Part shown: in pieces, positions 1 through 64,000 of the stretch
How positions within the stretch are numbered: the first letter of the stretch is position 1
How the letters are laid out: the number at the start of each line of letters is the position of its first letter
Source: Candidatus Enterousia sp.
GTDB lineage: Bacteria; Pseudomonadota; Alphaproteobacteria; Rs-D84
Length of the DNA: 64,000 nucleotides
Assembly: GCA_045647355.1 (NCBI GenBank)
Contig: JAZRMF010000005.1
Location: 101,763-165,762 of the forward strand
Reading direction: 5' to 3'
Notes under the pieces: model-generated
The model's input: the letters and a program-made list of their open reading frames with translations, nothing else
Databases searched by the model: none
Told to the model about the DNA's origin: nothing
Made by a program: the position numbers and the translations under genes

Positions 1-549
1 TGGGCTTTATCCCCACAGGCACGTGCAGATATGGTAAAAACGTTTGGGGTATCGTATCAAAGTGGTGCGTTATTTTCGTCTATGACAATTGCGGAAAATG
101 TTGCGTTGCCCATGGAATTAGAAACCAATATGACGGCCGCTGAAATCAAACGCAAGACCTATGATAAACTAAAAATCGTTGGGCTCGATAAATATGGCGA
201 TTTGTATCCATCCGAGGTTAGTGGCGGTATGGTCAAACGCGCAGCATTGGCTCGCGCAATGGCATTGGATCCGCGGATTCTTTTCTTTGACGAACCATCC
301 GCCGGGCTGGACCCAATACGTTCAATGGAATTAGATAGTTTAATTAAACAGATAAATCGCGATACTGGGGCAACGATTGTTATGGTTACACATGAATTAC
401 AAACGATAATGGATATTGCAAATAATTCCGTATATATTTATAATAGAACTGTCGGGGCCGTGGGCGCGCCACAGCAAATATTGGCAAACACCAAAAATCA
501 GGAAATCGTAGATTTCTTAACACGGGGACAAAAGAGAGGGAAAAAATGA
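1..549 (+). CDS. mlaF: ABC transporter ATP-binding protein, MlaF-like (5' end outside window)
   Basis: ABC signature LSGGMVKRAALARAMA, Walker B ILFFDEPSAGLD, H-loop VTHE; Walker A missing so truncated at window start; followed by MCE gene. Confidence 0.8.
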   Translation, partial: WALSPQARADMVKTFGVSYQSGALFSSMTIAENVALPMELETNMTAAEIKRKTYDKLKIVGLDKYGDLYPSEVSGGMVKRAALARAMALDPRILFFDEPSAGLDPIRSMELDSLIKQINRDTGATIVMVTHELQTIMDIANNSVYIYNRTVGAVGAPQQILANTKNQEIVDFLTRGQKRGKK

Positions 550-1322
550 TTCAACCAAACAAACACACTATTGGCATATTTTTGACGCTGGGGCTGGTCA
601 TGGTTGTTGGGGCTATTTTGTTCTTCTTTGGTCATCGTTTGGAACGTAATTATGTTAGCCCTGTGTTATTCTTTGAAGGTTCGGTCAAAGGGCTAACCGT
701 TGGTTCTAATGTTTACTTTCGTGGGGTACCAATCGGGCGCGTTGATAAAATTCAACTTATCCCGAACAGCGAAGCCAAAATGATTATTCCGGTCTATATT
801 CGAATTGATCCCAAGATGACCGCACAAAGAAAAGTATCACGTTCAAAACTTGAAGCATGGATAGAAGAATTGGTAAAACATGGTCTGAAAGGAAAATTGC
901 AAACGCAAAGTGTATTAACAGGACAAATGACAATTGAATTAGATTTCTATCCAAATTATCCGGTGCATTTTCAGGCGCAAAAATACGATATACACGACAT
1001 AGAAATTCCAACAATTCCATCTATGTTAGACGAGATTTCGCAGAATTTAGAGAAAATACCACTTTCGGATATATCACGTAATATGAACGGGTTATTGCAA
1101 AATCTTAACAACAATATTCCTGATTTATTGCAGCAATCGACCGCAGCGGTAACAAGTATAAATCGACTTGCCAATTCTATATCTGGACCAGGGGCAGACA
1201 CGGTATCAAACTTTAATAAAATGATACGCGATGTCAGTGATGCGGCAAAATCTGTATCAAGACTTAGCGATTATTTAGAACGCCATCCAGAGGCATTGTT
1301 AAAAGGTAAAGGGGGGTATTAA
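546..1322 (+). CDS. mlaD: MlaD-like MCE-domain protein (N-terminal TM anchor)
   Basis: TM helix then MCE-like segment FFEGSVKGLTVGSNVYFRGVPIGRV; start overlaps mlaF stop (ATGA). Confidence 0.75.
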   Translation: MIQPNKHTIGIFLTLGLVMVVGAILFFFGHRLERNYVSPVLFFEGSVKGLTVGSNVYFRGVPIGRVDKIQLIPNSEAKMIIPVYIRIDPKMTAQRKVSRSKLEAWIEELVKHGLKGKLQTQSVLTGQMTIELDFYPNYPVHFQAQKYDIHDIEIPTIPSMLDEISQNLEKIPLSDISRNMNGLLQNLNNNIPDLLQQSTAAVTSINRLANSISGPGADTVSNFNKMIRDVSDAAKSVSRLSDYLERHPEALLKGKGGY

Positions 1323-1323
1323 T

Positions 1324-1932
1324 ATGAGAATATATAACGTTATTTTGTTATTGGCGATAACTGGACTTGCCGCATGTGGGTTCGGTCATAGTAGCGAACC
1401 TTCACGCTTTTATGCGCTGACCACGCCAGAGGTGCAGCAGGTACGCGGTCCCGCAAAATCTGTAAATGTCGTTGTAGAAAATGTATCGGTACCGCAATCT
1501 GTGGACAGACCGCAAATCGTTGTTAAGCAGTCAAATTCTAATATGCTGATTGTGTCCGAATTCGATAGATGGATTGAAGAATTATCAAGCGCCCTGCCCG
1601 TTGCCATATCCGAAAATATGAACATGTACGCCAAGAATATCAACGCAAGACCGAAACGATTTGCCGCACTTTCTGGCAACACAAAATATATTGTTGCGGT
1701 TGACTTTGTTCGATTTGACACAGAAACGGATGGCAAAATAACTCTATCTGCATGGTGGACAGTGTCAAACAATCATGGCGACATGTTGGTTCAAAAAAAG
1801 ACAACACAAACAGCCGACACCCCAGATATGAATTCGGGTCGTCCCGACTATGACGCGATTGTATCAACCCAAAGTAAACTGATTGCAAAATTATCCTATA
1901 AAATTGCAGATGTAATCAGTGAATTAAAATAA
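1324..1932 (+). CDS. ABC-type transport auxiliary lipoprotein (PqiC/YmbA-like)
   Basis: lipobox LAACG after signal peptide; position immediately after MCE gene. Confidence 0.55.
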   Translation: MRIYNVILLLAITGLAACGFGHSSEPSRFYALTTPEVQQVRGPAKSVNVVVENVSVPQSVDRPQIVVKQSNSNMLIVSEFDRWIEELSSALPVAISENMNMYAKNINARPKRFAALSGNTKYIVAVDFVRFDTETDGKITLSAWWTVSNNHGDMLVQKKTTQTADTPDMNSGRPDYDAIVSTQSKLIAKLSYKIADVISELK

Positions 1933-1957
1933 AGAAGCACTAGATAATGTATCATAT

Positions 1958-1990
1958 AAAAAATCCCGCAGTGCGGGATTCTTTATTACT
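1958..1990. terminator. bidirectional rho-independent terminator
   Basis: hairpin atcccgcagtgcgggat flanked by A-run and T-run between convergent genes. Confidence 0.7.
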
Positions 1991-2001
1991 ACGTTTGGCT
2001 T

Positions 2002-3801
2002 TTAACCAACCAATTTACGCCACAGGCTTGGTTTCTTGCCTTTCTGTTGACGTTTACGCGTACGATGTGGTGCGTTCATGGTTGTCTTTTTCGCCTCGGT
2101 ATGCTGGGCATTTTTCTTTTTCGCATCCGTAGACGGTGCGTTTGCCATCAACAAATCATCGGTTTTCGCCTGTTCGGGTGCAACACGTTGAATTGAATAT
2201 TGATCGATATTCATCAAACTGTCGTCACCAACAATGACTATTTCCGTGCCAAATTCAGCCTCCATTGAATTTAATTCTGCACGTTTATGGTTCAGAATAT
2301 AAATTGCGATATCGGTTGGAACGGTCATTATTATCTTTTGTGCCGCCTTGGCCAGTAATTTTTCTTGCAAATGACGGAACAAGATAATAGATGCCGTTTG
2401 GATACTTGGAACGACACCCGCCCCCATACAGTGTGGACACGCAACATACGAAGATTCAATAAAGCTGCTGCGCAGACGTTGACGTGACAACATCAAAACC
2501 CCAAACGCATTTATTTTTGCAACCTGGGTACGGGCGCGGTCATGTTTCATAACTTCGCGCATTTTCATTTCCAATTTGCGATTGTTGCGTTCTTCTTCCA
2601 TATCGATAAAGTCAATTGCAACAATACCCGCCAAATCGCGCAGACGTAATTGCAAGGCGATTTCTTCGGCGGCCTCTAAATTAGTATTCAATGCGGTTTG
2701 TTCGATATCTTTTTCCTTGATAGCCCGGGACGAATTGACGTCGATTGTCACCATGGCCTCGGTTTGATTAATAACCAAAGAACCACCAGATGGCAACTGG
2801 ACATATGGTCCATGCAGACCTTCGAGTTGTTTTTCCACACCGGCCTTGACCATTAATGGAACCGCAGGGTCTTTATACAAAACCAATTGTTTGCGTGGTG
2901 CGCGACCATACATTTGTTGAAAATATGTTTTTGCCGCTTCGAACGCCTCTTCGCCCTGGATTGTAAGAATATCGTCTTTGTCGGACAAGAAATCACGAAC
3001 TACACGACGTAGCAGGGAATCTTCGGTATGGATGATAACCGGCGCCACAGATTCCAACGTTGTTTTACGGATTTCGTTCCATAAATTAACCAGGTAATCA
3101 TAATCCGCCGCCACATCTGCCGCGGTTGCACCAAATGCCGCCGTACGCAAAACAACCGTCATGCCCTTTGGTATTTTTAATGTGTGCAATATTTCGCGCA
3201 GACGCGCACGTTCGGCTTTATCCGAAATCTTTTTGGAAATACCATAACTGTTACGTTTACGTGAATTCGGCATCAGAACCGCAAAACGACCCGCCAATGA
3301 CAAATACGTTGTCATCGATGCGCCCTTTTGTCCGCGTTCTTCTTTGACACCCTGGACCAGCAAAATCTGCTTTGGTTTTATAACGTCCTGGATTTTGAAT
3401 TCGCGTGCACGTTTTGTAAATTCTTTGTTATCTTCACCGGCACTGTGGTCATCATAGTCGGTGACTTCGTCGGCCTCGTCATCGGGGTCGTCATCATCAT
3501 CAATGATGTTCGCGTGCGCAAGTTCGATAAGTTTCTTTTTCTGTTCAGGTGTGATTTGGTAATAGTCCGGATGGATTTCAGAAAACGGCAAAAAGCCATT
3601 TTTTCCGGTACCATAATCCACAAACGCGGCCTGGAGTGACGGTTCAACCCTTATAACCTTGGCCAGATAAATGTTCCCTTTTATCTGGGGTTTAGTGGTT
3701 GTTTCAACGTCAAAATCAGAAACGCGATTATTGGAGGAATCTACGACAACAACACGTGTTTCCTCCGGGTGGACTGCGTCCACATATATCTTTTTTGACA
3801 T
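2002..3801 (-). CDS. rne: ribonuclease E/G family endoribonuclease
   Basis: S1 domain, acidic insert, Zn-link CPHCMGAGVV motif; start moved to MSKKIYVDAV (RBS aaagga upstream) rather than ORF-track start at 3897. Confidence 0.8.
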   Translation of the reverse strand: MSKKIYVDAVHPEETRVVVVDSSNNRVSDFDVETTTKPQIKGNIYLAKVIRVEPSLQAAFVDYGTGKNGFLPFSEIHPDYYQITPEQKKKLIELAHANIIDDDDDPDDEADEVTDYDDHSAGEDNKEFTKRAREFKIQDVIKPKQILLVQGVKEERGQKGASMTTYLSLAGRFAVLMPNSRKRNSYGISKKISDKAERARLREILHTLKIPKGMTVVLRTAAFGATAADVAADYDYLVNLWNEIRKTTLESVAPVIIHTEDSLLRRVVRDFLSDKDDILTIQGEEAFEAAKTYFQQMYGRAPRKQLVLYKDPAVPLMVKAGVEKQLEGLHGPYVQLPSGGSLVINQTEAMVTIDVNSSRAIKEKDIEQTALNTNLEAAEEIALQLRLRDLAGIVAIDFIDMEEERNNRKLEMKMREVMKHDRARTQVAKINAFGVLMLSRQRLRSSFIESSYVACPHCMGAGVVPSIQTASIILFRHLQEKLLAKAAQKIIMTVPTDIAIYILNHKRAELNSMEAEFGTEIVIVGDDSLMNIDQYSIQRVAPEQAKTDDLLMANAPSTDAKKKNAQHTEAKKTTMNAPHRTRKRQQKGKKPSLWRKLVG

Positions 3802-4008
3802 TAAATAATCCTTTTGTGTTAAGCGCATATCTGTGGGCAATAACCCGTCCCCGTGGGGCGTCCAAGCCCATGCCAAGGGATAGCGCAACGATTGCAAAAA
3901 GCGCCCATCGGATTAGAGAAAGAAGTGATAATAAAAACACTTTACATATACCCCATAGTTATACTTGCACGATATTCTAACATGTGGGAAAATAATACGC
4001 AAGGTATT

Positions 4009-5034
4009 TTATTGTTCTTGGTTTTTATTCTTGAAATCACGCGAAAAATGGGGAATTTTTTGTTTGGCTTCGTCTATCCAACGACGCATACGCGCGCGCA
4101 ACCAACGTTCATAGATAAAGAATAACCCACCAACACCGATAAGTGGCAACACATAGTATATTATACGGTATGCCAATAATGCGCCGAAAATGCTCGCCTT
4201 GTCCGCGCCGTCTGGCAACGCCAACAAGAACACACTTTCAAATACGCCGATACCGCCGGGAACCTGGCTGAATACCCCTGTGGTTTGCGCCACAACGAAC
4301 AGCCCAATAAATGTTCCAAATGGCATATGAACAAACGGTATCATACAGAAATACAGAACCAATCCGGCCAAAACACTGTCTGTCATTCCAAGTAAAGTTT
4401 GCAAAAAAGCCATCTTGGTTGATGGAATATCAAACTTTAATTGCCCTATTCTGATACTTTTATTGCGAAAAAATACGGTTATTGCGAAATACGCCAATAA
4501 CGCCGCCAAACAGAATATAAACAGTGTATTCAACCCAACCGATGCACCAACCGATGCGGATATTATGTCAGATGGTATCAAGAAATACCCCACAACTGCG
4601 ATTGCCGTCGCCCCAAGGAAATATGTAAACCCATTTATGGTCACAATTTTAACAATATCACCGCCACGAATCCGCCAACGCGTATAAAGCCGGTAACGAA
4701 TTGCCCCACCACTAACCACCGCGTGACCGGCATTATTGCTGATTGCAAACCCCAACATCCCGGCCAGCATCCATTTCCACCATGAAACTTTACCACCCGC
4801 CCCGACATAATTTAATGCCAAGCAATCATACAAGGCCAACGCGACATATCCCGCCAAACATGCGACCGATGCCGCGACCAAATTAATAACAGGAATATCC
4901 AACAATGCCCGCGCGATATCATAAAACGAATAATTGCGCAATTGCCACCACAACATGAAGGCAGCCAAACAAAAGAATACTATCCCAGAATACCCTAGTA
5001 ACTTTTTGAACACTTTTTTGGTTTTAGTTGACAT
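4009..5034 (-). CDS. UPF0104 / lysyl-PG synthase TM-region-like (flippase-like) membrane protein
   Basis: multi-TM; motif ISNNAGHAVVSGGAIRYRLY typical of LPG_synthase_TM/YbhN family; start chosen at MSTKTKK with RBS aagaagga. Confidence 0.55.
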   Translation of the reverse strand: MSTKTKKVFKKLLGYSGIVFFCLAAFMLWWQLRNYSFYDIARALLDIPVINLVAASVACLAGYVALALYDCLALNYVGAGGKVSWWKWMLAGMLGFAISNNAGHAVVSGGAIRYRLYTRWRIRGGDIVKIVTINGFTYFLGATAIAVVGYFLIPSDIISASVGASVGLNTLFIFCLAALLAYFAITVFFRNKSIRIGQLKFDIPSTKMAFLQTLLGMTDSVLAGLVLYFCMIPFVHMPFGTFIGLFVVAQTTGVFSQVPGGIGVFESVFLLALPDGADKASIFGALLAYRIIYYVLPLIGVGGLFFIYERWLRARMRRWIDEAKQKIPHFSRDFKNKNQEQ

Positions 5035-5101
5035 AAAATCCTTCTTTACAGTGCATAAGCATAACACCATCCAAGTCAAAATGCAAGTAATGGATATATG
5101 T

Positions 5102-5872
5102 TTAAACCTTTAATAAGATATCAGCGACACGTGCCCTGGTGGCATGATAAGCAGCTTTTTCAACATCGGTACTCCCGACAAGATGGGCACCTGTGGCGGA
5201 ATTGTCCGACACAACCAATATTGCAGATGCGTTTTTACCAATATGGCTCATACAGGCGAAAAAGGTTGCAACCTCCATTTCCAATGCCTGGGCACCCATG
5301 TCCCGGAATTCATCCATGTGAATGTATTCCGCCGTCACGCTGTCCATTGATATAACGGGGACATTTAGCGTATTTATACCCTGCCCCATTGCGATATCTT
5401 TAATGTGTGCGGATAATTTCGAATCTGGGTACGTTTTTTCAAACAGGTTTTTCGCATCCAACCTGTCATGCAGGTACAATGTCACGCCATTGCCAGAAAT
5501 TGCATATTCGGGAATAATCATATCCCCGACGCGTATTCCCGGAACCAGCCCCCCAACCGAACCAATAAAGACGAAATTATCACAATTTGCCTTGTGACAC
5601 GCCAAACAGAATTCCCCCATAACTGGCGCGCCAATATACAATGTGATAAACAAATAATTCTTGCCATTATGTTTGATTCTGTATGTTTTGGCGTCACGCG
5701 TGCAGAACATTTCTTCTATATTTATTTCTGATGCACCAAATACTTTATCTTTGGTCCAAGATGGTGCAACAAATATGCAATCAAAGTGCTCTTCCACCGG
5801 TATTCCATAAATTGTATTCAACAAATCGCACGGCAGCGAATTTTGTTCAAATGTTTCCAATAGTTTGCTCAT
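5102..5872 (-). CDS. nucleoside phosphorylase / nucleosidase family protein (PNP_UDP_1 fold)
   Basis: FIGSVGGL and LEMEVATFFA motifs resembling MTA/SAH nucleosidase and purine nucleoside phosphorylase family. Confidence 0.5.
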   Translation of the reverse strand: MSKLLETFEQNSLPCDLLNTIYGIPVEEHFDCIFVAPSWTKDKVFGASEINIEEMFCTRDAKTYRIKHNGKNYLFITLYIGAPVMGEFCLACHKANCDNFVFIGSVGGLVPGIRVGDMIIPEYAISGNGVTLYLHDRLDAKNLFEKTYPDSKLSAHIKDIAMGQGINTLNVPVISMDSVTAEYIHMDEFRDMGAQALEMEVATFFACMSHIGKNASAILVVSDNSATGAHLVGSTDVEKAAYHATRARVADILLKV

Positions 5873-5975
5873 AATCTACCTCTTTGTGCTGATTGTAACA
5901 CAATATACGATAAAAATCTAGATTATAACCACACGATATGGTATAATAATCACATTGATTAAAGGGGATTTTTCA

Positions 5976-6515
5976 ATGATTCGTGCGGTAAAATTCAAAT
6001 TAAAAAACGGTAAAACAATCACTATTCGCCCATTACGGTTGGCCGATTATGATGCGCAAGAAAGTTATATCAAAAAATTTTCCAAAGGTCCGGGGGCAAT
6101 TCAGACACTGCAATACCCCGGTCGACCAAGACCACCCAAAGAGTACTTTCAAAAATTTCTGGCGAATAATTTCTTGTTGGGTGCATTTGATGGCGACACC
6201 ATAATTGGTACATGCAGTGTTAATTTGTTGCGCCATGATCATCCGTATTCTGGACATGCCGCGGGCATGGGGATGTCTGTGTTGCAAAAATACACGCATA
6301 ATGGAATTGGTGGAAAATTCTTTGAAATTGGCGAAAAATGGGCACGCGAAAATGGCGTTCATAAATTACAGGCCGAAATCCGCCACAACAATATTCCATC
6401 CATTGCAAATTGTATAAAACATGGATTTATAATCACGGGCATCAATTATGATGCGGCGTTTATAAATGGCAAATGGGTTCACGAATATATCGTTGAAAAA
6501 GTATTAGATAAATAA
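5976..6515 (+). CDS. GNAT family N-acetyltransferase
   Basis: acetyl-CoA binding-like segment HNGIGGKFFEIGEKWAREN; start at MIRAVKF with RBS aaagggga. Confidence 0.6.
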   Translation: MIRAVKFKLKNGKTITIRPLRLADYDAQESYIKKFSKGPGAIQTLQYPGRPRPPKEYFQKFLANNFLLGAFDGDTIIGTCSVNLLRHDHPYSGHAAGMGMSVLQKYTHNGIGGKFFEIGEKWARENGVHKLQAEIRHNNIPSIANCIKHGFIITGINYDAAFINGKWVHEYIVEKVLDK

Positions 6516-6525
6516 GTCAATACTT

Positions 6526-8301
6526 TTATTTCTTGCGCGTCTGTATGCGCCACAGTTTGCTATACTCACCGCCACGGCGCAACAGTTGATTATGCGTTCC
6601 GGTTTCAATAATTTTGCCATTTTTAATAACGACTATTCTATCCATATTTTGCAATGTCGCCAACCGATGCGCGATTACTAATGTGGTTTTGCCCGTCATC
6701 GCACTTTTCATTGATTTCTGAATTAACATCTCGTTTTCTGAATCAAGGGCTGATGTGGCTTCGTCCAATACCAAAATCGGCGCATTTTTCAATAATGCAC
6801 GCGCGATAGATACGCGTTGACGCTGGCCGCCGGACAATTTTATTCCGTTATTTCCGACAAGGGTGTTATATCCCTTTGGCAACCCCATTATAAATTCATG
6901 AATATTCGCTTTCTTGGCGGCATCTATCACTTCGGCACGTGTGGCATGTGGACGCGCATAGCGAATATTCTCTAAAATTGTACGATTGAACAATGTCGCC
7001 TCTTGCGGAACGTACGAAATATTACGGCGCAATGAATCCTGGGTGACATCACGAATATCGGTATCGTTTATCATGATTTTGCCACCTTGGACATCATACA
7101 TGCGCAATAGTAAATAGCATATTGTGGTCTTGCCCGCGCCCGATAGGCCGACAATTCCGACCTTTTCCGCCCGGTTAACTTTTAAGTTAAAGTGTTTGAA
7201 AATCGTATTTTTGCCATACGCAAAATCGATGTTTTGAAAATTAATTTCGGCATCGCGCACAGATAATTTTTTAGCATTTTCTTTATCTTGGACGACCCTA
7301 TCCATAATTATATTTTCATATGCCTTTTTAACCGTTGCAGATGTTCGTGTATATTGTTGCAATGTTCTGTTAATGTTGTTAAAGGCGTTGTTAATAGACC
7401 CCATAGACGCCATAACAAACACCGCATCCGATATACTTAACGTGCCATTTTTAATTAACAGAAAACAAAACAATAATATTCCCAACCGTGTTACATACCA
7501 AAGTACTAGTGATGGCGCCCATTTACAGCGTTCCAGGTAATAGTCACGTTTGACCAGCTGTATCAAATTCTGACGACCATTATAAATGTATTTATTTTCA
7601 TATTCGGTGTTCGCAAAATATTTCGCCGTTAATGCATTATTCAAACTATCACTACGCAGGCCCATATATTTTGAATCTTCGTTCTGTATCTGCCGACCGT
7701 TTTGAACAATTTTTTTCTGTATCATCCATTCCCAAAATACCTTTATTGCGCCATATACAAGTAAAACGACCAAGAACCATATATTCATTGTTGCCATTGC
7801 CCCAACAAGTGATAGAAAACCAAGCGCACTGCCCAGCACTTTACTGTAAAACAGATATGTTAACGAATTTAATTCACTGGAAACACGTTGCGCATCTGAT
7901 AATATGCGTCCGCCCGGCCGATCGATAAAAAACGAGATATCATTATCGTATATGCGCTTATATAATACATATATCTGATAACGACCGACATATTGCTGTT
8001 TATGTCCTTTGATAATTGAACGTATCCAATATACCGCCGTATCAAAAGCATATAAACCCGCCATATATATAAATACAGGCAATACCATCGCCCAATTTGC
8101 AGACATCGCATTTTCAAAAATCTGCATCATCCATTTTGATGTTAACGGAAAGAACACCATGCCTATAATGGTTGTAATAATTTCCAATGAAAAGACCGAC
8201 CCAAAATACCACGGAAAATGTTTTATAACCAACCAATAAAAGCCCTTGTATGTTTTTGGAAAATCGTCTTGCTGCATATTTTGCCCTTTGTTTCTACGCA
8301 A
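6526..8301 (-). CDS. ABC transporter, fused permease/ATP-binding exporter (MsbA-like)
   Basis: 6-TM N-terminal half; Walker A GLSGAGKTT, signature LSGGQRQRVSIARAL, Walker B ILVLDEATSALD. Confidence 0.85.
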   Translation of the reverse strand: MRRNKGQNMQQDDFPKTYKGFYWLVIKHFPWYFGSVFSLEIITTIIGMVFFPLTSKWMMQIFENAMSANWAMVLPVFIYMAGLYAFDTAVYWIRSIIKGHKQQYVGRYQIYVLYKRIYDNDISFFIDRPGGRILSDAQRVSSELNSLTYLFYSKVLGSALGFLSLVGAMATMNIWFLVVLLVYGAIKVFWEWMIQKKIVQNGRQIQNEDSKYMGLRSDSLNNALTAKYFANTEYENKYIYNGRQNLIQLVKRDYYLERCKWAPSLVLWYVTRLGILLFCFLLIKNGTLSISDAVFVMASMGSINNAFNNINRTLQQYTRTSATVKKAYENIIMDRVVQDKENAKKLSVRDAEINFQNIDFAYGKNTIFKHFNLKVNRAEKVGIVGLSGAGKTTICYLLLRMYDVQGGKIMINDTDIRDVTQDSLRRNISYVPQEATLFNRTILENIRYARPHATRAEVIDAAKKANIHEFIMGLPKGYNTLVGNNGIKLSGGQRQRVSIARALLKNAPILVLDEATSALDSENEMLIQKSMKSAMTGKTTLVIAHRLATLQNMDRIVVIKNGKIIETGTHNQLLRRGGEYSKLWRIQTRKK

Positions 8302-8355
8302 TTATATCATATTTTAGGAATAAAAAGAATATGAAATACATATACCCCATTAATA

Positions 8356-8386
8356 TAGGAATAAAAAACACCCCAAACGGGGTGCT
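8356..8386 (-). terminator. rho-independent terminator downstream of tRNA-Leu
   Basis: hairpin caccccaaacggggtg followed (minus strand) by T-run. Confidence 0.6.
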
Positions 8387-8395
8387 GTATATTTC

Positions 8396-8480
8396 TGGTG
8401 GCCCTGGTCGGACTTGAACCGACACTCCTTGCGGAACTTGATTTTGAGTCAAGCGCGTCTACCAATTCCACCACAGGGCC
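8396..8480 (-). tRNA. tRNA-Leu (anticodon CAA)
   Basis: minus-strand cloverleaf: acceptor GGCCCTG/CAGGGCC + A + CCA, anticodon loop CTCAAAA, long variable arm, T-loop GGTTCAAGTCC; 85 nt. Confidence 0.85.
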
Positions 8481-8492
8481 ATTGGCAAAGAA

Positions 8493-8861
8493 TTATTTAG
8501 ATTTCTTTGCTTCAACCTTTTTCACCAAACGCGCGCTGCGATTCGCTTTGTGAACTGGCTTTTTTGCCGGCTTTTCGGCCGCACCGTTCTTTTTGATAAT
8601 CGCGCGTTTGATTTCCGCCATTTCCGGCGTTAAACGTGATACCGGCTTTGCCATGACATATGCGTCCAACCCACCATGCTTGGTAAGTGTGCGCAAACCC
8701 GCCGCAGACAAACGCAACGAAAAGTCACGACCCAAAATATCACTGTGAAACTTTAATACATGCAAGTTCGGCAAGAATGTACGCTTTGTATGGCGTTCCG
8801 AGTGGGAAACATTCATACCGACTTCTGTTTTTTTACCTGTTACTTTACATACACGTGGCAT
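8493..8861 (-). CDS. rpmB: 50S ribosomal protein L28 with Lys-rich C-terminal extension
   Basis: MPRVCKVTGKKTEVGMNVSHSERHTKRTFLPNL matches L28 N-terminus; about 40 aa basic tail. Confidence 0.8.
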   Translation of the reverse strand: MPRVCKVTGKKTEVGMNVSHSERHTKRTFLPNLHVLKFHSDILGRDFSLRLSAAGLRTLTKHGGLDAYVMAKPVSRLTPEMAEIKRAIIKKNGAAEKPAKKPVHKANRSARLVKKVEAKKSK

Positions 8862-8940
8862 ATTTAAATCCTTTAATCACTGCGGCATAATTTATAACAA
8901 AAAAGCCAAAAAGTCAAGTGTTGTTTTATATTTTATTTAT

Positions 8941-10371
8941 TTAATCGTTATGCGCCGGTGTTAACAAATCGGCAATCGTCTTGACTGGGGTAAATGTTGT
9001 GCCAGGAACTTCGACAAAAATCGTGTTCCACCGCGCCATTGCGCCGTTCCACAATCCTGGGCGTTCCATCGCACGTATCGGATGCCCAGAATACGATTTG
9101 TCGGAAATAAAACCGGTATTTTCATCAATGAAATTAATCAAATTGAACTTATTGCCCGTATAGTCACAAACAGAACACACCAAATCAACCGGATTAAAGT
9201 GTGTTGATTTATTCATTATATCACGTGCGGCGGGCGCAATTTGCGAAGATTCAATGATTTGCAATCCCGACCCGCGTACCCAAAATGGTCCACCCCCAGG
9301 CGCCCCAGTATTTTTTACCATGCCGCATACACGCAAAGGACGGTTTAGTACGGCTTTTAATTCCGTTTTATTTGCTCCAACATCAATTCCAAACGTATCT
9401 TTGATAAAACGTGCAATATTATTTAAATCGGCCTTTTCATCGTCAATTTTGCGCAAGTATTCAAATATCTTTGATTGAATTGATATTAATACGCCCGCCA
9501 AAACCTGTTTATATTCAATGGTATCATCGGCCGCCGCCGCAGTGCATACATTATCTATGTTCTTGATAAAGATGATATCTGCATCAATATTATTCAGGTT
9601 ATTAATTAATGCACCATGCCCCGCCGGTCGGAATACCAATTTGCCATCTGGGGTACGAAAAGGTGTATTATCGGGATTTACCGCAATTGTATCAGTGGAC
9701 GTTTCTTGTTCAGACATTGTGATATTATACTTTACCCCAAAGCGCGATGCATATTCCGGGACGATTTTATCAAGCAATCTTTGAAAAGCATCATGATGTT
9801 CTGGGGACACCGTAAAGTGTATACTTACAGTGTTATCTTTTGACACAGCATATTTTGCGCCTTCAAACAAATGTTCGGCAACAGGTGTACGCACTTCGTC
9901 AATCCCATTATGTTCATGGTTGTACGTATGAAACGGCACCAGCCCCTTTGGCATATTACCGTATTTATTTACAATTGCGCGTGCAATATCAATATCGGTT
10001 GCATTCGCATCCAAATTTAATTCATCGTACATAGCAAGCATTTGCACATGTTCACAAACCTTTTTTGCAACATCGTTTAATTCGCCCGTATCTATAAATG
10101 TAAACAAATCACGCAGCATACGGGTTGCCGCCCCAGATGCCGGAACGAATTTTACAATTGCGTGATTTTTTGCGTATTCTTGATAAGTTTTTATATATTC
10201 TTGGCGTGCGGAATAATTTAATTCTTGGATGCCACCGTTGGCGATTGTTGCAGGTTCTACAATATCGGCATATGGGAACCCACGCACGAAGTCTGCAATT
10301 TGATTTTCTACGTCTTCAACCGTCAATCCATGTTTGATGATTTGTTGAATATCCTGGTCAGAAAAAGTCAT
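8941..10371 (-). CDS. DUF4301-like conserved protein (putative nucleotidyltransferase fold)
   Basis: N-terminus MTFSDQDIQQIIKHGLTVEDVENQIADFVRGFPY resembles DUF4301 family; no other motif recognised. Confidence 0.4.
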   Translation of the reverse strand: MTFSDQDIQQIIKHGLTVEDVENQIADFVRGFPYADIVEPATIANGGIQELNYSARQEYIKTYQEYAKNHAIVKFVPASGAATRMLRDLFTFIDTGELNDVAKKVCEHVQMLAMYDELNLDANATDIDIARAIVNKYGNMPKGLVPFHTYNHEHNGIDEVRTPVAEHLFEGAKYAVSKDNTVSIHFTVSPEHHDAFQRLLDKIVPEYASRFGVKYNITMSEQETSTDTIAVNPDNTPFRTPDGKLVFRPAGHGALINNLNNIDADIIFIKNIDNVCTAAAADDTIEYKQVLAGVLISIQSKIFEYLRKIDDEKADLNNIARFIKDTFGIDVGANKTELKAVLNRPLRVCGMVKNTGAPGGGPFWVRGSGLQIIESSQIAPAARDIMNKSTHFNPVDLVCSVCDYTGNKFNLINFIDENTGFISDKSYSGHPIRAMERPGLWNGAMARWNTIFVEVPGTTFTPVKTIADLLTPAHND

Positions 10372-10470
10372 ATTTTTGCCCCTTTGGGTTTGTTTTCCGT
10401 GGTCTTGAAAAACATTACGACCGCGACTATATATACGTTAACCAAGAACTATTATAAGAGGCAATGAATT

Positions 10471-12528
10471 ATGAATCCAGAAGAAATACAAGAAACACCG
10501 CAGCAAGCGATTGAAAAGTATACGACCGATTTTACTAAATTGGCCGCGGATGGAAAACTGGACCCGGTGATTGGGCGTGATGAAGAAATTCGCCGCACTA
10601 TCCAGGTTCTATCACGCCGGACGAAAAACAATCCGGTTCTTATTGGCAGCCCCGGTGTCGGTAAAACCGCAATTGTCGAAGGTTTGGCGGAACGTATCAT
10701 TTCACGTGATATTCCGGAAAACCTGCAGAACAAAAAATTGCTGTCGTTGGATATGGGCGCATTGATGGCGGGCGCGATGTTCCGCGGTCAATTTGAAGGC
10801 CGTTTTAAGGCGATTTTAAAAGCCGTCAAAGATTCCAATGGCGAAATTATCTTGTTCATTGATGAATTACACACGTTGGTTGGTGCCGGTAAAGGTGAAG
10901 GCAGTATGGATGCCGGGAACCTTATTAAGCCAATGTTGGCACGTGGGGAATTGCACTGTTTAGGGGCAACCACGTTGGATGAATATCGCCAATATATTGA
11001 AAAAGACCCTGCACTGGCGCGGCGTTTTCAACCGGTCTATATTGATGAACCGACCGTTGACGATACTATTTCCATCCTGCGTGGATTAAAAGAAAAATAC
11101 GAAGGTCACCATGGTGTGCGTATTGCCGATGCCGCATTGGTCGCGGCGGTGCGGTTATCTAATCGTTATATTACCGACCGGTTTTTGCCAGACAAGGCAA
11201 TAGACCTTATGGACGAAGCGGCCGCCCGCGTACGTATGGAGGTTGCGTCCAAACCCGAAGATTTGGATGAAGTCGATCGTCATATAATGCAGTTGAAAAT
11301 CGAACAACAAGCCTTAAAAAAAGAAAAAGACGAAGAATCTAAAAAACGTTTGGTGGAATTAGAAAAACTGATTGCGGGCTTGGAAGAAAAGTCCAAAAAG
11401 ATGACCGCCGACTGGCGCGCCGAACAAGATAAAATGCGTGCGCTGTCTGATGCAATGGCCGCATTGGATGCCGCCAAGGCCGAGGTCGCGTCCGCAATGC
11501 GTAATGGTGATTATGAAAAGGCATCTGCCTTGCAATATGGCAAGATTCCAAGTTTGGAAGAAAACATAAAAAAGATGAATACGGAATCGCGTGAGTACAA
11601 GACGGTTTTACCAGAACACATTGCCGCGGTCGTTAGCAAGTGGACTGGGGTCCCCGCCGATAAATTGAGTGCAACCGAACAATCAAAATTGTTAAATATC
11701 GAAGACGAACTGCGCAAACGTGTTGTTGGTCAAGACGAAGCATTGTCGGTTGTCGCGCGTGCAATACGTCGTTCACGTGCGGGGCTTTCCGACCCACGCA
11801 GACCATCGGGCAGTTTTATGTTCTTGGGGCCTACGGGCGTTGGTAAGACCGAAGTCGCCAAAGCATTGGCGGAATACCTGTTCAATGACGATACGGCAAT
11901 GACGCGTATTGATATGAGTGAATATATGGAACCGCATTCGGTTGCCCGTTTAATCGGCAGTCCCCCGGGATACGTCGGTTATGAACAGGGTGGTACACTG
12001 ACCGAAAGTGTACGTCGCCGCCCGTACCAGGTGTTACTGTTTGATGAAATTGAAAAGGCGCATCCAGATGTGTTCAATGTGTTCTTGCAGATACTGGACG
12101 ATGGGCGATTGACCGATGGCCAGGGGCACATTGTGAATTTCACAAATACAATTATCATTATGACAAGTAACTTGCCAAGTATGGATGCGGTTAAAAAGCA
12201 TTTCCGTCCAGAATTCATTAACCGTATTGATGAAATTGTATTCTTTAACCAGTTGGGCAAAGATGTTATGTCTGGCATTGTGGAAATTCAATTGCGAAAC
12301 CTGCGCGCACGTTTGGCAACGCGTCGAATTGAATTAGATGTAACGGACAAAGCAATCAAATGGTTGGCCGAAAACGGGTACGACCCGGTGTTTGGGGCGC
12401 GTCCATTGAAACGTCTTATTACATCGGCGGTCGAAGATAAAATCGCAGATTTGGTTTTATCAGACACCGTGACCGAAGGCTCAACCGTTTATGTCGATGT
12501 CCATGGCAAAGATTTAACCGTAAAATAA
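10471..12528 (+). CDS. clpB: ClpB-type AAA+ disaggregase lacking the N-terminal domain
   Basis: starts at NBD1 ([10 protein letters not shown], Walker A GSPGVGKT), coiled-coil M-domain, NBD2 GPTGVGKT, sensor-2 GARPLKR; 685 aa vs about 860 for full ClpB. Confidence 0.85.
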
Positions 12529-12548
12529 ATCATGATATTTTATAAAAC

Positions 12549-12576
12549 GCGCCCCGGCATAAACCGGGGCTTTTTA
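12549..12576 (+). terminator. rho-independent terminator after clpB
   Basis: gccccggcataaaccggggc + TTTTT. Confidence 0.8.
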
Positions 12577-12578
12577 AC

Positions 12579-12608
12579 TTGACACATTACAGCGATTTTT
12601 GTTAGAAT
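12579..12608 (+). promoter_or_regulatory. sigma70-like promoter (TTGACA, 17-18 nt spacer, TAGAAT) for leader copy 1
   Basis: near-consensus -35/-10; equivalent TTGAAA-17-TAGAAT/TAAAAT promoters precede leader copies 2 and 3. Confidence 0.6.
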
Positions 12609-12629
12609 CGCAAATGAACCAAATGGGAA

Positions 12630-12830
12630 TTTGGTTCGGGGCTGTCGAAAGCCTAAGTTAGCCGGTGCAAAGCATCGTAATATGTTATTTTACATGATTT
12701 TGCACCGTCATATATTCCCCGCGTTTTATGGTCGGGGTGCCGTTGGTGTATATATAAAGGCCACGGAATCTAAGCTAACTTGATTTTCGAACACCCCGAC
12801 CGTCAATTTCCGTTGACGGTTTATTTATGA
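12630..12830 (+). ncRNA. conserved structured 5' leader, copy 1 (candidate riboswitch/attenuator with terminator-like expression platform)
   Basis: shares GGTTCGGGG...CCGGTGCRAAGCATCGTAAT...TTTGCACCGT...TATGGTCGGGGTGCCGTTGG...CCCCGACCG + hairpin + T-run with copies at 40108-40313 and 46371-46582; stem covariation between copies. Confidence 0.6.
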
Positions 12831-12853
12831 AAAATGAATAGGGGGAATTTTTT

Positions 12854-13861
12854 ATGAATAAAAAACTAACAATAGCATCAGTTATTGCGGCAATAGTTGT
12901 AATGCCAACATTTGCGGTTGATGACCCGGTATCGGGTGATAAGCGCACAACGTCACAACCGTATGTTTATAACCGGATACAAGAAGAAACGCAGATAAAA
13001 ATTCCTGCGGCGAACCCGTCAAATACTAACATTGGTAATACGGTAATAACATATACCAATGTAGAGGGTGGCGGTGTAATTGGTGAACGCGAACTGTTTA
13101 CGGGTGGCGAATATGATGCGGATAGCGATTCTGGTAAACTGATTACGGCATCTGCCTTAAATAGTGCGTTTACGAACCTGCCGACGACGGATACGACCAA
13201 ATTGGTATGTGCGAACCAAGCGGACGGTTGTACATTATGGACAATCACGGACCAAACGGCATATGGTGAAACGATAACATTGCCCGAGGGATATACACAC
13301 CTTGCGTATATCGAATCCACTGGCACACAGTATATTGATACGGGAAACAAATTAAATACAAATACGGATGATATCGAAATCATTTTTCAAGCTGTTTCTG
13401 ATAGAACCCCTGTGCCAAATATGAACTTGTTTGGTGCGCGTGGTTCGACAACGTCTATGGCTTATACTCTTGGGGTAAATAGTGGAGGATGGCGTTTTGG
13501 TTGGGGAAATAGTTCACCAAGCGTGGGAACAGCAGATACAAATAAACATGCCGCAAAGATAGAACATAATAATGGTGTATTAAAAATAGATGGTGTAGCA
13601 ATTGATACGCGGGGTAATGTGTCAATTATAACCCCAACTACAGCGACCTTATTCGGGGTTCATGCAACTAGTTCTACTACCATGTACTATGGGAATTATA
13701 AGATTTATTCGTATAAGAAATGGACAGATGGCGAACTTGTTCAGAATTTCATTCCTGTTAAAAATTCCAGCAATGAAATCGGTATGTATGATACCGTCAG
13801 TGAACAATTCTTTAGGAACCGGGGAAGCGGCACATTTACCGCCGGTCCTGTGGTACAATAG
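12854..13861 (+). CDS. secreted protein (signal peptide) with about 190-aa beta-rich module shared with giant surface protein
   Basis: signal peptide MNKKLTIASVIAAIVVMPTFA; module YIESTGTQYIDTG...KIYSYKKW...IPVK...GMYD...F.N.GSGTF also present near C-terminus of ORF 59959-63993. Confidence 0.6.
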   Translation: MNKKLTIASVIAAIVVMPTFAVDDPVSGDKRTTSQPYVYNRIQEETQIKIPAANPSNTNIGNTVITYTNVEGGGVIGERELFTGGEYDADSDSGKLITASALNSAFTNLPTTDTTKLVCANQADGCTLWTITDQTAYGETITLPEGYTHLAYIESTGTQYIDTGNKLNTNTDDIEIIFQAVSDRTPVPNMNLFGARGSTTSMAYTLGVNSGGWRFGWGNSSPSVGTADTNKHAAKIEHNNGVLKIDGVAIDTRGNVSIITPTTATLFGVHATSSTTMYYGNYKIYSYKKWTDGELVQNFIPVKNSSNEIGMYDTVSEQFFRNRGSGTFTAGPVVQ

Positions 13862-13890
13862 TGATTTCCAGAATAATATAAAAAAGAACC

Positions 13891-14150
13891 GTCATCCCGA
13901 CGAAAGTCGGGATCTCTTTATACTCGTCGCGGACCAATCCATCCCCTTCGCTGGCGAAGGGGTACGGTGTGAAACATCGGGGGGTAGTGGTTAATATAAC
14001 ATACCCACAACAACTACCCCGTCGCATTCCATGCGCCACCCCTTCTTGGAAAGAAGGGGATGGTTCAATCTGGAACAAAAAAACGGTCGCAAACGCAACC
14101 GTTCCTTTTTGTCATGGCAATTTCATCCCCTTCGTTCAAGAAGGGGATAG
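13891..14150. repeat. cluster of short palindromic hairpin repeats (TCCCCTTC...GAAGGGGA x3 plus others) in convergent intergenic region
   Basis: hairpins at 13894-13913, 13943-13962, 13981-14020, 14039-14059, 14082-14111 (with T-run), 14125-14148. Confidence 0.6.
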
Positions 14151-14163
14151 AATCATACATTTT

Positions 14164-14376
14164 TTATTTCTTTTTTGTGCCTTTGGATGGCGTGCGTTTA
14201 TATTCGGTATGCAACGCCATAATGCATGCGTACCCAATCAACGCCGAAAACGCGGTGATAATACCACTAATCAAGCCGTCCGAGAACATCGCAAACAATA
14301 TAATTGCCAAAACCAACACAACCGTATAGCCAAGATTCTTGGCCAGTACAGATAATATTCTTTCAAGTGTTTTCAT
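14164..14376 (-). CDS. small 2-TM membrane protein, hypothetical
   Basis: 70-aa ORF with two hydrophobic helices and basic C-terminus; weak support. Confidence 0.35.
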   Translation of the reverse strand: MKTLERILSVLAKNLGYTVVLVLAIILFAMFSDGLISGIITAFSALIGYACIMALHTEYKRTPSKGTKKK

Positions 14377-14433
14377 TATTCTTCCTTTCGTTTATATGCA
14401 TGTATTATACCATATTTTTTGAAATATTAACAG

Positions 14434-14470
14434 CAAAAAAATACCACCGAAAATCGGTGGTATTTTTTTA
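14434..14470. terminator. bidirectional rho-independent terminator
   Basis: A7-ataccaccgaaaatcggtggtat-T7 perfect palindrome downstream of ORF 14485-15231. Confidence 0.8.
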
Positions 14471-14484
14471 CCAGAGTTCGCATA

Positions 14485-15231
14485 TTATAAAATCACCTGA
14501 CCGCCCACTTTTGCATTACGTGGGATTGGGCCAAATGAAGAACGAGGGGAAACGTAAATATTACCTTTGACGTTAAATTCCCCACAGAACTGTAAAATTC
14601 TTAAATCACGCAAGAACAAACTGCCATCAATTGTGACATTGCAAGGCAATACATATTTGTTCATACGTTGCAAATACAAATTGCCATGAATATGCATGCC
14701 ATTTTTAATCATGATGGCTTCGCCACGTGATTCAATGATAATATCGCCGTATAATTCACCATCTTTGTTGGCCTTTAATGTTGGATCCGTGGATGGTTTT
14801 GTCGGAACCACGGTGGCAACCGGCAATTCACCCTTGGTCGCATTACGACGATTTGGAATTGGAATAGATTTCTTTGCTTTTGTAAATTCAATCGGAACAT
14901 TTTTTGCCGGACCGTTAATAACAATTGGTTTGCGGCGACAATTTAAAATATCAAGAATTAACATAGAACATAAAACAATAATTGCAATCAATAATGCCAA
15001 ATTAATAAGGCCGACCAGGTTAATTCCACATAACACTGACCAAATCCAGTAACAGACCGCGCAGATTGTGTCCCATGTCCAACGAATCGCACGGGCGACC
15101 ATACGCAATGGCCACAATATTACACGACCCAGCCATGTGGCATTGGTTCGAATATAGTTCTTTTCCGCAGAAAAGTCCCGTTTTTGCTGTAAACGCTTTG
15201 CCGCGTACTTCATTTTTAATTTATCAAACAT
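14485..15231 (-). CDS. membrane-anchored hypothetical protein
   Basis: one central TM helix; no recognised domain; start taken at MFDKLK (alternative upstream ATG at 15270). Confidence 0.45.
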   Translation of the reverse strand: MFDKLKMKYAAKRLQQKRDFSAEKNYIRTNATWLGRVILWPLRMVARAIRWTWDTICAVCYWIWSVLCGINLVGLINLALLIAIIVLCSMLILDILNCRRKPIVINGPAKNVPIEFTKAKKSIPIPNRRNATKGELPVATVVPTKPSTDPTLKANKDGELYGDIIIESRGEAIMIKNGMHIHGNLYLQRMNKYVLPCNVTIDGSLFLRDLRILQFCGEFNVKGNIYVSPRSSFGPIPRNAKVGGQVIL

Positions 15232-15572
15232 ATTTGACCCTTTTGTTATTTGTCCTAAATATAATACCAAAATAAACTTTTGTCAAGTGTTTTTTTGATT
15301 TTTACATTTTTGGGAATATGGCCAAATATTTATCAGAAAATCAGATTTATCAATGGTCCCATGAACTTTATTGCCCATGCCACAAATATCAGTGCCAATA
15401 TTAACCCTGCCACACGCACCAGGTATGTTGATATCTTATATGCATTGGGTATCTTAGATTTTGTCATATTATTTCCATTTTTTATATATTCTAGTGCATT
15501 AATGTTGTGTTTTTAATTTGATTTTCTTCTTGTTTGGGGTTAAAATGGCACGATAAATCAAAGGGGGCGCCC

Positions 15573-16457
15573 ATGTTTGATACCGAAAAATTAAAGACTT
15601 TTTCATGGGTGAATGTCGGAAACCCTGATCATGACGATTTTGAAAAACTGCAAGAAGAATACAAAATTGACGAAGATACCATTTCCGATATTTTGGACCC
15701 CGATGAACAGCCACGTATCGAAATCGAAGACGATTACAAGGTTATAATCGTCCGATTCCCAATTGTAAACCGCGAAACAGATACTCAATGGCACACCGAA
15801 CCGCTGTCCATTATTTATTCTACGAACCGCGTTATTACCGTGTGTCGCAAACGCTGTGATTTGTTGGACAAGATTAAAAAGGACGAAAAGACATCGCGTG
15901 AAGAATTCATATTGAATATTATGTACTATATCGCGGAATCTTATCTGCGGTGCCTGAAAGAGTTAAACAAACGCGTTGTAGAATCCAAGAAAAACCTGCA
16001 ACAGCAAATTAGAAAACGCGAATTGCTGTCATTATTGGACGTTGAAAACAGTTATACATTATATATGACGGGGTTAAAGGGGAACCTGTCGGTGTTGGAT
16101 AAATTGGAAAAGGTTCGCGGTTTTGCGAAAACAGATGAATGTGTTGAACTGGTCGAAGATACACGTATTGAACTGTCCCAGGGGATAGAAGTCGTGACCA
16201 GTTATACAAAAATGCTGAAATCCATCAAGGAAACGTTTGAAAGCGTTATTAATATTGATTCTAACACGTACATTAACCGTCTTACTATGTGGAACATTAT
16301 TTTAATGTTACCGACATTGGTTGTGGGGTATTACGGGATGAACGTTGCCCTGCCCTTTGCAGAACATGCAGACACAGGTGTTATTATATTCCTGTTGATT
16401 ATGGCGTTGTTGGTCGGATACGCACTGTTCATTATTGTGCGGCGTCGTATTATTTAA
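15573..16457 (+). CDS. corA: CorA family magnesium/cobalt transporter
   Basis: C-terminal two TM helices with YGMN (GMN) signature; start at MFDTEKL with RBS aaaggggg. Confidence 0.8.
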   Translation: MFDTEKLKTFSWVNVGNPDHDDFEKLQEEYKIDEDTISDILDPDEQPRIEIEDDYKVIIVRFPIVNRETDTQWHTEPLSIIYSTNRVITVCRKRCDLLDKIKKDEKTSREEFILNIMYYIAESYLRCLKELNKRVVESKKNLQQQIRKRELLSLLDVENSYTLYMTGLKGNLSVLDKLEKVRGFAKTDECVELVEDTRIELSQGIEVVTSYTKMLKSIKETFESVINIDSNTYINRLTMWNIILMLPTLVVGYYGMNVALPFAEHADTGVIIFLLIMALLVGYALFIIVRRRII

Positions 16458-17008
16458 TCAAGTGCCGCACATACACGTCCAAAATTCACATTAAAATCCG
16501 CATCTGATGTATCAACATCGGCAAAACGCACACCATCCGCCGTGCGCAACCATTCTATGGCCGGCATAGTGGTTTTCCAGAAATTATCCAAACGACGGCG
16601 GACGATAGATGCATCTGCATCATCGGCGCGGCCGCCACCTTCGCGGATACGCTTTTCAATACGGGCAAGCATGATGTCTTCGGGTACATTTAGGTATATG
16701 ACCCGAATATCAAACTTGTCGGCATAGTTTTTCACAATCCATTGTGCCTGACCCAGGGTGCGTGGGAAACCGTCAACAATTATATCTGAATCTGTATTGA
16801 AATTAGATGCCAATAATTCAAACAAATCTTCATCTGGCACCAATTCGCCACGTGCAATAATTTTCGCCAATTTTGATTCCGCCGGCAGACTGCGCAGAAT
16901 TGCACCCGTTTCAATATAGCCGTACCCATCACGCGCAATTAACGCACGAGCATGCGTACCCTTGCCTACGCCTTGGCCACCCATCAAAAGAATCATTTTT
17001 GGTTTCAT
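16454..17008 (-). CDS. adk: adenylate kinase (short form)
   Basis: P-loop GGQGVGKGTHA, NMP-binding ETGAILR, DGFPRTLGQA motif. Confidence 0.7.
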   Translation of the reverse strand: MKPKMILLMGGQGVGKGTHARALIARDGYGYIETGAILRSLPAESKLAKIIARGELVPDEDLFELLASNFNTDSDIIVDGFPRTLGQAQWIVKNYADKFDIRVIYLNVPEDIMLARIEKRIREGGGRADDADASIVRRRLDNFWKTTMPAIEWLRTADGVRFADVDTSDADFNVNFGRVCAALD

Positions 17009-17038
17009 ATCTTTTCCTTTTTTTCAGATTATACCATA

Positions 17039-17075
17039 AAAAAATCCCCATAGCCATGGGGATTTTTTTTATTGT
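17039..17075. terminator. bidirectional terminator
   Basis: A-run atccccatagccatggggat T-run abutting stop of ORF 17069-18265. Confidence 0.7.
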
Positions 17076-18265
17076 CCGTATTTTTTGTTACGCAGCTCTT
17101 CAACAAACTTGTACACCAACGGATGTGTTTCATTCCTAAGTGGCAAAAAAAGCCTAAAACAGGTATCGTTTGCATTTGGCGCTTCGAATACACGTAATTT
17201 TTTTGCATTCAAAAACCAATTAGAACGAAGCTGCTTGACAGCTGGGAATCTTGCCTCTTCCAATCCTTCATTATATTCCAAGAAATTATCCCCTATTTCT
17301 TCGGCGACAGGTGCAGAAATACGTTTAAGTTTTGTGGCAAACGTTAAAACATCATCACGTATGTATTTGCAACTTGGCAAATCAATAGATTCCAAAATAC
17401 TGGCTTTAAAAAAGACACCCTTGTCTAAATACACCACCTTGGGCACCTTTACATCTATTAATTTTATGCAGTCAGCAAAACACCAGTCGTGGATTTCATG
17501 TGCCACGGGCGCATCAATTGTTGCAATATCAAGACATTCTTTAAAACACCGATCCCAAATGTATACAGCCGCCGGCAAATTAACGTGTTTAAGACCGGAC
17601 AAGTTACTAAATGCATCTGGCCCGATATGTGTTGCAGCCGGCAATGTGATTGTATCGGTGGTCATTGGCTGTCTCTTTGGAATACAGAATGAGTGTTGTG
17701 CAACCTCTTCCAACGCCGGCAGGTTTATTTCAGCACAGTGTGTTATTCCATCGCAGAAAGAAGCCGTACCAGTTTTTTTCAAACCTGGAAAATATATTTT
17801 GGTTAATTTATCTGGAACTTTGTTCAAGAATTTATTACCAGTTACCTGCAATTTTGGACAGTCTATGGACGACAAACCATTGTACGGATTCGACAGAAAA
17901 TTATCGCGTGCGGTTTGTAATTCTGGAAAAGATACTGATTCACATTGAACATCATCGCCATTAAACGATACATTGGTTTCGGTCATTTTTGGCAACACCA
18001 TCTTATCACGAAAAACATAATAATATGGATATTTCGTATCAGACGATGAGATATTATGTCTGTGCGGAACACGTACCAAGTGGAAACACAAACCATTATC
18101 CGCATTTACCCTGTAATCTGCGCCGAACATATCATATTCTACGTATATCTGTTCGCCCGCAATTTCGTTTAATATCGCCCATGTATATTCATGCGGGATA
18201 TTTTGCATTAATTCGCAGATTAAAGGATTAGTTGGTACTGGTATAGTATCTTTGATTGTGTGCAT
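17069..18265 (-). CDS. BspA-type leucine-rich repeat (LRR_5-like) protein, no signal peptide; effector-like
   Basis: repeated L.x.I.LP..V..I...F..C..L motifs (INLPALEEVAQHSFC, VNLPAAVYIWDRCFKEC, IDAPVAHEIHDWCFADC, IDLPSCKYIRDDV); paralog of next gene. Confidence 0.5.
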   Translation of the reverse strand: MHTIKDTIPVPTNPLICELMQNIPHEYTWAILNEIAGEQIYVEYDMFGADYRVNADNGLCFHLVRVPHRHNISSSDTKYPYYYVFRDKMVLPKMTETNVSFNGDDVQCESVSFPELQTARDNFLSNPYNGLSSIDCPKLQVTGNKFLNKVPDKLTKIYFPGLKKTGTASFCDGITHCAEINLPALEEVAQHSFCIPKRQPMTTDTITLPAATHIGPDAFSNLSGLKHVNLPAAVYIWDRCFKECLDIATIDAPVAHEIHDWCFADCIKLIDVKVPKVVYLDKGVFFKASILESIDLPSCKYIRDDVLTFATKLKRISAPVAEEIGDNFLEYNEGLEEARFPAVKQLRSNWFLNAKKLRVFEAPNANDTCFRLFLPLRNETHPLVYKFVEELRNKKYGQ

Positions 18266-18327
18266 ATTAATACCCTTGTTTAACTTTATTTTAACATACC
18301 CAAACCATTAAGATTGTCAAGTAATTT

Positions 18328-18356
18328 ATTAAAAAATCCCCGCTATTGCGGGGATT
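18328..18356 (-). terminator. rho-independent terminator
   Basis: atccccgctattgcggggat with A/T runs. Confidence 0.7.
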
Positions 18357-18381
18357 CCTTTCAGATTTATTGTTTTTGTAT

Positions 18382-19155
18382 TTATTTGGCACGATTTGCT
18401 TCAATCGCACTGTAAATCAACGGATGACAATTTATCCCTGCGGAATCCAAATTCGGTGCATATAACAAACCACCGCCGTTACTTCTTTTCATTGCTTCGG
18501 GGGTATTGCAATCCAAAACATTATTTTCCCAAAGGCATCCGCGCCCAACCTCAATTAAGTTTGGTGCTTTAAATAAATCCATTTTTTCATCACGGTAAAG
18601 GAAATAATCACCTGCACGAACCAATTCTGGACCTTTAAATTTCGGCAATTGTGAATAAGCCAATGCTTCGCGTCCCAGTCTCTTTAATTTTGGCACATAC
18701 AAGCTTTGTAAATCATAGGCACGATCCAAAAAGTAATCCCCACCATCTTCTAAATCCGGAAATTTTGCCCATAACGTATATTCATAATCATGCCCACAGA
18801 ACATATACGTGTCTTTCAGAGTTTTTATACCCGGCACACATATCTTCATAATATGGTTATTACGTATTTGCAGTAATAACATCCCCCCTGCATACACCGT
18901 ACAATTACCTGGGTTACCAGTTACGACCACAATTTGTGGTGATTCAACATTTTTATAAATAACTTTTGCCCATTCTTGAGCATCTTTGTCTGTATTAAAT
19001 GCTTTATTTACCCCAGCATCACAAATAAGCTTATAGAAACTAACAAAATCTGGCTTTTTAATTCCGAAACGACGCCCTAAATTGTTTTGGCGGTTCAATG
19101 TATATTCTTGTCTTTGCATTGTGTGTACCAATGGATAATATTTTTGTTTTTGCAT
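18382..19155 (-). CDS. LRR-like hypothetical protein, paralog of 17069-18265
   Basis: shared C-terminal motifs (FKAPNL.../HPLIYSAIEANR vs FEAPNA.../HPLVYKFVEELR); start at MQKQKYY with RBS aaaggga. Confidence 0.45.
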   Translation of the reverse strand: MQKQKYYPLVHTMQRQEYTLNRQNNLGRRFGIKKPDFVSFYKLICDAGVNKAFNTDKDAQEWAKVIYKNVESPQIVVVTGNPGNCTVYAGGMLLLQIRNNHIMKICVPGIKTLKDTYMFCGHDYEYTLWAKFPDLEDGGDYFLDRAYDLQSLYVPKLKRLGREALAYSQLPKFKGPELVRAGDYFLYRDEKMDLFKAPNLIEVGRGCLWENNVLDCNTPEAMKRSNGGGLLYAPNLDSAGINCHPLIYSAIEANRAK

Positions 19156-19221
19156 TGTCTGTCCCTTTGTTCTGATACTATAATTATAGACCAAAAGTTC
19201 TCATTGTCAAGTCTATTATTA

Positions 19222-19252
19222 ACAAATAAAAAATCCCCACAACCGTGGGGAC
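19222..19252 (-). terminator. rho-independent terminator after rpsA
   Basis: ccccacaaccgtgggg followed on minus strand by T-run. Confidence 0.7.
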
Positions 19253-19272
19253 TTTGGTTTGAAATCAACAAA

Positions 19273-20961
19273 TTATTTCTTGCTGTTTTCAATGGCGGCA
19301 CCAAGGATGTCACCCAAAACAGAACCGCTGTCTGCTTCGTTGGCATATTCTTTAACCGCCTGTTTTTCCAATGTGACCTGTAATGCACGGATGGACAATT
19401 TAACATTGTTCCCTTCAACAGACACCACAGATGCTTCGACCGTGTCACCAACCTTGAACTTGGATGTATCCTGTTCAGATTTTTCACGTGACAGATCGGT
19501 ACGACGAATTGTTCCTTTGATATCGTTTGGCAATTCCAAAATCAATTCGTCTGGGGTGACTTCGGATACAGTACCCGAAACAACCGCACCTTTCTTGATA
19601 GATGCCGCATTGTTATCCGCACCGGCGGTCAATTGTTTGATACCCAATGTGACGCGTTCTTTTTCCGGATTGATATCCAAAATCTTGGCGGTCACTTCTT
19701 GGCCACGAACGAATTTCTTTAATTCTTCTTCGTCCAAACGGTTCCAAGACAAATCAGAGATATGAACCATACCGTCTAATTCTGGGGTCAACGCAACGAA
19801 CAAACCGAATTCAGTTGTGTTCTTGATTGGGCCAGTGATAATGTCGCCAACGTTGTGTGTTTCGGCAAATTGCTTCCACGGATTTGGTTGCAATTGTTTA
19901 TAGCCCAACGAGATACGACGTTTTTCTTGGTCGATATCCAAAACCATAACATTGACTTCTTGGCCATTTTGCAAAACTTTCGATGGGTGAATATTTTTGT
20001 TTGTCCATGACAATTCAGACATATGAACCAAACCTTCGATATTGTTGCCCAAATCGATAAATGCACCATAATCGGTGACCGAAGAAACTTTCCCGGTAAC
20101 TGTATCGCCAACGTTGAATGCACGTGACGCAGTTTCCCATGGGTCTTCTTCTAATTGTTTTGCACCCAATGAAATGCGGTGTGATTCTGGGTCAAATTGA
20201 ATAACTTTGACTTTGATTTTTTCGCCGACATGAACCAATTCACGCGGGTGATTAACACGTTTCCAAGACAAATCGGTAACGTGTAACAAACCATCAATTC
20301 CGCCAAGGTCAATAAACACACCGTAATCGGTAATGTTCTTCACAGTACCTTCCAACACTGCGCCAAGTTCGATATTCTTTAACGCTTCTTTTTGGGCAGC
20401 AGCAATTGTGTCAGATTGAATCGCGCGACGTGAAACAATTGCGTTTGTACGCAAAGCATCCATCTTTAATACGCGGAATTTGTCTTTCAACCCAATCAGA
20501 GATTTCGCATCACGAACCGGTTTATGGTCAACCTGGGATGATGGCATAAATGCGAATACACCGTTAATATCAACGGTATAACCACCACGGACGACTTCGA
20601 TAATTGTACCTTCGGGATCAATACCTTCGGCAACAGTCTTTTCCAATTCTTTCCATGCCTTTTCTGCACGTGCCTTGGCATAGGACAGAACCGCCGTACC
20701 TTCGCGTGATTCATAGCGTTCAACAAAAACGTCAATGATATCACCAACGGCCGGCACAGATGCGCCAAATTCCTTTAATGGAACGCGACCTTCGGATTTA
20801 AGGCCGACATCGACCATCGCAAAGTCACCACGAATATCTTTCACAGTTCCCTTGGTCGCATAGCCTTGCAATGTTTCTTGTTTGCCATAGTTTTCATCAA
20901 ACATTTTGACGAAATCTTCGTTGGCGATTGGATTAAATAAATCTTTGGATAAATCTTTCAT
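19273..20961 (-). CDS. rpsA: 30S ribosomal protein S1
   Basis: six tandem S1 RNA-binding domains, 562 aa. Confidence 0.9.
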   Translation of the reverse strand: MKDLSKDLFNPIANEDFVKMFDENYGKQETLQGYATKGTVKDIRGDFAMVDVGLKSEGRVPLKEFGASVPAVGDIIDVFVERYESREGTAVLSYAKARAEKAWKELEKTVAEGIDPEGTIIEVVRGGYTVDINGVFAFMPSSQVDHKPVRDAKSLIGLKDKFRVLKMDALRTNAIVSRRAIQSDTIAAAQKEALKNIELGAVLEGTVKNITDYGVFIDLGGIDGLLHVTDLSWKRVNHPRELVHVGEKIKVKVIQFDPESHRISLGAKQLEEDPWETASRAFNVGDTVTGKVSSVTDYGAFIDLGNNIEGLVHMSELSWTNKNIHPSKVLQNGQEVNVMVLDIDQEKRRISLGYKQLQPNPWKQFAETHNVGDIITGPIKNTTEFGLFVALTPELDGMVHISDLSWNRLDEEELKKFVRGQEVTAKILDINPEKERVTLGIKQLTAGADNNAASIKKGAVVSGTVSEVTPDELILELPNDIKGTIRRTDLSREKSEQDTSKFKVGDTVEASVVSVEGNNVKLSIRALQVTLEKQAVKEYANEADSGSVLGDILGAAIENSKK

Positions 20962-21143
20962 TTAGAATTCATACAAAGTTTGCCATCGCAGCCATATTTT
21001 ATTAGAAAAACCGCGAGGTCTTGCGGGGTTAATCGGACTGATTCCATGCCCGCCCACGAAATCAGCACCGATTATATAGACTTTTTTGACAAAAATCAAG
21101 TATTATCATAAAAAATCTGTTTACAACCCTGCTCTTTTGTAAT

Positions 21144-21941
21144 ATGGTGTTTGGTATGAAAAGAATAATTATTATCACAGGGGCCAGTTCAGGTATGGGC
21201 GCAGAATTCGCCCGCCAGATTTATGCCCAAAAATCAACAAATGGCATGGAAATGTGGCTGATTGCGCGCGAAGCCGATAAATTGGCCGAATTCGCCGCAA
21301 CCCTTGCCGGTAAAAATATAACGGTGCGTACATTTGCGTTTGATTTGTCTGGGGCGGATGGTGCAAAACGCGTTAAAGAAATCTTGGATGCCGAAAAAGG
21401 CAAGTTTGTTGTAGATTTACTGATAAACAATGCTGGATTTGGAACATACGGACCATTTGCGGAAACCGACCCTGCGCGTGAAATGGCAATGATAGATTTA
21501 AATTGCACGTCATTGACGGGAATTTGCGGTTTCGTATTGCCACACATGCAACGTGGCTCTCATATAATAAACGTGGCAAGTTTGGCGGCATTTTTGCCAC
21601 TGGGGAATTTTGCGGTATATGCCGCGACAAAATCATACGTATTATCATTTAGCATGGCATTGGCCGCAGAATTAAAAGAAAGTGGCATATCGGTATGCGC
21701 ACTGTGTCCCGGCAGTGTCAGCACCAATTTCGCCAACGTTGCAAGTAATGGCAAACGGCGTGAGGTTCTGCACGGACGCGACCCGCGCAAAGTCGTGGCT
21801 CATTGTCTGCGCGCAAGTCGTCGCGGTCACAAGGTTGCACTGTGGGCACCAAAATGGAAAGTGACGGCATTTCTGTCGCGTTTCATCGGCCGGTATATTG
21901 GTGCACGTTTTACATACCTGTTCAACAAACGCCCACACTAG
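21144..21941 (+). CDS. SDR family short-chain dehydrogenase/reductase
   Basis: TGASSGMG cofactor motif, NNAG, catalytic YAATKSY. Confidence 0.8.
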   Translation: MVFGMKRIIIITGASSGMGAEFARQIYAQKSTNGMEMWLIAREADKLAEFAATLAGKNITVRTFAFDLSGADGAKRVKEILDAEKGKFVVDLLINNAGFGTYGPFAETDPAREMAMIDLNCTSLTGICGFVLPHMQRGSHIINVASLAAFLPLGNFAVYAATKSYVLSFSMALAAELKESGISVCALCPGSVSTNFANVASNGKRREVLHGRDPRKVVAHCLRASRRGHKVALWAPKWKVTAFLSRFIGRYIGARFTYLFNKRPH

Positions 21942-21943
21942 AA

Positions 21944-23395
21944 TTACATAGTTTTTTCAAATCGCCGAACCATTGGGTTCCATTTGACCACTTGGGTTCT
22001 GATACATTCTGCCTGGTATCTCAAAATACTTTCATACAATTCTTGAACGGACTTTGTTGGATTTTTGAACAAGCCATAAATATAATTTACATCCAAATTT
22101 TCGGCCTGGGCCAATTTCAGACAGCCTGCTTGTACCTGCTCGTTTTGATATTTTAATTCTGTAACGGTCATAAAATTATTAATCAATTTTTTCAAATCAT
22201 TATATATCGTTTGTATTTGGGCGCTCGGCTTTTTAAGTTGTTGATACATAGAATCTAATGTCATACCGTTGCCACCGAACCGATAATTTCTGCTGTTGCA
22301 TTCTTCCTTGAACGCGCAGAACAATGCCAACTGTTGAATTGCCGGTGTTTGGTATTTTATATCACCAATATTATCGGGGTGCGTAATTATCGCCTTGCGT
22401 TCAACCCTTTCACCGGGACTTGACGGGTTAATTATATGAATACCGTTTAAATCCTTATAGATTATTGGTTTTTTCGTATTTGTACTATCGTACATATATT
22501 TGATAGCGTGAATATTATCCGACCACCCGACTGCATTTAATCTGAATGTTTCTAATTCTTTTGGGGTTAAACAGGTGCGTTGTTCTTCAACTTTTTTCAC
22601 CAAATCTTCCAGAACCATTTGGGGCCAATAGTCATTAGCACCATAATCATTTTCTATCATGCGTTTTTTATTAATTTGTGACAAACGTAATACACCAAAA
22701 ATCAACGCTTCTACTTCTGCACGCAGTGTTCTATATTGTGGTTTGACCAACAAAATATCTTGGATACTATTTTTGCGTCTGGTATGTACGCATACCCTGT
22801 TCACGATATCTGGATCGGGTGCGTCAATATATTTAATTGCCCGTGGGTCTCTTTCACACACCGTAAATTGCAAGGATACCGATGGTTTCGCACACCGACT
22901 GATTAACCACGGTTTTTCATATAAAACCAATCGTATTTCGGCATCAGGCATTATATTTTCGGCCGGATTTGTTAACTTATTACATTCCAACATGCGTTTC
23001 GTCAAAAAATCCTGTAATTGCCGATATTGCGACATAAAATCTGCGGAATCCCGCATATCACGCAAAACATAAATATACCCATAAACCCTTAGGTCATTTG
23101 CACTATGTTCTGTTTTACATTTTTCAACCAAGTGATGATAATTATCCAAAAAATTTTGCATTTGAAAACAGAGTGCCGATGTGTCCAACTTTTCGGTCAG
23201 TTTGCCAGTTTGTCTGTTGGTTTCGTAAACTGTACACATACGCAATATATCTTTTATTAAATCGCGCAAATTACTATACTTAAAATATTCTTTTTTATCT
23301 GGAAAAACCTCTTTTACATACTCTTTGCGTCTCTCTTTCTCCCACCAGGTCAAATCATTGCTCATATTGGAATCCTTTTGATAGCCATAATTCAT
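21944..23395 (-). CDS. hypothetical protein (no recognisable domain)
   Basis: long ORF, coding-like composition; likely start further in at MSNDLTWW. Confidence 0.4.
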   Translation of the reverse strand: MNYGYQKDSNMSNDLTWWEKERRKEYVKEVFPDKKEYFKYSNLRDLIKDILRMCTVYETNRQTGKLTEKLDTSALCFQMQNFLDNYHHLVEKCKTEHSANDLRVYGYIYVLRDMRDSADFMSQYRQLQDFLTKRMLECNKLTNPAENIMPDAEIRLVLYEKPWLISRCAKPSVSLQFTVCERDPRAIKYIDAPDPDIVNRVCVHTRRKNSIQDILLVKPQYRTLRAEVEALIFGVLRLSQINKKRMIENDYGANDYWPQMVLEDLVKKVEEQRTCLTPKELETFRLNAVGWSDNIHAIKYMYDSTNTKKPIIYKDLNGIHIINPSSPGERVERKAIITHPDNIGDIKYQTPAIQQLALFCAFKEECNSRNYRFGGNGMTLDSMYQQLKKPSAQIQTIYNDLKKLINNFMTVTELKYQNEQVQAGCLKLAQAENLDVNYIYGLFKNPTKSVQELYESILRYQAECIRTQVVKWNPMVRRFEKTM

Positions 23396-23480
23396 AATAC
23401 ACTAAATGTGCAACTTGTCAATATTATCTTGATTTTTCACATAATGCACCTTAGAATGTACCTAACCCAAGGATGACATA

Positions 23481-24077
23481 ATGCCACACTATTATAACCA
23501 AAAGTATCCTTATTTACAGTACAGTTATTGTGATACGGATTGGTTCCATATAATGTTTTCGATTCCACCAAAGTTATTGGCGACCAAATTTGAACAGACG
23601 TTTGGATATGCCCCGAAAAGTTTTTTCGATTGTGGTGCGGCAACGGGTAAAATTGTTATGCTTGCACAAGAGTTGGGGATGGACGCACGCGGAATCGACA
23701 TAAAAGAATATCCACAGCAATCCGACATTCCAAGAGAATTATTTAAAACCGGCAAAATACAAATTAAATCGATACTTGATTGCGAACCGATAAAATCTGA
23801 TTTGGCGTTTTGCAACGGCACGTTAACATACTTTTCCGAAAACGAATTGCCGCATGTATTAGATAAATTCAAATACGTAAAAATGCTCTGTGCAATACAT
23901 AACACAACCGAAGATATTGTGGCGGCACGCAACAATGGTGATGAATTAACCGACCCCAAGAAACCCCGGCTTATTAAACCGCAACAATGGTGGATGGAAA
24001 CATTTGATAAAAATGGATTTAAAACAGAATACGATACTGCATTACAATGTTTCTGCGCCGTGCCACAATCACGATAA
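23481..24077 (+). CDS. putative class I SAM-dependent methyltransferase
   Basis: motif I-like FFDCGAATGKIVMLA; weak. Confidence 0.4.
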   Translation: MPHYYNQKYPYLQYSYCDTDWFHIMFSIPPKLLATKFEQTFGYAPKSFFDCGAATGKIVMLAQELGMDARGIDIKEYPQQSDIPRELFKTGKIQIKSILDCEPIKSDLAFCNGTLTYFSENELPHVLDKFKYVKMLCAIHNTTEDIVAARNNGDELTDPKKPRLIKPQQWWMETFDKNGFKTEYDTALQCFCAVPQSR

Positions 24078-24081
24078 ATGT

Positions 24082-24690
24082 TTATTTGTTATGCGCGGCA
24101 TCATATAACAAATTCAAAGTCCGCAACATGTCTGGCGTTGCCTCGACTGGTTGAAAAATTGCACATTGTGTGTCATTAGCCGCCAAAAGATAATTTATTT
24201 TATCAGTATCGGGCATATCGTAGGCAAACGGTATCTGGACAACCCCAGGTGCAACATTATACGCAATTGCGGGGAATCCATTATTATATTTTGAATCAGA
24301 TGGCAGAACCGCTATATTCACACCACCGTCTGTAAAGCACGTTGGGTATTGGGACGCCCAAGAAAATAAACCAGTTCCACGGGTCACAATATCACTGTAC
24401 AGACGCCCCGCCCTATCAGAAAGCGCATGCGGTGAAATGGTTTGCAAAATCGCATTAATTGCAACAGTGCTTGGTATCAACACATATGTTTGCCGTATTA
24501 TTGTCGTCCACGCTTGTTTGGCCAAGATGGTCCTATCCCAATTTACCTTTGGAAATATCTGCGAAACCTTTTGCACGTATTCCAATTTCATTTTGGTATT
24601 GGCGTCATTTATTTCTTGAATAAGCGTGATATTTGACATCTTGGCACATCCATTATCAATAAAATTAGCGTTTTTTCCCAAACGGTTCAT
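24082..24690 (-). CDS. hypothetical protein, paralog pair member
   Basis: shares C-terminal motif AYNVAPGVVQIPFAYD with next ORF (GGYNIAPGVVKIYIPTD). Confidence 0.4.
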   Translation of the reverse strand: MNRLGKNANFIDNGCAKMSNITLIQEINDANTKMKLEYVQKVSQIFPKVNWDRTILAKQAWTTIIRQTYVLIPSTVAINAILQTISPHALSDRAGRLYSDIVTRGTGLFSWASQYPTCFTDGGVNIAVLPSDSKYNNGFPAIAYNVAPGVVQIPFAYDMPDTDKINYLLAANDTQCAIFQPVEATPDMLRTLNLLYDAAHNK

Positions 24691-25438
24691 AAAATGGGAT
24701 GTTGCACCGCTGCGCCAATGCTTTATATTCGTCTTTCAATTTTGGCACAAATTCTATAACCGCCGCCCATGCCATAGATTGTGACACCAACTTTTCATCC
24801 AAAGCGCACGCATTTGCATTATCTGTCGGTATATATATCTTTACTACCCCGGGCGCAATATTATATCCCCCAACGGTCCAACCGTTATTAAGTTCGTTTT
24901 TACGACGATCTGTGGGATTCCACACAAATTTTTGCCCTTTGGGCGCAAAAAATAATTCATTTGCGCGCTGGTCAAAGGGCCTGAACCAGCGCCCCAAGTG
25001 TACAAAATTACATAAAAGGCTTGTCATATCTTCTTTATGGAGTTGTTTGTACAAAAACACTTGTGCCGCAATATTATATTCCATTTCGCGCTCTGTTCGT
25101 ACTCTGAAATCGCAGTAGTAACGGTTTTCTTCATCCCGTTTGCAATAGTAATTTTGATTATCTAATGAATAAAAGTCGGCCCGCGCAAAGGAACTGGCGA
25201 TATAGTGTATAGCATTTGGAACCCGGATAGCGTACAATTCCGAATTATTTTGGCCGCTTTTATCCGTGGAAACCATTTTCTCGATTTTTCTTATGATATA
25301 CGCCCATGGTTTTTTACATAATTCTTCTGGCTCATAATTACCCGGCAGAATATTTTTATTGGACATGATTTGCGTGAACATATACTTTTCGCGTTCACAC
25401 TCCGCATTAATCCGCTTTATGATATCATCGTTTGACAT
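24665..25438 (-). CDS. hypothetical protein, paralog pair member
   Basis: see previous; 26-nt overlap suggests co-translation. Confidence 0.4.
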   Translation of the reverse strand: MSNDDIIKRINAECEREKYMFTQIMSNKNILPGNYEPEELCKKPWAYIIRKIEKMVSTDKSGQNNSELYAIRVPNAIHYIASSFARADFYSLDNQNYYCKRDEENRYYCDFRVRTEREMEYNIAAQVFLYKQLHKEDMTSLLCNFVHLGRWFRPFDQRANELFFAPKGQKFVWNPTDRRKNELNNGWTVGGYNIAPGVVKIYIPTDNANACALDEKLVSQSMAWAAVIEFVPKLKDEYKALAQRCNIPFYEPFGKKR

Positions 25439-25523
25439 TTTGATGCCTTTGTTTTATAAAAACAATGCTGGAAACATTAACACAACATATAATAATGTCA
25501 ATAAAAATGCATATACCTTATCG

Positions 25524-25991
25524 TTAATCAGTTGCAGTGCCCTTGATAATTTGTTGAGCATAATATTCAAAACTGGTTGTTTTGCCGTCTTGTAATCTGA
25601 CATCACATTCTTGTTCGGTTTCTGGGTTCAAATACAGCGCCTTGACCATTAATAAATATGCCTTGTAAAACCATTGCCTGGTTTCCGCATCCGGATGCTT
25701 AAACCCGATAATTTCACAACAATAACAAATATGCATATAGAAATGCACCGGGTATTTATTGCGTAATTTTGCAAAGACCGCAACCGCATCTAATGGAATA
25801 TCATCCTGCATAAATTTCGTTTTATCATCGGCGGCATTATTCAATATCGTACAGCGAATTTTTCTAATAACTGTTTTTGACACATCATCATTATAACTGC
25901 CGTCACCACCACGAAGCGCAGTTAAAAGTATACTCTGTTGTTTCATACTGATATTATCATTGAACACCCAGTTTTGTATTACAGAAGCCAT
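25524..25991 (-). CDS. hypothetical protein (last gene of packed operon)
   Basis: starts 1 nt after GT9 gene stop. Confidence 0.4.
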   Translation of the reverse strand: MASVIQNWVFNDNISMKQQSILLTALRGGDGSYNDDVSKTVIRKIRCTILNNAADDKTKFMQDDIPLDAVAVFAKLRNKYPVHFYMHICYCCEIIGFKHPDAETRQWFYKAYLLMVKALYLNPETEQECDVRLQDGKTTSFEYYAQQIIKGTATD

Positions 25992-25992
25992 T

Positions 25993-27513
25993 TTATTTAA
26001 CCTTTTTATAACATGTTAATTTGTGTTTTGCCCCCAAACACTTGCTCAACCAGGCTAAACGTATATTGTGAATTAACGAAAAATGCCATGAACAAAAGTT
26101 GTATGGTATTTTGGGCAGATGATAATTTGGCGATTGAATAAAACGTATAATATCCAATACAGACTTAAAATCTTGCTTCACGTGGCATGGTATTACAACC
26201 GGTAATTGGCATGGGTTGGAACTGCAAAAAGACAACGGAGATTCTGCGGCAAGAGATTGTATAGATAAAGCATCCCAAAAGCCAGATTTAAAAATCACAA
26301 TATTTTTAATGCCGCACTTTGTTGCCACATGCGTCAGTGCGGTATCAGGCGTCACTATTAAATCAATATTATTTAATTGTATCTGATTGATTAAATCATA
26401 AAAGCCATCATCTTTTAATCTTTCCAATTTCAAGACTTTTGACACATTGGCACTAAAATCTTTGGTTTGCGCATCGTGTCCAAACGGAATAATTATACCA
26501 AGATTATTAAAATGCGCCCTAAGTTGTTGAACAAGACAATCCAATTCTGAAATTGACAAACTTTTTTGATCAGAGGAAGAAAATGGATTTATGTAAATAC
26601 GTTTGATTTTGTTTGCCGTTATGTTTCGTGCATGATGCGGGAATATTGGCTTTACCAGGGACGAAACACACCGTTTCATATAAGGGAATATGTTTCCCTC
26701 AGCCAGTAAAACATCCGGAATATTTTTCATTGCAAAATACTGAATAGAATTACCCCGACGAACAAAAAAATAATTACGACTGTTTACTATATATATACCA
26801 TCCTTTGCATAATTGACGGCAAAATCATGAAGCCACGCATCATCTATATCTAACAAATCAGAAAAAACATATATACCATTATCTGGGATGCGCGCCCATG
26901 CATCTAAATCCTTGGCATCATAAAAACCCGATAATTGCCGAAATTGTTTTGATAGCACAACCTTTTTCTTTACGTTAAAAGACCGTGCAAAAACATCCAA
27001 CATATATGTACTTAGAAAAGAATCCCCTATGAAACGGTATAAATCAATATAATATAAAACGTCATGGTTGATGTTTTTTAATTCGCGAGCCAAGGCATGC
27101 CTTAGCCCATATTTGGTTTTGTAAAATTTGGCAACAAAATTCGTATTCTTTTGCAATTTTTGTATTAGATTTGCACGTTGTGCCAATCTTAACTTACCGC
27201 CCCGAATATAATATGATACTTGGAATCCTTGGTATGAAGTTTCAGAACAAATCTTGGTTATAATCGGGAAAGGGTATCCTAAACACATATAATTGTGTGC
27301 ATCTGATGATTTCCGTATTGTGATTACATAGTCAGTTCCAACGGTTATCAAACGGTAATCTATACGATTCTTTTTCATATATCGTACCGCTCGATCACTA
27401 ATACCTATTAACGTTGGTAATTTTTGCTCTAAACAAACAAAAAGCTCCCTGACCTGTTTATCAGACAGAGAGCTTTGTTCGAATTTAGAAACGTTTACGT
27501 GAAACCTAGACAT
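25993..27513 (-). CDS. glycosyltransferase family 9 (heptosyltransferase-like) domain protein with extended N-terminus
   Basis: C-terminal DLIVTPDTALTHVATKCGIKNIVIF and CSSNPCQLPVVIPCH resemble GT9 donor-binding and Cys cluster. Confidence 0.55.
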   Translation of the reverse strand: MSRFHVNVSKFEQSSLSDKQVRELFVCLEQKLPTLIGISDRAVRYMKKNRIDYRLITVGTDYVITIRKSSDAHNYMCLGYPFPIITKICSETSYQGFQVSYYIRGGKLRLAQRANLIQKLQKNTNFVAKFYKTKYGLRHALARELKNINHDVLYYIDLYRFIGDSFLSTYMLDVFARSFNVKKKVVLSKQFRQLSGFYDAKDLDAWARIPDNGIYVFSDLLDIDDAWLHDFAVNYAKDGIYIVNSRNYFFVRRGNSIQYFAMKNIPDVLLAEGNIFPYMKRCVSSLVKPIFPHHARNITANKIKRIYINPFSSSDQKSLSISELDCLVQQLRAHFNNLGIIIPFGHDAQTKDFSANVSKVLKLERLKDDGFYDLINQIQLNNIDLIVTPDTALTHVATKCGIKNIVIFKSGFWDALSIQSLAAESPLSFCSSNPCQLPVVIPCHVKQDFKSVLDIIRFIQSPNYHLPKIPYNFCSWHFSLIHNIRLAWLSKCLGAKHKLTCYKKVK

Positions 27514-28225
27514 TATTGACCAACTTTATAAATTCTTCTTTGGTATATTCTATATCTGGTTGAAAATCCGCATGTGAACCGTTATGAAAAACATAATATG
27601 GTCTGGTGCCAATAACTTTGACCGTGTCACCATTTATATACAGGCTGTCTTCTTCGGGTAATGCCAACACAGGTGTATTTTTTGAATATTCCGTTAAATA
27701 GTCCGTTGCTTTTTTGGTCTTTTCGGCATCTTTGTTTGTATAGTGCGCGGTAAAAGAGAAACCAAAAACGGCATTAAATCCACTGGTATTTGCCAATTTA
27801 ACGTTATTTTCATCCATGTACAAGCAAGAATCTATATCTTGACCAAAAATAATTGCACCCGCACTGCACCCATAAATCACGCCGCCAGCGTTCATATATT
27901 CTGTTAACCAATCAAACGCAGGGCTTGCTTTCAATTCTTGTAATAATTTATACGTATTACCACCGCCAATGAACACACCACCAAAATCAGATATATTTTT
28001 CTCAGATATATCAGACGCAGAACGCAATACCACAATTTCCCCATGCTTTATATTTTTGAATTCGCCCTCTAGCCATGTTTTACAACTTTCATAATTATCA
28101 GTACCGCAATCCCGCGCCAAAGGGATATACAAAAGAGGTTTTGATGCATCCACCAATGATTCAAACAATTTGTTTGGTATAACCGTTTTTTCGGCCCAAC
28201 CGCCACCACATAAAATTAATTTCAT
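27506..28225 (-). CDS. peptidase S51 (dipeptidase E / cyanophycinase-like) family protein
   Basis: GGGNTYKLL and catalytic-Ser context IYGCSAGAII. Confidence 0.6.
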   Translation of the reverse strand: MKLILCGGGWAEKTVIPNKLFESLVDASKPLLYIPLARDCGTDNYESCKTWLEGEFKNIKHGEIVVLRSASDISEKNISDFGGVFIGGGNTYKLLQELKASPAFDWLTEYMNAGGVIYGCSAGAIIFGQDIDSCLYMDENNVKLANTSGFNAVFGFSFTAHYTNKDAEKTKKATDYLTEYSKNTPVLALPEEDSLYINGDTVKVIGTRPYYVFHNGSHADFQPDIEYTKEEFIKLVNNV

Positions 28226-29115
28226 AATATCTCCTTTATACTTTCAGAAAACATTTTAGCCTTGTTTATATAATATTCCACCCTTTTATTAATTTGATAA
28301 TTATTTTTTTCATACCTAAACCACAAATCATACAGCATATAAATAATTGCGTAATTTTTTATGGTTTCCATATCATTATCATTTACGGCACCGATTTGTC
28401 GCATCATATTAAATATTTTCGGACGCGCATATAAAAAACTTGCCGCATCATATAACGGATCAAATGCAATGGGATGATCAATATCTATTACACCTGCCAA
28501 TTTATCGTTGGCATTAAATATGTAATTCTTTTCGTTAGGGTCTAAAATTAAAAACCTGGCATTATCTGTATAGCGGTACTTGTTTGCAAAATATTTTATG
28601 GCAGAATCGATATCAATATCTATTTCGAATAATTTTTGTACTTCGCGGGCTTTCATAACCAGATGTTCCAAATATTCCTGCCATGTATCCACCTGTAATT
28701 TTGTGTCAGCAATCGGTCCAAAAAAATTCAGTTTTATATTATGTGCCAATTTAAAAACGGACATCATTGCAGATACATGATTTGTTGTTAAATCCTCAAC
28801 CGAATAATTATTTCCATATATTCTTTTTTCCGCCAGCACACAATAATTCGGGACAAGTTCCCCAGGACCATATATATGCACAACAGATGCAACCGGCACC
28901 CCAACATTTGCCACCAATTGCAACATATCAGATTCAAATTGAAATCTAGATTTATTTAAGTCTAATCCAAAAGATGAACGCAAAATCTTGTAAATAATTC
29001 CGTCTTTTTCAAATATAGCATGCATATACCCATGCCCAAAATATGTATAGCCATTATCAATGAAATAGCGATAATAAGGTTCCACGGATGGGCTATAAAC
29101 GGAATCTATCGACAT
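28222..29115 (-). CDS. APH/ChoK-like phosphotransferase (kinase-like fold)
   Basis: ILDPNEKN catalytic-loop-like and VIDIDH (DxD) motifs. Confidence 0.45.
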   Translation of the reverse strand: MSIDSVYSPSVEPYYRYFIDNGYTYFGHGYMHAIFEKDGIIYKILRSSFGLDLNKSRFQFESDMLQLVANVGVPVASVVHIYGPGELVPNYCVLAEKRIYGNNYSVEDLTTNHVSAMMSVFKLAHNIKLNFFGPIADTKLQVDTWQEYLEHLVMKAREVQKLFEIDIDIDSAIKYFANKYRYTDNARFLILDPNEKNYIFNANDKLAGVIDIDHPIAFDPLYDAASFLYARPKIFNMMRQIGAVNDNDMETIKNYAIIYMLYDLWFRYEKNNYQINKRVEYYINKAKMFSESIKEIL

Positions 29116-30041
29116 TTGGCAAACGCCTCTTGTACCAAAGGTTTAATATCCGAACCATAATCAGGATACATGGCTTGTATATAAAAATCGATAAGAGCTG
29201 AATAGTCACTAATTTTTGCGTTCATTTCACCATGTATTTTATCGACTGCTTTTATATACTTTTTTAATGTTCTGCCATCCATATGAGATGAATTCGGCAT
29301 AATATTGGAATGTAACATTTCAGATACACATGATATACAATCATAATATTTTAATTCAATTGGTGTATTCGCAACATAAAAATCGTTCAATGGCGATACA
29401 GACATTGTATTTTTTAACGCATATTTTTCCATCAATAGCACTTGCAAAGTTGAAGAACTTTCAATTGCCAAATCTGTACCATTATTTACATATATTGATA
29501 GTACGCATATATTGTTATTTGCATAATAAAATCTGATATTTCTGCCGGTTAGTAAAAAATCGCCACATTGACCAAATTTATTTCTGCACGCATCATCTAC
29601 TATCTGGACATTTTTATACGGTGCCAGAACTTTCAAGAAATCAGCATCGTTACGGTTGACTTTGATTGACAATTTATCAGGGTCAAATTTTACAATATTG
29701 ATAAAAAAATCGTATTGATCCTTTACTATATCTTGCAAGCCCCACAGGTCTTTTAATAATCCGATATTTGTGTATGAAGACGCGTATCGCCCTATTCCGG
29801 GGTCAGTGATATCTGGCAAATATTTTGAATTAACAGATGCTTGAACCAACATGTGCCCGGCATCAGAAATTGGTTTCCCTAGCAAAAATTGTTTAAATAC
29901 ATTCGTGCAAGAACCAATAACAAAAACAGTTGGATCTATTTTTGAATTTAATGGAACGGAAGGTTCTAATGCATAACCACGATTTCCAAAGAAATTCACA
30001 AAATCATCTTGTAATTGATGGTATCTTGCTGTGTATTCCAT
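29106..30041 (-). CDS. alanyl-tRNA synthetase catalytic-domain paralog (standalone, 311 aa)
   Basis: FVNFFGNRGYALEPSVPLNSKIDPTVFVIGSCTNVFKQFLLG parallels AlaRS N-terminus FLDFF.SKGH..V.SSSLVP.NDPTLLFTNAGMNQFK..FLG. Confidence 0.55.
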   Translation of the reverse strand: MEYTARYHQLQDDFVNFFGNRGYALEPSVPLNSKIDPTVFVIGSCTNVFKQFLLGKPISDAGHMLVQASVNSKYLPDITDPGIGRYASSYTNIGLLKDLWGLQDIVKDQYDFFINIVKFDPDKLSIKVNRNDADFLKVLAPYKNVQIVDDACRNKFGQCGDFLLTGRNIRFYYANNNICVLSIYVNNGTDLAIESSSTLQVLLMEKYALKNTMSVSPLNDFYVANTPIELKYYDCISCVSEMLHSNIMPNSSHMDGRTLKKYIKAVDKIHGEMNAKISDYSALIDFYIQAMYPDYGSDIKPLVQEAFAKCR

Positions 30042-30042
30042 A

Positions 30043-30720
30043 CTACATTGCCCCTTGTATTTCCTGTTTTAATATGGAGAAAAATGTTGCCATGCGTTCC
30101 AGACGCAATTTTGCAATTTGTTTTGCGGTTTCTGTAAACATCTTGTCTGGGATATTTACATTTTTTGTTGCAAATTCTATATTCGGTGTATGTTTAGAAA
30201 TATCTATTATTTTGCCAGATGCGGTTCCACCAACCAAATTTGTTTTTATATATTCATCAATATCGCAGTCATTATATATTTCTTGTTTTTGTTCCCCTGC
30301 TATCATATAAGAACGTGCGATTCCTATATTACCTATGACATCCAATTTGTCCGCATCAAACAAAATTTTGGCTTCCATACTTTCTGGAACCAATCCACCC
30401 CTAAAACGGTGTGTTCTGATTGCGGCAGCAACGGCCTGTGCAAACGATGTTGGTTTACCCAAAGATTCCAATATGTCCTGAGCCTGTTGCGCCCCCAATA
30501 TGGCATGATCTATTTTTTGACCATCATGTGGCATATCTTCTTCGGGACGCGCAATATCATGTAACAATGCCGCCGCCTTTAAAACATCCATGTCTACAAT
30601 ACAATTTGGTTCTGTTTGCGCAATTTTTATACAGTTATTATACACCCTAAATGTATGTGACAGGTCGTGAGATGACGATTGTAATTTGTTTTTTACTATG
30701 ACAACTAGTTCATCAAACAT
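30043..30720 (-). CDS. HD-domain phosphohydrolase
   Basis: H...LLHDIARP...H...D metal-binding pattern. Confidence 0.65.
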   Translation of the reverse strand: MFDELVVIVKNKLQSSSHDLSHTFRVYNNCIKIAQTEPNCIVDMDVLKAAALLHDIARPEEDMPHDGQKIDHAILGAQQAQDILESLGKPTSFAQAVAAAIRTHRFRGGLVPESMEAKILFDADKLDVIGNIGIARSYMIAGEQKQEIYNDCDIDEYIKTNLVGGTASGKIIDISKHTPNIEFATKNVNIPDKMFTETAKQIAKLRLERMATFFSILKQEIQGAM

Positions 30721-30736
30721 AGACTTCCCCTTTTTA

Positions 30737-31660
30737 TTATCGCGTTCGTTTTCTTGCCTCTAGCATTGGATATATAGCACAATCTGTACAGCAAGGGCAA
30801 GGTTCTTGTTCCCCAACGACAATTGATTGTCCTGTCAACAACTGTTCTGGTGTTATTTGTTGTGTACTGTATAAACATGGTGAAATTACTCCATTTGGAT
30901 GGACGAAAACGAACGTTTTGCCAGCAAGGCATTTATTTTCGCCATTTTGCATCAACAAATCCAAATGTCCAGTATCTATAAATTGCTTTAAACACATCAG
31001 AAATTCATTATCGCCACAATGTGTCGCAATAAATCTAGAAACTTCTTGCTTTTGCTTTACCGGCACAGATAAATCCATGTCCATATTTTTGTAATATGTA
31101 GATGATTTATCTGCTAGTCTAAAACTAAACATTGCGTTATTTTTGTGCGCAATATCATATACGTGTTGCAGATTTTGCATATTTGCGTTTTCTCTCGATA
31201 ATGTCATGGACAAAGACAAATTAAGATTTGGAATATGCGCCATACGACCCAATACATCTATAACACAATCATAATTGTCTATTCCGCGTAATTTGTTATG
31301 AGTTTCTTTGGTACCTTCAATTGATACACTTAAAATCACCTGTTCAAACATTTTGGCGGCATAGACGCAAATACGATTGATGACATCGGGACGCGTTGCA
31401 TTTGTATTTAAAAACAACCGTTGTAATTTTGGCATACACCCTTTAAGAACCTGGATTATATCAATTAAATCGTTGCGTAAAAAGGGTTCACCCCCCGTTA
31501 AACTTATCGTATCCACCTGGGCAAAACATTGATGCGAAAATAATTTTTCTATTTCTGCGACAGACATTTCGCCATAGAAAGATTTTTCTTTCCATATGTT
31601 ACACATTGTGCAATGGCTGTTACATCTGTTGGTTACCGAAAAAGAAACATTATTTACCAT
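30737..31660 (-). CDS. radical SAM enzyme with C-terminal Cys-rich (SPASM/twitch-like) region
   Basis: CNSHCTMCN (CxxxCxxC), GGEP motif, C-terminal EPCPCCTDC. Confidence 0.75.
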   Translation of the reverse strand: MVNNVSFSVTNRCNSHCTMCNIWKEKSFYGEMSVAEIEKLFSHQCFAQVDTISLTGGEPFLRNDLIDIIQVLKGCMPKLQRLFLNTNATRPDVINRICVYAAKMFEQVILSVSIEGTKETHNKLRGIDNYDCVIDVLGRMAHIPNLNLSLSMTLSRENANMQNLQHVYDIAHKNNAMFSFRLADKSSTYYKNMDMDLSVPVKQKQEVSRFIATHCGDNEFLMCLKQFIDTGHLDLLMQNGENKCLAGKTFVFVHPNGVISPCLYSTQQITPEQLLTGQSIVVGEQEPCPCCTDCAIYPMLEARKRTR

Positions 31661-32771
31661 GTTGCTTTTCCCAATTTAAATTATTTTGCCACACGTATTC
31701 TCTCTGATACGGCTTAAATGAAAAGCATAATGGGCAATAATCACCGCAATTCATACTCTTGCTTTGGTTTGTACATGGGGTTGGATTATCCATATCATGA
31801 TCTGATAATTCGTTCAAATACCCCTCTTCCCATACAATTTTGTCATCATAATATTTTGCGACACAATATTTTGAACTGATTAATCCGGAACAGATTCTAA
31901 TCTGGCCATCAGGATGTATCAACACACGTTCACCCAGTTTTGCTGGACAATATCCATAATATTTTGGATTGCTATCAAATTCTTCTTTCGTCACAAAGTG
32001 GTACGGAATTCGAACGTGGACACCGAATTTGCCTGCGGCAACCTTATCCGCCAAAATATCACGCGCAATTATCCAATCTTCTGGCTTAACAGCGGTGTCT
32101 TCGGTCCATGTATCCATTGGGAAACCATGTTTGAACAACACATGAAAGTTGATATTTCTGACACCAAGATCCTGGGCAAAAAGAATCATATTTTCTATTT
32201 CCAACTGACCGTTTTTATCTTTTTGTAACAACATTGGATGTATACAAGATGTTATGTCAACCGTATACCCCAAATCAACGGCCCGTTTTATATTCTTTTG
32301 ACACTTGTCAAATGCACCCGGTCCACGCAGAAAATCGTTTATTTCTGGACGATGACCATCTATGCTGAACGACACTTCATCTAATGCCTTGATATCATCC
32401 AAATTCAGCATATCGTCTTCAAATTGTCCATTTGTATCCATACGAACATATGAATAACCAATTTGTTTCAATTTTTGTATAAACGTTCCCAAATCTTTGT
32501 GTTCTGGGTCACCATATTTGGATGGTTCGCCACCCATAATTGTTGCCTTACGTGCCCCTAATGTATGCACATCTTCCGCCAAATTGCACATCTGATCCAG
32601 TGGAATTTGCCGTCTGTTATTCATTTTGAAAACCAAATTGGGTTTATACAAGCACTGTTTACAACGCAGATGGCATTCTTCGGTGGTATAAAAGAACACC
32701 TGTTTAACCCGACCATCAAAATAATTAATAAATTTATCTGATATATCATAATGGTATTTTTTATTTGGCAT
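31650..32771 (-). CDS. radical SAM / SPASM-domain enzyme
   Basis: CHLRCKQC (CxxxCxxC), GGEP, C-terminal CTNQSKSMNCGDYCPLC. Confidence 0.75.
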   Translation of the reverse strand: MPNKKYHYDISDKFINYFDGRVKQVFFYTTEECHLRCKQCLYKPNLVFKMNNRRQIPLDQMCNLAEDVHTLGARKATIMGGEPSKYGDPEHKDLGTFIQKLKQIGYSYVRMDTNGQFEDDMLNLDDIKALDEVSFSIDGHRPEINDFLRGPGAFDKCQKNIKRAVDLGYTVDITSCIHPMLLQKDKNGQLEIENMILFAQDLGVRNINFHVLFKHGFPMDTWTEDTAVKPEDWIIARDILADKVAAGKFGVHVRIPYHFVTKEEFDSNPKYYGYCPAKLGERVLIHPDGQIRICSGLISSKYCVAKYYDDKIVWEEGYLNELSDHDMDNPTPCTNQSKSMNCGDYCPLCFSFKPYQREYVWQNNLNWEKQHGK

Positions 32772-32902
32772 ATTGTATCCTTATGTAATTAAAAAAGACT
32801 AACCGACCCCATGTCGAATTAGTCTCCTTTTCTTCTTTGACGTATCATATTCTAGACAAACAAACACGAAATGTCAATAAATTAATACCTATCGAGGCAA
32901 AA

Positions 32903-33226
32903 TCATTTGCGCGCAATTACGGCATGCACCACCTTTAACAGCACCTTTTCATTGTGCAATTCGGAATATTTGTTTTTAACATCCAAACCGATTGTTGTAA
33001 TATACCGACATATAGCCCTGTATTTACGGATGCTTTCTTCGGCATCGCGACCGACTTTCGTCATGTATCGGTCTAGGCCCTGACCTATGGTTGGTATTCG
33101 CGGGCACATTGCAGATTGACCATGCGATAGTTCCCGCACCAGTTTGACCAATATCTGCTGTTGCCGGCATATTTTTCTTTCGATTTCGATTATGCGTTTT
33201 TCGCGTTCTGCGATTGATAATGTCAT
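32903..33226 (-). CDS. hypothetical protein
   Basis: start at MTLSIAE with RBS aaagggg. Confidence 0.4.
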   Translation of the reverse strand: MTLSIAEREKRIIEIERKICRQQQILVKLVRELSHGQSAMCPRIPTIGQGLDRYMTKVGRDAEESIRKYRAICRYITTIGLDVKNKYSELHNEKVLLKVVHAVIARK

Positions 33227-33377
33227 GGTTTGCCCCTTTGTTGTATTAAGTACAACCTTATCAGGCAATATTGGATAATCTAATATTTATTGCCCCCCAC
33301 AAATGCCACACGTGGTAATTGGCAATTTTTTCTACGATAATTCCGAAAAACAGGTGCCGATTGGCACCCGTTTATTT

Positions 33378-33707
33378 TTACTTGTTATAATCAAATCGTT
33401 CTTTATGAAATACGAACAGGTCTTTGCCTTCGTATTTTTTATAGATTTCATAGATTGTTTTAAATTCATCCATAGTAATGGCATGATCGCCAACAACTTG
33501 TGCATATGCTACACCTGGACGACCAAGCGCATACAATTTTTGTTTGATGTTTATGAATATCCAATTACATCCCCAGCATCCACTGTATGAAGTCGATTTA
33601 AAGCCTTGTGATCGTAACCATTTTGTAACCTCGGAATCATGCTGCTTCAAGCTATCGTCACAAACCAAGAAACAACCATAATCTGATAAACGTAATTTTT
33701 GTTCCAT
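33378..33707 (-). CDS. hypothetical small Cys/Trp-rich protein
   Basis: start at MEQKLRL with RBS aaggggg; SYSGCWGCNW motif. Confidence 0.4.
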   Translation of the reverse strand: MEQKLRLSDYGCFLVCDDSLKQHDSEVTKWLRSQGFKSTSYSGCWGCNWIFINIKQKLYALGRPGVAYAQVVGDHAITMDEFKTIYEIYKKYEGKDLFVFHKERFDYNK

Positions 33708-33717
33708 TTTAACCCCC

Positions 33718-34737
33718 TTATTTATTATTTGGCAAAATACCTGATATTCCCATGCCACATAATTTGGTATATACTGGACGATTCAACCCCAAGTATTTGC
33801 TAAGGGTGGACGGTTTTTGGTTACACCATAAATCATGATAGGAAACGTTGCCGTTTTTAATCGTCTTTATCAGGCCACTTGGCAATTCGGTGCGCCCGAT
33901 GCACGAAGACAGGTAAACAAAGCACTCGTCATTATCGCCCAAATGTTCACATGCCAATATGCGCGCGTACACGTTCAGTGTTAAATCGGCCTTGCTGGCG
34001 TCTTTGGTCCATGGGCTGCCCCCGCCAATTGGGCACGCGGTGGAATAAAAATCGCACGCCAATTTACGTCCGGTCACACCACAATCGGCAATTGGTCCAT
34101 GATGGGTATAACGCCCCGTGCCGTTTACGATGATATTGGTCGGCCGTGCACCCAAAATATCCTCGATAGCCCCCGTCAGGTCTTCGTCCCGCAACATAGG
34201 AATCGCGACAATCGCGGTTTCTATTTTATCATCGTTCAATGTGATTTGCGTTTTGATATCTAACCCCAGGTTATCTGATTCACGCGCCAATTCATATAGG
34301 GCGTTGTTTAGTTTTTTTGCCAAAAACAGTTTCCTGTTTATTTTGCCCTCACCTTGGCACGCGTATCCAACAAACACACCTTGGTCGCCCCAGCCGTTAT
34401 TATCAACCCCACGGGCAATATCCGCCGATTGCATTCCAATAAGGTTGATTATCTCGATTTTATCCGGCTTAATCGCACAATCCCCCCATATTTTGGCATA
34501 ACGTTCGTCATAGCCGATTTCGGCCAATGCCTGTTTCACATACGTGCCTAAATCGCCGATTGTGGCGTGGCTGGTTATCTCTCCGCCCAGGACAACTGTG
34601 TTGCCCTTGATCATAACCTCGACAGCATATCGAACATTTGGATCTTTGGTAATCATGCGGTCCAAAATAAAGCTTGAAATATAATCGGCTGTTTTATCTG
34701 GGTGTCCCAAAGACACCGCTTCTGCTGTTCTTTGCAT
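33718..34737 (-). CDS. divergent S-adenosylmethionine synthetase (MetK) paralog, 339 aa
   Basis: SLGHPDKTAD, GGEITS, GWGDQGVFVGYA, GPIADCGVTGRK, GGGSPWTKDASK align to MetK motifs but phosphate-loop residues altered and protein about 45 aa shorter. Confidence 0.65.
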   Translation of the reverse strand: MQRTAEAVSLGHPDKTADYISSFILDRMITKDPNVRYAVEVMIKGNTVVLGGEITSHATIGDLGTYVKQALAEIGYDERYAKIWGDCAIKPDKIEIINLIGMQSADIARGVDNNGWGDQGVFVGYACQGEGKINRKLFLAKKLNNALYELARESDNLGLDIKTQITLNDDKIETAIVAIPMLRDEDLTGAIEDILGARPTNIIVNGTGRYTHHGPIADCGVTGRKLACDFYSTACPIGGGSPWTKDASKADLTLNVYARILACEHLGDNDECFVYLSSCIGRTELPSGLIKTIKNGNVSYHDLWCNQKPSTLSKYLGLNRPVYTKLCGMGISGILPNNK

Positions 34738-34956
34738 AATTCACTCCTTTGGTTTCTGCGAACATAACCAAAGGTGGATTCTTATGGCTACCGACACAGG
34801 CACAAAAGTGCTGTGCAAAATGCGGCATAAAATACAGGAAAAATTGCATAACAATAACTCCTTGTTTAGTCCGTTTAGAGGTAGGACAAGTCAGGTTAAA
34901 TCCACCTTAGTTAGTGTAAATAATATCAGCATTTATACAAAAAATCAAGACACCAA

Positions 34957-35349
34957 TTAAAATTTACTGTTACGCTTTACTAATACCTGTGAAATTATCA
35001 AATCAGCCGGTAATTGCGGATGTTGCAATAAATCTGTTAAGTTCACCCATTTTTGTTGATCATGTACTTTCAATGTTATATCGCTGGCATAATCCAAAAC
35101 TTCATACGCGTACAGTTCTAATTCTTTACCGGAATCCAATCGCAGTTTTGCAACGGTTATTAACTCGCCTATGTTGGCATCAATCCCTAATTCTTCTTTT
35201 AATTCACGATGCAGACAAACGGGGCCGTCTTCGCCATCTTCAAATTTACCGCCGGGGTATTCCCATTCGCCTGCCAATGGTTCTGTCGGCGCACGCCGCA
35301 TCAACAATACAGAATCATCCTTTCTAAATATTCCCGCCGTTACTTTCAT
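34957..35349 (-). CDS. NUDIX hydrolase
   Basis: Nudix box GGKFEDGEDGPVCLHRELKEELGI. Confidence 0.8.
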   Translation of the reverse strand: MKVTAGIFRKDDSVLLMRRAPTEPLAGEWEYPGGKFEDGEDGPVCLHRELKEELGIDANIGELITVAKLRLDSGKELELYAYEVLDYASDITLKVHDQQKWVNLTDLLQHPQLPADLIISQVLVKRNSKF

Positions 35350-35505
35350 AAGTTTCCTTTATCCCCATTTACATATTTGCTGTATCTTGATAATTTAATA
35401 GAACCACGGGCGCCCGATTTTTTGTTCTCTGTGCTTTTTGATTTGGCTATACAGAACAATATGCCATTTTTTGAACAAATAAATGGATAAGCACCGAAAC
35501 CTCTA

Positions 35506-36258
35506 TCAACGATGTTTTCTGAATAATACCGATGGGCGATGTCCGGATCCAGAACGCATTTTATTGGTTGACACAACTTTGTTTGCTATTGTCCTGCGAA
35601 ATGCCGCAGGAAGCAATTTACGACCCAAAATTATTTCATAAACCTGTTGTAATTCACCCAATGTAAATTCGCTTGGCATCATGTCAAACACTATGTCTGT
35701 GTATTCAATTTTGTTGCGCAAACGTTCTATGCCAGCCTTTATAATGATTGCATGATCAAATGCCAAATCTGCCTCGGCCAAAGTTAAATCTTCGTTATGC
35801 AACAATAATTTGCCGTTATTATACTCTATGCTGAACCATTTTGCATCGTGATTGCCAGAATAATGCAGTTTATTTTTGTTTATCAACGCCATATGCGCAA
35901 TCGAAAAAACACGCGTTCTGGGATCACGATTTGGCGCATCAAATGTGTATAACTGTTCCAAATATATGTTACCGGTTGCGCCTGTTTCATTACGCAATAT
36001 GCGATATGCCGCATCAAGCGCAGTTTCCTGAATTCCTATAAAACCGCCAGGCAAATTCCACTTGCCTTTTTGTGGATAATCATCGCGATGTACCAATAAA
36101 ACACTGAATAATTGTTTATCTGCTTTGCGCCAATTTTCTGCTGCACTGTTTGACACAGAAAATATCAACACATCAGATGTAACCGATGGGCGGTCAAATT
36201 TTGATGCATCGTATGCAGCCAAGAATTCTGCTTCAGATGAAAATTCGTGTTTTAGCAT
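35506..36258 (-). CDS. nrtR: NrtR-like Nudix-related transcriptional regulator
   Basis: N-terminal Nudix fold (PGGFIGIQETALDAAYRILRNETG) + C-terminal wHTH FTLGELQQVYEIILGRKLLPAAFRR typical of NrtR; start at MLKHEF with RBS aggaaagg. Confidence 0.55.
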   Translation of the reverse strand: MLKHEFSSEAEFLAAYDASKFDRPSVTSDVLIFSVSNSAAENWRKADKQLFSVLLVHRDDYPQKGKWNLPGGFIGIQETALDAAYRILRNETGATGNIYLEQLYTFDAPNRDPRTRVFSIAHMALINKNKLHYSGNHDAKWFSIEYNNGKLLLHNEDLTLAEADLAFDHAIIIKAGIERLRNKIEYTDIVFDMMPSEFTLGELQQVYEIILGRKLLPAAFRRTIANKVVSTNKMRSGSGHRPSVLFRKHR

Positions 36259-36332
36259 ACCTTTCCTACTTTGTTTTATATTTTTGTATTTTGGCAATAA
36301 TCAATAGCATTGTCAAATCTTTGATTTTCCCT

Positions 36333-36641
36333 TTATCTTGTTTGTTCCACGACCAAGCCATTTCTACGCCAGGTATACAACCATTCTTCATATAGTTTTG
36401 ATTTTTTTCCCAACATTCGCTGTTCTGACTTTGGTAAAAAAAATTTCCCGGAATTATAACGAATATAACTTGCGTCATCTAACATTAGCCCAGCAATTTC
36501 ATAATTATGCTCAATTGCACTATGTAATTCAGCCCATTCTGGATAAACACTTTTTACCCGTTCAGCAAAATCTGCCACCCAGGCATTGTAATTTCCGTTG
36601 AATTTATCCTCAACAATAGTAGATAATGGTCCAAGGCTCAT
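36333..36641 (-). CDS. hypothetical protein
   Basis: ORF only. Confidence 0.35.
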   Translation of the reverse strand: MSLGPLSTIVEDKFNGNYNAWVADFAERVKSVYPEWAELHSAIEHNYEIAGLMLDDASYIRYNSGKFFLPKSEQRMLGKKSKLYEEWLYTWRRNGLVVEQTR

Positions 36642-36646
36642 TTTTA

Positions 36647-37462
36647 TTACCTTTTGTTCTGCAATTGTTTGGCTGTCGTCAATTGAATATTAAAGTGTGA
36701 AAAATCAAATAATTTGACGACCTGGTCGATTTCTTGATTTATTCCACGACAAAGGTCTTGTACAACCGTCACAGAATAGCCCTTGCATAAATATCCCCAA
36801 ATCGCATATTTTACGCAGAAATCACTCGCAACGCCCATAATATAAACATCTGTATTTTTCGGTTCAAATCCGGTCAGGGCTTTTTGTATTGCACGCGGAT
36901 CCGCCCACACATCATACACATTTTTTAATATTCTGTCATATTTATCCAATCGTATTGCTAATTTCCATCCATTTGTTCCGTACAAACAATGCGGCGGAAA
37001 ATCTCTTGATTCTGATGTGTTGTTATATGTTGCGCGATAATGCGTATCAAATGTTGCTATAGTTTTATCGAATTTAACTTTACGCAAAAAATCATTTGCT
37101 GGCTCAATCAAAGATTCTGCACCGGCAACAGGCAGTTTACCATTTGCCATCACAAAATCTTTTTGCATGTCAACAATGTGTAAAAGTGTTTTGTTCGTTT
37201 TTTTATTGTCTTCTACTTTTGGACTTTTGTATTTTTTCACTAACTTTATCACATCACTAACGGTCTGAATTTTGTCTTGTTCGCTATCAGGAATAATAAC
37301 TTCTAAATCTCTTTCGACATCCATTAATAATTCGACTTTATCCAAGGAATCTGCACCCAAATCGTCTTCAAAAAATGCATTTGGGGTTATTTCACTTGCA
37401 TCAACATCTAATCGTTCCAAAATAATTGGACGAATTTGTTCAAGTATTTGCTTGTCTGACAT
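36647..37462 (-). CDS. acyl-carrier-protein domain fused to isochorismatase-family cysteine hydrolase (nicotinamidase-like)
   Basis: ACP motif DLGADSLDKVELLMDVE; C-terminal IVDMQKDF...GVASDFCV...V.DLCRGI cysteine-hydrolase motifs. Confidence 0.6.
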   Translation of the reverse strand: MSDKQILEQIRPIILERLDVDASEITPNAFFEDDLGADSLDKVELLMDVERDLEVIIPDSEQDKIQTVSDVIKLVKKYKSPKVEDNKKTNKTLLHIVDMQKDFVMANGKLPVAGAESLIEPANDFLRKVKFDKTIATFDTHYRATYNNTSESRDFPPHCLYGTNGWKLAIRLDKYDRILKNVYDVWADPRAIQKALTGFEPKNTDVYIMGVASDFCVKYAIWGYLCKGYSVTVVQDLCRGINQEIDQVVKLFDFSHFNIQLTTAKQLQNKR

Positions 37463-37696
37463 TTTTTATCCTTTTAGTTTTATCTGGTTTTTGTTATTTA
37501 CAAAATGATAATAACATAATAATATTATCATTGTCAAGATGTTATTATCAAAATATTTAAAACACAATAAAACCATATACGGATAAAACTCTAGAGACTT
37601 TTTCAGTTTTTAATATTTTACGTTTTACACGTGGTCTACACGAAGCCATTTTTTGCCTGAAAGGGCGGATTCTGGCGGCGTGCGAATTTTCTTTAC

Positions 37697-37793
37697 AAAA
37701 TGTTTATAAAGTCCTTGACTTATAGGGAGTTTAGGTATAATACAAGCGCTGTTATTCGGGCATAGTTCAGTCGGTAGAACAACGGACTGTTAA
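37697..37793 (+). repeat. direct repeat A: tRNA-Asn promoter + 5' 38 nt of tRNA-Asn (through anticodon loop), degenerate tRNA remnant
   Basis: identical to 50029-50066 then diverges after CTGTTAA; 3' acceptor-like GCCCGAGCA follows after 4 nt. Confidence 0.8.
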
Positions 37794-37920
37794 CGGCGCC
37801 CGAGCACCCTCCCTAACAGACGATAATTGTGAAAGAATGCGCTAATAACCGCTGCTTATTAAGAAAAGAAATTTGACCGTTTACGCTAAAAGTCTATCAA
37901 TATATGGTTTAACTCCAGAT

Positions 37921-38060
37921 AACGTTTTACACGTGGTTTACACAGAATGTGTTTACACACAGTTTACACCACCTTTTCAACCCCGCAAAATGCCGTAACG
38001 CCGTTCCGTTGTCCTTGCTACACACGGTTTACACACCGGCTACACACAAAAGTGATTTAC
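37921..38060. repeat. iteron-like TTTACAC/CTACAC direct repeats
   Basis: cgttttacacgtggtNtacac also at 37621-37641 and 39598-39618; YTACAC motifs recur near 56015-56150. Confidence 0.5.
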
Positions 38061-38110
38061 ATGGTCAAAAAAGATGAGGAACACGAATTCTTGGTCCCCT
38101 GTTCTAAGCA

Positions 38111-38557
38111 TTATAAATGTACGATTTCAATATCTGGGATTTGGCTTGCGATGTATTCAGCTGCTAGCCGTCTGTGACACATATCGGCTGTCTTTTCTGT
38201 GCAAAGTAAACATATCCTGTCTAGTTTATGAGTATCAAAATTTCGCAGCGGGTTGCGCGCGTTTAACAATTCGCGATATTTCTGCTCGAACTCTGCCCAA
38301 GCAAGTTTTTTATCTTTATAATCGGCCAAAAATTCTCCGCTTGGTGCAAATTCTGGATGGTATTCATAACGGCTACCAAGCACCAACGCCAAATTATCGC
38401 CATTATAATATGGCACATAAGTGCTCGTCCGCCAAAGCCGAATGTCCCACACACAACTTATGCGTGCCGCTGACAGCACTTCCAGAAAAACTTCTGGTTT
38501 TTTGCCACTAAAACCAATCGTAAATATCTTTGTCATATCAGTATAAAAATAGCCCAT
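38111..38557 (-). CDS. DUF488 family protein
   Basis: IFTIGFSGKKPEVFLEVLSAARISCVWDIR matches DUF488 N-terminal pattern. Confidence 0.5.
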   Translation of the reverse strand: MGYFYTDMTKIFTIGFSGKKPEVFLEVLSAARISCVWDIRLWRTSTYVPYYNGDNLALVLGSRYEYHPEFAPSGEFLADYKDKKLAWAEFEQKYRELLNARNPLRNFDTHKLDRICLLCTEKTADMCHRRLAAEYIASQIPDIEIVHL

Positions 38558-38620
38558 TCAATATCAAATAGCAATGACAAACTATTTATGATACAATTTT
38601 ATGAAAGGATTCTATTAAAC

Positions 38621-39568
38621 ATGAATATTTCAACAGATAAATTGTTACACAATATCGTGATTGATTCGCGACAACAATATGCATTGTACCTTAAAACTAG
38701 GCAAGGTGTGATCGAACAATATGGCGGCAAAAGGACCAGTGATTACACGAATTTTCGTATGGCATCTGTAACAAAACAATTTATATCATTTTGTATTTTA
38801 TTTCTTATACAATCTCGACATATCGGCATAAACACACGATTATCACAAATCTTTGACGACATACCAGAATACATGAAAAGCATCACTATTCGTCATTTAC
38901 TAACTCATACATCTGGCCTTATTGATTACGAAGACAGACCCAAAATCAGCCGCAAACAAATAACAGATAAAAAAGTATTTGAGTATCTAAAAACTTTAAA
39001 ACATGCATATTTTAAACCAGGCACAAAATACAGATACAGTAATAGCGGCTATATTATATTGGGACAAATTATAGAAAAAATATCCAAAAAGAAATTGCCG
39101 GTTTTTGTTCACAACACTATATTAGCTCCCGCGCGTATGCACAACTCTCTCATATACACCCAAGACGTTTCTGTGATAAAAAATCGTGCATATGGACATA
39201 AAATAGACAAAAACAATCGGATAATTATTTGTGATCAAGGTCCTAATACAGCAACCCAGGGCGATGGCGGTCTTTATTCTTCCATACATGATTTGAAAAA
39301 ATACCTATATTTTATTCAGCACAACCCATTGGCATCAAAAATGTTTGTACCGAATATATTACCAAACAGTAAAAACACAGGATACGGATTTGGTTTACGA
39401 ATAATAAAGCACAAGAATTACAAAATTATATACCATTGTGGTGGAACAATAGGAACAAACACTATTGTTGGTTTTATACCACGTTTAGACATTGAATTCG
39501 CATTTATGACATCACTCGACGGCATAGATACTGAAATATTTTTAAGAAATCTTTTGCATTGTTTCTAG
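38621..39568 (+). CDS. serine hydrolase, beta-lactamase/PBP transpeptidase-fold family
   Basis: S-x-x-K motif ASVTKQF, YSN-like YSNSGY; start at MNISTDK with RBS aaagga. Confidence 0.65.
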   Translation: MNISTDKLLHNIVIDSRQQYALYLKTRQGVIEQYGGKRTSDYTNFRMASVTKQFISFCILFLIQSRHIGINTRLSQIFDDIPEYMKSITIRHLLTHTSGLIDYEDRPKISRKQITDKKVFEYLKTLKHAYFKPGTKYRYSNSGYIILGQIIEKISKKKLPVFVHNTILAPARMHNSLIYTQDVSVIKNRAYGHKIDKNNRIIICDQGPNTATQGDGGLYSSIHDLKKYLYFIQHNPLASKMFVPNILPNSKNTGYGFGLRIIKHKNYKIIYHCGGTIGTNTIVGFIPRLDIEFAFMTSLDGIDTEIFLRNLLHCF

Positions 39569-39672
39569 ACAAACAAATATTTTATCTTAATTTTTGCGTT
39601 TTACACGTGGTTTACACGAAGCCATTTTTTGCCCCAAAATGCGGATTTCTGGGACAGACAATTTTTATTTGC

Positions 39673-39769
39673 AAAATGTTCAGAAAGTCCTTGACTTGTG
39701 CGGATTTTAGAGTTATTATATCGCCTGTTATTCGGGCATAGTTCAGTCGGTAGAACAACGGACTGTTAA
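39673..39769 (+). repeat. direct repeat B: tRNA-Asn promoter + 5' 38 nt of tRNA-Asn
   Basis: as repeat A; followed by 275-bp segment shared with repeat C flank. Confidence 0.8.
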
Positions 39770-40045
39770 AATACCGGAAGTTCTTAGCAAAACCGTTTGA
39801 ACCCACCACAAAAAACCGCAGATTTCCGCGGATTTTTTTAACTCAAAATTTTTCAATTCTGATATCATATATGATATCTATGACATAGCATATTAGGGCG
39901 ATAAGTGGCAATAACTAGCACCTAATTTTGATAAAAACACATATTGACATACGGAGTCCATCGGTCATACGAAAAACATACCCAAAAACACCCCCGATTT
40001 TTCATATCCGAAATCAATAATGATATCATACGTGAAATTGTATTT
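39770..40045 (+). repeat. about 275-bp repeat following tRNA fragment (also 43887-44162), contains terminator and 19-bp palindrome
   Basis: aaaaaaccgcagatttccgcggattttttt terminator; tgatatcatatatgatatc palindrome. Confidence 0.8.
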
Positions 40046-40057
40046 GATTTTACACCA

Positions 40058-40086
40058 TTGAAATTTGATAAAAAGTATGTTAGAAT
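40058..40086 (+). promoter_or_regulatory. sigma70-like promoter TTGAAA-17-TAGAAT for leader copy 2
   Basis: conserved with copy 3 promoter. Confidence 0.55.
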
Positions 40087-40107
40087 TCCTAATGAATCCA
40101 AGAGATT

Positions 40108-40313
40108 GGGTTCGGGGCATGCTAAGCCCACTTCATTCGGTGCGAAAGCATCGTAATCTGATGTTATCGGTGTCTTTTGCACCGTTATCATCCCTGACTT
40201 ATGGTCGGGGGTTCGTTGGTGATACAACAGGGGTAACCCGAAAGCCACGAAATCAATAATGAAGTGATTTAGCAACTCCCCGACCGCCAATTTCCTTGGC
40301 GGTTCAATTTTTA
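40108..40313 (+). ncRNA. conserved structured 5' leader, copy 2
   Basis: see copy 1; terminator-like hairpin accgccaa-tttcc-ttggcggt + T-run immediately before RBS aggaga. Confidence 0.6.
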
Positions 40314-40327
40314 TAGGAGAGAATACC

Positions 40328-41272
40328 ATGAAAAGATGTTTAATTTTCGTATCAATATTAGCACTGGCAGCATGTACAACAGATAGTGGTGGTGGCAGCA
40401 GTGGCGGTTCGTATAATCATGGCATATCTGGAGGGTATAGCGGTACCACTACGAACAATAATACAAATGGTGGCAATAGCGGAGGTAATACTGGTGGTAA
40501 TACCAATAATCAACAAAACAATCAAGTGGTACATTATACAAACTTTAAACAATACTTTGATAATGTGTTACAACAAAATACAAATGGAGTGTATACAGAT
40601 TTTGTTGAAACTACACAAAGTTGGCCTTCCCAAGGAGGGTATAAACATTATGGATACAATGTAAACTCATCTACGGGTACACAACATAGCATATCGAAAT
40701 ATGTTGTTGAAGAAAAAGAAATGCAGCTCGCAAATTATGGTGTTCAAAATTATACTTATAAGCAGGATTTTGATAACGAATTCCATGATGCTAGCGAATA
40801 TTCTGCAACGGCATATGCACATAATCGTGAGGGTGTCGGGGCAAATTTATATACGCCACAAGAAAACACAGTTTTTAGTGGAGGAACGCTTGCTTATTTA
40901 GACACAAGCGGTCAACAAGCAGATATGTTCTTAAAAGGGAATGCCACATACACGTACAATTCAACCAACCCAGAATTGTTAATCGCATATGATAATTATT
41001 ATACATTCAATATAGTGAAAGGCGATGGTAACAGTGAAACCACGACTGTATCTGGTACAAATAATACAGGAAATGCTTATTACGATGTTACACCAGGAAC
41101 ATACACAGATAATTATGGGTATGATGCCACTTTCACACCAAATCACTTAAAAAAGGGGAATATAGAGGAAGCTGTTGGCACGTATCAACTAAATTTTGGT
41201 ACTGGGGATATTGGTGGTAACACAACAAACAATTTCTTTATACATGGTGCATTTGGTGGCGCAAAGCAGTAA
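40328..41272 (+). CDS. surface lipoprotein candidate (Gly/Ser/Asn-rich linker after lipobox Cys)
   Basis: lipobox LAAC then TTDSGGGSSGG; followed by TPR+barrel gene. Confidence 0.6.
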   Translation: MKRCLIFVSILALAACTTDSGGGSSGGSYNHGISGGYSGTTTNNNTNGGNSGGNTGGNTNNQQNNQVVHYTNFKQYFDNVLQQNTNGVYTDFVETTQSWPSQGGYKHYGYNVNSSTGTQHSISKYVVEEKEMQLANYGVQNYTYKQDFDNEFHDASEYSATAYAHNREGVGANLYTPQENTVFSGGTLAYLDTSGQQADMFLKGNATYTYNSTNPELLIAYDNYYTFNIVKGDGNSETTTVSGTNNTGNAYYDVTPGTYTDNYGYDATFTPNHLKKGNIEEAVGTYQLNFGTGDIGGNTTNNFFIHGAFGGAKQ

Positions 41273-41275
41273 ACA

Positions 41276-42640
41276 ATGCATAATAACATGCGTATTTTAG
41301 TTGGAATATGCACTGCGTTATTTATGTGGGTGTCTGCTGGATTCGCCGAACAAGTACAAACATTAGAACTAGATGATAAACAAGCGCTGGCATTGGCTAA
41401 CGATCTAGTAAATAAAGGCGATTTAAAGTCTGCTACAAATATTTTAGATGCTGTTATAAAAAGCGAGGATGAAAATGCACGTACAGTCGCATTATTTGAA
41501 ATGGGACGAGTGGCATTGGCTAGACACGATTATGCAACAGCAGAGCAAAATTTTCTGACCATATTGAATTGGTACCCAGAGGCAACATTTGTTCGTATGG
41601 AACTAGCCAAAACTTATTTTGCTGCTGGACAATACAGTAGCGCAGATTTTAATTTCCGTTTGGTACTGGCAGATAAGAGTTTATCTGACAATGAACAAAA
41701 ACTTGTACGGAACTATTTGAATTTAATTCGTAAACAAAGAAATTGGGATGTGTTTGCCAGTTTTTCTGTAGTTCCAGATTCAAACCTTAACTATGCCACA
41801 GGCAGAAGAGAAGAATGTATAAACACGATAGCAGGTACACTTTGTCGTGACTTAGAAGACAAATCGTCTGGGATTGGGTTGCAGTACAGTTTAGGTGGCG
41901 ATTATTACCTTAAATTGACCGACCATTTCGGTATAAAAACCAGTGCAGCTTTATATGCGTTGGATTTTCCAACATCAAAATTTGATGATTACATGTTTTA
42001 TGTGGCCGCAGGACCTCGTTACATAATAGATGGAATTGGCGAATTCAGTATCCAGCCATTTGCACAATTGCGCTGGTACGGCGACGAATATTATGACACT
42101 ATGCCAGGCATACGGGCTGATGCAGATTTTGATTTAACAAAGCGGTTGCATTTGTCTCTAGGGGGATCGTATAGCAGGGATATGTATCGTGACGATTCCT
42201 TGAATAGAATTTTGGGTGGCAACGAATATTCGATATACGTTCAGCCACGTTATTATATCAACAATAAAAGTTTCGTATTTGTAGGTACTGCTTATACGAA
42301 TGTCACAGCAAAACAAAAATCATACGGTAACCATGGGTTAAATTATTCCCTGGGATATTTCGCAGAATTGCCATTGACTTTGACTCTGCTTGCTAGGTTG
42401 GATCTGATACAAACAAGGTATAAAAAATCACAGTATTTTATAATGGAAGACAGTAACCTAGAATACTTCACAAGACGTGATACAACATACAGAACTTGTA
42501 TACGGCTATCAAGTCGTTATTTAGAATACAAGAGGCTTTATCCATCGATAAGCTATACTTACACCAGGCGCAACTCAAATGCTCCTATATACGAATTTGA
42601 CAAGCACAGATTTCAAATAGAGATGAACTACCGTTTTTAA
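41276..42640 (+). CDS. TPR + C-terminal beta-barrel outer-membrane protein, Slam/DUF560-like
   Basis: signal peptide, N-terminal TPR-like helices, C-terminal alternating beta pattern ending ...EMNYRF; about 70% identical paralog at 47313-48650. Confidence 0.5.
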   Translation: MHNNMRILVGICTALFMWVSAGFAEQVQTLELDDKQALALANDLVNKGDLKSATNILDAVIKSEDENARTVALFEMGRVALARHDYATAEQNFLTILNWYPEATFVRMELAKTYFAAGQYSSADFNFRLVLADKSLSDNEQKLVRNYLNLIRKQRNWDVFASFSVVPDSNLNYATGRREECINTIAGTLCRDLEDKSSGIGLQYSLGGDYYLKLTDHFGIKTSAALYALDFPTSKFDDYMFYVAAGPRYIIDGIGEFSIQPFAQLRWYGDEYYDTMPGIRADADFDLTKRLHLSLGGSYSRDMYRDDSLNRILGGNEYSIYVQPRYYINNKSFVFVGTAYTNVTAKQKSYGNHGLNYSLGYFAELPLTLTLLARLDLIQTRYKKSQYFIMEDSNLEYFTRRDTTYRTCIRLSSRYLEYKRLYPSISYTYTRRNSNAPIYEFDKHRFQIEMNYRF

Positions 42641-42655
42641 CCGAAAGGGCTGTAA

Positions 42656-43474
42656 ATGAAAATTGTGAAACAAATAAATGAAGAACTTATACAAGACGTA
42701 TTATGTGTTCCGCCATATCCAATAATAAATGGTGAATTTATCCAAAATTACTTAAAGCAACCAAAAAATCGAAGAAAATTCTTTATAACGAAAGAAATCA
42801 TTTCGCCTATTAGACGTGCTTCGTATGCGACATATCATTACAGAGAATTAGACATTTTTAAAGAAGTACGCATCGTTATAGAATATGCGATTATTGCTTT
42901 TTATGATAATAACCCAATATGCTCTTATTTAAGTTTATTGGCTGTAATAGAAACACTATTGTGGAATTGGCACAAAGAAATCTCAAATACAAATAGACAA
43001 CGGCTGAAAGTAGCAACTCACGATATATCAATATATATCAAATCCAAAATTTCAGACAATTCCGAATATAATCAAAGAATATTGTTACTTACGGATTACT
43101 TGGAAGAAGCAATTAACATAGGATGGAGTCAAGGCAATAATGCACCAAAGAAAGAATTTAATAGGAACCTTTCATTACATTATCTGCAAAATGCTAATAA
43201 ATATGACATAAACTTACTAAATAACTGTAGAGCTTTGCTTATCATTGATGTTATTGCTGACTTATATTGCAGAACCCACTCAGACAAGTATAAGAAAATG
43301 CAATCTTTATATGACCTAGAATATAACCACTCGCTATTTGAGTTATATGCCAAATATTATCAAAAACTAAGTGTTCGAATGCTTGAAGGTGCACAAGGTA
43401 ATTTTATCCAAAACGTACTGTTGAAAGATAATATCACAAAAGCAGAAACAAAACATATCATGAGTCTTATGTAG
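42656..43474 (+). CDS. hypothetical protein
   Basis: ORF only. Confidence 0.4.
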   Translation: MKIVKQINEELIQDVLCVPPYPIINGEFIQNYLKQPKNRRKFFITKEIISPIRRASYATYHYRELDIFKEVRIVIEYAIIAFYDNNPICSYLSLLAVIETLLWNWHKEISNTNRQRLKVATHDISIYIKSKISDNSEYNQRILLLTDYLEEAINIGWSQGNNAPKKEFNRNLSLHYLQNANKYDINLLNNCRALLIIDVIADLYCRTHSDKYKKMQSLYDLEYNHSLFELYAKYYQKLSVRMLEGAQGNFIQNVLLKDNITKAETKHIMSLM

Positions 43475-43559
43475 TCCCACAGAATACAACACGTACAAAT
43501 AATCATACGAAACGACATACAGTCAGTTCGTCCGTTGTTTTTTTATAGCATGAAATCAT

Positions 43560-43886
43560 CATTGATTTCGACTGTGATTTTACTAAAAACGACACACAGA
43601 ATATTCTGTGTGTCCCTGTTAGCACTTTACACATGGTCACGCACAAAAAATACACAACAAACAACAAGTTATATTTTACAGGAATCAGGTGCTAATTTTC
43701 ACTTTTTGCTTTCGTGTACGTATATGTGAAAAAATCACACAAAATCACACGCAAGCCGCAGAAAACTGACCCCAAAATTTGTAGTATAAAATATTCAGAA
43801 AGTCCTTGACTTGTGCGGATTTTAGGTATAATATAGGGTCTGTTATTCGGGCATAGTTCAGTCGGTAGAACAACGGACTGTTAAAA
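43560..43886 (+). repeat. direct repeat C: about 330-bp tRNA-Asn upstream region + promoter + 5' 38 nt of tRNA
   Basis: about 90% identical to 49740-50066. Confidence 0.8.
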
Positions 43887-44157
43887 TACCGGAAGTTCTT
43901 AGCAAAACCGTTTGGACCCATCGCAAAAAACCGCAGATTTCCGCGGATTTTTTTAACTCAAAATTTTTCAATTCTGATATCATATATGATATCTATGACG
44001 TAGCATATTAGGGCGATAACTGGCAATAACTAGCACCAAATTTTGATAAAAACACATATTGACATACGGAGTCCATCGGTCATACGAAAAACATACCCAA
44101 AAACACCCCCGATTTTTCATGTCCGAAATCAATGATGATATCATACATGAAATCTGG

Positions 44158-44520
44158 TTAATTATGCTTGATTTCATGAGTGGCAATATACTTGTTCAAT
44201 TCACTAACAACATCTTTTGCGGATTCAATAGATGCCACACGCAGAAAGTCCGATAATTTTTGCTGAATATGTGCTTCTTGTAATAACAAGATACATTGCT
44301 TTAACACGACCAAAAAATTATTTGGTAACACGCACCCACCAACCTGTTTAAACTTGTTAATATAGTCGTTTAAAATCCATTTCGCCAATACGGCGGCACA
44401 ATTTAACTGATGCTGCTTGTCGTCATTATTGTCAACGGGCAAAAATCGCCTTAACCAACCATATAAAGCGATATCTTGCATATTTACATCTTCATACATA
44501 ATAAATCCTTTTGGTTTCAT
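44158..44520 (-). CDS. hypothetical protein
   Basis: ORF only. Confidence 0.35.
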   Translation of the reverse strand: MKPKGFIMYEDVNMQDIALYGWLRRFLPVDNNDDKQHQLNCAAVLAKWILNDYINKFKQVGGCVLPNNFLVVLKQCILLLQEAHIQQKLSDFLRVASIESAKDVVSELNKYIATHEIKHN

Positions 44521-44703
44521 TATATGGATTATAAACTAAAACACAAATTAAAAACATGCCCAAAATACTGCAATAAAAAATGCTAGGTTTCTGGGTGTTT
44601 GCTGCTATTCTATGAACTTTTTATGAATAAATTAAAATGAATAAATAACTGGACTTTCGCCGAAAGATATTGATGAATACGACAACCTTAAAAAGGATTG
44701 TCG

Positions 44704-44910
44704 ATGAAGTATAAACATTTTCGGGAAATTGAGCCCAATAACAAGACAGATTTTATTATGCTCTACTTCGCAGCATGCCGATCGTTACACGAATTAGAGA
44801 ACGCTATACGCAGAACAAACAATGGTAATTTAACCTGCAAACAGACATGGCTGTTTCGCCGCTTGTACCGCAAACTATTCCAAATGGCAGCATCGTGGAA
44901 AACACAATAG
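44704..44910 (+). CDS. small conserved basic protein (paralog at 50439-50657)
   Basis: two copies about 80% identical, each with RBS; located at cassette edges. Confidence 0.5.
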   Translation: MKYKHFREIEPNNKTDFIMLYFAACRSLHELENAIRRTNNGNLTCKQTWLFRRLYRKLFQMAASWKTQ

Positions 44911-44997
44911 AGTTAAAAATGCCTTTGCCCCCTTGATTTTTTATAAAATATATCTATATATTCCTACAACAAATATTAAGAATTGAAGGTATACGGA

Positions 44998-46089
44998 ATG
45001 ACAGCAGAAATTGTTATAATGAATAAAAGGGGTGTGGCAGCGTCTGCAGACAGTGCGGCGACGGTTGGTAAAAAAACTTTTAATGGTGCTAATAAATTAT
45101 TCCAACTTATAAAAAATAAACCTGTTGGTGTTTTAATTTTTAATAATTCTGAAATAAATGGAATACCTGTCGAGTTGGTAATCAAAGAATATGGAACAAC
45201 CAGACAGAATAAAAAGCTAGATTCGTTAAAAGATTATGTGGATGACTTTAAAGGTTTTTTAAAAAATTTTGTCAAACAACACATGGGTACATGGGATCCA
45301 CTACTTGGGGCATTTGATGATTTCTTAATAGTATCAAATGGATTAGCTGATTTAAATTTACTAAAAGAAACATTGTCATCTAATCGTAATGTTTTGAATA
45401 TGCGATGCACCAAAGATTTAAAAAAGAGAATACAAAAATATTTAGATTTAAGAAAAGTATATTTGTCACCAACATTAGATTTTTCAAATTTAAATATTGA
45501 TGAAATTATTAACATGTTTTTACTTTTTGTAAATAGGTGTGATTTTTCCCCTGCAATGACAGGATTCGCCATATTTGGTTATGGAGACAAAGACATATAC
45601 CCTAAAACGTATGTATTTCACTCTGTTGGTTTTGTAAATGATAAAATTTTTAAATTTTTCTCCGAAGAAGCTCATGAAACAGACCAGGATATAATCCAAC
45701 TAGCACAGAGAGATATGAGTGATATGTTTATATTCGGGTTGCCATACCACTTAAAAAAAAGCATAACAACAATTTATAATGATGTTATTGCAAAATTATT
45801 TATATCAATCGGTGGGAACACACCAGAAGTAAAAAACATTATAGAAAATGCTCTTGCTAATTGTGCTAAAGAGGTAGATAAAAATATAACAGGTAGCAGA
45901 TTGTATAATTTACAACAATCTTTGCCTCATCTACCCCTAGAAGATTTGTCAAATTTATCTGCTACCCTGATAAGATTGGAATGTTTGAAAAACAGGGCTT
46001 CTCTGGATATGGAAAGTGTTGGTGGAGAAGTAAAAACAGCCATCATATCAAAACATGAAGGATTTCGTTGGAAAAACGATAAAAAATAG
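44998..46089 (+). CDS. hypothetical protein
   Basis: ORF only. Confidence 0.4.
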   Translation: MTAEIVIMNKRGVAASADSAATVGKKTFNGANKLFQLIKNKPVGVLIFNNSEINGIPVELVIKEYGTTRQNKKLDSLKDYVDDFKGFLKNFVKQHMGTWDPLLGAFDDFLIVSNGLADLNLLKETLSSNRNVLNMRCTKDLKKRIQKYLDLRKVYLSPTLDFSNLNIDEIINMFLLFVNRCDFSPAMTGFAIFGYGDKDIYPKTYVFHSVGFVNDKIFKFFSEEAHETDQDIIQLAQRDMSDMFIFGLPYHLKKSITTIYNDVIAKLFISIGGNTPEVKNIIENALANCAKEVDKNITGSRLYNLQQSLPHLPLEDLSNLSATLIRLECLKNRASLDMESVGGEVKTAIISKHEGFRWKNDKK

Positions 46090-46327
46090 GTTATAATATA
46101 AAAAACAGGAGATTTTATGCAAAATTGTATTTCTTGCTCTTTCGCAAAGGTGAAAGTTGCACAGGATCTTAGATCTATTGCTAGTGGTATAGCATCAAAG
46201 GCGATAGAGGAGTTAAAGGCTACAAAACGTTCTACTAATAATAGAGATAAGAAAAAAATTTAATGTAAAAAAAACAACAAAGTTTTAAAGGTCGGTATTT
46301 CAATACCGACCTTTTTCAATAAGAAAA

Positions 46328-46356
46328 TTGAAATTTTATAAAAAGTATGTTAAAAT
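46328..46356 (+). promoter_or_regulatory. sigma70-like promoter TTGAAA-17-TAAAAT for leader copy 3
   Basis: conserved with copy 2. Confidence 0.55.
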
Positions 46357-46370
46357 TCCTCATGAATCCA

Positions 46371-46582
46371 AGAGATTGGGTTCGGGGTCTTTACAAACCC
46401 GCTTTATCCGGTGCGAAAGCATCGTAATCTGATGTTATCGGTGTCTTTTGCACCGTTATCATCCCTGACTTATGGTCGGGGTGCCGTTAGCGATAAAACA
46501 GGGGCAACCCGAAAGCGCGGGGTCAATGATAAAGCGACTGTAAACACTCCCGACCGCTCTTTCTTGGGCGGTTTTAATTTAT
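46371..46582 (+). ncRNA. conserved structured 5' leader, copy 3
   Basis: see copy 1. Confidence 0.6.
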
Positions 46583-46601
46583 TCAACAAAGGGGGCACCC
46601 C

Positions 46602-47309
46602 ATGAAACCATTTGTCGTTTTATTATCCATCTTGTCTTTAACTGCTTGCGGTGGTGGTAGTGGTGGTAGTTCCCCCTCTAATCCTGGTCCAGTTAACCCA
46701 GGCAACCCGAACGTTCCGGGTATAGATGATGAATTAACCGCAGCGGAACAATTGTTTGGTCAAGGTAATGGCACAGGTGCTACACCAACAGCATTGTTAG
46801 CAAGGACCGATAATTTAGGGTTTGATTATTTATCTTTTGGGGCTTGGGGTAATATTTATAATTTGAAGGAATCCGATACAACAAAATTACTTAAAATACT
46901 TGTTCCTGGCGAACCAACATACAATGCGTTTATTAGCGGTAACCATCTTGAATTTACGACCCAACAATTAGAAACAATGCAAAATTGGACGCATACAAAA
47001 GATAGTCGTGTAGCAGAAGCAACATATACGGGGCCAGCCATTATGTATTATATGCCATTTAATCCATCTGGTGCTGTGACAGAATCAGACCATGGAACAA
47101 TGCAACTCAGTTTTGGGCAAGATATAGCAAATTCTGTTTTGAATTTTGTTATGCATAATCCGTCAAACAACATATCTCTCAATTCTGCCGATGATGTTTA
47201 TAGCACAAATTTCTCTGAAGATATGAATAATGTGGTAGTTGTGTATGGTATGTGGGAAAATAATGCTCACAACCTTAGGGTTTATCATGGCTACGGGTCA
47301 AAACAATAA
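46602..47309 (+). CDS. surface lipoprotein candidate
   Basis: lipobox LTAC then GGGSGGSSPSNPG linker. Confidence 0.6.
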   Translation: MKPFVVLLSILSLTACGGGSGGSSPSNPGPVNPGNPNVPGIDDELTAAEQLFGQGNGTGATPTALLARTDNLGFDYLSFGAWGNIYNLKESDTTKLLKILVPGEPTYNAFISGNHLEFTTQQLETMQNWTHTKDSRVAEATYTGPAIMYYMPFNPSGAVTESDHGTMQLSFGQDIANSVLNFVMHNPSNNISLNSADDVYSTNFSEDMNNVVVVYGMWENNAHNLRVYHGYGSKQ

Positions 47310-47312
47310 CTC

Positions 47313-48650
47313 ATGAAAAAAACTTTTTGTGTTTTGTTATTTTTGATTCCCACACTTGTAGTTGCACAAACAACTGATGTCACATATAACGATTCCTTGG
47401 AGTTTGCAAAAAAGCAAATTGTTGGTGGAAATTATGCACAAGCAGAAAAAACTTTGCGAAATTTAAATGGCACCAAAAACACCCAAGAAGAAATAGAAAA
47501 ATGGTTTCTGCTTGGTCAAGTTTATATGGCACAAGGTGACTTTAATACTGCAATAAAGATTTACAGAAAAATCTTAGATAAACAACCCGACTTGTCCAGA
47601 GTCCGTTTAGAATTAGCAAGGGCATTGTTTTTTAATAAACAGTATCAAGAAGCAGAAAATAATTTTTTGTTTGTTCGAGCCGACCACAATACCCCAAATG
47701 AAGTTGTGCAAAAAATTAACTTATTTTTGACCGCTATCAGACAACAAAGAAACTGGTATGCTAATTTTTCGTTTGGTATTGTTCCTGATTCAAACCTTAA
47801 TTATGCCACTGGACGACGTGAAGAATGTATAAATACAATGTTTGGTATTTTGTGTCGTGAATTGGATGACAAATCATCTGGTGTTGGCCTTCAGTATGGA
47901 CTTGGTGGGGATTATTATATAAAAATGACAGATAATTTCGGCATCAAAACCAGTGCATCGTTATATGCCCTTGATTTTTCAAATTCCACATTTGATGATT
48001 ATATGCTGTATATGGCAGCAGGTCCTAGATATGTCCTGGGCGGTATTGGCGAAATCAGTGTTCAACCGTTCACTCAATTACGTTGGTACGGTGGAGAGTA
48101 TTATAATACTGTCCCCGGTGTGCGTGCAGACATAGATTTGGATTTATCAAAACGTATTCGATTATCATTTGGTGGTTCATATAGTAAAGATATGTACCAC
48201 GACGATGATTTAGACGATATTTTACGTGGGGACGAATACACAACCTATATTCAGCCTAGATATTACATAAACAACAAAAGTTTTACATTTGTCGGTTTGT
48301 CTTATACAACCAACACAGCAAAATTAAAATCATATGGCAGTAATAGTATGTATTATTCTATTGGTTATTTTGGTGAATTGCCTTGGACCCTATCATTGTA
48401 TGCCAGGTTAGATTTAACACAAACAAAATACAAAGATTCACAATTCTTTATAATGGATGATTACACAGTAAATAAATTTACACGACGTGACATCGGTTAT
48501 CGTGCATATTTACGTCTATCCAGTCGTTATTTGGAATACAAACGATTGTATCCTGCAATCAGTTACACATACACTAAACGTGATTCAAATGCTCCTGCGT
48601 ATGATTTTGATAAGCATAGATTTCAAATCGAAATGAATTATAGATTTTAG
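47313..48650 (+). CDS. TPR + beta-barrel outer-membrane protein, Slam/DUF560-like (paralog)
   Basis: see 41276-42640; ends ...EMNYRF. Confidence 0.5.
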   Translation: MKKTFCVLLFLIPTLVVAQTTDVTYNDSLEFAKKQIVGGNYAQAEKTLRNLNGTKNTQEEIEKWFLLGQVYMAQGDFNTAIKIYRKILDKQPDLSRVRLELARALFFNKQYQEAENNFLFVRADHNTPNEVVQKINLFLTAIRQQRNWYANFSFGIVPDSNLNYATGRREECINTMFGILCRELDDKSSGVGLQYGLGGDYYIKMTDNFGIKTSASLYALDFSNSTFDDYMLYMAAGPRYVLGGIGEISVQPFTQLRWYGGEYYNTVPGVRADIDLDLSKRIRLSFGGSYSKDMYHDDDLDDILRGDEYTTYIQPRYYINNKSFTFVGLSYTTNTAKLKSYGSNSMYYSIGYFGELPWTLSLYARLDLTQTKYKDSQFFIMDDYTVNKFTRRDIGYRAYLRLSSRYLEYKRLYPAISYTYTKRDSNAPAYDFDKHRFQIEMNYRF

Positions 48651-48772
48651 TAATAAAAACACTTCATTTTACCGTTTACACCGTGGTATTTTGGTATTAT
48701 AATACTATATACAGTGGGACGATGTGTAAATTTTCACTCGTCTCTTTTTATTAAAAAATATTGGTAAAGGAC

Positions 48773-49537
48773 TTACTTTTTATCAGTTTTTTGTTCCATT
48801 ATACGCTTAACAAATTCATCTCCAACAACCTTGCAATTATTGATTTCAAACTTCTTTATCAACTTATCATCAAGTTCCATGACATTATTATACAAAACAT
48901 CAATAACATTATTTAAATATTCAGGTTCTATATCTTTTCTGTTCCCAAGAAGATTTTCGTTTAACTGTAATTTGTTGATATATCTTCTGTTAATAACACA
49001 ATCATTATGAACAGATATATTTCTGATTTCAATTGCTTCCCTTACGATGCTTTTATTGCTTTCGTCAATAATTTTTACTCCTAATCTTTTATCAAAAAAA
49101 TCAAACAAATCGTCAAAAGACGAATACGATAATTCGTTTACTTTTTTTTCTGTTAATTCTGTAACAAAATCATCCATTGTTTTATATTTCAAAACCTCAT
49201 CTAGTTTTACCACTTCTGATGATTTTAAAATTTGTGGGCAACATAAAAAAACATCTTTAAGGATAGACGACAAATAATTTTCATAACATTCTACCAAACG
49301 ACACAGCCACAGTTCCAATATTAGTCCGAAATATTTTTTCAATTTATCTGTTGCCGCATGTTTTAATTCTTCTTTTGCTGGTTCTTGTTCGTGTATCTTA
49401 GCCAATGCTTTGACGGCACAAATTCTCATTTCATCAACTTGTTGTGTGGTACAAATTATGTAATAAAAAAATTCAGCCAGATGATTTGTGTTCTCAAAAA
49501 AATGTGCACAGGCATTCGTAACTTTTATTTTTACCAT
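48773..49537 (-). CDS. hypothetical protein
   Basis: ORF only. Confidence 0.4.
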   Translation of the reverse strand: MVKIKVTNACAHFFENTNHLAEFFYYIICTTQQVDEMRICAVKALAKIHEQEPAKEELKHAATDKLKKYFGLILELWLCRLVECYENYLSSILKDVFLCCPQILKSSEVVKLDEVLKYKTMDDFVTELTEKKVNELSYSSFDDLFDFFDKRLGVKIIDESNKSIVREAIEIRNISVHNDCVINRRYINKLQLNENLLGNRKDIEPEYLNNVIDVLYNNVMELDDKLIKKFEINNCKVVGDEFVKRIMEQKTDKK

Positions 49538-49985
49538 ATTTGACCTTTCTTTATTATACGTATAGAAGTATGATATAGTGCCTTGTGTAAATCAACAAAT
49601 TTTATTAAATTACCCATTTGCGACCCAAACCATACATTCCAAATAGGAGGTGCGTTTGGTGGACCAAAACAATAGTTAAATATTACCCACAAAAAAGCAA
49701 CGGACGATTTGTCCGCTGTTTTTTGCTTAACCTAAAATCAACATTGATTTCAATTGTGATTCTGCTAAAAACGACATATAGAATATTCTGTGTGTCGCTG
49801 TTAGCACTTTACATATGGTCACGCACAAAAAACACACAACAAACAACAAGTTATATTCCAAAGGAATCAGGTGCTAATTTTCACTTTTTGCTTTCGTGTA
49901 CGTATATGTGAAAAAAACACACAAAATCATACGAAAGCCGCAGAAAACTGACCCCAAAATTTATAGCATAAAATATTCAGAAAGT

Positions 49986-50015
49986 CCTTGACTTGTGCGG
50001 ATTTTAGGTATAATA
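49986..50015 (+). promoter_or_regulatory. tRNA-Asn promoter (TTGACT ... TATAAT)
   Basis: -35/-10 about 7 nt upstream of mature tRNA 5' end; duplicated in repeats A-C. Confidence 0.6.
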
Positions 50016-50028
50016 TAGGGTTCGTTAT

Positions 50029-50104
50029 TCGGGCATAGTTCAGTCGGTAGAACAACGGACTGTTAATCCGTATGTCACTGGTTCGAGTCCAGTTGCCCGA
50101 GCCA
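50029..50104 (+). tRNA. tRNA-Asn (anticodon GTT)
   Basis: acceptor TCGGGCA/TGCCCGA + G + CCA, anticodon loop CTGTTAA, T-loop GGTTCGAGTCC; 76 nt. Confidence 0.9.
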
Positions 50105-50109
50105 CAAAT

Positions 50110-50142
50110 TAGCCGTAATTCCTTGGAATTACGGCATTTTCT
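50110..50142 (+). terminator. rho-independent terminator after tRNA-Asn
   Basis: agccgtaattccttggaattacggc + TTTTCTTTT. Confidence 0.8.
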
Positions 50143-50438
50143 TTTATTTTTGTCTATGGCAATTTGTTCTGGTATAAAATGCAAAAAAGTGTTAAAAATC
50201 GCAAATAATTATACCAGAGTTATACACGGCTTGTAGAAAAAACGCCTATAAAAACGATTGCAAAACCAGTATTTACAAGCCTCTCAGAAGATTATATGCC
50301 CCTGAGAACAACGGAACGAAGTCCGTATATCTGCTTGTATACAAAATGTATACATTTTTAATTATCAGATTTCCAAGAAACGACTGGACTTTTGTTAAAA
50401 GATAAGGACAAATACAACAACTTTTAAAGGGGTTGTAC

Positions 50439-50657
50439 ATGAAATACAAACATTTTCAAGAAATTGAGCCGAGCAATAAAACTGATTTTATTATGCTCTA
50501 CTTCGCGGCGTGTAGATCATTACGCGAATTGGAATCGAATGTACGATACAAACAAAACGGAAATCTAACCTGCAAACAGGCATGGCTATTCCGCCGTTTG
50601 TATCACAAATTATTTCAAATGGCTGCATTATGGAAAAACGACGATGATCGCCCATAA
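50439..50657 (+). CDS. small conserved basic protein (paralog of 44704-44910)
   Basis: RBS aaagggg; about 80% identity to other copy. Confidence 0.5.
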   Translation: MKYKHFQEIEPSNKTDFIMLYFAACRSLRELESNVRYKQNGNLTCKQAWLFRRLYHKLFQMAALWKNDDDRP

Positions 50658-50678
50658 CAAATAAACGCTTGCGATAAA

Positions 50679-52133
50679 CTATTTTAGAGATGTGAGATCT
50701 AATTTTTTCAATAGCTCCCCTTCATCTTGTAACATAAATTCTATCAATGGGCTAAGATTTGCAACAAATGTGTCACAATCCGAAGGCGTTGCGCTAACCT
50801 TGTCGTTATGAATAATTTGCTGAATGTTATCAATATTAAAAGAAGAAAAAGCTCTCTTCATACTCAACTCTGAAATTAGTTTTGTAAACAATTCGGACAA
50901 TACGGCAAAATCCGTAAAAGGCTTTTTGGTCCCTTTCTTTGTTCTAAAAGCATCATTAAAATATTCATAACTAGACAATTTCTTATCTTGGTATTTTGTG
51001 TTGTCTAAAACCCATTTCAAAGTACATTCAAACACTATTCTTATCATAGCCATCTTCGCATTAGGAACCTGCTGACTATTGAGTTTCATGAACAATTCAT
51101 CTATTTTGTATTCAAGAGATTTAGAACGATTTTTTCTTGTCAAAACCGGTTTTTTTTGAACAGAACCTCGTAAACTTTTGTTTTTTGGGCTATCTACACC
51201 TTTTTCAGGTGCCGCGACAACATCTGGCAAAACACCATCGTACTTTTTTTCATTCCCCATACTCAAATTTGATTCATTTTTAGAATTGAAACTCAACCCC
51301 AATTCCGGCTGAGAACTACCTGTTTCTGTTATTTCTATTTTACGCAGAAAATCTTGCTGTTGTTCCGGCTTATCTACATCATAATATGATGCGTCTGGAT
51401 TTTTTTGTAAATATTCAACTACATTATTGATATATTTTTTAAACAACTTATTATCAGTTATTATCAATTTATATTTTTCGTTTTTACCCCCGAAATCGTA
51501 TCCACAAATTTTTCTGGACCGAAACAATCTCTCTAAGAAAGCTAATTTTCCACCTTTCTTTCCAGAGCTTCTAACCAATTCCTTAAAATTTTCTCCGCCA
51601 TGTTTTACAGCCTCATAGTAAAAATTTGCGATTTTCATAAAATCTCCGACATTAGAATCAATCGCCTGAATATCATCACTCGATGCTCCCGCAATAAACA
51701 ATCGGTGTATTTCTAAAGCTTTTGCTATACGACTCCATGCCCTAAACGATGGAGTCGCATGTTTTTCCCTTATTCTTTTTTCCAACAAACGTTCATCGTC
51801 ATAAATTATAGCAGGTAACTCTTGTATGTCAAACTTATCAACATTTAATCCAAAAACATCTGGATTTGATAACGCAACTACGGCCGCAGCTCGCCTATTT
51901 CCTTCTTTTACAAGATACGAACCATCATGTTGTTTTACCACCCACAAAGCTTCGTCAGGATAATATTCGTGTTTATCTAGTATATTATCAACTATTTCAT
52001 GTGCATTTTCTTCATTAAGTAAATATAAAATAATTTCTTTTTGTGTGGTACCAGAATATAGGTCCGCAAATCTAGGATTGTGCGAATCCAATACCAAATT
52101 CTCTCTTTTTACATACTCTATTTTATGCTTCAT
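50679..52133 (-). CDS. ParB/Srx-fold N-terminal domain protein (defence-island associated)
   Basis: ParB-N-like LVLDSHNPRF...VKEGNRRAAAV; long uncharacterised C-terminus. Confidence 0.5.
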   Translation of the reverse strand: MKHKIEYVKRENLVLDSHNPRFADLYSGTTQKEIILYLLNEENAHEIVDNILDKHEYYPDEALWVVKQHDGSYLVKEGNRRAAAVVALSNPDVFGLNVDKFDIQELPAIIYDDERLLEKRIREKHATPSFRAWSRIAKALEIHRLFIAGASSDDIQAIDSNVGDFMKIANFYYEAVKHGGENFKELVRSSGKKGGKLAFLERLFRSRKICGYDFGGKNEKYKLIITDNKLFKKYINNVVEYLQKNPDASYYDVDKPEQQQDFLRKIEITETGSSQPELGLSFNSKNESNLSMGNEKKYDGVLPDVVAAPEKGVDSPKNKSLRGSVQKKPVLTRKNRSKSLEYKIDELFMKLNSQQVPNAKMAMIRIVFECTLKWVLDNTKYQDKKLSSYEYFNDAFRTKKGTKKPFTDFAVLSELFTKLISELSMKRAFSSFNIDNIQQIIHNDKVSATPSDCDTFVANLSPLIEFMLQDEGELLKKLDLTSLK

Positions 52134-52202
52134 TATAAACCGCCTTTATCTAACAGATAATACTTGATAACCTGTGCCATTTTAACGAACTTTTTTTATT
52201 TT

Positions 52203-53096
52203 TCAACATATTAAGTCAGTATCAGGTATATTAAGAATTTTGTCTGAAAAGAACAATATTTCTTTTCCTCGTTTTCCTGTGGCTCTTAAACAATACTGTA
52301 AATCAAATTCTTGTTTGGCTTCATCATCTACCCAATCATATAAATTCCGAATCTCTTGCACATTATCATAACTAAGAATCCATTTACATTTAAGTTTTCT
52401 TATTGCTTCAGAAATGTCCTTATGGTCTTTTGGTTTATACCAATTCTGATATAGTTGTGGGCCTTTCTTAAAGTAGGGAGGGTCTAAATAAAGTAAGCAA
52501 TTTCCTCTTAATACCTTTAACATCGATCTATCAGTTAACAACTTTAATGCATCTACGGAGGAAATATGTATTTTATCCTTGAATTCAGATATTCTTCTTA
52601 TTTTATTTATTAACTCATTTTTGTTAAACCGACAATCTATTTTATATTTCCCCATCTGCGATTTTCCACCTATAACCCCCCCCTTCAATATACCGGAATG
52701 GTTACATCTATTTAAATAAAAAGCGGCAAAGCCCAAATCAAATTTTTGTTTATCGGATTCGTGCAAATTTGCCTTATATATTTTTGTTTGTTTTTCCCAT
52801 TCTTCTATGGTCACTTCTATTCTTTTTATTTTGCCAATAAATTTATTTGTATTATTCACAATATTGTACCAGAAACAATATATTGAAGGATCCGCATCAT
52901 TTATATATATCTCTGAAACATACCCTTCTATTAACAAACCCAATGCAACAGCTCCCCCGCCTGCATAAAGCTCCACATAACAAGGTTTGACATTGTCAGG
53001 AAAATTAGATTTTATGGTTTCTTTCATAAAATCTAATATTCTTGCTTTTCCACCAGGATATCGTAAAGGCGAATTATTTTTTGACATCTTTTGCAA
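52203..53096 (-). CDS. Dam-family (D12 class) N6-adenine DNA methyltransferase
   Basis: LRYPGGK motif, ELYAGGGAV, catalytic DPPY. Confidence 0.75.
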   Translation of the reverse strand: MQKMSKNNSPLRYPGGKARILDFMKETIKSNFPDNVKPCYVELYAGGGAVALGLLIEGYVSEIYINDADPSIYCFWYNIVNNTNKFIGKIKRIEVTIEEWEKQTKIYKANLHESDKQKFDLGFAAFYLNRCNHSGILKGGVIGGKSQMGKYKIDCRFNKNELINKIRRISEFKDKIHISSVDALKLLTDRSMLKVLRGNCLLYLDPPYFKKGPQLYQNWYKPKDHKDISEAIRKLKCKWILSYDNVQEIRNLYDWVDDEAKQEFDLQYCLRATGKRGKEILFFSDKILNIPDTDLIC

Positions 53097-53156
53097 AAAA
53101 CCTTCTAATTTTATATTTAGAATAATACAACATAAAACGCTTCACAAAAACAAACC

Positions 53157-53876
53157 TTATTTTTTATATTTAATATATCCAGCAACCTTTTCTATAAAAC
53201 TTTCAAAATTATTGATTACAACCCCAGATTGAAAACGGTCTTTAAATTCGTCATCAAGGCCAAGATCCTTATCTCTAAAAAATTCGTTATATTCAGCTTT
53301 ATTGTTAATATTATTATCTGCAATAGACTCCGATAATGTTACTACATAAATCAACGTCTGGGTCGGTGTGTGAAGAAGCAGTTCTATATTATCTTCTGAT
53401 AATTTAATATACTTACGCAAATTATGTTCGTTAATGTGTTCTACTCTAATGATCTTGTTATTCTTATTATAATAAGGTAATTCTTTTAACAAAACCAAAA
53501 CCTGAAAATAAGGAATATTGTTACATCTTATATTAGCGGTCTCCCCCAACATATTTTCAAAATAATTATTAGAATTTTGTTGATAATTACTCATAACAAA
53601 TTTGAAGCCTATCGCCGCTAAAACAACGTTACCTTTGCATACCGCAATATCCACATTCTTGTCCATGTATCTACCAGCAATTGACATTTCGCCACCACGT
53701 TGTCCCGGTCTCAAAGAACAAAAAGTCAACTCAGGATCGTTCAATTTCGTTTTTAAAGAATCCGATATAAAAGAATGTATCGGTTTTAACTTTTCATTGC
53801 TGCGCGAACCGGTACTTAAATATAAACGAAAAGATTCTTTCACCTTATCCAAAAAGGCGCAATTGACGTTTGGCAT
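53157..53876 (-). CDS. putative type II restriction endonuclease
   Basis: sandwiched between two MTase genes with 32-nt overlap; PD-(D/E)xK-like DIAVCK / IGFKF segments; weak. Confidence 0.4.
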   Translation of the reverse strand: MPNVNCAFLDKVKESFRLYLSTGSRSNEKLKPIHSFISDSLKTKLNDPELTFCSLRPGQRGGEMSIAGRYMDKNVDIAVCKGNVVLAAIGFKFVMSNYQQNSNNYFENMLGETANIRCNNIPYFQVLVLLKELPYYNKNNKIIRVEHINEHNLRKYIKLSEDNIELLLHTPTQTLIYVVTLSESIADNNINNKAEYNEFFRDKDLGLDDEFKDRFQSGVVINNFESFIEKVAGYIKYKK

Positions 53877-55308
53877 CTTGTGTATCTCCTTTTAACATAT
53901 AGGTCAAATACTTTTCCAATTCTAGCGAAGAAAATGTAAAGTATCCACCACTTTTATATTTCTTTAATGCTTTTACATATTTTATAAATTTAGGGTCATA
54001 AATAACACGCTTTATATCATCAAAACTATAATCTGACAATATGTATAAACCACTATACACACCAGAACCAGCAGGAACATTTATTAGTTTTATACTGCTT
54101 TCATCTTTAATTAACGTGTTAATAGATACTTTATTTTTGAAAACATCTTTGATTCCTTGGCTTCTTCCAAACAAATACCAATGCCCAGCAAAATCAATAG
54201 CTCGTTTTTCTAATTTATCTTTAAACGATTGCAAATGTGTGTATGCGGACATAAAATTTTGCTTTATAAAAGATTCTTCCATAGGCACACCAGGAAAAAC
54301 ATATGGGAACAAGCATTTTGTCCATTTGCCGGTAGAAGCTTTTACAACATCAATATATATGTTCTCTGATGATTTAAAATCTTGAATAAAACACGTATCT
54401 GCCAATGTAGCAAAACCATTCTTTACAACTATGCTACGTTTTACCTGATCTTTGTAAAAAGAATCTATGTCCGATAATAACTTTAACGTGTCTTCATCAT
54501 CAAAGGACATTGTGCCATGCTTAAAAACAGTATCATACGGCAAATTAAAACTATCCTTTGTACTATGTTCTACATACTGGATCTCATCGTGTGTTATCCC
54601 GTTGTCAAACAAAGTAATAGCTGTATATGCCGATATACCATCAAACACTTGTTCTTGACCTAAATCAACAACCATTGATAATTTTTTGTTTTTATTTATA
54701 CATGCTCGGCAATTTTTACCAGACTTACTAGTCATAAATGAACTGGGGGTAATCAAACACATTTTTCCGCTTTTATTGAGCTGCTTTAATCCAAGTTCAA
54801 TAAAAACTAAATACAAGTCGATCATACCATCTTGTGCAAATGAGAATTTTTTTGCCAAATCATAATTTTCCAAATTGTGAACTCTAACGTAAGGCGGATT
54901 TCCAACAACAAAATCCATTTTATGATCGTACTTACTTACAATTAAAGCATCTTCATTCACAATATCCCATGCTACATTTTGTATACCATATTGAAGAACA
55001 ATGGTATCCAAACGTTTTATACATTTTGTGTATTCATTTTTATCTAATTCAATACCATGAATGTATGTTTCTAAATCGTGTTTCAAACGGCTTATATCAT
55101 TATTTGCAATAGAAACGAAAGCATCACAATATCTGTGAACGATTTCGGACAAAAACGCGCCATCGCCACAACTGTTTTCCATTATATGTTTTGATAAGAT
55201 ATCTTTGCCACTGAATGCCAAATAATCCAGCATTTCCTGCACGATGCTGAACGGGGTATAAACGCCTCCCATATTCTTTACCCTATGTTGCTTGGCTATT
55301 ACTTCCAT
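53845..55308 (-). CDS. N6-adenine DNA methyltransferase (gamma-class, Eco57I/HsdM-like)
   Basis: GGVYTP motif, SAM-binding ENSCGDGAFL, catalytic NPPY. Confidence 0.75.
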   Translation of the reverse strand: MEVIAKQHRVKNMGGVYTPFSIVQEMLDYLAFSGKDILSKHIMENSCGDGAFLSEIVHRYCDAFVSIANNDISRLKHDLETYIHGIELDKNEYTKCIKRLDTIVLQYGIQNVAWDIVNEDALIVSKYDHKMDFVVGNPPYVRVHNLENYDLAKKFSFAQDGMIDLYLVFIELGLKQLNKSGKMCLITPSSFMTSKSGKNCRACINKNKKLSMVVDLGQEQVFDGISAYTAITLFDNGITHDEIQYVEHSTKDSFNLPYDTVFKHGTMSFDDEDTLKLLSDIDSFYKDQVKRSIVVKNGFATLADTCFIQDFKSSENIYIDVVKASTGKWTKCLFPYVFPGVPMEESFIKQNFMSAYTHLQSFKDKLEKRAIDFAGHWYLFGRSQGIKDVFKNKVSINTLIKDESSIKLINVPAGSGVYSGLYILSDYSFDDIKRVIYDPKFIKYVKALKKYKSGGYFTFSSLELEKYLTYMLKGDTQDAKRQLRLFG

Positions 55309-55399
55309 ATATCCTTTCCCTTAATAAAAACTTAGCCCAAAACAATGTATAAAGTCAAGTAGAACAATTAAAAAACGGGGGGCCGCACAAAAATATAAG

Positions 55400-55840
55400 C
55401 TACTGCAACTTTTCTTTTATTCCCAATTCTTGACGCATCTTAGTCGCTAGTTTTACTATTTTATCTGCCATTTCATTTGATTTTGCCTCTATCTGCTTTT
55501 GACTATGCATTGTATCGTAACAATTACATATTTCTGTATCCAACGCATAGTATGCATCGTAAATCTTTTTAGATGCATATATCAACATTTGCCCCTGCAA
55601 TGCATTAAACATTGTTTTACATTTCTTTGACCATTCATGGGAACGACGATACTTTTCATGTTCCATTAAAACCTGGCACACATTGATATATAACTCTTCT
55701 CGTTTTTGTTTTATATAAAGTTCCCTGTCACGTTTGCTTTTTAAGAAGTCCACAAACCATGTAAAACCAGCTGTCAATAATGCCCCAAGAATAATTCCAA
55801 ATAATTGAGACGAAAAGAAATCAGACCACGTCATTATCAT
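55400..55840 (-). CDS. hypothetical membrane protein
   Basis: N-terminal TM helix, coiled-coil remainder. Confidence 0.4.
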   Translation of the reverse strand: MIMTWSDFFSSQLFGIILGALLTAGFTWFVDFLKSKRDRELYIKQKREELYINVCQVLMEHEKYRRSHEWSKKCKTMFNALQGQMLIYASKKIYDAYYALDTEICNCYDTMHSQKQIEAKSNEMADKIVKLATKMRQELGIKEKLQ

Positions 55841-56177
55841 CTACCTCTTTAAATTATTTCTTTCACATTCAACATAATAAAAAATTACGTTTTTCGCAAC
55901 AGGATTTCTGTTAATAAATAAAGTGAATTTTTAAATAAAAATCTACACTATCTTTATACAGTCACATCCAGTCAAATCGGGCTTTGTAAGGCTTTTTTGC
56001 TATCTTAAAAAAGGTCTACACAGAGGTTATATTTTGGGACAATTTTAGAACAAATTTTTGTGTCATTTTAAGTCAAACCTAAACAAAATCAAATCCGGCA
56101 ACGCCACAGCATCTGTGGCATACAAGGCGTTAGGTTTACACTCAAGCGCATTAAAATAAATATTCATTGAGGGGCAG

Positions 56178-56194
56178 CTGTTAATCCGTATGTC
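56178..56194 (+). repeat. 17-bp direct repeat of tRNA-Asn anticodon-loop region (att core-like)
   Basis: ctgttaatccgtatgtc identical to 50061-50077 within tRNA-Asn; bounds defence island. Confidence 0.7.
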
Positions 56195-56417
56195 GGGTGG
56201 GTGGGTGTGGGGGAGGAGTGAAAATTGCGGAGAGATGGCGGGAATCATGCATTTGTTTAAGATTTTTGAAATTCAAAAAAGGGTGCGTTGTTATCCATAA
56301 CATACAGAAACACACGAATCAGTTCGTTTGTTGCGGCGAACGAGCCAACGAACCGCGCGGAAAATGGGCGCGGTCGTCCGTGTGTCGGTGACACAGAATA
56401 TAACACGATACTATATT

Positions 56418-57098
56418 TTATATACGGAAACGGGCGCCAAGTCTGATAGTACTGAACACATTAAGGCCATCGCCTTCGGTCGGCGCATAAACACGTCTAT
56501 AGCCCAAATCCAATGTGGTTACATCGGAATATTTATAACCGACCCCGGCATGCAACGCATAAATCACACCATCGTCATCGATAGAATCACTGTAATCTAT
56601 GTCTTTGATTGTGACTTCTTCCTTGCCGAAACTGTACCCTATTCCCAGTCCGACGTACGGAACAACGCTGTCGATTTTGAAATCTGCGTATCCATTGGCC
56701 AGCAAGAAGAAATGATCGTATTTTATTTCCACGTCATGTTTTACGACGTAATTTTCTTTTAACTTGCCATCTTCGCGGTAATTATTATACCCCGCTTCAG
56801 CTTCTAGCCGCAGATGGAACCAATCATACGGATTCTTTTTAACATACATTTTGCCCGGCGACCAATCGAGGCCAACGGCGACAGAACCTTCCCACAAAAA
56901 ACCGGAATTACTGTATCTATAATGTGCGCCATCCAATGCATTGAATGTATCGACCAAATAATCGCCCACCTTGGTATCACCATCAACATATATGGTTGTG
57001 TCACCACCACCCAGTTTTGCCGACACATAGTATTCGGTTTGTGCGCGTGCGGTATCAGTAATCAAAACCATAGCGGCCAGTACAAGAATCTTCTTCAT
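56418..57098 (-). CDS. outer-membrane beta-barrel protein (OmpA/Omp25-like 8-strand barrel family)
   Basis: signal peptide ...ARA, alternating aromatic beta-strands, C-terminal ...GARFRI. Confidence 0.6.
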   Translation of the reverse strand: MKKILVLAAMVLITDTARAQTEYYVSAKLGGGDTTIYVDGDTKVGDYLVDTFNALDGAHYRYSNSGFLWEGSVAVGLDWSPGKMYVKKNPYDWFHLRLEAEAGYNNYREDGKLKENYVVKHDVEIKYDHFFLLANGYADFKIDSVVPYVGLGIGYSFGKEEVTIKDIDYSDSIDDDGVIYALHAGVGYKYSDVTTLDLGYRRVYAPTEGDGLNVFSTIRLGARFRI

Positions 57099-57285
57099 AT
57101 AATCCCCCTTTCAGACAAAGACAATTATAATAATACTGCGGAATTATTTCAACAACAATTCATCGAATTACCCAACAAAAAACACAAAACATAAAAGTCA
57201 AGCATTAATTTTATCTTTATCTTTATCAGATTATTTGTCTTGCGTATATTTTTATGATATAATATAGCGCGAGAGAGGTACATAG

Positions 57286-57969
57286 TTGTATCAAAAAAGG
57301 CTGTTTTTGGCGGTTATATTGATGGCCGGCGGGGTTGTTGTCCACCCGTCTGGGGCCGCGCCTGCCGTAAAAAATTTTAGTGGTGCGACCAGCAGCAGTA
57401 CCTATAGCAATTTCAATCGTGGCACGCCGACAAAATTATCGGCCACGACCAAGGGTGCATCATCCGCACGTGCATTAAGTTTGACAACCAAACCAACGAC
57501 CAAGGCATCAACCGCCGGCAACACCAGTGGCACCAGTGTTTCAACACCAAAGACAACGGGGTATGCCACGTCTGCACGTTTACCGGGGGCGCATGGGAAT
57601 CTGTTCAAGGGGATTGGGAAAAAAATCTCGACAAATTACGCATCACAACCTGGTGGTGGGGGCAACACGTCTGATTTGGAACAGCGCATAGCGGCCTTGG
57701 AATCTGAAATGAATACCAAGCAAGATATATTGGAATCCGGCGATGGCATTGCCATTTCTGGGAACACAATCAGTTTGGACGCCGATTTGGGTGCGTTACC
57801 GGAACGCGTGGATGAATTAAGCCAAGCCATAGATAATCTGGGCGAACAAACACAGGAATATATGGAAACGACTTATTATACCAAGGAAGAAATAGATAAT
57901 GTTGTTGGTCAATTAACACCGCCAAACGTGGTGAGTGAATTTGACCCGGGATTTTTATTAAATCCGTAA
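57286..57969 (+). CDS. secreted repeat protein family member (C-terminal NPGFLLNP)
   Basis: signal peptide; Ser/Thr-rich; SGDGIAISGNTISLD motif; coiled coil. Confidence 0.5.
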   Translation: MYQKRLFLAVILMAGGVVVHPSGAAPAVKNFSGATSSSTYSNFNRGTPTKLSATTKGASSARALSLTTKPTTKASTAGNTSGTSVSTPKTTGYATSARLPGAHGNLFKGIGKKISTNYASQPGGGGNTSDLEQRIAALESEMNTKQDILESGDGIAISGNTISLDADLGALPERVDELSQAIDNLGEQTQEYMETTYYTKEEIDNVVGQLTPPNVVSEFDPGFLLNP

Positions 57970-58023
57970 CATTGATAACGAGATAACAAAAATAAAAAAC
58001 GAAAACAAAGGAGAGGCAGTAAA

Positions 58024-58563
58024 ATGAAGAAAAGTTTTGTATACGGTTTGGTGATGTCCGTATCCATCTTTGCAATCAACGCATACGCGGATCCTGTTGC
58101 CGATGCCAGTGCGTCGGCCGTAACGACCAAGGGTTATGTGGATGCCGGTTTGAAATATGTGTACGATGTTGCGACCGGCGAATCGGCGGGTGCGGTCAAA
58201 ACGTTGCAACAAAACGTTAGCGATTTGTCTGACAAAATCGGTGCCAAAGGCACAGGCGGTGCCGCAGGAACCGGTTTGGCCGGCGATGTCCAAAGTTTGG
58301 AAAAGACAATCGGTGATGCAAACAGCGGATTGGTTAAAAAGGTAAACGATTTGGCGGCGTCCAGTAACGTTTACGAGGCGGGCGATGGTATCGTTGTTAC
58401 CCCAGGTGCAAATAACGACCCGGCGACAATTGGAATTGCATTGCCGAACAATGCCGAGAATGGTGTACAGTACGTTTTCCAATCAGATGGTAATGGCGGC
58501 GGTTCATGGGTTGCATTAGAGGTAGAGAACAGTTGGAACCCGGGATTTTTGACAAACCCATAA
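58024..58563 (+). CDS. secreted repeat protein family member (C-terminal NPGFLTNP)
   Basis: signal peptide; TKGYVD motif; AGDGIVVTPG motif. Confidence 0.5.
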   Translation: MKKSFVYGLVMSVSIFAINAYADPVADASASAVTTKGYVDAGLKYVYDVATGESAGAVKTLQQNVSDLSDKIGAKGTGGAAGTGLAGDVQSLEKTIGDANSGLVKKVNDLAASSNVYEAGDGIVVTPGANNDPATIGIALPNNAENGVQYVFQSDGNGGGSWVALEVENSWNPGFLTNP

Positions 58564-58647
58564 AAAAAAATTAAAAACAATGCATTATGTTGTTAAAAAG
58601 GGGGACTTTTTATGATATAATGTAACCGAATAAAGCAACAAACAAAC

Positions 58648-59514
58648 ATGGAGAGAAGAATGAAAAAACTTTTAAATATATCAGTTATCGCGGCATTGGC
58701 AGTATTGCCATTGGCGGCGAATGCGGCACCGGAATATGCATCTGCGATTCCGGCAGAGCCAGTTACTGCAACAGCAAACACAAAAGTGGCAACGACATCC
58801 TATGTACAAGGTGCATATAATGCCGCCATTGCAGTTGCCAATAAGGAAAGCCAACGTGCATCGGCCGCAGAAGGTGATTTAACAACTTTGACAACGACGA
58901 CAAAAACTTCTTTGGTTGGCGCTATTAATGAAATCAATACCACAGCAGGCAATGCGGCTAATCAAGCATTAAGTAATATAACCACAGCTGGTGAAAATGT
59001 TATTAAAGGTTTAGCTGCAGATGGTGCTTATGATAATACAGATTCTGGTTTGACTGCTACAACTCTCCAAGACGCTATCGATGAAGTTGCTACCACAGCT
59101 GGTGGTGCGGCTAATCAAGCATTAAGTAATATAACCACAGCCGGTGAAAATGTTATTAAAGGTTTAGCTGCAGATGGTGCTTATGATAATACAGATTCTG
59201 GTTTGACTGCTACAACCATCCAAGACGCTATCGATGAAGTTGCAGCCACAGCAGGCAATGCTGCAGATCAAGATTTAAGTAATCTGTCTGCAACTGGCAC
59301 GGGAGTTATTACTAGCGCAGTTACAAGTGGGGCTGCTGGTGGTACATATTCAAATACAACTTCTGGTTTGACGGCCACAACCATCCAAGGTGCTATCGAT
59401 GAAGTTGCAGGTAGTGTTGCTACTCAAGGTGCAAAAGTGTTAAAGGTTTATACAACTTGGAATACAGATACAAACCAAGAAATAACATTGACCGCACCAA
59501 CACAAGGTAGCTAA
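58648..59514 (+). CDS. secreted protein with three tandem about 40-aa repeats
   Basis: signal peptide; TTSYVQGAY; repeat TTAGNAANQALSNITTAGENVIKGLAADGAYDNTDSGLTATT.QDAIDEVA x3. Confidence 0.55.
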   Translation: MERRMKKLLNISVIAALAVLPLAANAAPEYASAIPAEPVTATANTKVATTSYVQGAYNAAIAVANKESQRASAAEGDLTTLTTTTKTSLVGAINEINTTAGNAANQALSNITTAGENVIKGLAADGAYDNTDSGLTATTLQDAIDEVATTAGGAANQALSNITTAGENVIKGLAADGAYDNTDSGLTATTIQDAIDEVAATAGNAADQDLSNLSATGTGVITSAVTSGAAGGTYSNTTSGLTATTIQGAIDEVAGSVATQGAKVLKVYTTWNTDTNQEITLTAPTQGS

Positions 59515-59604
59515 TAATAAAATCTCAGATTTTGGTCTGGACAATTTTATCAATATTGTGTATAATAGCATGAGATAAAATTTCCAGACATTTTATTTTG
59601 GAAG

Positions 59605-59898
59605 ATGAGAGTGATATTTGGCATTTTTGTTGGAATTCTGATGGTCGTACCGGCGGTTGCCGAAGTTGTGCCCAATACAAAAGTAGTGACAAAGTCCTAT
59701 GTTGAAGGCGCTTATGATACAATGGATGCCGCAAAGCAGGATAAATTAACATCAACAAATGTTGTTGAATCGGGGAATGGCCCGGTTGTGACGGCCGTCA
59801 CCGCCAGTAACGGGACCGTTACCGTATCCAAGGGCGAAGTTACAATTCCCGTTGGTGCAACGACCAGTAGTACCCGTGCAACAATTTGGTTTGAATAA
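59605..59898 (+). CDS. small secreted family member
   Basis: signal peptide; TKSYVEGAY; ESGNGPVVTAV motif. Confidence 0.45.
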   Translation: MRVIFGIFVGILMVVPAVAEVVPNTKVVTKSYVEGAYDTMDAAKQDKLTSTNVVESGNGPVVTAVTASNGTVTVSKGEVTIPVGATTSSTRATIWFE

Positions 59899-59929
59899 AC
59901 AAAAATCTAATATCTAATTTTTCGGCCGA

Positions 59930-59958
59930 TTTTTAATCACCCATGGGTGATTTTTTAT
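59930..59958. terminator. bidirectional terminator
   Basis: atcacccatgggtgat + T-run between convergent genes. Confidence 0.7.

Positions 59959-64000: not shown

Follow-up and report, generated by a model that had tools for sequence, protein, structure and literature searches.

A terminator-coupled leader RNA family of Rs-D84 Alphaproteobacteria with copy-specific long-range pairings and a 3' half distantly related to sRNA-Xcc1

The systems closest to the leader RNA described here are the c4 RNA of P1 and P7, the CI RNA of P4, IsrK of Salmonella Gifsy-1 and sRNA-Xcc1. The a1b1 and a2b2 segments of c4 were reportedly described in detail by Citron and Schuster. In P1, c4 RNA represses Ant synthesis (PMC8546580), and the P4 system brings about premature termination of transcription (PMC4825925); the c4/CI logic has been described for P4 CI and for IsrK (PMC4825925). 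At the IsrK locus, expression depends on which of two alternative long-range folds forms. Transcription partially reads through into the ORFs that follow, complementary segments occur in both the short and the long form, and STnc1160, a downstream RNA produced by processing, has complementarity to IsrK (PMC4825925). sRNA-Xcc1 has been detected as an RNA of ~88 nt (PMC2996969), and its Rfam model (RF02221) covers an 87-nt junction alone, labelled as a trans-acting sRNA. In the literature on Enterousia, Rs-D84 and Slam in connection with riboswitches we found no description of the present leader RNA.

We analyzed a 64,000-nt stretch of Candidatus Enterousia DNA, hereafter the window, in which the original prediction had placed three copies of one conserved leader on the forward strand. 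A covariance model of the complete leader (R1) located all three, designated A, B and C (Table 1), and detected no others in the window. All three repeats belong to a genuine family of structured leader RNAs, ~215 nt long, each with its own promoter and terminator. The conserved blocks of the original prediction were confirmed. The pattern GCATCGTAAT..ATGGTCGGGG, built from the blocks described as conserved, occurs three times in the window against 0.00 expected, and the folding stability z-scores of the three leaders range from −6.4 to −8.0. The sigma70-like promoter with a 17–18-nt spacer that had been proposed for each copy was confirmed at all three and is kept throughout the family, with at least 9 of 12 consensus positions matched in 86/97 copies and the −10 hexamer ending 6–7 nt ahead of RNA position 1 in 85/97. 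P1, P3 and P4 are identical in sequence among copies that differ elsewhere. Copies B and C are ~90% identical, and their differences fall in paired segments, where they are compensated.

Table 1. Coordinates of the leader RNAs, their promoters, structural elements and downstream genes in the window.
Feature	Coordinates	Strand	Support or remarks
Copy A, complete leader RNA (P1 to U-tract)	12616..12829	+	CM R1 177.9 bits, E = 4e-52
Copy B, complete leader RNA	40094..40312	+	CM R1 231.3 bits
Copy C, complete leader RNA	46364..46581	+	CM R1 205.9 bits
Copy A promoter: TTGACA, 18-nt spacer, TAGAAT	12579..12608	+	Position conserved family-wide
Copy B promoter: TTGAAA, 17-nt spacer, TAGAAT	40058..40086	+	Sequence
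Copy C promoter: TTGAAA, 17-nt spacer, TAAAAT	46328..46356	+	Sequence
Copy A P1, 5'-terminal hairpin	12616..12637	+	Helices 1-2: 97.5-99.6% paired, compensatory changes in 7/8 pairs
Copy A P2 hairpin, address b1 (UCGAAA, 12645-12650) in loop	12639..12654	+	Helix 5
Copy A address a1 (AGUUAGC), partner a' 12774-12780	12656..12662	+	Helix 6: 7/7 compensatory, 98.2% paired
Copy A P3 domain (CGGUGC...GCACCG, internal loop GCAUCGUAAU)	12663..12707	+	Helix 7
Copy A P4 hairpin: C-run1 (12717-12723) with G-run2 (12730-12737); putative 'terminator on' state	12717..12737	+	Helix 9
Copy A 3' domain: sRNA-Xcc1-like three-way junction closed by G-run2:C-run2	12730..12801	+	Alignment, model R2
Copy A 3' domain contents: P5 arm; P6 hairpin (a'); then b'	a' 12774-12780; b' 12785-12790		
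Copy A C-run2 (CCCCGACC), common to closing helices and terminator 5' arm	12794..12801	+	
Copy A intrinsic terminator hairpin (12798-12821) and U-rich tract	12798..12829	+	Helix 13
Copy B elements, 5' part	b1 40120-40125; a1 40131-40137; C-run1 40192-40198; G-run2 40203-40210	+	
Copy B elements, 3' part	a' 40258-40264; b' 40269-40274; C-run2 40278-40285; terminator 40282-40304	+	
Copy C elements, 5' part	b1 ~46390-46395; a1 46402-46408; C-run1 46463-46469; G-run2 46474-46481	+	
Copy C elements, 3' part	a' 46528-46534; b' ~46539-46544; C-run2 46547-46555; terminator 46552-46573	+	
Copy A gene: 335-aa protein, signal peptide, no Pfam family	12854..13861	+	RBS AGGGGG 12840-12845
Copy B operon: 314-aa lipoprotein (40328-41272) and Slam (41276-42640, PF04575)	40328..42640	+	
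Copy C operon: 235-aa lipoprotein (46602-47309) and Slam (47313-48650, PF04575)	46602..48650	+	

In total, 99 copies of the leader were gathered (97 distinct), and all but a few come from gut Alphaproteobacteria with reduced genomes (Ca. Enterousia / order Rs-D84). Over the 97 distinct copies, 94.8% of cells in the consensus structure are paired, compared to 79.8% after shuffling, and double, compensatory changes occur in 55 of the 64 pairs. The covariation score of 0.439 compares with 0.172 for shuffled and at most 0.078 for slid controls, and covariation was likewise upheld on a MAFFT alignment that had not been fitted to the structure. The pairings named in the original prediction are borne out by these data: the P3 helix GGTGCRAA/TTTGCACC is paired in 98.4% of cells over 97 sequences, GGTCGGGG/CCCCGACC is pairable in 98.6%, and all eight pairs of the terminator stem (helix 13) covary. 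A helix GGUGC-GCAUC suggested by RNAalifold was dropped in favor of the P3 closing stem. In the main clade the junctions and internal loops are strongly conserved, and long, highly conserved stretches (GCAUCGUAAUC, UUAUCAU) are unpaired; these would also suit a ligand or a protein site. Divergent members carry a simple hairpin in place of the P3 domain and thus lack the GCAUCGUAAU loop while keeping the rest, and the P5 arm is dispensable in four copies.

Matches to the sequence pattern in coding DNA of unrelated taxa (16/60 genome and 75/120 metagenome) were rejected by the covariance model and are regarded as chance. BLAST of the leader against phage and plasmid collections returned nothing, and a pattern scan of viral contigs gave 0 matches. 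An ORF runs through copy B if it is read from an AUG at 40092, but a leader peptide was rejected on account of the varying first codon (UUG/CUG/GUG/AUG), frequent indels, helix-compensated variation and the lack of an RBS.

The strongest covarying helices of the family are two long-range pairings, a1:a' and b1:b', in which compensatory changes affect 7/7 and 6/6 pairs, respectively, with 98% of cells paired over the 97 copies. These two helices were absent from the original prediction. Address b1 lies in the P2 loop and a1 just 3' of P2; a' occupies the P6 loop, and b' is a junction strand. Together the two pairings comprise 13 bp, which covary freely and differ between copies of one genome; 72 distinct (a1, b1) combinations were counted among the 99 copies. 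When copies of the same genome were compared, an address scored 12.6/13 with its own partner and 6.5/13 with the partners of other copies; the addresses are largely orthogonal between copies in one genome. Second target sites (a2/b2) downstream of the leader are absent in 92/93 copies; the longest match is 4.2 nt vs 4.18 nt in shuffled sequence. An intermediate form is represented by copy L170, in which the terminator is retained together with a2/b2 sites close to the RBS. Within the window, neither trans targets of a' or b' nor extra G-run or C-run motifs were found outside the leaders.

The original prediction also held that a conserved block overlaps the 5' arm of the terminator, and the block in question is CCCCGACC, with an overlap of 4 nt. 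A conserved G-run (GGUCGGGG) can pair either with the upstream C-run, forming P4, or with CCCCGACC, the downstream C-run. Over 95 copies, the energy difference between the OFF and ON folds is +0.7 +/- 5.0 kcal/mol, the ON fold being more stable in 38, and the unconstrained minimum-free-energy fold retains the terminator in 51/95. Homologous positions of the G-runs and C-runs show transitions only, keeping wobble pairing with the alternative partner, except for a concerted four-way change in the divergent clade; in helices with one partner, by contrast, each of the four Watson-Crick pair types occurs. Within the family, the antiterminator helix G-run2:C-run2 is near-invariant, with just 3 compensatory cells, and the argument that it forms rests mainly on its homology with the closing helix of Xcc1. 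Better covariation was observed for G-run1:C-run2 (12 A-U cells) and C-run1:G-run2 (7 A-U cells), both of which belong to the fold that keeps the terminator. G-run1:C-run1, considered as a fourth helix, is pairable but has C.C or C.A mismatches in 16 sequences and was rejected. A two-fold terminator switch is possible on these models and is partly supported by covariation.

In 40/40 loci, counting only loci with enough sequence (n=40), the leader is followed on the same strand by an ORF with an RBS, whose start lies at a median distance of ~20 nt. In the window, each leader precedes a secreted protein or lipoprotein gene, as had been noted: a signal-peptide protein follows copy A, and a lipoprotein and then Slam follow copies B and C. 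The distance between terminator hairpin and RBS, given as ~25 nt, had been overestimated and is in fact 12–20 nt. Elsewhere in the family the downstream genes encode surface proteins, EcoRI and Eco57I methylases, a GT2 glycosyltransferase, an ankyrin protein and 8xMP, with no function or pathway shared across the family's gene set. Because the leader has its own promoter at a fixed distance, a conserved and covarying terminator and an adjacent same-strand ORF, we conclude that it works in cis. The family probably controls the surface lipoprotein/Slam operons and other accessory genes. No candidate regulator protein was evident near the leaders, where the scanned ORFs are housekeeping genes or have no assigned function.

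With respect to known RNAs, the supposed novelty of the element was upheld in one sense and qualified in another. No Rfam family reached its gathering score in the window or in 18 further loci (Rfam 15), and permissive matches (rimP, RT-8, snoRNAs, ncr1175 and others) lay on promoters or terminators or had E ~1–10 and were taken as chance. However, the 3' half is related to sRNA-Xcc1: against a gathering cut-off (GA) of 53 bits, RF02221 gave sub-threshold scores of 38.2 bits on copy B (E = 4.4e-4, at 40203-40293) and 23.3 bits on copy C, with no match on copy A at E ≤ 10. Reciprocally, a model of the leader 3' domain (R2) found four Xcc1-type elements at their exact positions (E = 3e-6 to 1.6e-3), namely those of Aaphi23, Neisseria, an Stx phage and a Pseudomonas plasmid, two of which score 86.1 and 79.6 bits with RF02221 itself, above GA, and served as positive controls. 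The full-length model R1 did not detect the phage Xcc1 loci, which are found by the 3'-domain model R2 alone. On MAFFT alignment A7 the three-way junction is 92.4% paired, with double changes in 10/22 pairs. By this reciprocal similarity, the 3' half of the leader is a distant relative of sRNA-Xcc1.

We propose, with about an even chance of being right, that the leader represents the c4 / CI / IsrK-Xcc1 type of self-addressed antisense leader in a chromosomal variant coupled to a terminator, and that it acts in cis by transcription attenuation. In this proposal, the leader RNA would start 6–7 nt past the −10 hexamer with hairpin P1. If the G-run GGUCGGGG paired with the upstream C-run to form P4, CCCCGACC would be left free to complete the full terminator, so that transcription would stop and an RNA of ~215 nt would be released. 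If the G-run paired with the downstream C-run instead, the three-way junction would be closed and 4 nt of the terminator 5' arm would be lost, allowing read-through into the gene. The downstream C-run also has a further pairing partner, a second G-run located where P1 meets P2. By analogy with the known systems, the balance between the two folds would be set by RNA-RNA docking of the addresses, either in cis during transcription or in trans via accumulated terminated or processed leader RNA bearing the same address, and docking in either mode would provide gene-specific feedback.

A metabolite is not likely to be the input signal. The original assignment to a riboswitch or attenuator stands to the extent that the element is a structured, promoter-proximal leader with a terminator platform whose 5' arm is shared, but nothing points to a small-molecule ligand, since the downstream genes are without common function and the internal loop that is best conserved is missing from divergent members. 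A riboswitch for a metabolite, ion or second messenger would consist of an aptamer fold in which ligand binding shifts pairing of the G-run from one C-run to the other and thereby decides whether the terminator forms. The complex covarying architecture with long-range helices, the highly conserved junctions and internal loops of the main clade and the classic terminator platform with two near-isoenergetic folds are all consistent with such a device, and several copies per genome ahead of mixed surface-protein genes would fit a global signal, e.g. a cyclic dinucleotide. We nevertheless consider it rather improbable, because no known aptamer or riboswitch class was matched at gathering or even at E ≤ 10 (Rfam 15), the downstream genes share no pathway, the GCAUCGUAAU loop is lost in divergent members that keep the rest, the P5 arm is dispensable in four copies, the most distinctive parts are copy-specific pairings with no conserved pocket, and the homologous Xcc1 elements belong to RNA-RNA control circuits. 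Alternatively, the conserved P3/P4 region could mediate antitermination dependent on a dedicated RNA-binding factor or on RNA polymerase (as with the put and EAR elements). The sequence identity of P1, P3 and P4 in otherwise different copies argues for this, and the same G-run and C-run sequences in all leaders of a genome would suit one common trans factor. Accessory and surface genes make up RfaH-, LoaP- and UpxY-type regulons, to which the genes regulated here may be likened. Such antitermination is unlikely, however, given that the scanned ORFs near the leaders offer no candidate, that the leaders show no likeness to known protein-binding leaders in Rfam, and that the copy-specific orthogonal address helices would be left unexplained.

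The leaders could also be stand-alone genes for trans-acting sRNAs, as sRNA-Xcc1 is annotated, in which case the terminator would merely end the sRNA and gene adjacency would be incidental. A promoter, a 215-nt structured RNA and an intrinsic terminator are the anatomy of an sRNA gene, and sRNA-Xcc1 itself was seen as a short RNA (~88 nt; PMC2996969). Against this, the closely spaced ORF with its RBS at all 40 loci leaves no space for another promoter, a' and b' are complementary to their own transcript and to no other site in the window, and Xcc1 elements at other loci likewise have a gene immediately downstream; we regard this explanation as very doubtful. That the repeats are a non-functional promoter/UTR cassette spread by duplication or gene conversion might be suggested by the ~90% identity of B and C, both ahead of lipoprotein-Slam pairs, but this idea is effectively refuted by covariation: compensatory changes uphold 55/64 pairs over 97 copies from many genomes, and the differences between B and C themselves fall in paired segments and are compensated.

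The results add a well-supported new RNA family from an uncultured lineage with genomes < 1 Mb. They further indicate that sRNA-Xcc1, which Rfam describes as an 87-nt trans-acting sRNA, makes up the 3' half of a leader that has two domains and c4/CI-like address pairings, which changes the reading of the Xcc1 loci annotated by the hundred in phages, integrons and pathogens. The leader would also represent a natural variant in which antisense logic is joined directly to an intrinsic terminator, and its 72 natural address combinations, largely orthogonal between copies in one genome, are of interest for RNA engineering. More speculatively, and in our judgment rather unlikely, a phage-type antisense 'immunity' module may have been domesticated by reduced-genome Rs-D84 bacteria into a cassette for gene control in general, with a leader bearing a private, orthogonal 13-nt address ahead of each surface or accessory gene and the terminated or processed leader feeding back in trans solely on nascent transcripts of its own gene. 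If this reading of trans feedback is true, gene-specific RNA autoregulation would operate in place of protein transcription factors.

Comparison of the leader with sRNA-Xcc1 reveals a shared layout. Both have a GC-rich closing helix (GGUCGGGG/CCCCGACC in the leader, GgCcGGggG/CccCCgGcC in Xcc1) and an arm whose internal loop, AUA(C/A)AA(U/C)A ... GAA(A), encloses a short hairpin; another hairpin comes next, and the junction strand after it terminates with AAC. In both, an upstream b1 loop pairs with the junction strand and an upstream a1 strand with the loop of the last hairpin, in sequences that differ per element, and the Xcc1 elements examined also lie directly upstream of genes (ant, BRO, ORF6N, symE). 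The hosts differ, Xcc1 being found in phages, integrons and plasmids of Beta- and Gammaproteobacteria and the leaders on chromosomes in Rs-D84 alphaproteobacterial MAGs, where they precede surface-protein, methylase and other genes, not those of the symE/ant/BRO type. The leader terminator is 3' of the junction and shares its closing strand, whereas phage Xcc1 elements have a U-run hairpin between the 5' domain and the junction, and their a2/b2 sites cover the RBS; this second copy at the RBS was present in 3/3 phage or plasmid Xcc1 elements.

The c4 RNA of P1/P7 (RF01695, with c4-a1b1) and the CI RNA of P4 (seqA/seqB/seqC) resemble the leader in that an antisense module sits inside the leader of the genes it controls, two short recognition segments are complementary to upstream sites of the same transcript (a1b1 / seqA), and the recognition sequences vary between related elements and thereby set specificity. 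They differ in that the downstream second target (a2b2 / seqC) is missing in 92/93 leaders, and in that the leader module ends in a built-in intrinsic terminator outside the setting of a phage immunity region; the leaders have no sequence similarity to C4, and neither C4 (RF01695) nor c4-2 matched them at E ≤ 10. Like the leader, IsrK (RF01394; PMC4825925) is a promoter-proximal structured RNA that ends in an intrinsic terminator with the controlled ORF directly after it. Its terminator, however, precedes a second domain, and the controlled step is orf45 translation; the Rfam isrK model had no match in the window leaders (E ≤ 10), its lone match, of 10.9 bits, being to the 5' part of the Aaphi23 element. 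With terminator-type riboswitches and attenuators, the leader shares a 5' sensor domain with long-range or pseudoknot helices and a platform strand common to an antiterminator helix and the intrinsic terminator, but the most variable parts of its 'sensor' are copy-specific and its genes form no coherent regulon. The architecture fits the c4, CI and IsrK RNA-RNA address systems better than a metabolite aptamer.

The three regions that the original prediction had grouped as one leader are homologous, with a mean column identity of 79%, and the full-length leader covariance model R1 recognizes them at 178–231 bits as copies A, B and C, while finding no further copy in the 64-kb window. Each lies behind a sigma70-type promoter and ahead of a gene for a secreted protein or lipoprotein, as had been described: copy A precedes the gene for a signal-peptide protein of 335 aa, and copies B and C each precede a lipoprotein gene with a gene for the outer-membrane translocon Slam (PF04575) next in line. 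The folds of the three RNAs have z-scores of −6.4 to −8.0 against shuffled controls. The 3' end of every copy is a GC-rich hairpin followed by U-rich sequence; the hairpin ends 12–20 nt before the Shine-Dalgarno sequence rather than the ~25 nt originally proposed.

The lipoproteins that partner the two window Slam proteins (PF04575, TPR_Slam) carry a Gly/Ser/Asn-rich linker behind the lipobox Cys and have no Pfam match; the pairs are Slam-type surface-lipoprotein systems of a reduced-genome gut alphaproteobacterium. The window also encodes, without a leader copy, a BspA-type leucine-rich-repeat protein (PF13306) that is likely another surface or host-interaction protein. An opposite-strand ORF spanning all of leader B is almost certainly not a gene, given the RNA covariation. 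A bidirectional terminator-like hairpin with A/T runs on both sides (GCCCCGGCATAAACCGGGGC), situated between a clpB-like gene and the leader A promoter, produced a spurious rimP-leader match near copy A.

Coordinates of features in the window and at compared loci (L-numbers, each with local coordinates)
Feature	Locus	Positions	Strand	Detail
Leader A	window	12616-12829	+	model R1
Leader B	window	40094-40312	+	model R1
Leader C	window	46364-46581	+	model R1
Promoter A	window	12579-12608	+	TTGACA-18-TAGAAT
Promoter B	window			TTGAAA-17-TAGAAT
Promoter C	window			TTGAAA-17-TAAAAT
Lipoprotein, Slam after B	window	40328-42640		
Lipoprotein, Slam after C	window	46602-48650		
ORF across leader B	window	39922-40329	-	135 aa
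Bidirectional hairpin	window	12551-12570		
clpB-like gene	window	10471-12528		
BspA-type ORF	window	17069-18265	-	
tRNA gene	window	8399-8480	-	
tRNA gene	window	50029-50101	+	
Second hairpin	L001	3690-3765		also L003, L035, L040, L048, L054
Divergent-clade leader	L036	3311-3491		
Divergent copy	L130	1062-1233		
Divergent copy	L086	4149-4321		
Leader with a2/b2	L170	2431-2650		
Address repeats	L170	2431-2700		
Xcc1-type, Aaphi23 (phage)	L061	1340-1625		b1/b' UCGAAA/UUUCGA; a1/a' CAAACAG/CUGUUUG
Xcc1-type, Stx phage P13374	L062	1365-1610		b1/b' CUCAAAA/UUUUGAG; a1/a' GCAAGUAG/CUACUUGC
Xcc1-type, Neisseria gonorrhoeae	L183	420-670		b1/b' UAAGAA/UUCUUA; a1/a' CACUAG/CUAGUG
Xcc1-type, Pseudomonas plasmid	L184	430-720		b1/b' UAAGAAA/UUUCUUA; a1/a' CAAGCAG/CUGCUUG

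A scan of species-representative genomes with the pattern GCATCGTAATN{30,60}ATGGTCGGGG returned 60 loci, 44 of them true homologues and nearly all from gut MAGs labelled Candidatus Enterousia, 'Alphaproteobacteria bacterium' or 'uncultured proteobacterium'. Rs-D84, the uncultured order that includes Enterousia, has genomes mostly <1 Mb in size (PMC12306168). A second pattern, anchored differently and scanned against metagenomes, together with R1 enlarged the set to 99 copies (97 distinct), including six divergent ones that match neither pattern. Several MAGs carry 2–3 copies by the strict pattern, and the window holds 3 in 64 kb. In 86/97 copies the top promoter match reaches 9/12 or better, and in 85/97 the −10 hexamer ends 6–7 nt ahead of model position 1, indicating that the RNA starts with hairpin P1. 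In each of the 40 loci whose sequence extended far enough, an ORF on the same strand, equipped with a ribosome-binding site (RBS), follows soon after the leader (median ~20 nt), leaving no room for a second promoter.

The majority of downstream genes encode secreted or surface proteins, among them a family starting ...RVLHVGDNTIKLSQTKTT, Listeria-Bacteroides-repeat proteins and lipoproteins with Slam. A second group is cytoplasmic or membrane-bound and comprises EcoRI-type and Eco57I-type methylases, a GT2 glycosyltransferase, an ankyrin-repeat protein and an 8xMP membrane protein. In the 'RVLHVGDNTIKLSQTKTT' sub-group, the terminator is separated from a GGGGGG RBS by a second hairpin (GGGGUAAUAU...AUAUUACCCC), which may add control at the level of translation. 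Since tRNA genes occur within a few kb of genes under leader control, both in the window and in at least 12/18 related loci, the controlled genes may occupy variable or island-like regions.

A manually derived structure was 90.2% paired (79.6% when shuffled) over 45 copies aligned with plain MAFFT, with both-side changes in 38 pairs and a covariation score of 0.347, against 0.172 for shuffled alignments (0/500 reached 0.347) and at most 0.106 for slid controls. With 97 sequences, pairing rose to 94.8%, double changes occurred in 55/64 pairs, and the score was 0.439 (shuffled, 0.172; slid controls, ≤0.078). The RNA comprises a 5'-terminal hairpin (P1); a 4-bp hairpin (P2); P3 (CGGUGC...GCACCG), which in the main clade, whose loops are conserved, includes the internal loop GCAUCGUAAU plus a small hairpin at its distal end, and which in divergent copies is a simple hairpin only; P4, formed by CCCUGAC and GGUCGGGG; an arm with an internal hairpin (P5), missing in four copies; a 4-bp hairpin (P6); and an intrinsic terminator hairpin.

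The strongest covariation lies in two address helices that were absent from the pairings first proposed. The 7 nt directly 3' of P2 (a1) pair with the P6 loop (a'), and the P2 loop (b1) pairs with the strand directly 3' of P6 (b'). Compensatory changes occur in 13/13 address pairs, most with all four Watson-Crick types, and pairing across the 97 sequences reaches 98%. The two helices are co-linear, and a drawing can show them as a single long stalk with interruptions; simultaneous formation of P2 and P6, which have some compensatory support (GGAC/GUCC, GGGU/ACCC, AGCA/UGCU, ACAU/AUGU), would turn each address helix into an H-type pseudoknot. Address sequences are copy-specific: 72 distinct (a1, b1) combinations occur among 99 copies, and self-pairing amounts to 12.6/13 bp, compared to a mean of 6.5/13 (maximum 10) when both copies come from one genome or contig. 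Window copies B and C share P1, P3 and P4 without a difference, but their addresses differ with compensation. Two divergent copies, L130 and L086, have identical 5' halves; the addresses are mismatched in the L130 3' half (4/7 and 0/6 pairs), and this copy may have arisen by recombination, have decayed, or be a product of chimeric assembly.

Two G-runs (G1, UCGGGG, at the P1/P2 boundary; G2, GGUCGGGG, mid-leader) and two C-runs (C1, CCCUGAC, 5' of G2; C2, CCCCGACC, 3' of the junction) have alternative partners. The terminator stem begins with the last four bases of C2, which can pair with G2, so that the terminator platform with a shared 5' arm envisaged in the original prediction is present. 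C1:G2 (P4) is 92.8% paired with 7 G-C to A-U cells, and G1:C2 93.8% with 12; G2:C2 is pairable in 98.6% of cells, being strongly conserved, with only 3 compensatory cells. Homologous G-run and C-run positions, compared in four columns, show transitions only, one partner compensating while the other tolerates wobble ((A,U,G,U) in 11 sequences, (C,A,U,G) in 4), as expected for strands with more than one partner; in single-partner helices all four pair types occur. The divergent clade departs from the transitions-only pattern, its four strands changing in concert (U,A,U,A), as in CCUCCAACC / GGUUGGAGG / CCUCCAACC of L036. Constrained folding of the C1-to-terminator segment in 95 copies gave mean energies of −34.8 kcal/mol for P4 plus terminator and −34.1 kcal/mol for a three-way junction closed by G2:C2 (difference +0.7 ± 5.0; junction more stable in 38/95). 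The junction state keeps only a 5-bp terminator remnant, and the minimum-free-energy fold retains the terminator in 51/95 copies. Both better-covarying helices, G1:C2 and C1:G2, belong to the terminator-compatible fold; within Rs-D84 leaders the putative antiterminator helix G2:C2 draws on conservation and Xcc1 homology, not on its own covariation.

At Rfam 15 gathering thresholds, the window yielded tRNAs only and 18 further loci tRNAs and a tmRNA only, and no description of the family was found in the literature searched. The earlier failure to match a known class holds at this level, although the leader is not wholly unrelated to known RNAs. Permissive thresholds gave one notable match, sRNA-Xcc1 (RF02221), to the 3' halves of copy B (38.2 bits, gathering cut-off 53, E = 4.4e-4) and copy C (23.3 bits). 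In the reverse test, R2, which models the 3' domain as a junction closed by G2:C2, matched each of four loci that BLAST with the Rfam consensus had located, at the Xcc1 position (33.5, 32.1, 26.5 and 21.3 bits; E = 3e-6 to 1.6e-3); two of these elements are confirmed RF02221 members (86.1 and 79.6 bits). Both RNAs have an AUG ahead of a closing helix (variable in sequence among the four Xcc1-type elements), an internal loop AUACAAUA...GAAUA, a second hairpin and a UU..AAC junction strand. These common features are the main evidence for G2:C2 as a real helix, and the Rs-D84 leader family is a distant relative of RF02221.

Rs-D84 leaders are promoter-proximal structured RNAs with long-range copy-specific pairings and an intrinsic terminator, in which the terminator and an Xcc1-like junction-closing helix have a strand in common, an upstream hairpin competes, and fold energies are near-equal. 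P4 with the terminator would stop transcription and free a ~215-nt RNA, and junction closure would let RNA polymerase read on. By analogy with c4, CI and IsrK, the deciding input would be address docking, in cis or in trans by accumulated same-address leader RNA. Such an input would also explain why copies in the same cell have different addresses; a role confined to one molecule does not call for such differences. We hold this reading, a terminator switch governed by address docking, with about even confidence.

The same platform could instead respond to a ligand, as a riboswitch; this appears unlikely, and the cytoplasmic and membrane genes behind the leaders show no common pathway. Somewhat less likely still, the invariant P3/P4 region could be the target of an antitermination factor shared by the leaders, either a protein or one that depends on RNA polymerase. 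Rfam files sRNA-Xcc1 as an 87-nt trans-acting sRNA; that the Rs-D84 copies are stand-alone sRNA genes is improbable, and their fixed promoter and adjacent ORF argue for cis regulation. Inert repeats, contradicted by the covariation, are scarcely credible.

The two-address architecture recurs in the Xcc1-type elements themselves. In all four, the loop of a small upstream hairpin is complementary to the junction strand and the strand after that hairpin to the last hairpin loop, with different sequences each time. Where a gene follows directly (ant, an 'antitermination' ORF and BRO), both sites are repeated as second targets, a2/b2, at or beside the RBS (3/3). Such repeats are absent in 92/93 Rs-D84 copies (mean longest match 4.2 nt vs 4.18 shuffled). 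The copy at L170 is the sole one with both a terminator and a2/b2 near the RBS, and looks like an intermediate between the Rs-D84 and phage Xcc1 forms; an 8-nt repeat of a1 (ACAAACAC) and a 7-nt repeat of b1 (UCAUAAA) surround the RBS and start of the next gene. The four Xcc1-type elements place a U-run hairpin between 5' domain and junction, whereas in Rs-D84 leaders the terminator follows the junction. That sRNA-Xcc1 elements may be two-domain c4/CI-like leaders, as these four loci suggest, deserves a systematic check.

The P1 c4 locus is laid out a1b1 - c4 - a2b2 - icd/ant, an order like that of the phage and plasmid Xcc1 elements. In P1, c4 RNA represses Ant synthesis (PMC8546580). The seqA and seqC layout of P4 CI RNA, treated in the same paper as IsrK, is also Xcc1-like; IsrK exists in a short terminated form, its read-through mRNA can adopt either of two long-range folds, and a processed RNA is complementary to IsrK (PMC4825925). 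The likeness of c4 and CI to Rs-D84 leaders is in architecture, not in sequence. Xylella fastidiosa carries tandem arrays of sRNA-Xcc1 homologues at ~380 nt spacing, and in another Xylella strain sRNA-Xcc1, isrK and C4 antisense RNA annotations adjoin (PMC12189769), which would suit a view of isrK-like 5' domains and of Xcc1- or C4-type modules as exchangeable building blocks within a single kind of leader. The Rs-D84 leader is not categorically new; it is best read as a new form, coupled to a terminator and chromosomal, of a known kind of antisense control embedded in leaders.

Follow-up and report, generated by a model that had tools for sequence, protein, structure and literature searches.

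Architecture of the eight-gene operon

The window, a 64,000-nucleotide stretch of Candidatus Enterousia sp. DNA, carries eight open reading frames on the minus strand between positions 25524 and 32771. A packed eight-gene operon had been described here in an initial annotation, and its reading frames, strand and coordinates were confirmed. In operon order, the features are as follows:

32849..32877, minus strand: sigma-70-like promoter match, TTGACA-17-TAGAAT (11/12), placed some 78 nt before the start codon of rSAM-A
31650..32771, minus strand: rSAM-A, radical SAM enzyme, 373 aa (Pfam and NCBIfam matches, Cys motifs)
30737..31660, minus strand: rSAM-B, radical SAM enzyme, 307 aa (Pfam, NCBIfam, PDB profile)
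30043..30720, minus strand: YedJ-type phosphohydrolase with an HD domain, 225 aa (Pfam, NCBIfam, PDB profile)
29106..30041, minus strand: AlaL, stand-alone AlaRS-like protein, 311 aa (Pfam, below gathering)
28222..29115, minus strand: Kin, small-molecule kinase of the APH/choline-kinase fold, 297 aa (Pfam below gathering, motifs)
27506..28225, minus strand: S51 serine peptidase of the PepE/cyanophycinase family, 239 aa (Peptidase_S51)
25993..27513, minus strand: GTL, GT-B fold of the GT9 type, 506 aa (Pfam below gathering, structural matches)
25524..25991, minus strand: P155, all-alpha protein, 155 aa (family common in phages)

Successive genes overlap by 11 nt at junction 1, 10 nt at junction 4, 4 nt at junction 5 and 8 nt at junction 6, and are separated by 16 nt at junction 2 and by 1 nt at junctions 3 and 7. 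The overlaps of 1-11 nt and gaps of 1-2 nt reported earlier thus hold broadly, except at the rSAM-B/HD junction with its 16-nt gap. The eight genes are translationally coupled, and the identical genes, order and coupling recur in independent contexts, so that the arrangement is far beyond chance. Domain searches of the eight proteins turned up neither transporters nor regulators nor membrane proteins, in keeping with an intracellular product. The promoter match was the top-scoring site in the 23-35.5 kb region and lies inside a 131-nt intergenic gap; sites in the scan overall were not enriched over shuffles, and a promoter ahead of the operon is suggestive only.

The surrounding genes were also analyzed. 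The MetK-like, Nudix, NrtR and ACP-isochorismatase genes upstream and the two weakly paralogous hypothetical genes downstream are real, but the methyltransferase assigned to 23481-24077 (plus strand) had been called only from a motif read by eye and gave no Pfam match. The initial annotation had counted these surroundings in. However, the MetK, NrtR/Nudix/ACP and downstream paralog genes, like the small ORFs at 32.9-33.8 kb, were found in this species' locus only, and these flanking genes are outside the conserved unit. The window also has Slam genes and, 20 kb from the block, DNA methyltransferase genes (D12-class and Eco57I-type).

Features of the individual gene products

Pfam gathering scores were used as the bar for domain calls in the window copy. 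The two Radical_SAM matches (48 and 62 bits), HD (55 bits) and Peptidase_S51 (91 bits) were above gathering, while the AlaRS-like (25.0 vs 30.3 bits), APH (21.1 vs 23.2) and GT9 (16.4 vs 22) matches were below it. Both radical SAM proteins carry invariant C-terminal Cys clusters. In rSAM-A, the CX3CX2C motif (C33/C37/C40) is accompanied by seven invariant C-terminal Cys residues in a SPASM-like pattern. In rSAM-B, the motif (C13/C17/C20) is followed by C244...G257xxxxC262 and a CPCCTDC cluster, which are SPASM/twitch-like, and the PDB profile gave SkfB as the best match (8e-13), then CteB, MoaA and YydG.

The metal-binding His and Asp residues of the HD protein are all invariant, and its PDB profile matched 2pq7 (109 bits), YedJ 3gw7 (70 bits) and 5dqv (60 bits). 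The N-terminal part of AlaL resembles the AlaRS catalytic domain; the alignment is confined to these ~135 residues, and Asn stands at the class II motif-2 position where AlaRS has Arg. The tRNA-binding, editing and C-Ala domains are all absent from AlaL. Kin contains a catalytic loop, LDPNEKN, and a metal-binding motif, IDIDH, and its orthologues score as APH. The S51 peptidase conserves Ser121-His161-Glu191/192. In GTL, the GT-B fold spans about residues 150-500 behind an additional N-terminal domain of ~150 aa, the DTALTH motif of the ADP-sugar site is retained, and WaaC, RfaF and TibC were the best structural matches. P155 has ten invariant residues (W8, Q19, R27, D30, R46, H83, H87, E93, E124 and R132), and its predicted structure is well folded (pLDDT 91.8).

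A modified peptide had been offered as one possible product. The best family-level matches of both radical SAM proteins are peptide maturases (ScmF, WgkB, StsB, SkfB, PapB and CteB), and with a peptidase in the block one could picture a RiPP cluster, in which a SPASM-type pair cross-links a precursor, the S51 peptidase cuts the leader and the remaining enzymes tailor the product. However, no small ORF is conserved alongside the cassette, and those at 32.9-33.8 kb are missing from all other loci; Pfam and NCBIfam revealed no PqqD/RRE domain, and an exporter is lacking. As a well-folded protein of the phage type, P155 is not a precursor. In addition, a xylose-isomerase-like TIM barrel, of the sugar-isomerase type, forms a fusion protein with one rSAM-A relative; this, with the nucleotide-enzyme neighbours of relatives, points away from peptides. 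A RiPP pathway is therefore very improbable.

Distribution and mobility

All eight genes were found in identical order in at least five further genomic contexts, and the block is very rare. At E<=1e-30 the rSAM-A family was limited to 34 clusters in 1.84e9 representatives, and AlaL homologues formed only 10 clusters among 5.8e9 proteins. The most conserved gene is rSAM-A, with 77-87% identity across cassettes. The dN/dS values were 0.03-0.20 for every one of the eight genes (0.12-0.17 for alaL), and all eight are under purifying selection.

The block is one horizontally mobile operon that travels between gut bacteria as a unit. In gut metagenomes it lies within variable islands, sometimes with an adjoining serine recombinase, and an island recombinase sits at a tRNA gene. 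The neighbours there include defence genes (CBASS cyclase with a 2TM effector, GmrSD-like Orf5/HEC-06, an AbiLi/AriA-like ATPase, PDC-S02 and the retron RT_VI) as well as HipA, Mrr and PIN genes. A decayed copy was found in a Bacilli MAG, and an AsmA gene lies at locus L014.

Such neighbours, present in most gut contexts, raise the question of a dedicated multi-gene anti-phage defence, in which the radical SAM enzymes would make an antiviral nucleotide analogue, for example a chain terminator as prokaryotic viperins do, and the kinase and HD protein would set its phosphorylation state. The DNA methyltransferase genes of the window, the phage-typical family of P155, weak matches to pVip HMMs (26-34 bits in PADLOC), an extra radical SAM protein of environmental variants with viperin as its best match (83 bits) and an rSAM-A relative beside ABC-3C components (L087) are consistent with this. 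However, no PADLOC model fits the cassette proteins beyond generic radical SAM/HD similarity, and the NCBIfam viperin score of 27.5 bits is far under the cut-off of 180. Reduced or environmental versions occur in ordinary chromosomal contexts, beside ribosomal-protein genes (L013) or PheRS genes, and eight biosynthetic enzymes with neither sensor nor effector are unlike known systems. Location in islands by itself does not show function, and we consider a defence system unlikely.

Divergent and environmental versions

The deeper core of the divergent environmental versions consists of HD, both radical SAM proteins, DUF4254, the kinase and the GT9-like protein. DUF4254, a regular partner of the cassette, is absent from the window, as is a heptose-1-phosphate adenylyltransferase-like gene that is added in some variants. 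The missing DUF4254, the mobility of the cassette in defence-rich islands and the motif-2 Asn of AlaL had all escaped the initial annotation. S51 or S66 peptidases recur across versions. AlaL is present in the gut, L073 and L083 variants. In the environmental variants L076 and L078, SrmL (NF051887; 445 and 437 bits vs a cut-off of 300) lies directly beside GTL, where the gut variants depend on the AlaRS-like protein instead. At L087 genes for thymidylate kinase and ThyX come after the rSAM-A relative, and in a Paceibacterota (CPR) MAG a distant GTL homologue shows coupling with genes for a deoxynucleoside kinase and a SAM hydrolase.

PheRS genes or SrmL are found next to many of these versions. 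The pheST genes or a monomeric PheRS lie beside the cassette in four distinct layouts, SrmL retains an FDX-ACB anticodon-binding domain, in L019 and L070 a canonical tRNA-Phe gene precedes AlaL-Kin by 86 nt, and RtcA, a YbaK-like tRNA_edit gene or ArgRS is close by in some loci. AlaL/SrmL, the radical SAM enzymes and the GT-B transferase could thus hypermodify tRNA-Phe or a translation factor, comparable to EpmA/EpmB or EarP on EF-P and GluQRS on tRNA. However, neither PheRS nor tRNA-Phe is near the window block or the other full eight-gene loci. At L019 a recombinase remnant lies beside tRNA-Phe/pheST, so that these surroundings may simply be an island attachment site. AlaL has no tRNA-binding domain, and the peptidases, kinase and adenylyltransferase would be unexpected for modification of a macromolecule. 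Such a route appears quite improbable.

The GT9 fold with its WaaC, RfaF and TibC matches, together with the adenylyltransferase-like gene of the variants, could instead indicate an envelope or protein glycosylation island, in which an unusual ADP-activated heptose-like sugar would be transferred to the LPS inner core or, as by TibC, to a surface protein, with kinase and amino-acid decoration. Such an island would alter surface structures, for instance phage receptors. The hosts are Gram-negative, as judged from the Slam genes of the window and AsmA at L014; the recombinase at a tRNA gene recalls seroconverting elements; and a link of DUF4254 to the RfaF heptosyltransferase is reported for Flavobacteria (PMC9425974). 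However, this does not account for ligases of the aaRS-like type, linkage to PheRS/SrmL, the recurring S51/S66 peptidases or the neighbours of relatives (nucleoside kinase, thymidylate kinase and ThyX), and membrane, flippase and lipid-linked steps are all absent. Also against it are the decayed copy in Bacilli and the GTL homologue in Paceibacterota, lineages that, to our knowledge, are not expected to make LPS. Glycosylation is thus a rather unlikely function.

A possible aminoacylated sugar or nucleoside product

Neither NCBIfam, which gave no equivalog, nor PADLOC nor the literature offered a pathway, defence system or RiPP family that matches the block, and no whole-block homology to LPS-core or cofactor synthesis appeared, in agreement with the earlier view that this is not a described pathway. 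None of the cassette enzymes is related at family level to an enzyme of a characterised pathway, so the product class is argued by analogy. Our best reading, though a tentative one, is that the block synthesises an intracellular small molecule, an aminoacylated compound of the sugar or nucleoside type with chemistry comparable to that of albomycin, 4'-thiothymidine or oxetanocin; this amino-acid-decorated product would be one not yet described. The two radical SAM/SPASM enzymes would rebuild the skeleton of a sugar or nucleoside by epimerisation, dehydration, or C-C or heteroatom chemistry. Phosphates would be added by the APH-like kinase and removed by the HD phosphohydrolase, which could alternatively clear a toxic triphosphate. 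The GT9-fold transferase would use an ADP-activated, heptose-like donor sugar to glycosylate an acceptor, attachment and trimming of an amino-acid moiety would fall to the AlaRS-like protein and the S51 peptidase, and P155 may be an accessory protein.

Of the products suggested at first, the nucleoside/aminoacyl type best fits the comparative data. Block-wise conservation with coupling and low dN/dS fits a single operon. The TIM-barrel fusion, the thymidylate kinase and ThyX genes, the deoxynucleoside kinase coupled to the CPR homologue of GTL and the YedJ/2pq7/5dqv type of the HD protein are consistent with a sugar or nucleoside. The alternation of AlaL and SrmL and the recurring peptidases suggest an aminoacyl step. 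The PheRS or PheS-like ligase genes beside related cassettes make a link of the product, or of its target, to aminoacylation or translation probable, the product being for example an aminoacyl-adenylate mimic, and they lend unexpected support to the suggested dependence on aminoacyl-tRNA. Several points weigh against a sugar/nucleoside product: AlaL, with its motif-2 Asn and short alignment, may have no adenylating activity; peptides are the usual substrates of SPASM-type radical SAM enzymes; neither the adenylyltransferase nor DUF4254 is present in the window copy; the gut-type cassette has no export or obvious self-resistance gene; and PheRS is not beside the full eight-gene loci.

Comparison with known systems

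The combination of GT9, kinase and phosphatase resembles ADP-heptose use in its logic alone. Compared with that pathway (HldE, GmhB, WaaC/WaaF; TibC), the kinase of the block is APH and not PfkB, the phosphatase is HD and not HAD, GmhA and HldD are absent in addition to the adenylyltransferase of the window copy, GTL carries its additional N-terminal domain and falls short of the Pfam GT9 threshold, and the cassette is rare and mobile rather than a core LPS locus. With pVip the block shares a radical SAM enzyme and a kinase in defence islands, the pVip product being an intracellular modified nucleotide. However, besides the low viperin scores, both radical SAM proteins of the block have SPASM-like auxiliary-cluster motifs that are absent from viperins. 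SrmL, the curated NCBIfam family 'PheS-related mystery ligase' of unassigned function, is absent from the window and is homologous to AlaL no further than the class II fold; a literature search found no publication on it.

Clusters of the oxetanocin/albucidin type pair a radical SAM enzyme with an HD-domain enzyme. In the 4'-thiothymidine cluster thmABC of Photorhabdus, a radical SAM enzyme is combined with a kinase and an NTPase, and in such minimal nucleoside-analogue clusters the nucleotide phosphohydrolase can provide self-resistance (PMC12691670). However, the radical SAM enzymes of thmABC and oxetanocin are from other subfamilies (B12-dependent in oxetanocin), the kinase of the block has the APH fold and not the dNK fold, and five further genes of the block have no counterpart.

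The albomycin abm cluster of Streptomyces encodes two radical SAM enzymes, AbmJ and AbmM, a nucleoside-kinase-type AbmG and an aaRS-like ligase, AbmF, which uses aminoacyl-adenylate supplied by the cluster-encoded SerRS AbmK, both supplier and resistance gene; its product is a heptose-type aminoacyl-nucleoside that mimics aminoacyl-adenylate (PMC9032320, PMC12691670). The block showed no sequence homology to Abm proteins, none of which was among the NCBIfam or PDB search matches. The aaRS-like protein of the block is AlaRS-like and not SerRS-like, PLP enzymes, a siderophore/NRPS part and an exporter are absent, and the block is a compact mobile operon in Proteobacteria rather than an actinomycete BGC. 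Nevertheless, albomycin and thmABC are published precedents with the same enzyme logic, and the block shares with albomycin two radical SAM enzymes, a kinase, an aaRS-like protein and heptose-type transferase logic, with aaRS genes beside its relatives.

Organization of the operon

ORF listing placed eight minus-strand genes in the following region, in agreement with the initial annotation, which had proposed a tightly packed one-strand operon here.

25524-32771, minus strand: the cassette, in operon order rSAM-A and rSAM-B (radical SAM enzymes), HD (YedJ-type phosphohydrolase), AlaL (stand-alone AlaRS-like protein), Kin (APH-like kinase), S51 (PepE/cyanophycinase-family peptidase), GTL (GT9-fold protein) and P155 (all-alpha protein)
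25524-25991, minus strand: P155

In operon order, adjacent genes overlapped by 11 nt at the first junction, were separated by 16 nt and 1 nt at the next two, overlapped by 10, 4 and 8 nt at the following three, and were separated by 1 nt at the last. The overlaps thus fell within the 1-11 nt first described, but the gaps, described as 1-2 nt, included one of 16 nt. The top promoter-like site in the region (11/12 matches) was 78 nt 5' of rSAM-A. No Rfam element was found in the window locus, and no riboswitch or T-box in the window locus or eight related loci. The cassette is a compact biosynthetic operon of about 7.3 kb from which a regulator and a transporter are both absent, so that it lends itself directly to heterologous expression, metabolomics and phage-challenge assays.

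Several neighbouring genes were confined to contigs of the window's own species (L001-L004), and for this reason were placed outside the unit: those for the MetK-like, Nudix, NrtR and ACP-isochorismatase proteins, the small ORFs at 32.9-33.8 kb and the two paralogs downstream. MetK, NrtR, Nudix and ACP were rejected as pathway members, since they were missing from all other loci.

Conservation and distribution

The cassette is a real but rare operon that is maintained by selection and moves horizontally. Homologues of AlaL formed only 10 clusters in a database of 5.8 billion proteins, and the contigs carrying them kept the same eight genes, with their order and overlaps, between unrelated flanks. 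The contexts were an Alphaproteobacteria sheep-rumen MAG (L005/L011), three separate contexts represented by L007, L008 and L009/L010, and pig-gut contigs (L014-L016).

Identity of cassette proteins to those of the window, determined by tblastn
rSAM-A: 82-86%
HD: 71-81%
S51: 63-77%
P155: 63-77%
rSAM-B: 52-66%
AlaL: 53-62%
Kin: 44-60%
GTL: 45-59%

The dN/dS ratio was 0.03-0.20 for each cassette gene in three locus pairs, and therefore all eight genes, AlaL included, are considered functional. A scan of genome contigs detected the cassette only in one Alphaproteobacteria MAG, plus a decayed copy in Bacilli MAG VLC_121 (L012:8031-10258), which carries a truncated rSAM-B (42% identity), an HldE-C-like adenylyltransferase and HD (60% identity) and keeps just the first 73 residues of AlaL. 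An origin of the cassette from phages or plasmids was rejected, as rSAM-A was absent from IMG/VR viral contigs and PLSDB plasmids and only P155 relatives were phage-borne.

Between the window and the second strain, L001, identity was 99-100% over 24.0-32.8 kb, compared with 73-88% at 21.5-24 kb and 87-94% at 33-34.5 kb. Two features of these flanks were recorded.

21500-24000: hypervariable between the window and L001; encodes 483-aa and 198-aa proteins without a Pfam match, the latter with a SAM-methyltransferase-like GxGxG motif seen by eye only
33718-34737, minus strand: short MetK paralog (339 aa) with weak central-domain similarity and no cassette linkage elsewhere; its region is 87-94% identical between the two strains, whose cassettes are 99-100% identical

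Radical SAM enzymes

Pfam and NCBIfam assigned rSAM-A (373 aa) and rSAM-B (307 aa) to the radical SAM superfamily, with PF04055 scores of 48.3 and 61.9 bits against a gathering threshold of 29.5, and the CX3CX2C cysteines were invariant (C33/37/40 in rSAM-A and C13/17/20 in rSAM-B). SPASM/twitch proteins were defined by CX9-15GX4C and a further Cys cluster, plus a PF13186 match. By inspection, the invariant C-terminal pattern was C275..G289xxxxC294 with C303/333/342/346/349 in rSAM-A, and C244..G257xxxxC262 with C288/290/291/294 in rSAM-B. These CX12-13GX4C motifs and multi-Cys clusters suggest that both proteins are of the SPASM/twitch type. No PF13186 (SPASM) match was reported for either protein at E<=0.01, and their best NCBIfam matches were SPASM proteins, with scores far under the cut-offs. 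In a PDB profile search rSAM-A matched MoaA only, and rSAM-B matched SkfB, CteB, MoaA and YydG. Against the prokaryotic viperin model NF038283, rSAM-A scored 27.5 bits (cut-off 180) and is not a member; for rSAM-B, the 25 top families listed included no viperin match. At E<=1e-30, only 34 clusters out of 1.84 billion representatives belonged to the rSAM-A family.

Other cassette proteins

HD belongs to PF01966 (55.5 bits against 22), and all its metal ligands were among the invariant residues H18, D19, H54, D55, H72, H104, D122, D124 and D127. The nearest solved structures were 2pq7, YedJ and 5dqv, the last of which we take to be B. subtilis YpgQ, an NTP pyrophosphohydrolase. YedJ was the nearest family, although the score of 84 bits did not reach the equivalog cut-off of 286.

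By its sequence, AlaL (311 aa) is not a member of the AlaRS family. Its N-terminus scored 25.0 bits against the AlaRS catalytic domain PF01411 (threshold 30.3), and the score against TIGR00344 was 21.4 bits (cut-off 457). It aligned to AlaRS over residues ~8-136 only, and the tRNA-recognition, editing and C-Ala domains were absent. At the column of the motif-2 Arg (QKCxR) of A. aeolicus AlaRS 1riq, AlaL has an invariant Asn71 (QP[SA][IV]NSK), and its active site is non-canonical. Alignment by hhalign with an approximate sequence of E. coli AlaRS covered residues 7-58 only, and a by-eye alignment of motif 3 was therefore given no weight.

The window copy of Kin scored 21.1 bits against PF01636 (APH; threshold 23.2), while its orthologues gave APH matches, an environmental one reaching 42 bits; the catalytic-loop LDPNEKN and metal-binding IDIDH motifs of APH-type kinases were invariant. 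S51 belongs to PF03575 (91.4 bits against 23.9), with invariant S121, H161 and E191/E192, and scored 65 bits against the PepE equivalog, below the cut-off of 156. GTL (506 aa) has a GT-B fold closest to GT9 structures. Its PF01075 match was confined to residues 380-409 and scored 16.4 bits, below the threshold of 22, and the match of orthologues P0018 and P0024 was weak. The donor-site motif DTALTH was invariant and is presumably the counterpart of GT9 DTGxxH, as IGD164S presumably is of the WaaC catalytic Asp; ADP-heptose would be the predicted donor.

P155 (155 aa) had no Pfam or NCBIfam match, and its confident all-alpha model (pLDDT 91.8) had no PDB match. The invariant residues were W8, Q19, R27, D30, R46, H83, H87, E93, E124 and R132, including a His/His/Glu/Glu/Arg constellation. 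The family was frequent in phages, with members on 44 IMG/VR contigs and in Rhizobium and Synechococcus phages, and the phage homologues had no conserved neighbours. Across loci L022, L023 and L024-L067, its members are widespread stand-alone genes of phage genomes, and one also occurs in a Firmicutes MAG. Positions 5786-10531 of L023, a 139-kb phage-like JGI contig, encode an NrtR-type Nudix regulator, an adenylosuccinate-synthetase-like protein, NT5C and a P155 homologue; the NrtR-type regulator is common to this contig and the region 5' of the window cassette.

Scans of all cassette proteins with Pfam, NCBIfam, PADLOC and PHROGs returned no equivalog, defence model or informative phage family.

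Variant cassettes and probable substrates

Searches with GTL and rSAM-A retrieved reduced and divergent versions of the cassette. Contig L013 retained rSAM-A, rSAM-B, HD, Kin and GTL only, and in L019-21 and L070 the set was split into rSAM-A, rSAM-B, HD, S51 and GTL on one side and AlaL, Kin and DUF4254 on the other. Environmental contigs L074-L080 and L088 showed the order HD, rSAM-A, DUF4254, rSAM-B, an opposite-strand APH kinase and a longer GTL, with DUF4254 within the operon; L088 is too short to reveal HD or GTL. By this gene content, HD, both radical SAM enzymes, the kinase, the GT9-like protein and DUF4254 make up the deep core, and AlaL, S51 and P155 are accessory. No DUF4254 was found in the window by tblastn; L005 has such a gene (14505-15146).

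An HldE-C-like (heptose-1-phosphate adenylyltransferase-like) gene was present in L073 (12039-12575) and L083 (TIGR02199, 167-169 bits against 181.5), and L083 carried an additional GT2. In protein P0129, a xylose-isomerase-like TIM barrel (PF01261) is naturally fused to a radical SAM domain of the rSAM-A type (40% identity over the full length), and L085 carries consecutive genes for S51, an Exo_endo_phos phosphoesterase and rSAM-A. Thymidylate kinase and ThyX adjoin the rSAM-A relative of L087, and in Paceibacterota a deoxynucleoside kinase and a SAM hydrolase are coupled to the GTL homologue. These observations, together with the HldE-C-like remnant in L012, speak for substrates of the sugar or nucleotide kind rather than peptides.

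In L087 (5526-12168), a 42%-identical rSAM-A relative precedes thymidylate kinase and ThyX, with flanking ABC-3C components (MC5, CTD9); this contig also encodes two unknown proteins of 635 and 349 aa, and may represent a different nucleotide-modifying conflict module.

Envelope or protein heptosylation would account for the GT9-like fold of GTL, and a link of DUF4254 to the RfaF heptosyltransferase has been noted in Flavobacteria (PMC9425974). The HldE-C-like gene was restricted to L073 and L083, with the L012 remnant, and no ADP-heptose biosynthesis homologue (GmhA/HldE/GmhB/HldD) was found within the window block; we consider this alternative unlikely. RiPP maturation, in which the SPASM-like enzymes would act on a peptide, is very improbable: no conserved precursor gene was found, and no cassette protein matched PqqD (RRE). 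The modified-peptide product suggested by the initial annotation likewise gained nothing from the small upstream ORFs, which were conserved in no other locus.

Association with phenylalanyl-tRNA synthetase genes

PheRS genes adjoined the cassette in four distinct layouts: pheS-pheT immediately 5' (L075, L079 and L080), divergent pheST (L081), monomeric PheS-like genes on either side (L076 and L078; the short contig L074 likewise has an upstream copy), and pheTS between the cassette halves (L019 and L070). The downstream monomeric copies (L076:10911-12077 and L078:7910-9043, both minus strand) matched NF051887, 'PheS-related mystery ligase SrmL', at 445 and 437 bits against 300. They adjoined the GT9-like gene in these environmental variants, which provides genomic context for this orphan family. 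In L076, an S66 LdcA/MccF-type peptidase gene and a Nudix gene followed SrmL.

Modification of tRNA-Phe or of a translation factor would agree with these layouts, but no PheRS link was found in the window, and we regard this explanation as distinctly improbable. A canonical tRNA-Phe gene lies 86 nt 5' of AlaL-Kin in L019. It could be an island attachment site, because a recombinase remnant lies past DUF4254, and after this remnant was found the adjacency was downgraded as proof of a tRNA link.

Association with conflict genes and genomic islands

Conflict genes recurred beside gut-type cassettes. The neighbours were a CBASS cyclase and 2TM effector in L014; a GmrSD-like Orf5/HEC-06 pair and HipA in L009; an AbiLi/AriA-like ATPase, PDC-S02 (Mrr-like), HNH and DUF4238 in L005; OLD-like ATPase, PIN and Nudix/ASCH genes in L007; and retron RT_VI in L019. 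The L014 cassette, together with DUF4254 and a serine recombinase, adjoined tRNA-Gln. In the window, D12-class and Eco57I-type DNA methyltransferase genes lie ~20 kb from the cassette, within a segment with the following features.

38033-64000: low-GC (32-38%) segment whose counterpart is absent from L001, where a 1615-aa YjiV_N/DEAD helicase succeeds the ACP gene
38588-39568: beta-lactamase-family gene
41276-42640 and 47313-48650: Slam surface-lipoprotein assembly genes
52203-53096 and 53845-55308: D12-class and Eco57I-type DNA methyltransferases
59959-63993: 1344-aa ORF without a Pfam match
39577-39769, 43788-43884 and 49970-50066: three copies of a 100-195-nt segment matching L001:2237-2431, the last overlapping a tRNA-Asn gene (50029-50104)

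The two Slam genes indicate a Gram-negative proteobacterial host. The three segment copies look like remnants of an attachment site, repeated as islands inserted in tandem at tRNA-Asn; in L009, a tRNA-Asn gene lies 4 kb 5' of the cassette.

A dedicated anti-phage nucleotide system would fit the conflict-gene neighbours. However, PADLOC-DB v2 contained no model of the cassette among described or candidate defence systems and gave weak generic pVip (23-34 bits) and Cas3-HD matches only, with no match for 5/8 cassette proteins or either downstream paralog. This explanation, which is compatible with a small-molecule pathway, is unlikely as well, being marginally less probable than heptosylation.

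There is also a modest chance that the cassette represents a conflict system of a new type, based on a metabolite and directed against aminoacylation. A glyco-nucleoside made inside the cell would mimic an aminoacyl-adenylate and block an aminoacyl-tRNA synthetase, with PheRS as the prime suspect, or translation; alternatively, tRNA-Phe would be modified in a novel way. In either form we give this proposal a low probability, slightly lower than that of the anti-phage nucleotide system. Mobile islands would gain a chemical means of aborting phage infections or of poisoning competitors, and this chemistry would have DUF4254, SrmL and the phage-borne P155 family among its parts or antagonists. 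The repeated siting beside CBASS, retron, GmrSD-like and Abi-like genes prompts the idea that immunity based on metabolites extends beyond viperins.

Proposed function and comparison with known systems

The most economical reading is that the cassette encodes a small-molecule pathway of the aminoacylated sugar or nucleoside kind. We hold it tentatively, with rather less than even confidence, and we infer all catalytic roles. The radical SAM enzymes would tailor the skeleton, with kinase and phosphohydrolase steps, an ADP-sugar-type transfer, and an aminoacyl-tRNA synthetase-like ligase with a partnering peptidase. If the product is a new aminoacyl- or glyco-nucleoside, a compact transferable pathway of gut Proteobacteria would be added to a class of compounds obtained until now mainly from actinomycetes (albomycin, ascamycin and septacidin). 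First functions would also be gained for DUF4254, SrmL, a stand-alone AlaRS-like protein whose active site is remodelled and a widespread phage family.

The cassette matches no known pathway, defence system or RiPP class. The literature searched, including that on DUF4254, SrmL, rSAM/PheRS/GT9 and anti-phage topics, contained no description of it, and the initial view that the combination is undescribed was upheld, as no published paper or curated model covers it. The enzyme logic is paralleled by that of albomycin, with two radical SAM enzymes (AbmJ and AbmM), a kinase (AbmG) and an aminoacyl-tRNA synthetase-like protein (AbmF), and with the SerRS AbmK, which doubles as supplier and resistance gene (PMC9032320). 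A second parallel is the 4'-thiothymidine thmABC cluster (PMC12691670), and a third is the heptose-nucleoside septacidin (PMC9978623).

Follow-up and report, generated by a model that had tools for sequence, protein, structure and literature searches.

The 64-kb stretch of Candidatus Enterousia DNA analyzed here, referred to below as the window, encodes a 311-aa protein resembling the N-terminal part of alanyl-tRNA synthetase (AlaRS), and the question raised by this locus is what such a protein could do by itself. The initial annotation described it as a stand-alone paralog of the AlaRS catalytic core and listed three possible roles, that is, an amino-acid:carrier-protein ligase, an antibiotic self-resistance protein, or a tRNA-dependent transferase. 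The ORF at positions 29106-30041 is present exactly as claimed there, on the minus strand and with an ATG start. The quoted AlaRS motif is also real: the segment FFGNRGYALEPSVPLNSKIDPTVFVIGSCTNVFKQFLLG, residues 17-55 of the protein, aligns with a 39-residue N-terminal stretch of AlaRS. No canonical alaS gene was found within the 64-kb window.

Taken alone, the sequence of the protein gives weak support for kinship with AlaRS. The PF01411 domain (tRNA-synt_2c) is matched with 25 bits (E = 8.7e-6) over residues 10-150 only, which is below the gathering score of 30.3; the TIGR00344 alaS model gives 21.4 bits over residues 10-133 only and does not reach its equivalog cutoff of 457; and a phmmer search of PDB yields E = 0.022. 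By profile, the match at the family level is far beyond chance. An alignment of 146 sequences, including 11 proteins of the window type and 135 members of a wider family described below, matches the A. aeolicus AlaRS (1riq) with E = 9e-22, profile positions 19-306 corresponding to AlaRS residues 6-322. The AF2 model of the 311-aa protein, computed from the same alignment, has a pLDDT of 96.6 and a pTM of 0.93, and its top 24 Foldseek neighbors in PDB are all AlaRS structures (best TMq 0.79, E = 3e-15), with no better match to an unrelated fold. Homology to the PF01411 superfamily is supported by both the family profile and the Foldseek comparison, the single sequence being sub-gathering. Judged by the profile and the predicted structure, the protein is a genuine homolog of the AlaRS catalytic fragment, in agreement with the initial annotation.

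That annotation went somewhat too far in describing the missing domains. The editing and C-Ala domains are indeed absent, but the tRNA-recognition domain is not wholly lost: its first helical segment of about 90 residues is kept (aa ~225-311, corresponding to AlaRS ~265-322) and only the remainder is absent, the C-terminal residue 311 corresponding to AlaRS 322. With these first helices retained, the protein is slightly bigger than the catalytic core. A fragment of alaS is ruled out by the existence of about 12 near-full-length homologs of the window type (279-321 aa, most of them 311-318 aa), by invariant residues of their own, and by a conserved operon.

According to the alignment with A. 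aeolicus AlaRS, the residues for amino-acid activation are lost. Both ATP-binding arginines are replaced in the window protein, the motif-2 Arg by Asn71 and the motif-3 Arg by Val201, and every canonical phosphate-binding residue is missing. The motif-2 position is occupied by Asn in all 11 cassette-type proteins (those encoded in the eight-gene cassette described below) and by Arg in 124 of the 135 wider-family members, and the motif-3 position by Thr, Val, Ser, Asn, or Ala in at least 113 of these 135. The changes extend to the alanine pocket, which in the E. coli AlaRS includes Asp235 and Asn212. The Asp that binds the amino group of alanine is replaced by Glu194, with Glu found here in 137 of the 146 family members; the pocket Asn, present in 115 of the 135 wider-family proteins, corresponds to Val180, and the Trp/Tyr position to Cys152. 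The conservation of Ala-AMP-binding residues, suggested initially as a check, is not observed, Asn71, Val201, Glu194, and Val180 standing in their place. Other AlaRS residues persist in the family, namely the Asp of DPT (145 of 146 sequences), the Lys of FK (144 of 146), whose E. coli equivalent, Lys73, contacts the 3' end of tRNA, and the Pro of PSN; the basic helix following this Pro is retained as well (R257, K260, K261, Y262). Glu194, Lys50, Asp36, Gln67, and Gly166-Arg167, all located at positions of the AlaRS active-site motifs, are nearly invariant across sequences that are about 20% identical.

Compared with canonical AlaRS, the window protein shares the class II aminoacylation fold, the order of motifs, and the positions of the DPT, FK, and Q-x-C/A-x motifs, but lacks the motif-2 and motif-3 arginines, the Asp, and the full tRNA-recognition, editing, and C-Ala domains. 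On these features it is predicted not to be a working AlaRS. Stripped of its catalytic residues and lacking the anticodon, editing, and C-terminal domains, it cannot replace AlaRS, and the self-resistance role is not supported.

The AlaRS-like gene is the fourth of eight tightly, translationally coupled genes that form an operon on the minus strand (25524-32771) within a low-GC island of the window. A promoter-like site, TTGACA-17-TAGAAT with 11 of 12 matches (32849-32877, same strand), precedes the first gene by about 80 nt; it is a consensus match only, and across the region 63 such sites were found versus 55 expected, that is, with no overall enrichment. No riboswitch or tRNA was found adjoining the operon. 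The tRNA features of the window are tRNA-Leu at 8396 and tRNA-Asn at 50029, with no others.

The same eight genes occur in identical order, surrounded by unrelated flanks, in four other metagenomic loci (L001/L002, L003, and L004). The first gene (31650-32771) encodes a 373-aa radical SAM enzyme with a Cys-rich C-terminal auxiliary-cluster region (Pfam Radical_SAM, E = 1.6e-12; Fer4_12); it is the most conserved member of the cassette, with 82-86% identity across L001, L003, and L004, and its family matches are generic, at the level of MoaA and ScmF. A second radical SAM enzyme of 307 aa (30737-31660; Radical_SAM, E = 1.1e-16; SPASM, weak) is encoded by the next gene, which overlaps the upstream one by 11 nt; it is 52-66% identical to its counterparts in the other loci and in PDB weakly matches SkfB and BlsE, the latter an enzyme of a nucleoside pathway. 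The third gene (30043-30720) encodes a 225-aa HD-domain phosphohydrolase (Pfam HD, E = 8e-15; NCBIfam PRK10119 phosphohydrolase, 84 bits) with 71-81% identity in the other loci. It is followed by the gene of the AlaRS-like protein, a catalytically degenerate combination of the aminoacylation-domain fold with the first tRNA-recognition helices.

The fifth gene (28222-29115), overlapping the AlaRS-like gene by 10 nt, encodes a 297-aa APH-like small-molecule kinase of the aminoglycoside-phosphotransferase/protein-kinase fold, 46-60% identical in the other loci. Its Pfam APH match (E = 2.9e-4) scores 21.1 bits, under the gathering score of 23.2, and the L004 ortholog is also a weak APH match; the motifs LILDPNEKN and VIDID lie at the expected catalytic positions. 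The next product (27506-28225) is a 239-aa serine peptidase of the S51 family, which includes PepE and MccG (Pfam Peptidase_S51, E = 8e-26); in an alignment with Lmo0363 (PDB 3l4e, E = 1.8e-11), its GCSAGA nucleophile motif and the catalytic His of TAHYTN are both matched. The last two proteins have no assigned function. One of them (25993-27513, 506 aa) is present in all cassette loci with 45-59% identity and has a sub-threshold 30-residue match to Glyco_transf_9 (E = 0.006); NCBIfam, PHROGs, and PDB returned nothing for it, and PADLOC returned only a sub-threshold match to PDC-M63A (E = 0.021). The other (25524-25991, 155 aa), the final gene of the conserved block, is 65-77% identical in L001, L003, and L004 and has no family match in any library searched. 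PDB sequence searches with the 506-aa protein, the kinase, and both radical SAM enzymes were uninformative.

The eight-gene cassette is rare and horizontally moving, and it has moved between phyla. Sequences of the cassette-type AlaRS-like protein number about a dozen among 5.8 billion proteins. The cassette is surrounded by AAA_15/AAA_21, Mrr, HNH, and phage capsid genes in L001, by NUDIX, ASCH, PIN, and AAA_15 genes in L004, and by lysozyme and NrdD genes in L003. No partner synthetase is encoded in the cassettes of the window, L001, or L004, and in L003 an ArgRS gene lies about 600 bp past the cassette. The window cassette also has no transporter, GNAT, or S66 peptidase gene. A DUF4254 gene follows the cassette in L001-L004 and is missing from the window; the literature on DUF4254 contained nothing useful. 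Assignment of the AlaRS-like protein to phages was rejected: PHROGs had no match for five of the eight cassette proteins, this one included, no relative was found among the 2.9 million viral contigs of IMG/VR, and the phage and viral proteins of BFVD returned giant-virus AlaRS alone.

A profile search placed the cassette-type proteins within a wider family of unannotated proteins of 300-420 aa, comprising at least 347 clusters at 50% identity. These proteins come from gut and rumen bacteria and from at least one archaeal record, and are often encoded near mobile-element genes; the database records examined give them no functional name. A second, word-indexed homolog search with the family alignment added few sequences and no informative names, and the literature search on the family and on this type of cluster retrieved nothing beyond a review of AcmF and background papers. 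Two distant AlaRS-like members, P0051 and P0160, continue at the C-terminus into a fused HD domain, and in locus L007 the radical SAM enzyme encoded directly beside the distant AlaRS-like protein P0014 is 50% identical to the 373-aa enzyme of the window.

We counted the neighbors of wider-family genes in seven contexts. An S66 peptidase similar to MccF and an MccD-like methyltransferase were each found in five of the seven, a GNAT acetyltransferase (Acetyltransf_3) similar to MccE in three, and an ornithine/arginine decarboxylase in two. Class IIb cores similar to AsnA occur in three contexts, a GlyRS in three (L007, L011, and L014, with two unrelated types of the enzyme), and a duplicated AspRS in one (L010). 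DCD-like proteins and radical SAM enzymes were observed in three contexts each and a carbamoyltransferase in one; a thymidylate-kinase-like protein also belongs to these neighbors. These neighbors correspond to the tools of the microcin C and albomycin nucleoside pathways.

To our knowledge, the sole characterized biosynthetic transferase derived from AlaRS is AcmF, known since 2024 from one Streptomyces pathway. In ascamycin biosynthesis of Streptomyces sp. 80H647 (Zheng et al., ACS Catal 2024; review PMC12945691), this AlaRS-like protein moves alanine from Ala-tRNA onto a sulfamoyl-nucleoside; it lacks the residues for ATP binding and alanine activation, carries the replacements D232E (Glu232 being essential) and N219Q, and holds the acceptor with the motif-2 Arg93 (PMC12945691). 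Going by the published description of AcmF, it and the window protein are each a truncated AlaRS homolog that stands alone and has no editing or C-Ala domain; neither keeps the residues for ATP binding and alanine activation, Glu takes the place of Asp at the amino-binding position (AcmF Glu232, window Glu194), and each is encoded in a gene cluster of the nucleoside type. Where AcmF has Arg93 and the Gln that anchor the sulfamate, the window protein has Asn71 and Val180. AcmF contains the entire tRNA-recognition domain, whereas the window protein ends after about 90 residues of it, so that its binding to tRNA is uncertain. In its actinomycete sulfamate pathway, AcmF has a dedicated AlaRS, AcmD, as partner, whereas the window cassette has no synthetase and resides in a gut alphaproteobacterial host, its partners being two radical SAM enzymes, the HD phosphohydrolase, the APH-like kinase, and the S51 peptidase.

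Another parallel, likewise drawn from the published description, is AbmF of the albomycin SB-217452 pathway, a "hypothetical" protein similar to aminoacyl-tRNA synthetases (aaRS) that joins an aminonucleoside with the seryl-adenylate made by the SerRS of the cluster. The albomycin cluster also encodes two radical SAM enzymes, a nucleoside kinase, a methyltransferase, and a carbamoyltransferase. Its synthetase component AbmK is mirrored in the wider family by the GlyRS and duplicated AspRS genes listed above, whereas the window cassette has no partner aaRS, PLP enzymes, or siderophore genes. Aminoacyl-tRNA synthetase domains are likewise employed in non-translational roles in AlaX, HisZ, EpmA/PoxA, AsnA, and the SerRS-like amino-acid:carrier-protein ligases. 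HisZ, EpmA/PoxA, AsnA, and the SerRS-like ligases descend from other synthetases, and those of them that are enzymes keep the ATP-binding motifs. AlaX is derived from the editing domain of AlaRS, not from the catalytic one (PMC13149037).

The microcin C system offers the third likeness. The S51 peptidases of the MccG type hydrolyze toxic isoaspartyl-nucleotides as a means of self-immunity (PMC9239234). MccG and the window peptidase are members of one family, and the latter has the S51 fold with the catalytic Ser and His; the wider AlaRS-like family co-occurs with the MccF-like S66 peptidases, MccE-like GNAT and decarboxylase proteins, and MccD-like methyltransferase-fold proteins. Neither MccB, the ThiF-like adenylyltransferase, nor the precursor peptide MccA was seen in any locus examined; an aminoacyl-nucleotide would instead have to be built here by aaRS-derived enzymes.

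By analogy with these systems, we tentatively suggest that the 311-aa protein is an aminoacyl transferase of the AcmF/AbmF type and that the operon makes an aminoacyl-nucleoside antimetabolite, a reading to which we give slightly less than an even chance. Kinship with AlaRS, the shared fold, the missing catalytic residues, the operon conserved between loci, and the genes associated with the wider family are observed. The transferase activity is predicted, as are the nature of the donor and of the acceptor, the sequence of steps, and the biological target. A descendant of the AlaRS aminoacylation domain that has lost ATP activation of alanine would use a pre-activated amino acid, either aminoacyl-tRNA or aminoacyl-adenylate from a normal synthetase; among the three roles listed initially, the evidence favors a transferase of this kind. 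The acceptor, derived from a nucleoside or nucleotide, would be seated in the former adenylate site, and Glu194, in place of the Asp that binds the alanine amino group, could orient the aminoacyl group. The two radical SAM enzymes may remodel the nucleotide, the HD phosphohydrolase could remove phosphate, and the APH-like kinase could add phosphate as protection or as a structural part of the product. The MccG-like S51 peptidase would hydrolyze the free toxic aminoacyl-nucleotide in the producer, and the aminoacyl-nucleoside antimetabolite would be the product of a mobile eight-gene cassette. Several observations argue against this scheme, the truncated tRNA-recognition domain among them. The hallmarks of the wider family, namely the synthetase, transporter, GNAT, and S66 peptidase, are absent from the window cassette; the radical SAM enzymes are as close to peptide maturases as to nucleotide enzymes; and two of the eight operon proteins have no detectable family.

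The window subfamily lacks the acceptor-holding residues of AcmF and retains only the Glu, so that it may be a pseudo-enzyme or perform different chemistry. In the former case it would be a ligand-binding, regulatory, or scaffold partner, or a specificity subunit, of the neighboring radical SAM or HD enzyme, as the HisRS paralog HisZ serves HisG. The replacement of the motif-2 Arg, motif-3 Arg, pocket Asn, and Trp/Tyr in the subfamily, the conserved pairing of an AlaRS-like protein with a radical SAM enzyme of the 373-aa type in otherwise different clusters, and the fusion with the HD domain in P0051 are all consistent with such a role. Still, we consider it unlikely, as the near invariance of Glu194, Lys50, Asp36, Gln67, and Gly166-Arg167 is more typical of a working site, and the similarly stripped site of AcmF is catalytic. 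If the chemistry is that of the transferase but the product, a toxic or chain-terminating nucleotide analog, acts within the cell upon infection in the manner of prokaryotic viperins, the cassette could serve in anti-phage defense or inter-element conflict. Both radical SAM enzymes have weak PADLOC matches to pVip (E = 4e-7 to 4e-9), defense-type or phage genes surround the cassette in L001, L003, and L004, and the cassette lies in a low-GC island of the window and encodes no exporter. We regard this as distinctly unlikely: the radical SAM enzymes are closer to models of the MoaA, ScmF, and SkfB type than to viperin, the searches of viral contigs and BFVD phage proteins gave no relative, and the wider family is accompanied by immunity genes in the style of antibiotic producers. 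A known defense system was rejected, as no PADLOC 2.0 model was matched at a meaningful level, the matches being weak and at the domain level only (pVip for radical SAM, Cas3-HD for the HD protein), with none for the AlaRS-like protein, the kinase, or the S51 peptidase.

The remaining explanations appear much less probable. Maturation of a ribosomally synthesized peptide (RiPP) by the radical SAM/SPASM-like enzymes, kinase, and peptidase, with the AlaRS-like protein adding an amino acid from aminoacyl-tRNA, would have a precedent in the tRNA-dependent peptide extension by PEARL enzymes, and the best NCBIfam matches of the radical SAM enzymes include the peptide maturases WgkB, StsB, PapB, and ScmF. 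All these matches are well under the family cutoffs, however, and a comparison of four loci revealed no conserved small ORF or precursor peptide on either side of the cassette; the HD fusion points to nucleotides, as do the DCD, thymidylate-kinase-like, and carbamoyltransferase neighbors of the wider family, and a peptide pathway is very unlikely. Even slimmer are the chances that the crippled AlaRS core is an immunity decoy, sequestering a toxin that mimics aminoacyl-adenylate and so shielding the housekeeping synthetase. The fold and pocket architecture are kept without catalysis, and the cluster has a second putative immunity enzyme, the S51 peptidase, but the residues changed (motif-2 Arg, Asn, and Asp) are exactly those needed to bind an Ala-AMP mimic, stoichiometric sequestration is a poor immunity strategy, and the HD and GNAT fusions suggest a pathway enzyme. 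Least credible of all, bordering on negligible, is an ATP-dependent amino-acid:carrier-protein ligase, or else an alaS fragment or pseudogene. Homology to AlaRS would suit both, and the acyl carrier protein (ACP) domain noted initially at a distance of 7 kb does exist, as a PP-binding domain at 36647-37462. This domain resembles AcpP, forms one protein with a PncA-like nicotinamidase, and is encoded beside the NrtR regulator, thus belonging to a NAD-salvage unit; a link to the cassette was rejected, since the ACP is missing from all four other cassette loci. With both ATP-binding arginines replaced and no cognate carrier, the ligase role loses its basis, while a fragment is contradicted by the conserved length of about 311-313 aa, by invariant residues specific to the protein, and by operon partners that stay the same in five loci.

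The evidence points to a set of AlaRS-like enzymes much larger than known, associated with genes for immunity and tailoring as in the microcin C and albomycin pathways, in the absence of the core enzymes known from these pathways. It is possible, though rather doubtful, that this unnamed family of AlaRS-derived transferases, together with the AsnA-like cores or dedicated GlyRS and AspRS, forms an MccB-independent and peptide-independent route to aminoacyl-nucleotide and aminoacyl-nucleoside inhibitors of synthetases, with the window protein as its most stripped-down branch and the cassette product as a new radical-SAM-modified member involving a new acceptor or chemistry. If so, the family would represent a hidden class of microbiome antibiotics. 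Should these proteins build aminoacyl-nucleosides, they would show an aaRS active site run "backwards" as a transferase, could serve as compact catalysts for making aminoacyl-nucleoside analogs, and would provide a genome-mining handle for synthetase-targeting antibiotics in gut, rumen, and archaeal metagenomes.

The ORF for the 311-aa AlaRS-like protein of the window (29106-30041, minus strand) was confirmed. As a single sequence the protein resembles alanyl-tRNA synthetase only weakly: Pfam tRNA-synt_2c matches residues 10-150 with 25 bits (E=8.7e-6), under the gathering score, TIGR00344 scores 21 bits where the cutoff is 457, and the top PDB sequence match, A. aeolicus AlaRS, has E=0.022. 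The 146-sequence family alignment hits the catalytic fragment of A. aeolicus AlaRS with E=9e-22, covering AlaRS residues 6-322. The AlphaFold2 model built from this alignment (pLDDT 96.6, pTM 0.93) has only AlaRS structures among its 24 top PDB neighbours (best TMq 0.79, E=3e-15), with GlyRS alpha subunits next, and an earlier model on a shallow alignment gave the same structural answer. Thus the family-profile match and the AlaRS-only top neighbours establish, by sequence comparison and modelling, homology to the AlaRS aminoacylation domain. The likeness to the AlaRS catalytic domain proposed in the initial annotation is therefore borne out; its statement that the tRNA-recognition domain is lacking needs amending, since the helices that open this domain are kept.

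A word-indexed search of 5.8 billion proteins found only ten homologues (279-321 aa, 37-100% identity), and the close homologues share many invariant residues. A profile search run exhaustively over 1.84 billion cluster representatives yielded 347 clusters at E≤1e-3, 214 of these at E≤1e-10, nearly all being stand-alone proteins of about 300-420 aa. The database sources contain no functional name for the family, which is "hypothetical" or "uncharacterised" throughout, and AcmF was the sole AlaRS-like biosynthetic enzyme found in the literature searched.

Active-site residues were mapped by adding A. aeolicus AlaRS residues 6-322 to the alignment of 11 cassette-type and 135 wider-family proteins. 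The Asp of the DPT motif (145/146) and the Lys of the FK motif (144/146) are kept, as are the PSN-motif Pro and the basic helix after it. Conservation of the Ala-AMP-binding residues, a check named in the initial annotation, does not hold in the window protein. The motif-2 Arg is replaced by Asn71 (Asn in 11/11 cassette-type proteins; Arg in 124/135 of the wider family), the Asp binding the alanine amino group by Glu194 (Glu in 11/11 and 126/135), and the pocket Asn by Val180 (Val in 8/11; Asn in 115/135). The motif-3 Arg is replaced by Val201; cassette-type proteins have Val, Ile, Gly or Ser and never Arg here, and the wider family mostly Thr, with no Arg among the residues tallied. The Trp position is occupied by Cys152 (Cys in 9/11; Tyr in 128/135). 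Without its motif-3 arginine, a class II enzyme would not be expected to make aminoacyl-adenylates, and therefore the window protein is predicted to be neither a synthetase nor an adenylating ligase.

Among characterised enzymes, AcmF comes nearest: this truncated AlaRS-like protein lacks the residues for ATP and for Ala activation, has Glu232 in place of Asp, and transfers alanine from Ala-tRNA to sulfamoyl-adenosine, gripping the acceptor by the motif-2 Arg (PMC12945691). An AcmF-like set of residues (Arg, Asp-Glu, Asn, Glu) is present in the wider family, whereas only the Glu remains in the window subfamily.

The AlaRS-like gene is the fourth of eight minus-strand genes (25524-32771) that overlap or abut and are preceded by a promoter-like consensus match. 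They encode, in order, two radical SAM enzymes (373 and 307 aa), an HD phosphohydrolase, the AlaRS-like protein, an APH-like kinase, an S51 peptidase and two proteins without assigned function (506 and 155 aa). Around homologues P0005, P0008 and P0002 all eight genes recur with their order preserved, with 45-86% identity per protein. The window S51 peptidase retains both catalytic Ser and His; S51 peptidases of the MccG type are known to confer immunity by cleaving toxic isoaspartyl-nucleotides (PMC9239234). Just upstream of the operon is a divergent, short MetK-like SAM synthetase (33718-34737, minus strand; 339 aa, scoring 170 bits where the cutoff is 309), which might be a local SAM source; no such gene is found beside the cassette in the other loci compared.

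Among seven independent neighbourhoods of distant family members, an MccF-like S66 peptidase and a class I methyltransferase-fold protein each occur in five. RimL/MccE-like GNATs (with one further GNAT fused to the AlaRS-like protein), a ~340-aa AsnRS-derived core similar to asparagine synthetase A, GlyRS of two unrelated architectures, two or three DCD-like proteins, and radical SAM enzymes occur in three each, an Orn/Arg decarboxylase in two, and a thymidylate-kinase-like protein with a carbamoyltransferase in one. The radical SAM enzyme adjoining family protein P0014 is 50% identical to the 373-aa enzyme of the window. Fusions were also observed: P0160 (L005 8001-9650, 549 aa) has a C-terminal HD phosphohydrolase, a type represented by nine nearly identical sequences whose contigs reach 88 kb, and P0101 (L009 549-2111, 520 aa) an N-terminal GNAT acetyltransferase. 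GlyRS genes, of dimeric type or alpha-beta fusion, lie in or beside operons of distant AlaRS-like proteins in three independent clusters (L007 12432-12726, L011 333-3323, L014 11862-13454), which suggests that glycine is the transferred residue or GlyRS the target there. In a single cluster, L010, two full-length, non-discriminating AspRS genes side by side (517 and 491 bits) and an N-terminally shortened LysRS-like gene (8420-11250) accompany an S66 peptidase, a decarboxylase, a methyltransferase, two DCD-like proteins and the AlaRS-like protein; this arrangement looks like target duplication for self-resistance. In L014 (5686-8469), the neighbours of the AlaRS-like/DCD/rSAM/GlyRS operon, which lies on a 108-kb contig, include several NUDIX genes, a CYTH protein gene and one for a metallo-beta-lactamase weakly matching anti-Pycsar Apyc1, a hint that the setting is a phage or another mobile element.

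By their gene content, the distant-member neighbours correspond to the microcin C tailoring and immunity toolkit without MccB and MccA. In their logic they also follow the albomycin nucleoside pathway, where the aaRS-like AbmF joins a modified nucleoside to a serine that AbmK, the SerRS encoded in the cluster, has activated; the albomycin cluster further contains two radical SAM enzymes together with kinase, methyltransferase and carbamoyltransferase genes.

Based on the AcmF precedent and the family residue patterns, we tentatively propose that the window protein is an aminoacyl transferase, which would pass a pre-activated amino acid to an acceptor derived from a nucleoside. This acceptor would be the product of the radical SAM and HD enzymes, with modification and self-protection supplied by the kinase and the S51 peptidase. 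The analysis demonstrates the homology, the fold, the lost residues, the conserved operon and the gene associations of the family, whereas the donor, the acceptor, the product and the target are predictions of this model. It is unlikely that the AlaRS-like protein is a pseudo-enzyme subunit, and slightly less likely still that the same transferase chemistry serves anti-phage defence. A RiPP pathway is improbable, as a search of the cassette loci for a conserved precursor ORF found none, and a decoy role is a shade more improbable.

Least probable of all is a carrier-protein ligase or gene fragment. The ACP 7 kb away, mentioned in the initial annotation, lies outside the cassette in a 271-aa ORF (36647-37462, minus strand), where a housekeeping-type ACP (AcpP models, 84 bits, over cutoff) is joined to a PncA-like nicotinamidase/isochorismatase domain; a ligase acting on this ACP was thus rejected. 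This unusual fusion adjoins an NrtR-type NUDIX-wHTH regulator (35506-36297, minus strand) and a NUDIX hydrolase (34957-35349, minus strand).

Elsewhere in the window are two paralogous Slam (surface lipoprotein assembly modifier) genes (41276-42640 and 47313-48650, plus strand), unexpected for a gut alphaproteobacterium; each is preceded by ORFs without family match, which may encode their lipoprotein substrates. At 50029-55308, a block of very low GC (31-33%) comes after tRNA-Asn(GTT) and encodes a D12-class adenine methyltransferase and an Eco57I-like methylase; it is probably an integrated restriction-modification island.

The window comes from the chromosome of a gut alphaproteobacterium related to Candidatus Enterousia, and the cassette lies in a low-GC stretch. 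Cassette flanks differ among loci: L001 has genes for phage capsid, Mrr, HNH and AAA_15 proteins, L003 has ArgRS, lysozyme and NrdD, and L004 has GNAT, ABC-F, NUDIX, ASCH and PIN genes. A DUF4254 gene directly follows the cassette on the opposite strand in each of the other loci (L001 14505-15146, L003 13452-13712, L004 12260-12895); the window lacks it and has in its place unrelated ORFs without detectable family (24082-25438). Among 185,579 species genomes, the intact cassette was found only in one sheep-rumen alphaproteobacterial MAG. The Bacilli MAG VLC_121 (GC 24.6%) carries a remnant (L013 8031-10258) of rSAM307 and HD fragments and an 85-aa AlaRS-like piece, with no intact ORFs under genetic code 11 or 4, which implies that the cassette once passed between Alphaproteobacteria and Bacilli and was then lost. 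Given its single intact occurrence among those genomes, the decayed Bacilli copy and the differing flanks, the cassette is rare and mobile.

Follow-up and report, generated by a model that had tools for sequence, protein, structure and literature searches.

How does a tRNA gene come to be preceded by several partial copies of itself, with accessory genes lying between them, and what moves such an arrangement? This question is raised by a tRNA-Asn locus of the gut alphaproteobacterium Candidatus Enterousia sp., which we analysed within a stretch of 64,000 nucleotides (the window, 64 kb).

Structure of the tRNA-Asn locus

The single intact tRNA-Asn(GTT) gene that ARAGORN predicts in the 64-kb window lies at 50029-50104 on the plus strand and matches the Rfam tRNA family with 74 bits. 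Upstream of it on the same strand lie three 5' fragments (nucleotides 1-38; copies A, B and C), which are identical to the intact gene (copy D) from the promoter through tRNA nucleotide 38 (...GGACTGTTAA), their last bases being the anticodon loop CTGTTAA. Similarity to the intact gene ends abruptly after 37793 in copy A, 39769 in copy B and 43884 in copy C (corrected from 43886), equivalent to 50066 in the intact gene. An earlier sequence-only reading of this DNA had described repeated units of promoter and 5' tRNA part that delimit three accessory cassettes, and this is what we find, with three copies ending at A38 and one intact gene. The start-to-start distances from A through B and C to D are 1976, 4115 and 6182 bp, and the copies bound cassettes 1, 2 and 3 of 1.98, 4.1 and 6.2 kb. 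About 100 bp are common to all four copies; copies A and B align over 37610-37793 and 39587-39769 (83% identity), copies C and D over 43527-43884 and 49708-50066 (92%). The repeat reported to follow the tRNA fragments is genuine as well (39770-40038 versus 43885-44153, 95% identity). A 3'-half fragment of tRNA-Asn was not found anywhere in the 64-kb window. Considered as a tDNA island in the sense of Islander, the locus has an intact tRNA and a cognate end fragment in the same orientation, here a 5' fragment lying upstream. A tyrosine integrase inside the island was found in no cassette and nowhere in the 64-kb window, and is present in relatives (L092/L133, L138-141, L146-148). The features of the locus are as follows.

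37625-37641, plus: two YTACAC repeats (37625, 37636) spaced by 11 bp, -169/-158 relative to the end of the loop; resembles arm-type sites, upstream arm of copy A
37715-37743, plus: promoter A (-35 TTGACT, 17-nt spacer, -10 TAATAC)
37756-37793, plus: truncated tRNA-Asn copy A, nucleotides 1-38, ending in CTGTTAA
37794-38110, plus: left end of cassette 1, segment X (CGGCGCCCGAGCA...) then seven YTACAC repeats (37927, 37938, 37953, 37964, 38018, 38029, 38040)
38111-38557, minus: cassette 1 cargo, DUF488 protein
38588-39568, plus: cassette 1 cargo, beta-lactamase-fold protein
39601-39769, plus: right end of cassette 1, YTACAC pair (39601, 39612), promoter B and copy B
39691-39719, plus: promoter B
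39732-39769, plus: truncated tRNA copy B
39770-40045, plus: left end of cassette 2, segment X (AATACCGGAAG...), hairpin and GATATC repeats (39861, 39873, 40022)
39816-39831: bidirectional terminator-like hairpin plus T run, cassette 2 left end
40057-40315, plus: promoter and structured leader of about 220 nt, with a terminator just 5' of the ribosome-binding site of the lipoprotein gene
40328-43474, plus: cassette 2 cargo overall
40328-41272, plus: cassette 2 lipoprotein
41276-42640, plus: cassette 2 Slam
42656-43474, plus: cassette 2 unknown protein of 272 aa
43527-43884, plus: right end of cassette 2, conserved 330-bp upstream module, promoter C and copy C
43806-43834, plus: promoter C
43847-43884, plus: truncated tRNA copy C
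43885-44162, plus: left end of cassette 3, sharing 95% identity with the cassette 2 left end, with GATATC repeats (43976, 43988, 44137)
43931-43946: terminator-like hairpin, cassette 3 left end
44158-49537, mixed strands: cassette 3 cargo overall
Minus: cassette 3 open reading frame of 120 aa
44632-44910: cassette 3 module of small open reading frames
Also in cassette 3: unknown protein of 368 aa
46327-46585: cassette 3 leader
46602-47309: cassette 3 lipoprotein
47313-48650: cassette 3 Slam
Minus: cassette 3 open reading frame of 254 aa
49708-50028, plus: right end of cassette 3, with promoter D and an upstream module that shares 92% identity with the copy C module
49988-50016, plus: promoter D
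50029-50104, plus: intact tRNA-Asn(GTT), ARAGORN and Rfam
50112-50135, plus: intrinsic terminator of the tRNA gene

The cargo is as first listed from sequence, namely a DUF488 protein, a beta-lactamase-fold protein, two pairs of lipoprotein and Slam, and hypothetical proteins. Among known RNA families, Rfam detected only tRNA, plus weak matches under the gathering score.

Recurrence in related genomes

Within one lineage of uncultured gut Alphaproteobacteria, cassette arrays in tRNA-Asn are common. Among 185,579 species genomes scanned, 89 truncated copies turned up in 72 loci, all of them in Candidatus Enterousia-like gut Alphaproteobacteria; the search pattern admitted no T after TTAA and would equally have matched tRNA-Asn of the E. 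coli type. Rumen metagenomes contained a further 53 truncated copies in 49 loci, and the A38 junction recurs in 142 truncated copies on more than 100 independent contigs. Not one of these 142 copies has a mismatch in the 5' half. Neutral pseudogene decay after tandem duplication was rejected as an origin, with the 5' half perfect in all 142 copies and positions 39 to about 66 unrecognisable. The lack of decayed copies requires fast turnover, gene conversion or selection.

Comparison of related genomes bears out the proposed hotspot as polymorphic. In L002, whose flank is 99.6% identical to that of the window, an intact tRNA-Asn lies directly behind promoter A, and the same is seen in L001 with a flank of 97.5% identity. 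Both strains depart from the window sequence in the 3' half of the tRNA, with compensatory T-stem changes, and in the downstream DNA; at least one further event separates them from the window. Divergent intact tRNA-Asn genes occur 260 nt past the truncated copies in L013, L056 and L062. A scan of IMG/VR for phages with an attP of the window type returned one contig, which was rejected as a phage and represents the chromosomal fabI-ligA region with one cassette.

Phage integrases and the likely crossover site

Recombinases were searched with a tyrosine-recombinase-box regular expression and with phmmer, using XerD, lambda Int, gamma-delta resolvase and a phage Int as queries on the open reading frames in all six frames of the 72 loci and the whole window, complemented by a survey of 135 cassette protein clusters with Pfam. 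The cassettes contained no detectable integrase or transposase, in agreement with the sequence-only reading, and neither did the rest of the 64-kb window; no integrase was found in 120 of the 121 array loci. The genome loci yielded only two unrelated small serine recombinases (L073, L058) and the metagenome loci two more (L100, L105). Phage gene remnants were not seen in the cassettes, nor did PHROGs reveal phage structural genes after one left-end family.

The statement that recombinases are lacking holds for the cassettes and needs refinement beyond them, as recombinases exist in trans on lambda-like temperate phages of the lineage. In these phages, xis and a P4-type tyrosine integrase gene lie directly beside the same promoter and 5' half as in the window. 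The integrases combine Arm-DNA-bind_3 and Phage_integrase domains, Xis is of the HTH_17 type, and the phage backbone includes GpA terminase and Phage_portal_2. Integrase P0001 and its Xis are located 300-500 nt from, and divergent to, a promoter and 5' half with a YTACAC pair (L092/L133). P0002 and P0003, 77-79% identical to P0001, show the same arrangement, on contigs whose ends fall inside the 5' half of the tRNA or precisely at A38. Promoters A and B of the window can be aligned with the phage-linked promoter region over -175 to -1, and both ends of the window cassettes are homologous to the att region of the integrase-bearing phages, with int and xis absent. Among the phage loci recovered, none was a complete prophage with both junctions, and the left junction of an autonomous element was not seen. 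Two integrase relatives have no tRNA-Asn nearby, with P0048 on the same contig as L010, and the tRNA-Asn site is not used by every family member.

Sister phages with the same backbone carry or adjoin the other side of the tRNA. Their integrases (P0009, P0019 and P0071) are 52-67% identical to P0001, and in these phages a phage arm is followed by CTGTTAA and a perfect tRNA 3' half; one sister-phage end is joined to four different partners at the CTGTTAA core. Identity extends up to A38 in the 5'-side carriers and begins at C32 or A31 in the 3'-side sister phages, and the overlap is CTGTTAA. Because this 7-nt anticodon loop is the sole segment common to both geometries, it is the likely crossover site, as had been proposed from the window. 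A conserved inverted core site was not found in the first ~10 nt past A38, which is unusual for tyrosine recombinases. The arrangement is the mirror image of ordinary phage-style integration. A crossover that conserves the 5' part had been called atypical, which is correct, yet the type is known, with a 5' fragment in 159 of 3919 tDNA islands in Islander (PMC4383910). Host XerCD at a dif-like site, an integron GTTRRRY core and an IS200/IS605-type insertion 3' of TTAA were rejected, each showing weak similarity by eye, and are unnecessary given the phage integrase linkage.

Repeats and left ends of the cassettes

The motif YTACAC is enriched 50-80-fold at -169/-158 and from +133 to +246, always in one orientation, and GATATC is the mark of other left-end families. 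Both kinds of repeat are spaced 11 bp apart on both sides of the core and are putative integrase arm sites. The array after a given copy predicts the pair before the next copy (10 of 11 versus 3 of 20, Fisher p = 6e-5, a test that ignores the shared ancestry of loci); for the pair preceding that copy itself it has no predictive value (odds ratio 0.22). Repeat type is a property of the cassette and not of the tRNA copy. Repeats of these kinds also adjoin xis-int in phages of the lineage, including a YTACAC pair between xis and promoter in phage loci L133, L138 and L146. Integrase P0001 belongs to the YTACAC type and P0071 to the GATATC type. An independent precedent is given by unrelated phage contigs, in which a tRNA-Thr is followed by TTTACAC repeats and then a tyrosine integrase.

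The DNA past A38 falls into about 17 families, which are common to different species and combined with different cargo. The left end of cassette 1, for instance, recurs at 90-97% identity in L010, L047, L057, L073, L076 and L093 as well as in L095, L107, L108, L112, L127 and L128, in each case with different cargo. The first stretch, segment X, occupies the place of the phage-borne 3' half and is about equal in length. It often retains an NYCYGAA remnant of the acceptor strand, after which a tRNA-type terminator follows. In most families, segment X looks like the decayed tRNA 3' half that an element would once have borne. The consistent position of the acceptor-like motif makes descent from a tRNA 3' half a better fit than a structured RNA. 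Pairing of segment X with the acceptor strand was rejected as a sign of structured RNA, because in no single family did it exceed shuffled controls. The suggestion that copy A is an internally deleted tRNA can be upheld in part: in most families, the 40-50 nt past the loop resemble a decayed 3' half, probably an element-borne one. The GCCCGAGCA downstream of copy A (37800-37808) is a remnant and not a conserved feature, because the homologous left ends of other genomes have GACCGAGCA or CACAGAGAG at this position.

Proposed growth of the array and alternative explanations

We consider it probable that the locus is a tandem array of three integrase-less integrative cassettes, grown by site-specific recombination in the tRNA-Asn loop. 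The left end of an element would comprise a decayed tRNA 3'-half copy, a terminator and arm-type repeats, followed by cargo, and the right end arm-type repeats, the tRNA promoter and tRNA nucleotides 1-38. Insertion would join the promoter and 5' half of the element to the resident 3' half, so the tRNA gene would stay intact, and the previous promoter and 5' half would stay upstream as a truncated copy. Three rounds of insertion would produce the series A, cassette 1, B, cassette 2, C, cassette 3 and D-tRNA, and the present tRNA would have its 5' half (to 50066) from cassette 3 and a resident 3' half. The enzymes would be the P4-type tyrosine integrases and HTH_17 Xis supplied by the lambda-like temperate phages of the lineage. 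As the cassettes have att ends without recombination genes, they either depend on phage integrases in trans or are fixed leftovers. We can only infer their mobilisation in trans, because the integrase is absent from the window and from all but one of the array loci, and the cassettes could be immobile. The locus might go further and constitute an integron-like, phage-driven capture platform, a possible though doubtful extension. Int and Xis with matching arms would then excise, shuffle, invert and insert cassettes, and truncated copies would be live att sites and perhaps sources of chimeric tRNA-half RNAs. The cargo in question includes defence genes, Slam-lipoprotein modules and metabolic genes.

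A tentative alternative is a fossil array, in which serial integrase-bearing elements or prophages have since lost integrase and backbone, and the cassettes no longer move. The missing recombinases in all cassettes and the window, as well as a cargo mosaic among loci, are in line with such a history, and the tycheposon model describes a comparable accumulation beside a tRNA (bioRxiv 10.1101/2020.12.28.424599). However, both ends of each unit are kept with matching arm-repeat types, and cassette ends are 90-97% identical across species, whereas the cargo of one shared cassette reaches only ~80%. Cargo-less units of 390-424 bp (L146, L127), perfect 5' halves with conserved promoters in the truncated copies and the lack of phage gene remnants in the cassettes also argue against mere fossils.

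RecA-dependent crossover in repeats of 40-180 bp, by which circles or linear pieces bearing the promoter and 5' half would be inserted and deleted, with no dedicated recombinase and the A38 boundary dating from one ancient event, appears unlikely. In its favour, the perfect repeat is sufficiently long for RecA (38 nt plus leader, reaching 358 bp for C and D), the mosaic left ends have their breakpoints at the terminator, and no integrase is linked. Homologous recombination alone would nevertheless be hard to reconcile with phage integrases directly adjoining the promoter and 5' half, with the boundary of sister phages on the opposite side of the same 7 nt, with phased arm-like repeats that move with the element and with an identical boundary in ~17 families.

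We also assign a low probability to the truncated copies having been kept for a function, either as chimeric small RNAs (5' half, segment X and terminator) or as portable strong promoters for the cassettes, which would make the array an expression platform more than an integration scar. The conservation of -35/-10 elements in 78 unique copies, the perfect 5' half, the terminator 40-70 nt beyond the loop and the discrete conserved families of segment X would suit such roles. Yet the terminator speaks against read-through into cargo, several first cargo genes sit on the opposite strand, and complementarity between segment X and the acceptor strand does not, in any one family, exceed that of shuffled controls. 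A recent derivation from a functional gene half, together with selection on att sites, would also account for the conservation. Finally, repeats wrongly duplicated or joined during assembly are a negligible explanation, for although short-read contigs often break inside the repeat (L003, L138-L141, L147), 19 independent loci, assembled by different programs in different projects, contain arrays of two to three copies, and the copies are not duplicated reads because the flanks of the four differ (83-92% identity).

Integrative cassettes grown at the tRNA loop would represent a lineage-wide route by which these little-studied, uncultured gut Alphaproteobacteria assemble accessory and defence islands. 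Island finders that need an integrase or a 3' fragment would miss such arrays. Candidate tools for site-specific integration in the lineage are the integrases, the arm motifs and the minimal units of ~400 bp. The strong promoters kept in truncated copies raise the question of whether tRNA 5'-half chimeric RNAs are made and act.

Relation to known systems

In outline, tRNA-dependent lysogeny in mycobacteriophages splits the tRNA and supplies a replacement (PMC10865867). Some relatives likewise split the tRNA and provide a replacement (L013, L056, L062), whereas the window gene would be repaired at the junction itself with no separate replacement tRNA. CIMEs, integrase-less cis-mobilisable elements, are bounded by functional att sites, lack recombination genes and occur in tandem at ICE att sites, e.g. 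ICESt1/CIME in Streptococcus thermophilus; they are probably moved by the integrase of a related element. The window cassettes likewise have both att sites, lack recombination genes and stand in tandem, and by analogy could be moved in the same way. In contrast to CIMEs, the putative helpers are temperate phages rather than ICEs, and insertion is directed to a tRNA loop. Integrons combine IntI with attI, and their cassettes end in attC, an imperfect inverted repeat with a GTTRRRY core; CALINs are such arrays with no integrase nearby. Integrons and CALINs share with the locus an array format in which small, diverse cassettes mostly lack mobility genes, a recombination site at each boundary and, if our reading of the window cassettes is right, a recombinase acting in trans. 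Identity as an integron or CALIN was rejected: no integrase is adjacent, the boundaries are tRNA 5' halves, and GTTAA is only superficially like GTTRRRY, identity at the cassette boundary ending after GTTAA and not after G. Unlike integrons, the locus lacks IntI, attI and attC hairpins, what recurs as the site is a tRNA 5' half under its own promoter, insertion in our model would occur at the intact-tRNA end, and each unit contains phage-type arm repeats.

Tycheposons of Prochlorococcus insert repeatedly at one tRNA, newcomers displacing older elements (Hackl et al., bioRxiv 10.1101/2020.12.28.424599). They resemble the present arrays in partial tRNAs between neighbours, accessory and defence cargo and islands that mostly lack an integrase, but differ in host lineage, integrase clade and phage backbone, the integrases here being P4-type on lambda-like phages. 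Units here span 0.4-6 kb, have both att ends intact and carry the tRNA promoter and 5' half. A hallmark of tycheposons is their own tyrosine-recombinase clade together with a replication module (primase/helicase).

Williams reportedly distinguished sublocation classes of integration within tRNA genes in 2002. As in tyrosine (P4/lambda-type) tDNA prophages and islands, the crossover is likely centred on the 7-nt anticodon loop, the element-borne tRNA part would restore the gene, and at the far end lies a displaced fragment in direct orientation. Putative arm-type repeats flank the core, and Int and Xis lie beside attP in autonomous relatives. Unlike in Islander entries, the units of the window have no integrase and would fail the Islander integrase filter. 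In contrast to usual tDNA islands, the element would supply the promoter and 5' half, and what is displaced is a 5' fragment whose promoter is live. The lineage thus offers a natural comparison, in which one integrase family and one 7-nt core would allow the target to be repaired in two mirror-image ways, by a 3' half or by a promoter and 5' half.

The tRNA-Asn array

The tandem tRNA-Asn copies form a real array, and the interpretation given by the sequence-only reading is correct. Three truncated copies (A, B and C) match the intact gene from the promoter to tRNA nucleotide 38 and then diverge sharply and completely, with the final common bases (...GGACTGTTAA) at 37793, 39769 and 43884. Together with copy D, the promoter and 5' half of the intact gene, they are spaced by 1976, 4115 and 6182 bp and delimit the three cassettes that had been claimed. 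Copies A and B have 184 bp in common at 83% identity, and copies C and D 358 bp at 92% identity. The DNA downstream of copies B and C is 95% identical over ~270 bp, in agreement with the repeats of about 275 bp reported earlier. No further tRNA-Asn 3' half was found elsewhere in the 64-kb window.

Features of the array
50029-50104: intact tRNA-Asn(GTT), sole intact copy in the window (Rfam tRNA, 74 bits)
Cassette 1 (A to B): DUF488 protein and beta-lactamase-fold protein
Cassette 2 (B to C): lipoprotein, Slam and an uncharacterised protein
Cassette 3 (C to D): second lipoprotein and Slam pair, four uncharacterised proteins

The 330-bp upstream module of copies C and D contains a near-perfect 24-bp palindrome (GACACACAGAATATTCTGTGTGTC; 43591-43614 and 49773-49796), also kept in five loci from our scans (L005, L026, L027, L034, L075).

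Distribution and strain polymorphism

The scan covered 185,579 species, each represented by one genome, and looked for tRNA-Asn from the D-arm to the anticodon loop with a next base other than T, a pattern that E. coli-type tRNA-Asn also satisfies. The 72 matching stretches belong without exception to uncultured Alphaproteobacteria of the gut, under the label Candidatus Enterousia or a similar one. They contain 89 truncated copies and 12 intact ones, with two to three truncated copies in 15 loci. Rumen metagenomes (JGI/ENA) add another 49 loci with 53 truncated copies. The 5' half is perfect in 142/142 truncated copies, also at positions left free by the pattern, and imperfect matches occur only in intact variant tRNA-Asn genes.

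The site is polymorphic between strains. In the relatives compared for an empty site, L002 and L001 (left flanks 99.6% and 97.5% identical to the window), promoter A leads straight into an intact tRNA-Asn, after which comes unrelated DNA. The window also departs from both strains in the tRNA 3' half and the DNA downstream, hence more than a simple insertion separates the strains. First cassettes differ between species with a common chromosomal flank (macAB-tolC, fabI, or pncA/pncB).

Flanking features in the window
33718-37462: left flank, NAD-related cluster (ACP-isochorismatase fusion, NrtR-type NUDIX regulator, NUDIX protein, divergent S-AdoMet-synthetase-like gene)
50679-55308, minus strand: low-GC (31-35%) block directly downstream of the intact tRNA (uncharacterised 484-aa protein, D12-class Dam methylase, uncharacterised 239-aa protein, Eco57I-type methylase)

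The downstream block resembles an islet for restriction-modification or defence and is unrelated to the corresponding DNA of L001. The S-AdoMet-synthetase-like gene also adjoins tRNA-Asn or a prophage junction in L074, L133, L143 and L146.

Anatomy of the repeated unit

Sequences following the last shared tRNA base (A38) fall into ~17 recurrent left-end families common to several species, and a given family can occur with differing cargo. The cargo, grouped into 135 protein clusters, has an accessory or defence character (methylases, type I restriction subunits, AAA_15 and AAA_21 ATPases, Schlafen, Macro, NUDIX). Most left ends carry a hairpin and T run 40-70 nt past the loop, the terminator distance of the intact tRNA gene, and the terminator sequence is sometimes identical. 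Many also keep NYCYGAA at +33 to +41, probably left over from the acceptor 3' strand.

Phased repeats resembling integrase arm-binding sites surround the core. Those of the YTACAC type lie at -169/-158 and +133, +144, +159, +170, +224, +235 and +246, in a single orientation throughout, at 23-33 per kb around the core vs 0.4 per kb elsewhere. Other left-end families carry GATATC at about +91, +102 and +252. Cassette 1 of the window has the YTACAC type at both ends, and cassettes 2 and 3 have GATATC left ends. The repeat type after one copy predicts the type before the next (10/11 vs 3/20, p = 6e-5, kinship of loci ignored) but not the type before the same copy, so the travelling unit consists of left end, cargo, arm, promoter and 5' half. 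Units can lack cargo altogether (L146:7261-7685; L127 with A38 at 2665 and 3058, tRNA-strand coordinates); there the next copy follows after only 393-424 bp, reducing the unit to left end, arm, promoter and 5' half.

Integrases and the crossover point

The rumen sample that yielded L002 also contains the metagenome locus L092, which encodes a P4-type tyrosine integrase (P0001; Arm-DNA-bind_3 and Phage_integrase) and an HTH_17 Xis. Both genes lie 300-500 nt upstream of a promoter and 5' half, divergently, with a YTACAC pair in between. The integrase family is large (2929 matches at E < 1e-20). Relatives 77-79% identical (P0002, P0003) show the same arrangement on lambda-like phages, whose genes include ParB-methylase, GpA terminase and portal. 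Several of these contigs end at A38 precisely or within the tRNA 5' half. Between -175 and -1, the promoter region linked to the phages can be aligned with promoters A and B of the window.

The mirror image is seen with sister integrases that share this phage backbone (P0019, 59%, and P0071, 52% identical to P0001): next to xis follow a phage arm, CTGTTAA and a perfect tRNA-Asn 3' half. One such phage was found joined to four different flanks. P0009 (67%) has one phage arm for which four different partners were seen at the ACTGTTAA junction, including a genuine 3' half standing alone. The 11-bp-spaced repeat beside xis is specific to the integrase subgroup, being YTACAC, TTATCAC or GATATC. Only the 7-nt loop is common to the 5'-half and 3'-half geometries, which locates the crossover there, as the earlier reading had proposed. 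Segment X, the DNA directly after A38, occupies the position that the 3' half has in classical relatives and is thus most simply a decayed 3' half formerly carried by the element.

In the 18-kb locus L143, a perfect tRNA-Asn 3' half stands alone with its terminator and is joined at ACTGTTAA to a phage arm beside xis-int (9050-9700). No intact tRNA-Asn is present in the locus, and this prophage seems to have split the gene. In phage contigs from IMG/VR that are unrelated to the lineage (L079-L083), TTTACAC repeats spaced 11 and 15 bp begin within 10 nt after tRNA-Thr(TGT), and a divergent tyrosine integrase comes next.

Origin of the array

The array is best explained, judging from sequence, by three successive integrase-mediated insertions into the anticodon loop. 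Each would restore the tRNA gene from its 5' side, with integrases supplied in trans and the repeats as putative arm sites. A fossil array, no longer mobile, is the main rival reading. No recombinase was found among the proteins of the three window cassettes, as previously noted. The truncated copies, with conserved -35 and -10 elements (n=78 unique copies), possibly have a function of their own, which is compatible with successive insertion. Homologous recombination alone is unlikely; the loop-only overlap of the two geometries is the signature of site-specific recombination. Assembly error is unlikely, and cassette arrays are a property of a lineage rather than peculiar to the window contig.

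RNA genes and small modules near the arrays

Both lipoprotein-Slam operons contain a conserved structured leader of ~220 nt (40087-40315 and 46357-46585) between the promoter (TTGAAA-17-TAGAAT) and the ribosome-binding site, ending in an intrinsic terminator. RNAalifold, applied with 13 homologues from other loci, predicted 59 pairs, 22 with compensatory changes. Rfam gave only a weak sRNA-Xcc1 match (38 bits vs a gathering score of 53). The leader is a candidate riboswitch-like regulator. A 270-bp module (44632-44910 and 50375-50638) contains a 68-aa ORF (MKYKHFREIEPNNK...) without a Pfam match; at least 13 loci have this module 300-500 bp past tRNA-Asn copies, both truncated and intact ones.

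A divergent intact tRNA-Asn has eight changes in the 5' half and nine in the 3' half, compensatory stem changes among them. In three loci this gene (L013:4536-4612, L056:4320-4396, L062:7685-7761, tRNA-strand coordinates) is located 260 nt downstream of truncated copies that belong to one left-end family; for L006 and L072 the distance is 440-1070 nt. Some elements seem to supply a replacement tRNA. Elsewhere, an opposite-strand intact tRNA-Asn faces a truncated copy in convergent orientation at a distance of 350-400 bp (L133:9006-9431; also L027, L044, L055, L067, L070), often with a compensatory anticodon-stem variant (CAATGGA/TCCAT). Such pairs could stem from integrase-mediated inversion between inverted cores.

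Comparison with known systems

Insertion by tyrosine integrases at the tRNA anticodon loop is classical. Islands displacing a 5' fragment are known yet rare (159/3919; PMC4383910). For tycheposons, islands accumulated beside a tRNA have been described, with partial tRNAs separating neighbours (bioRxiv 10.1101/2020.12.28.424599). New here are the systematic use of the promoter and 5' half as a repair module, an integrase family containing mirror-image relatives, and an abundance of small integrase-less units, the smallest ~400 bp, with apparently complete att ends.
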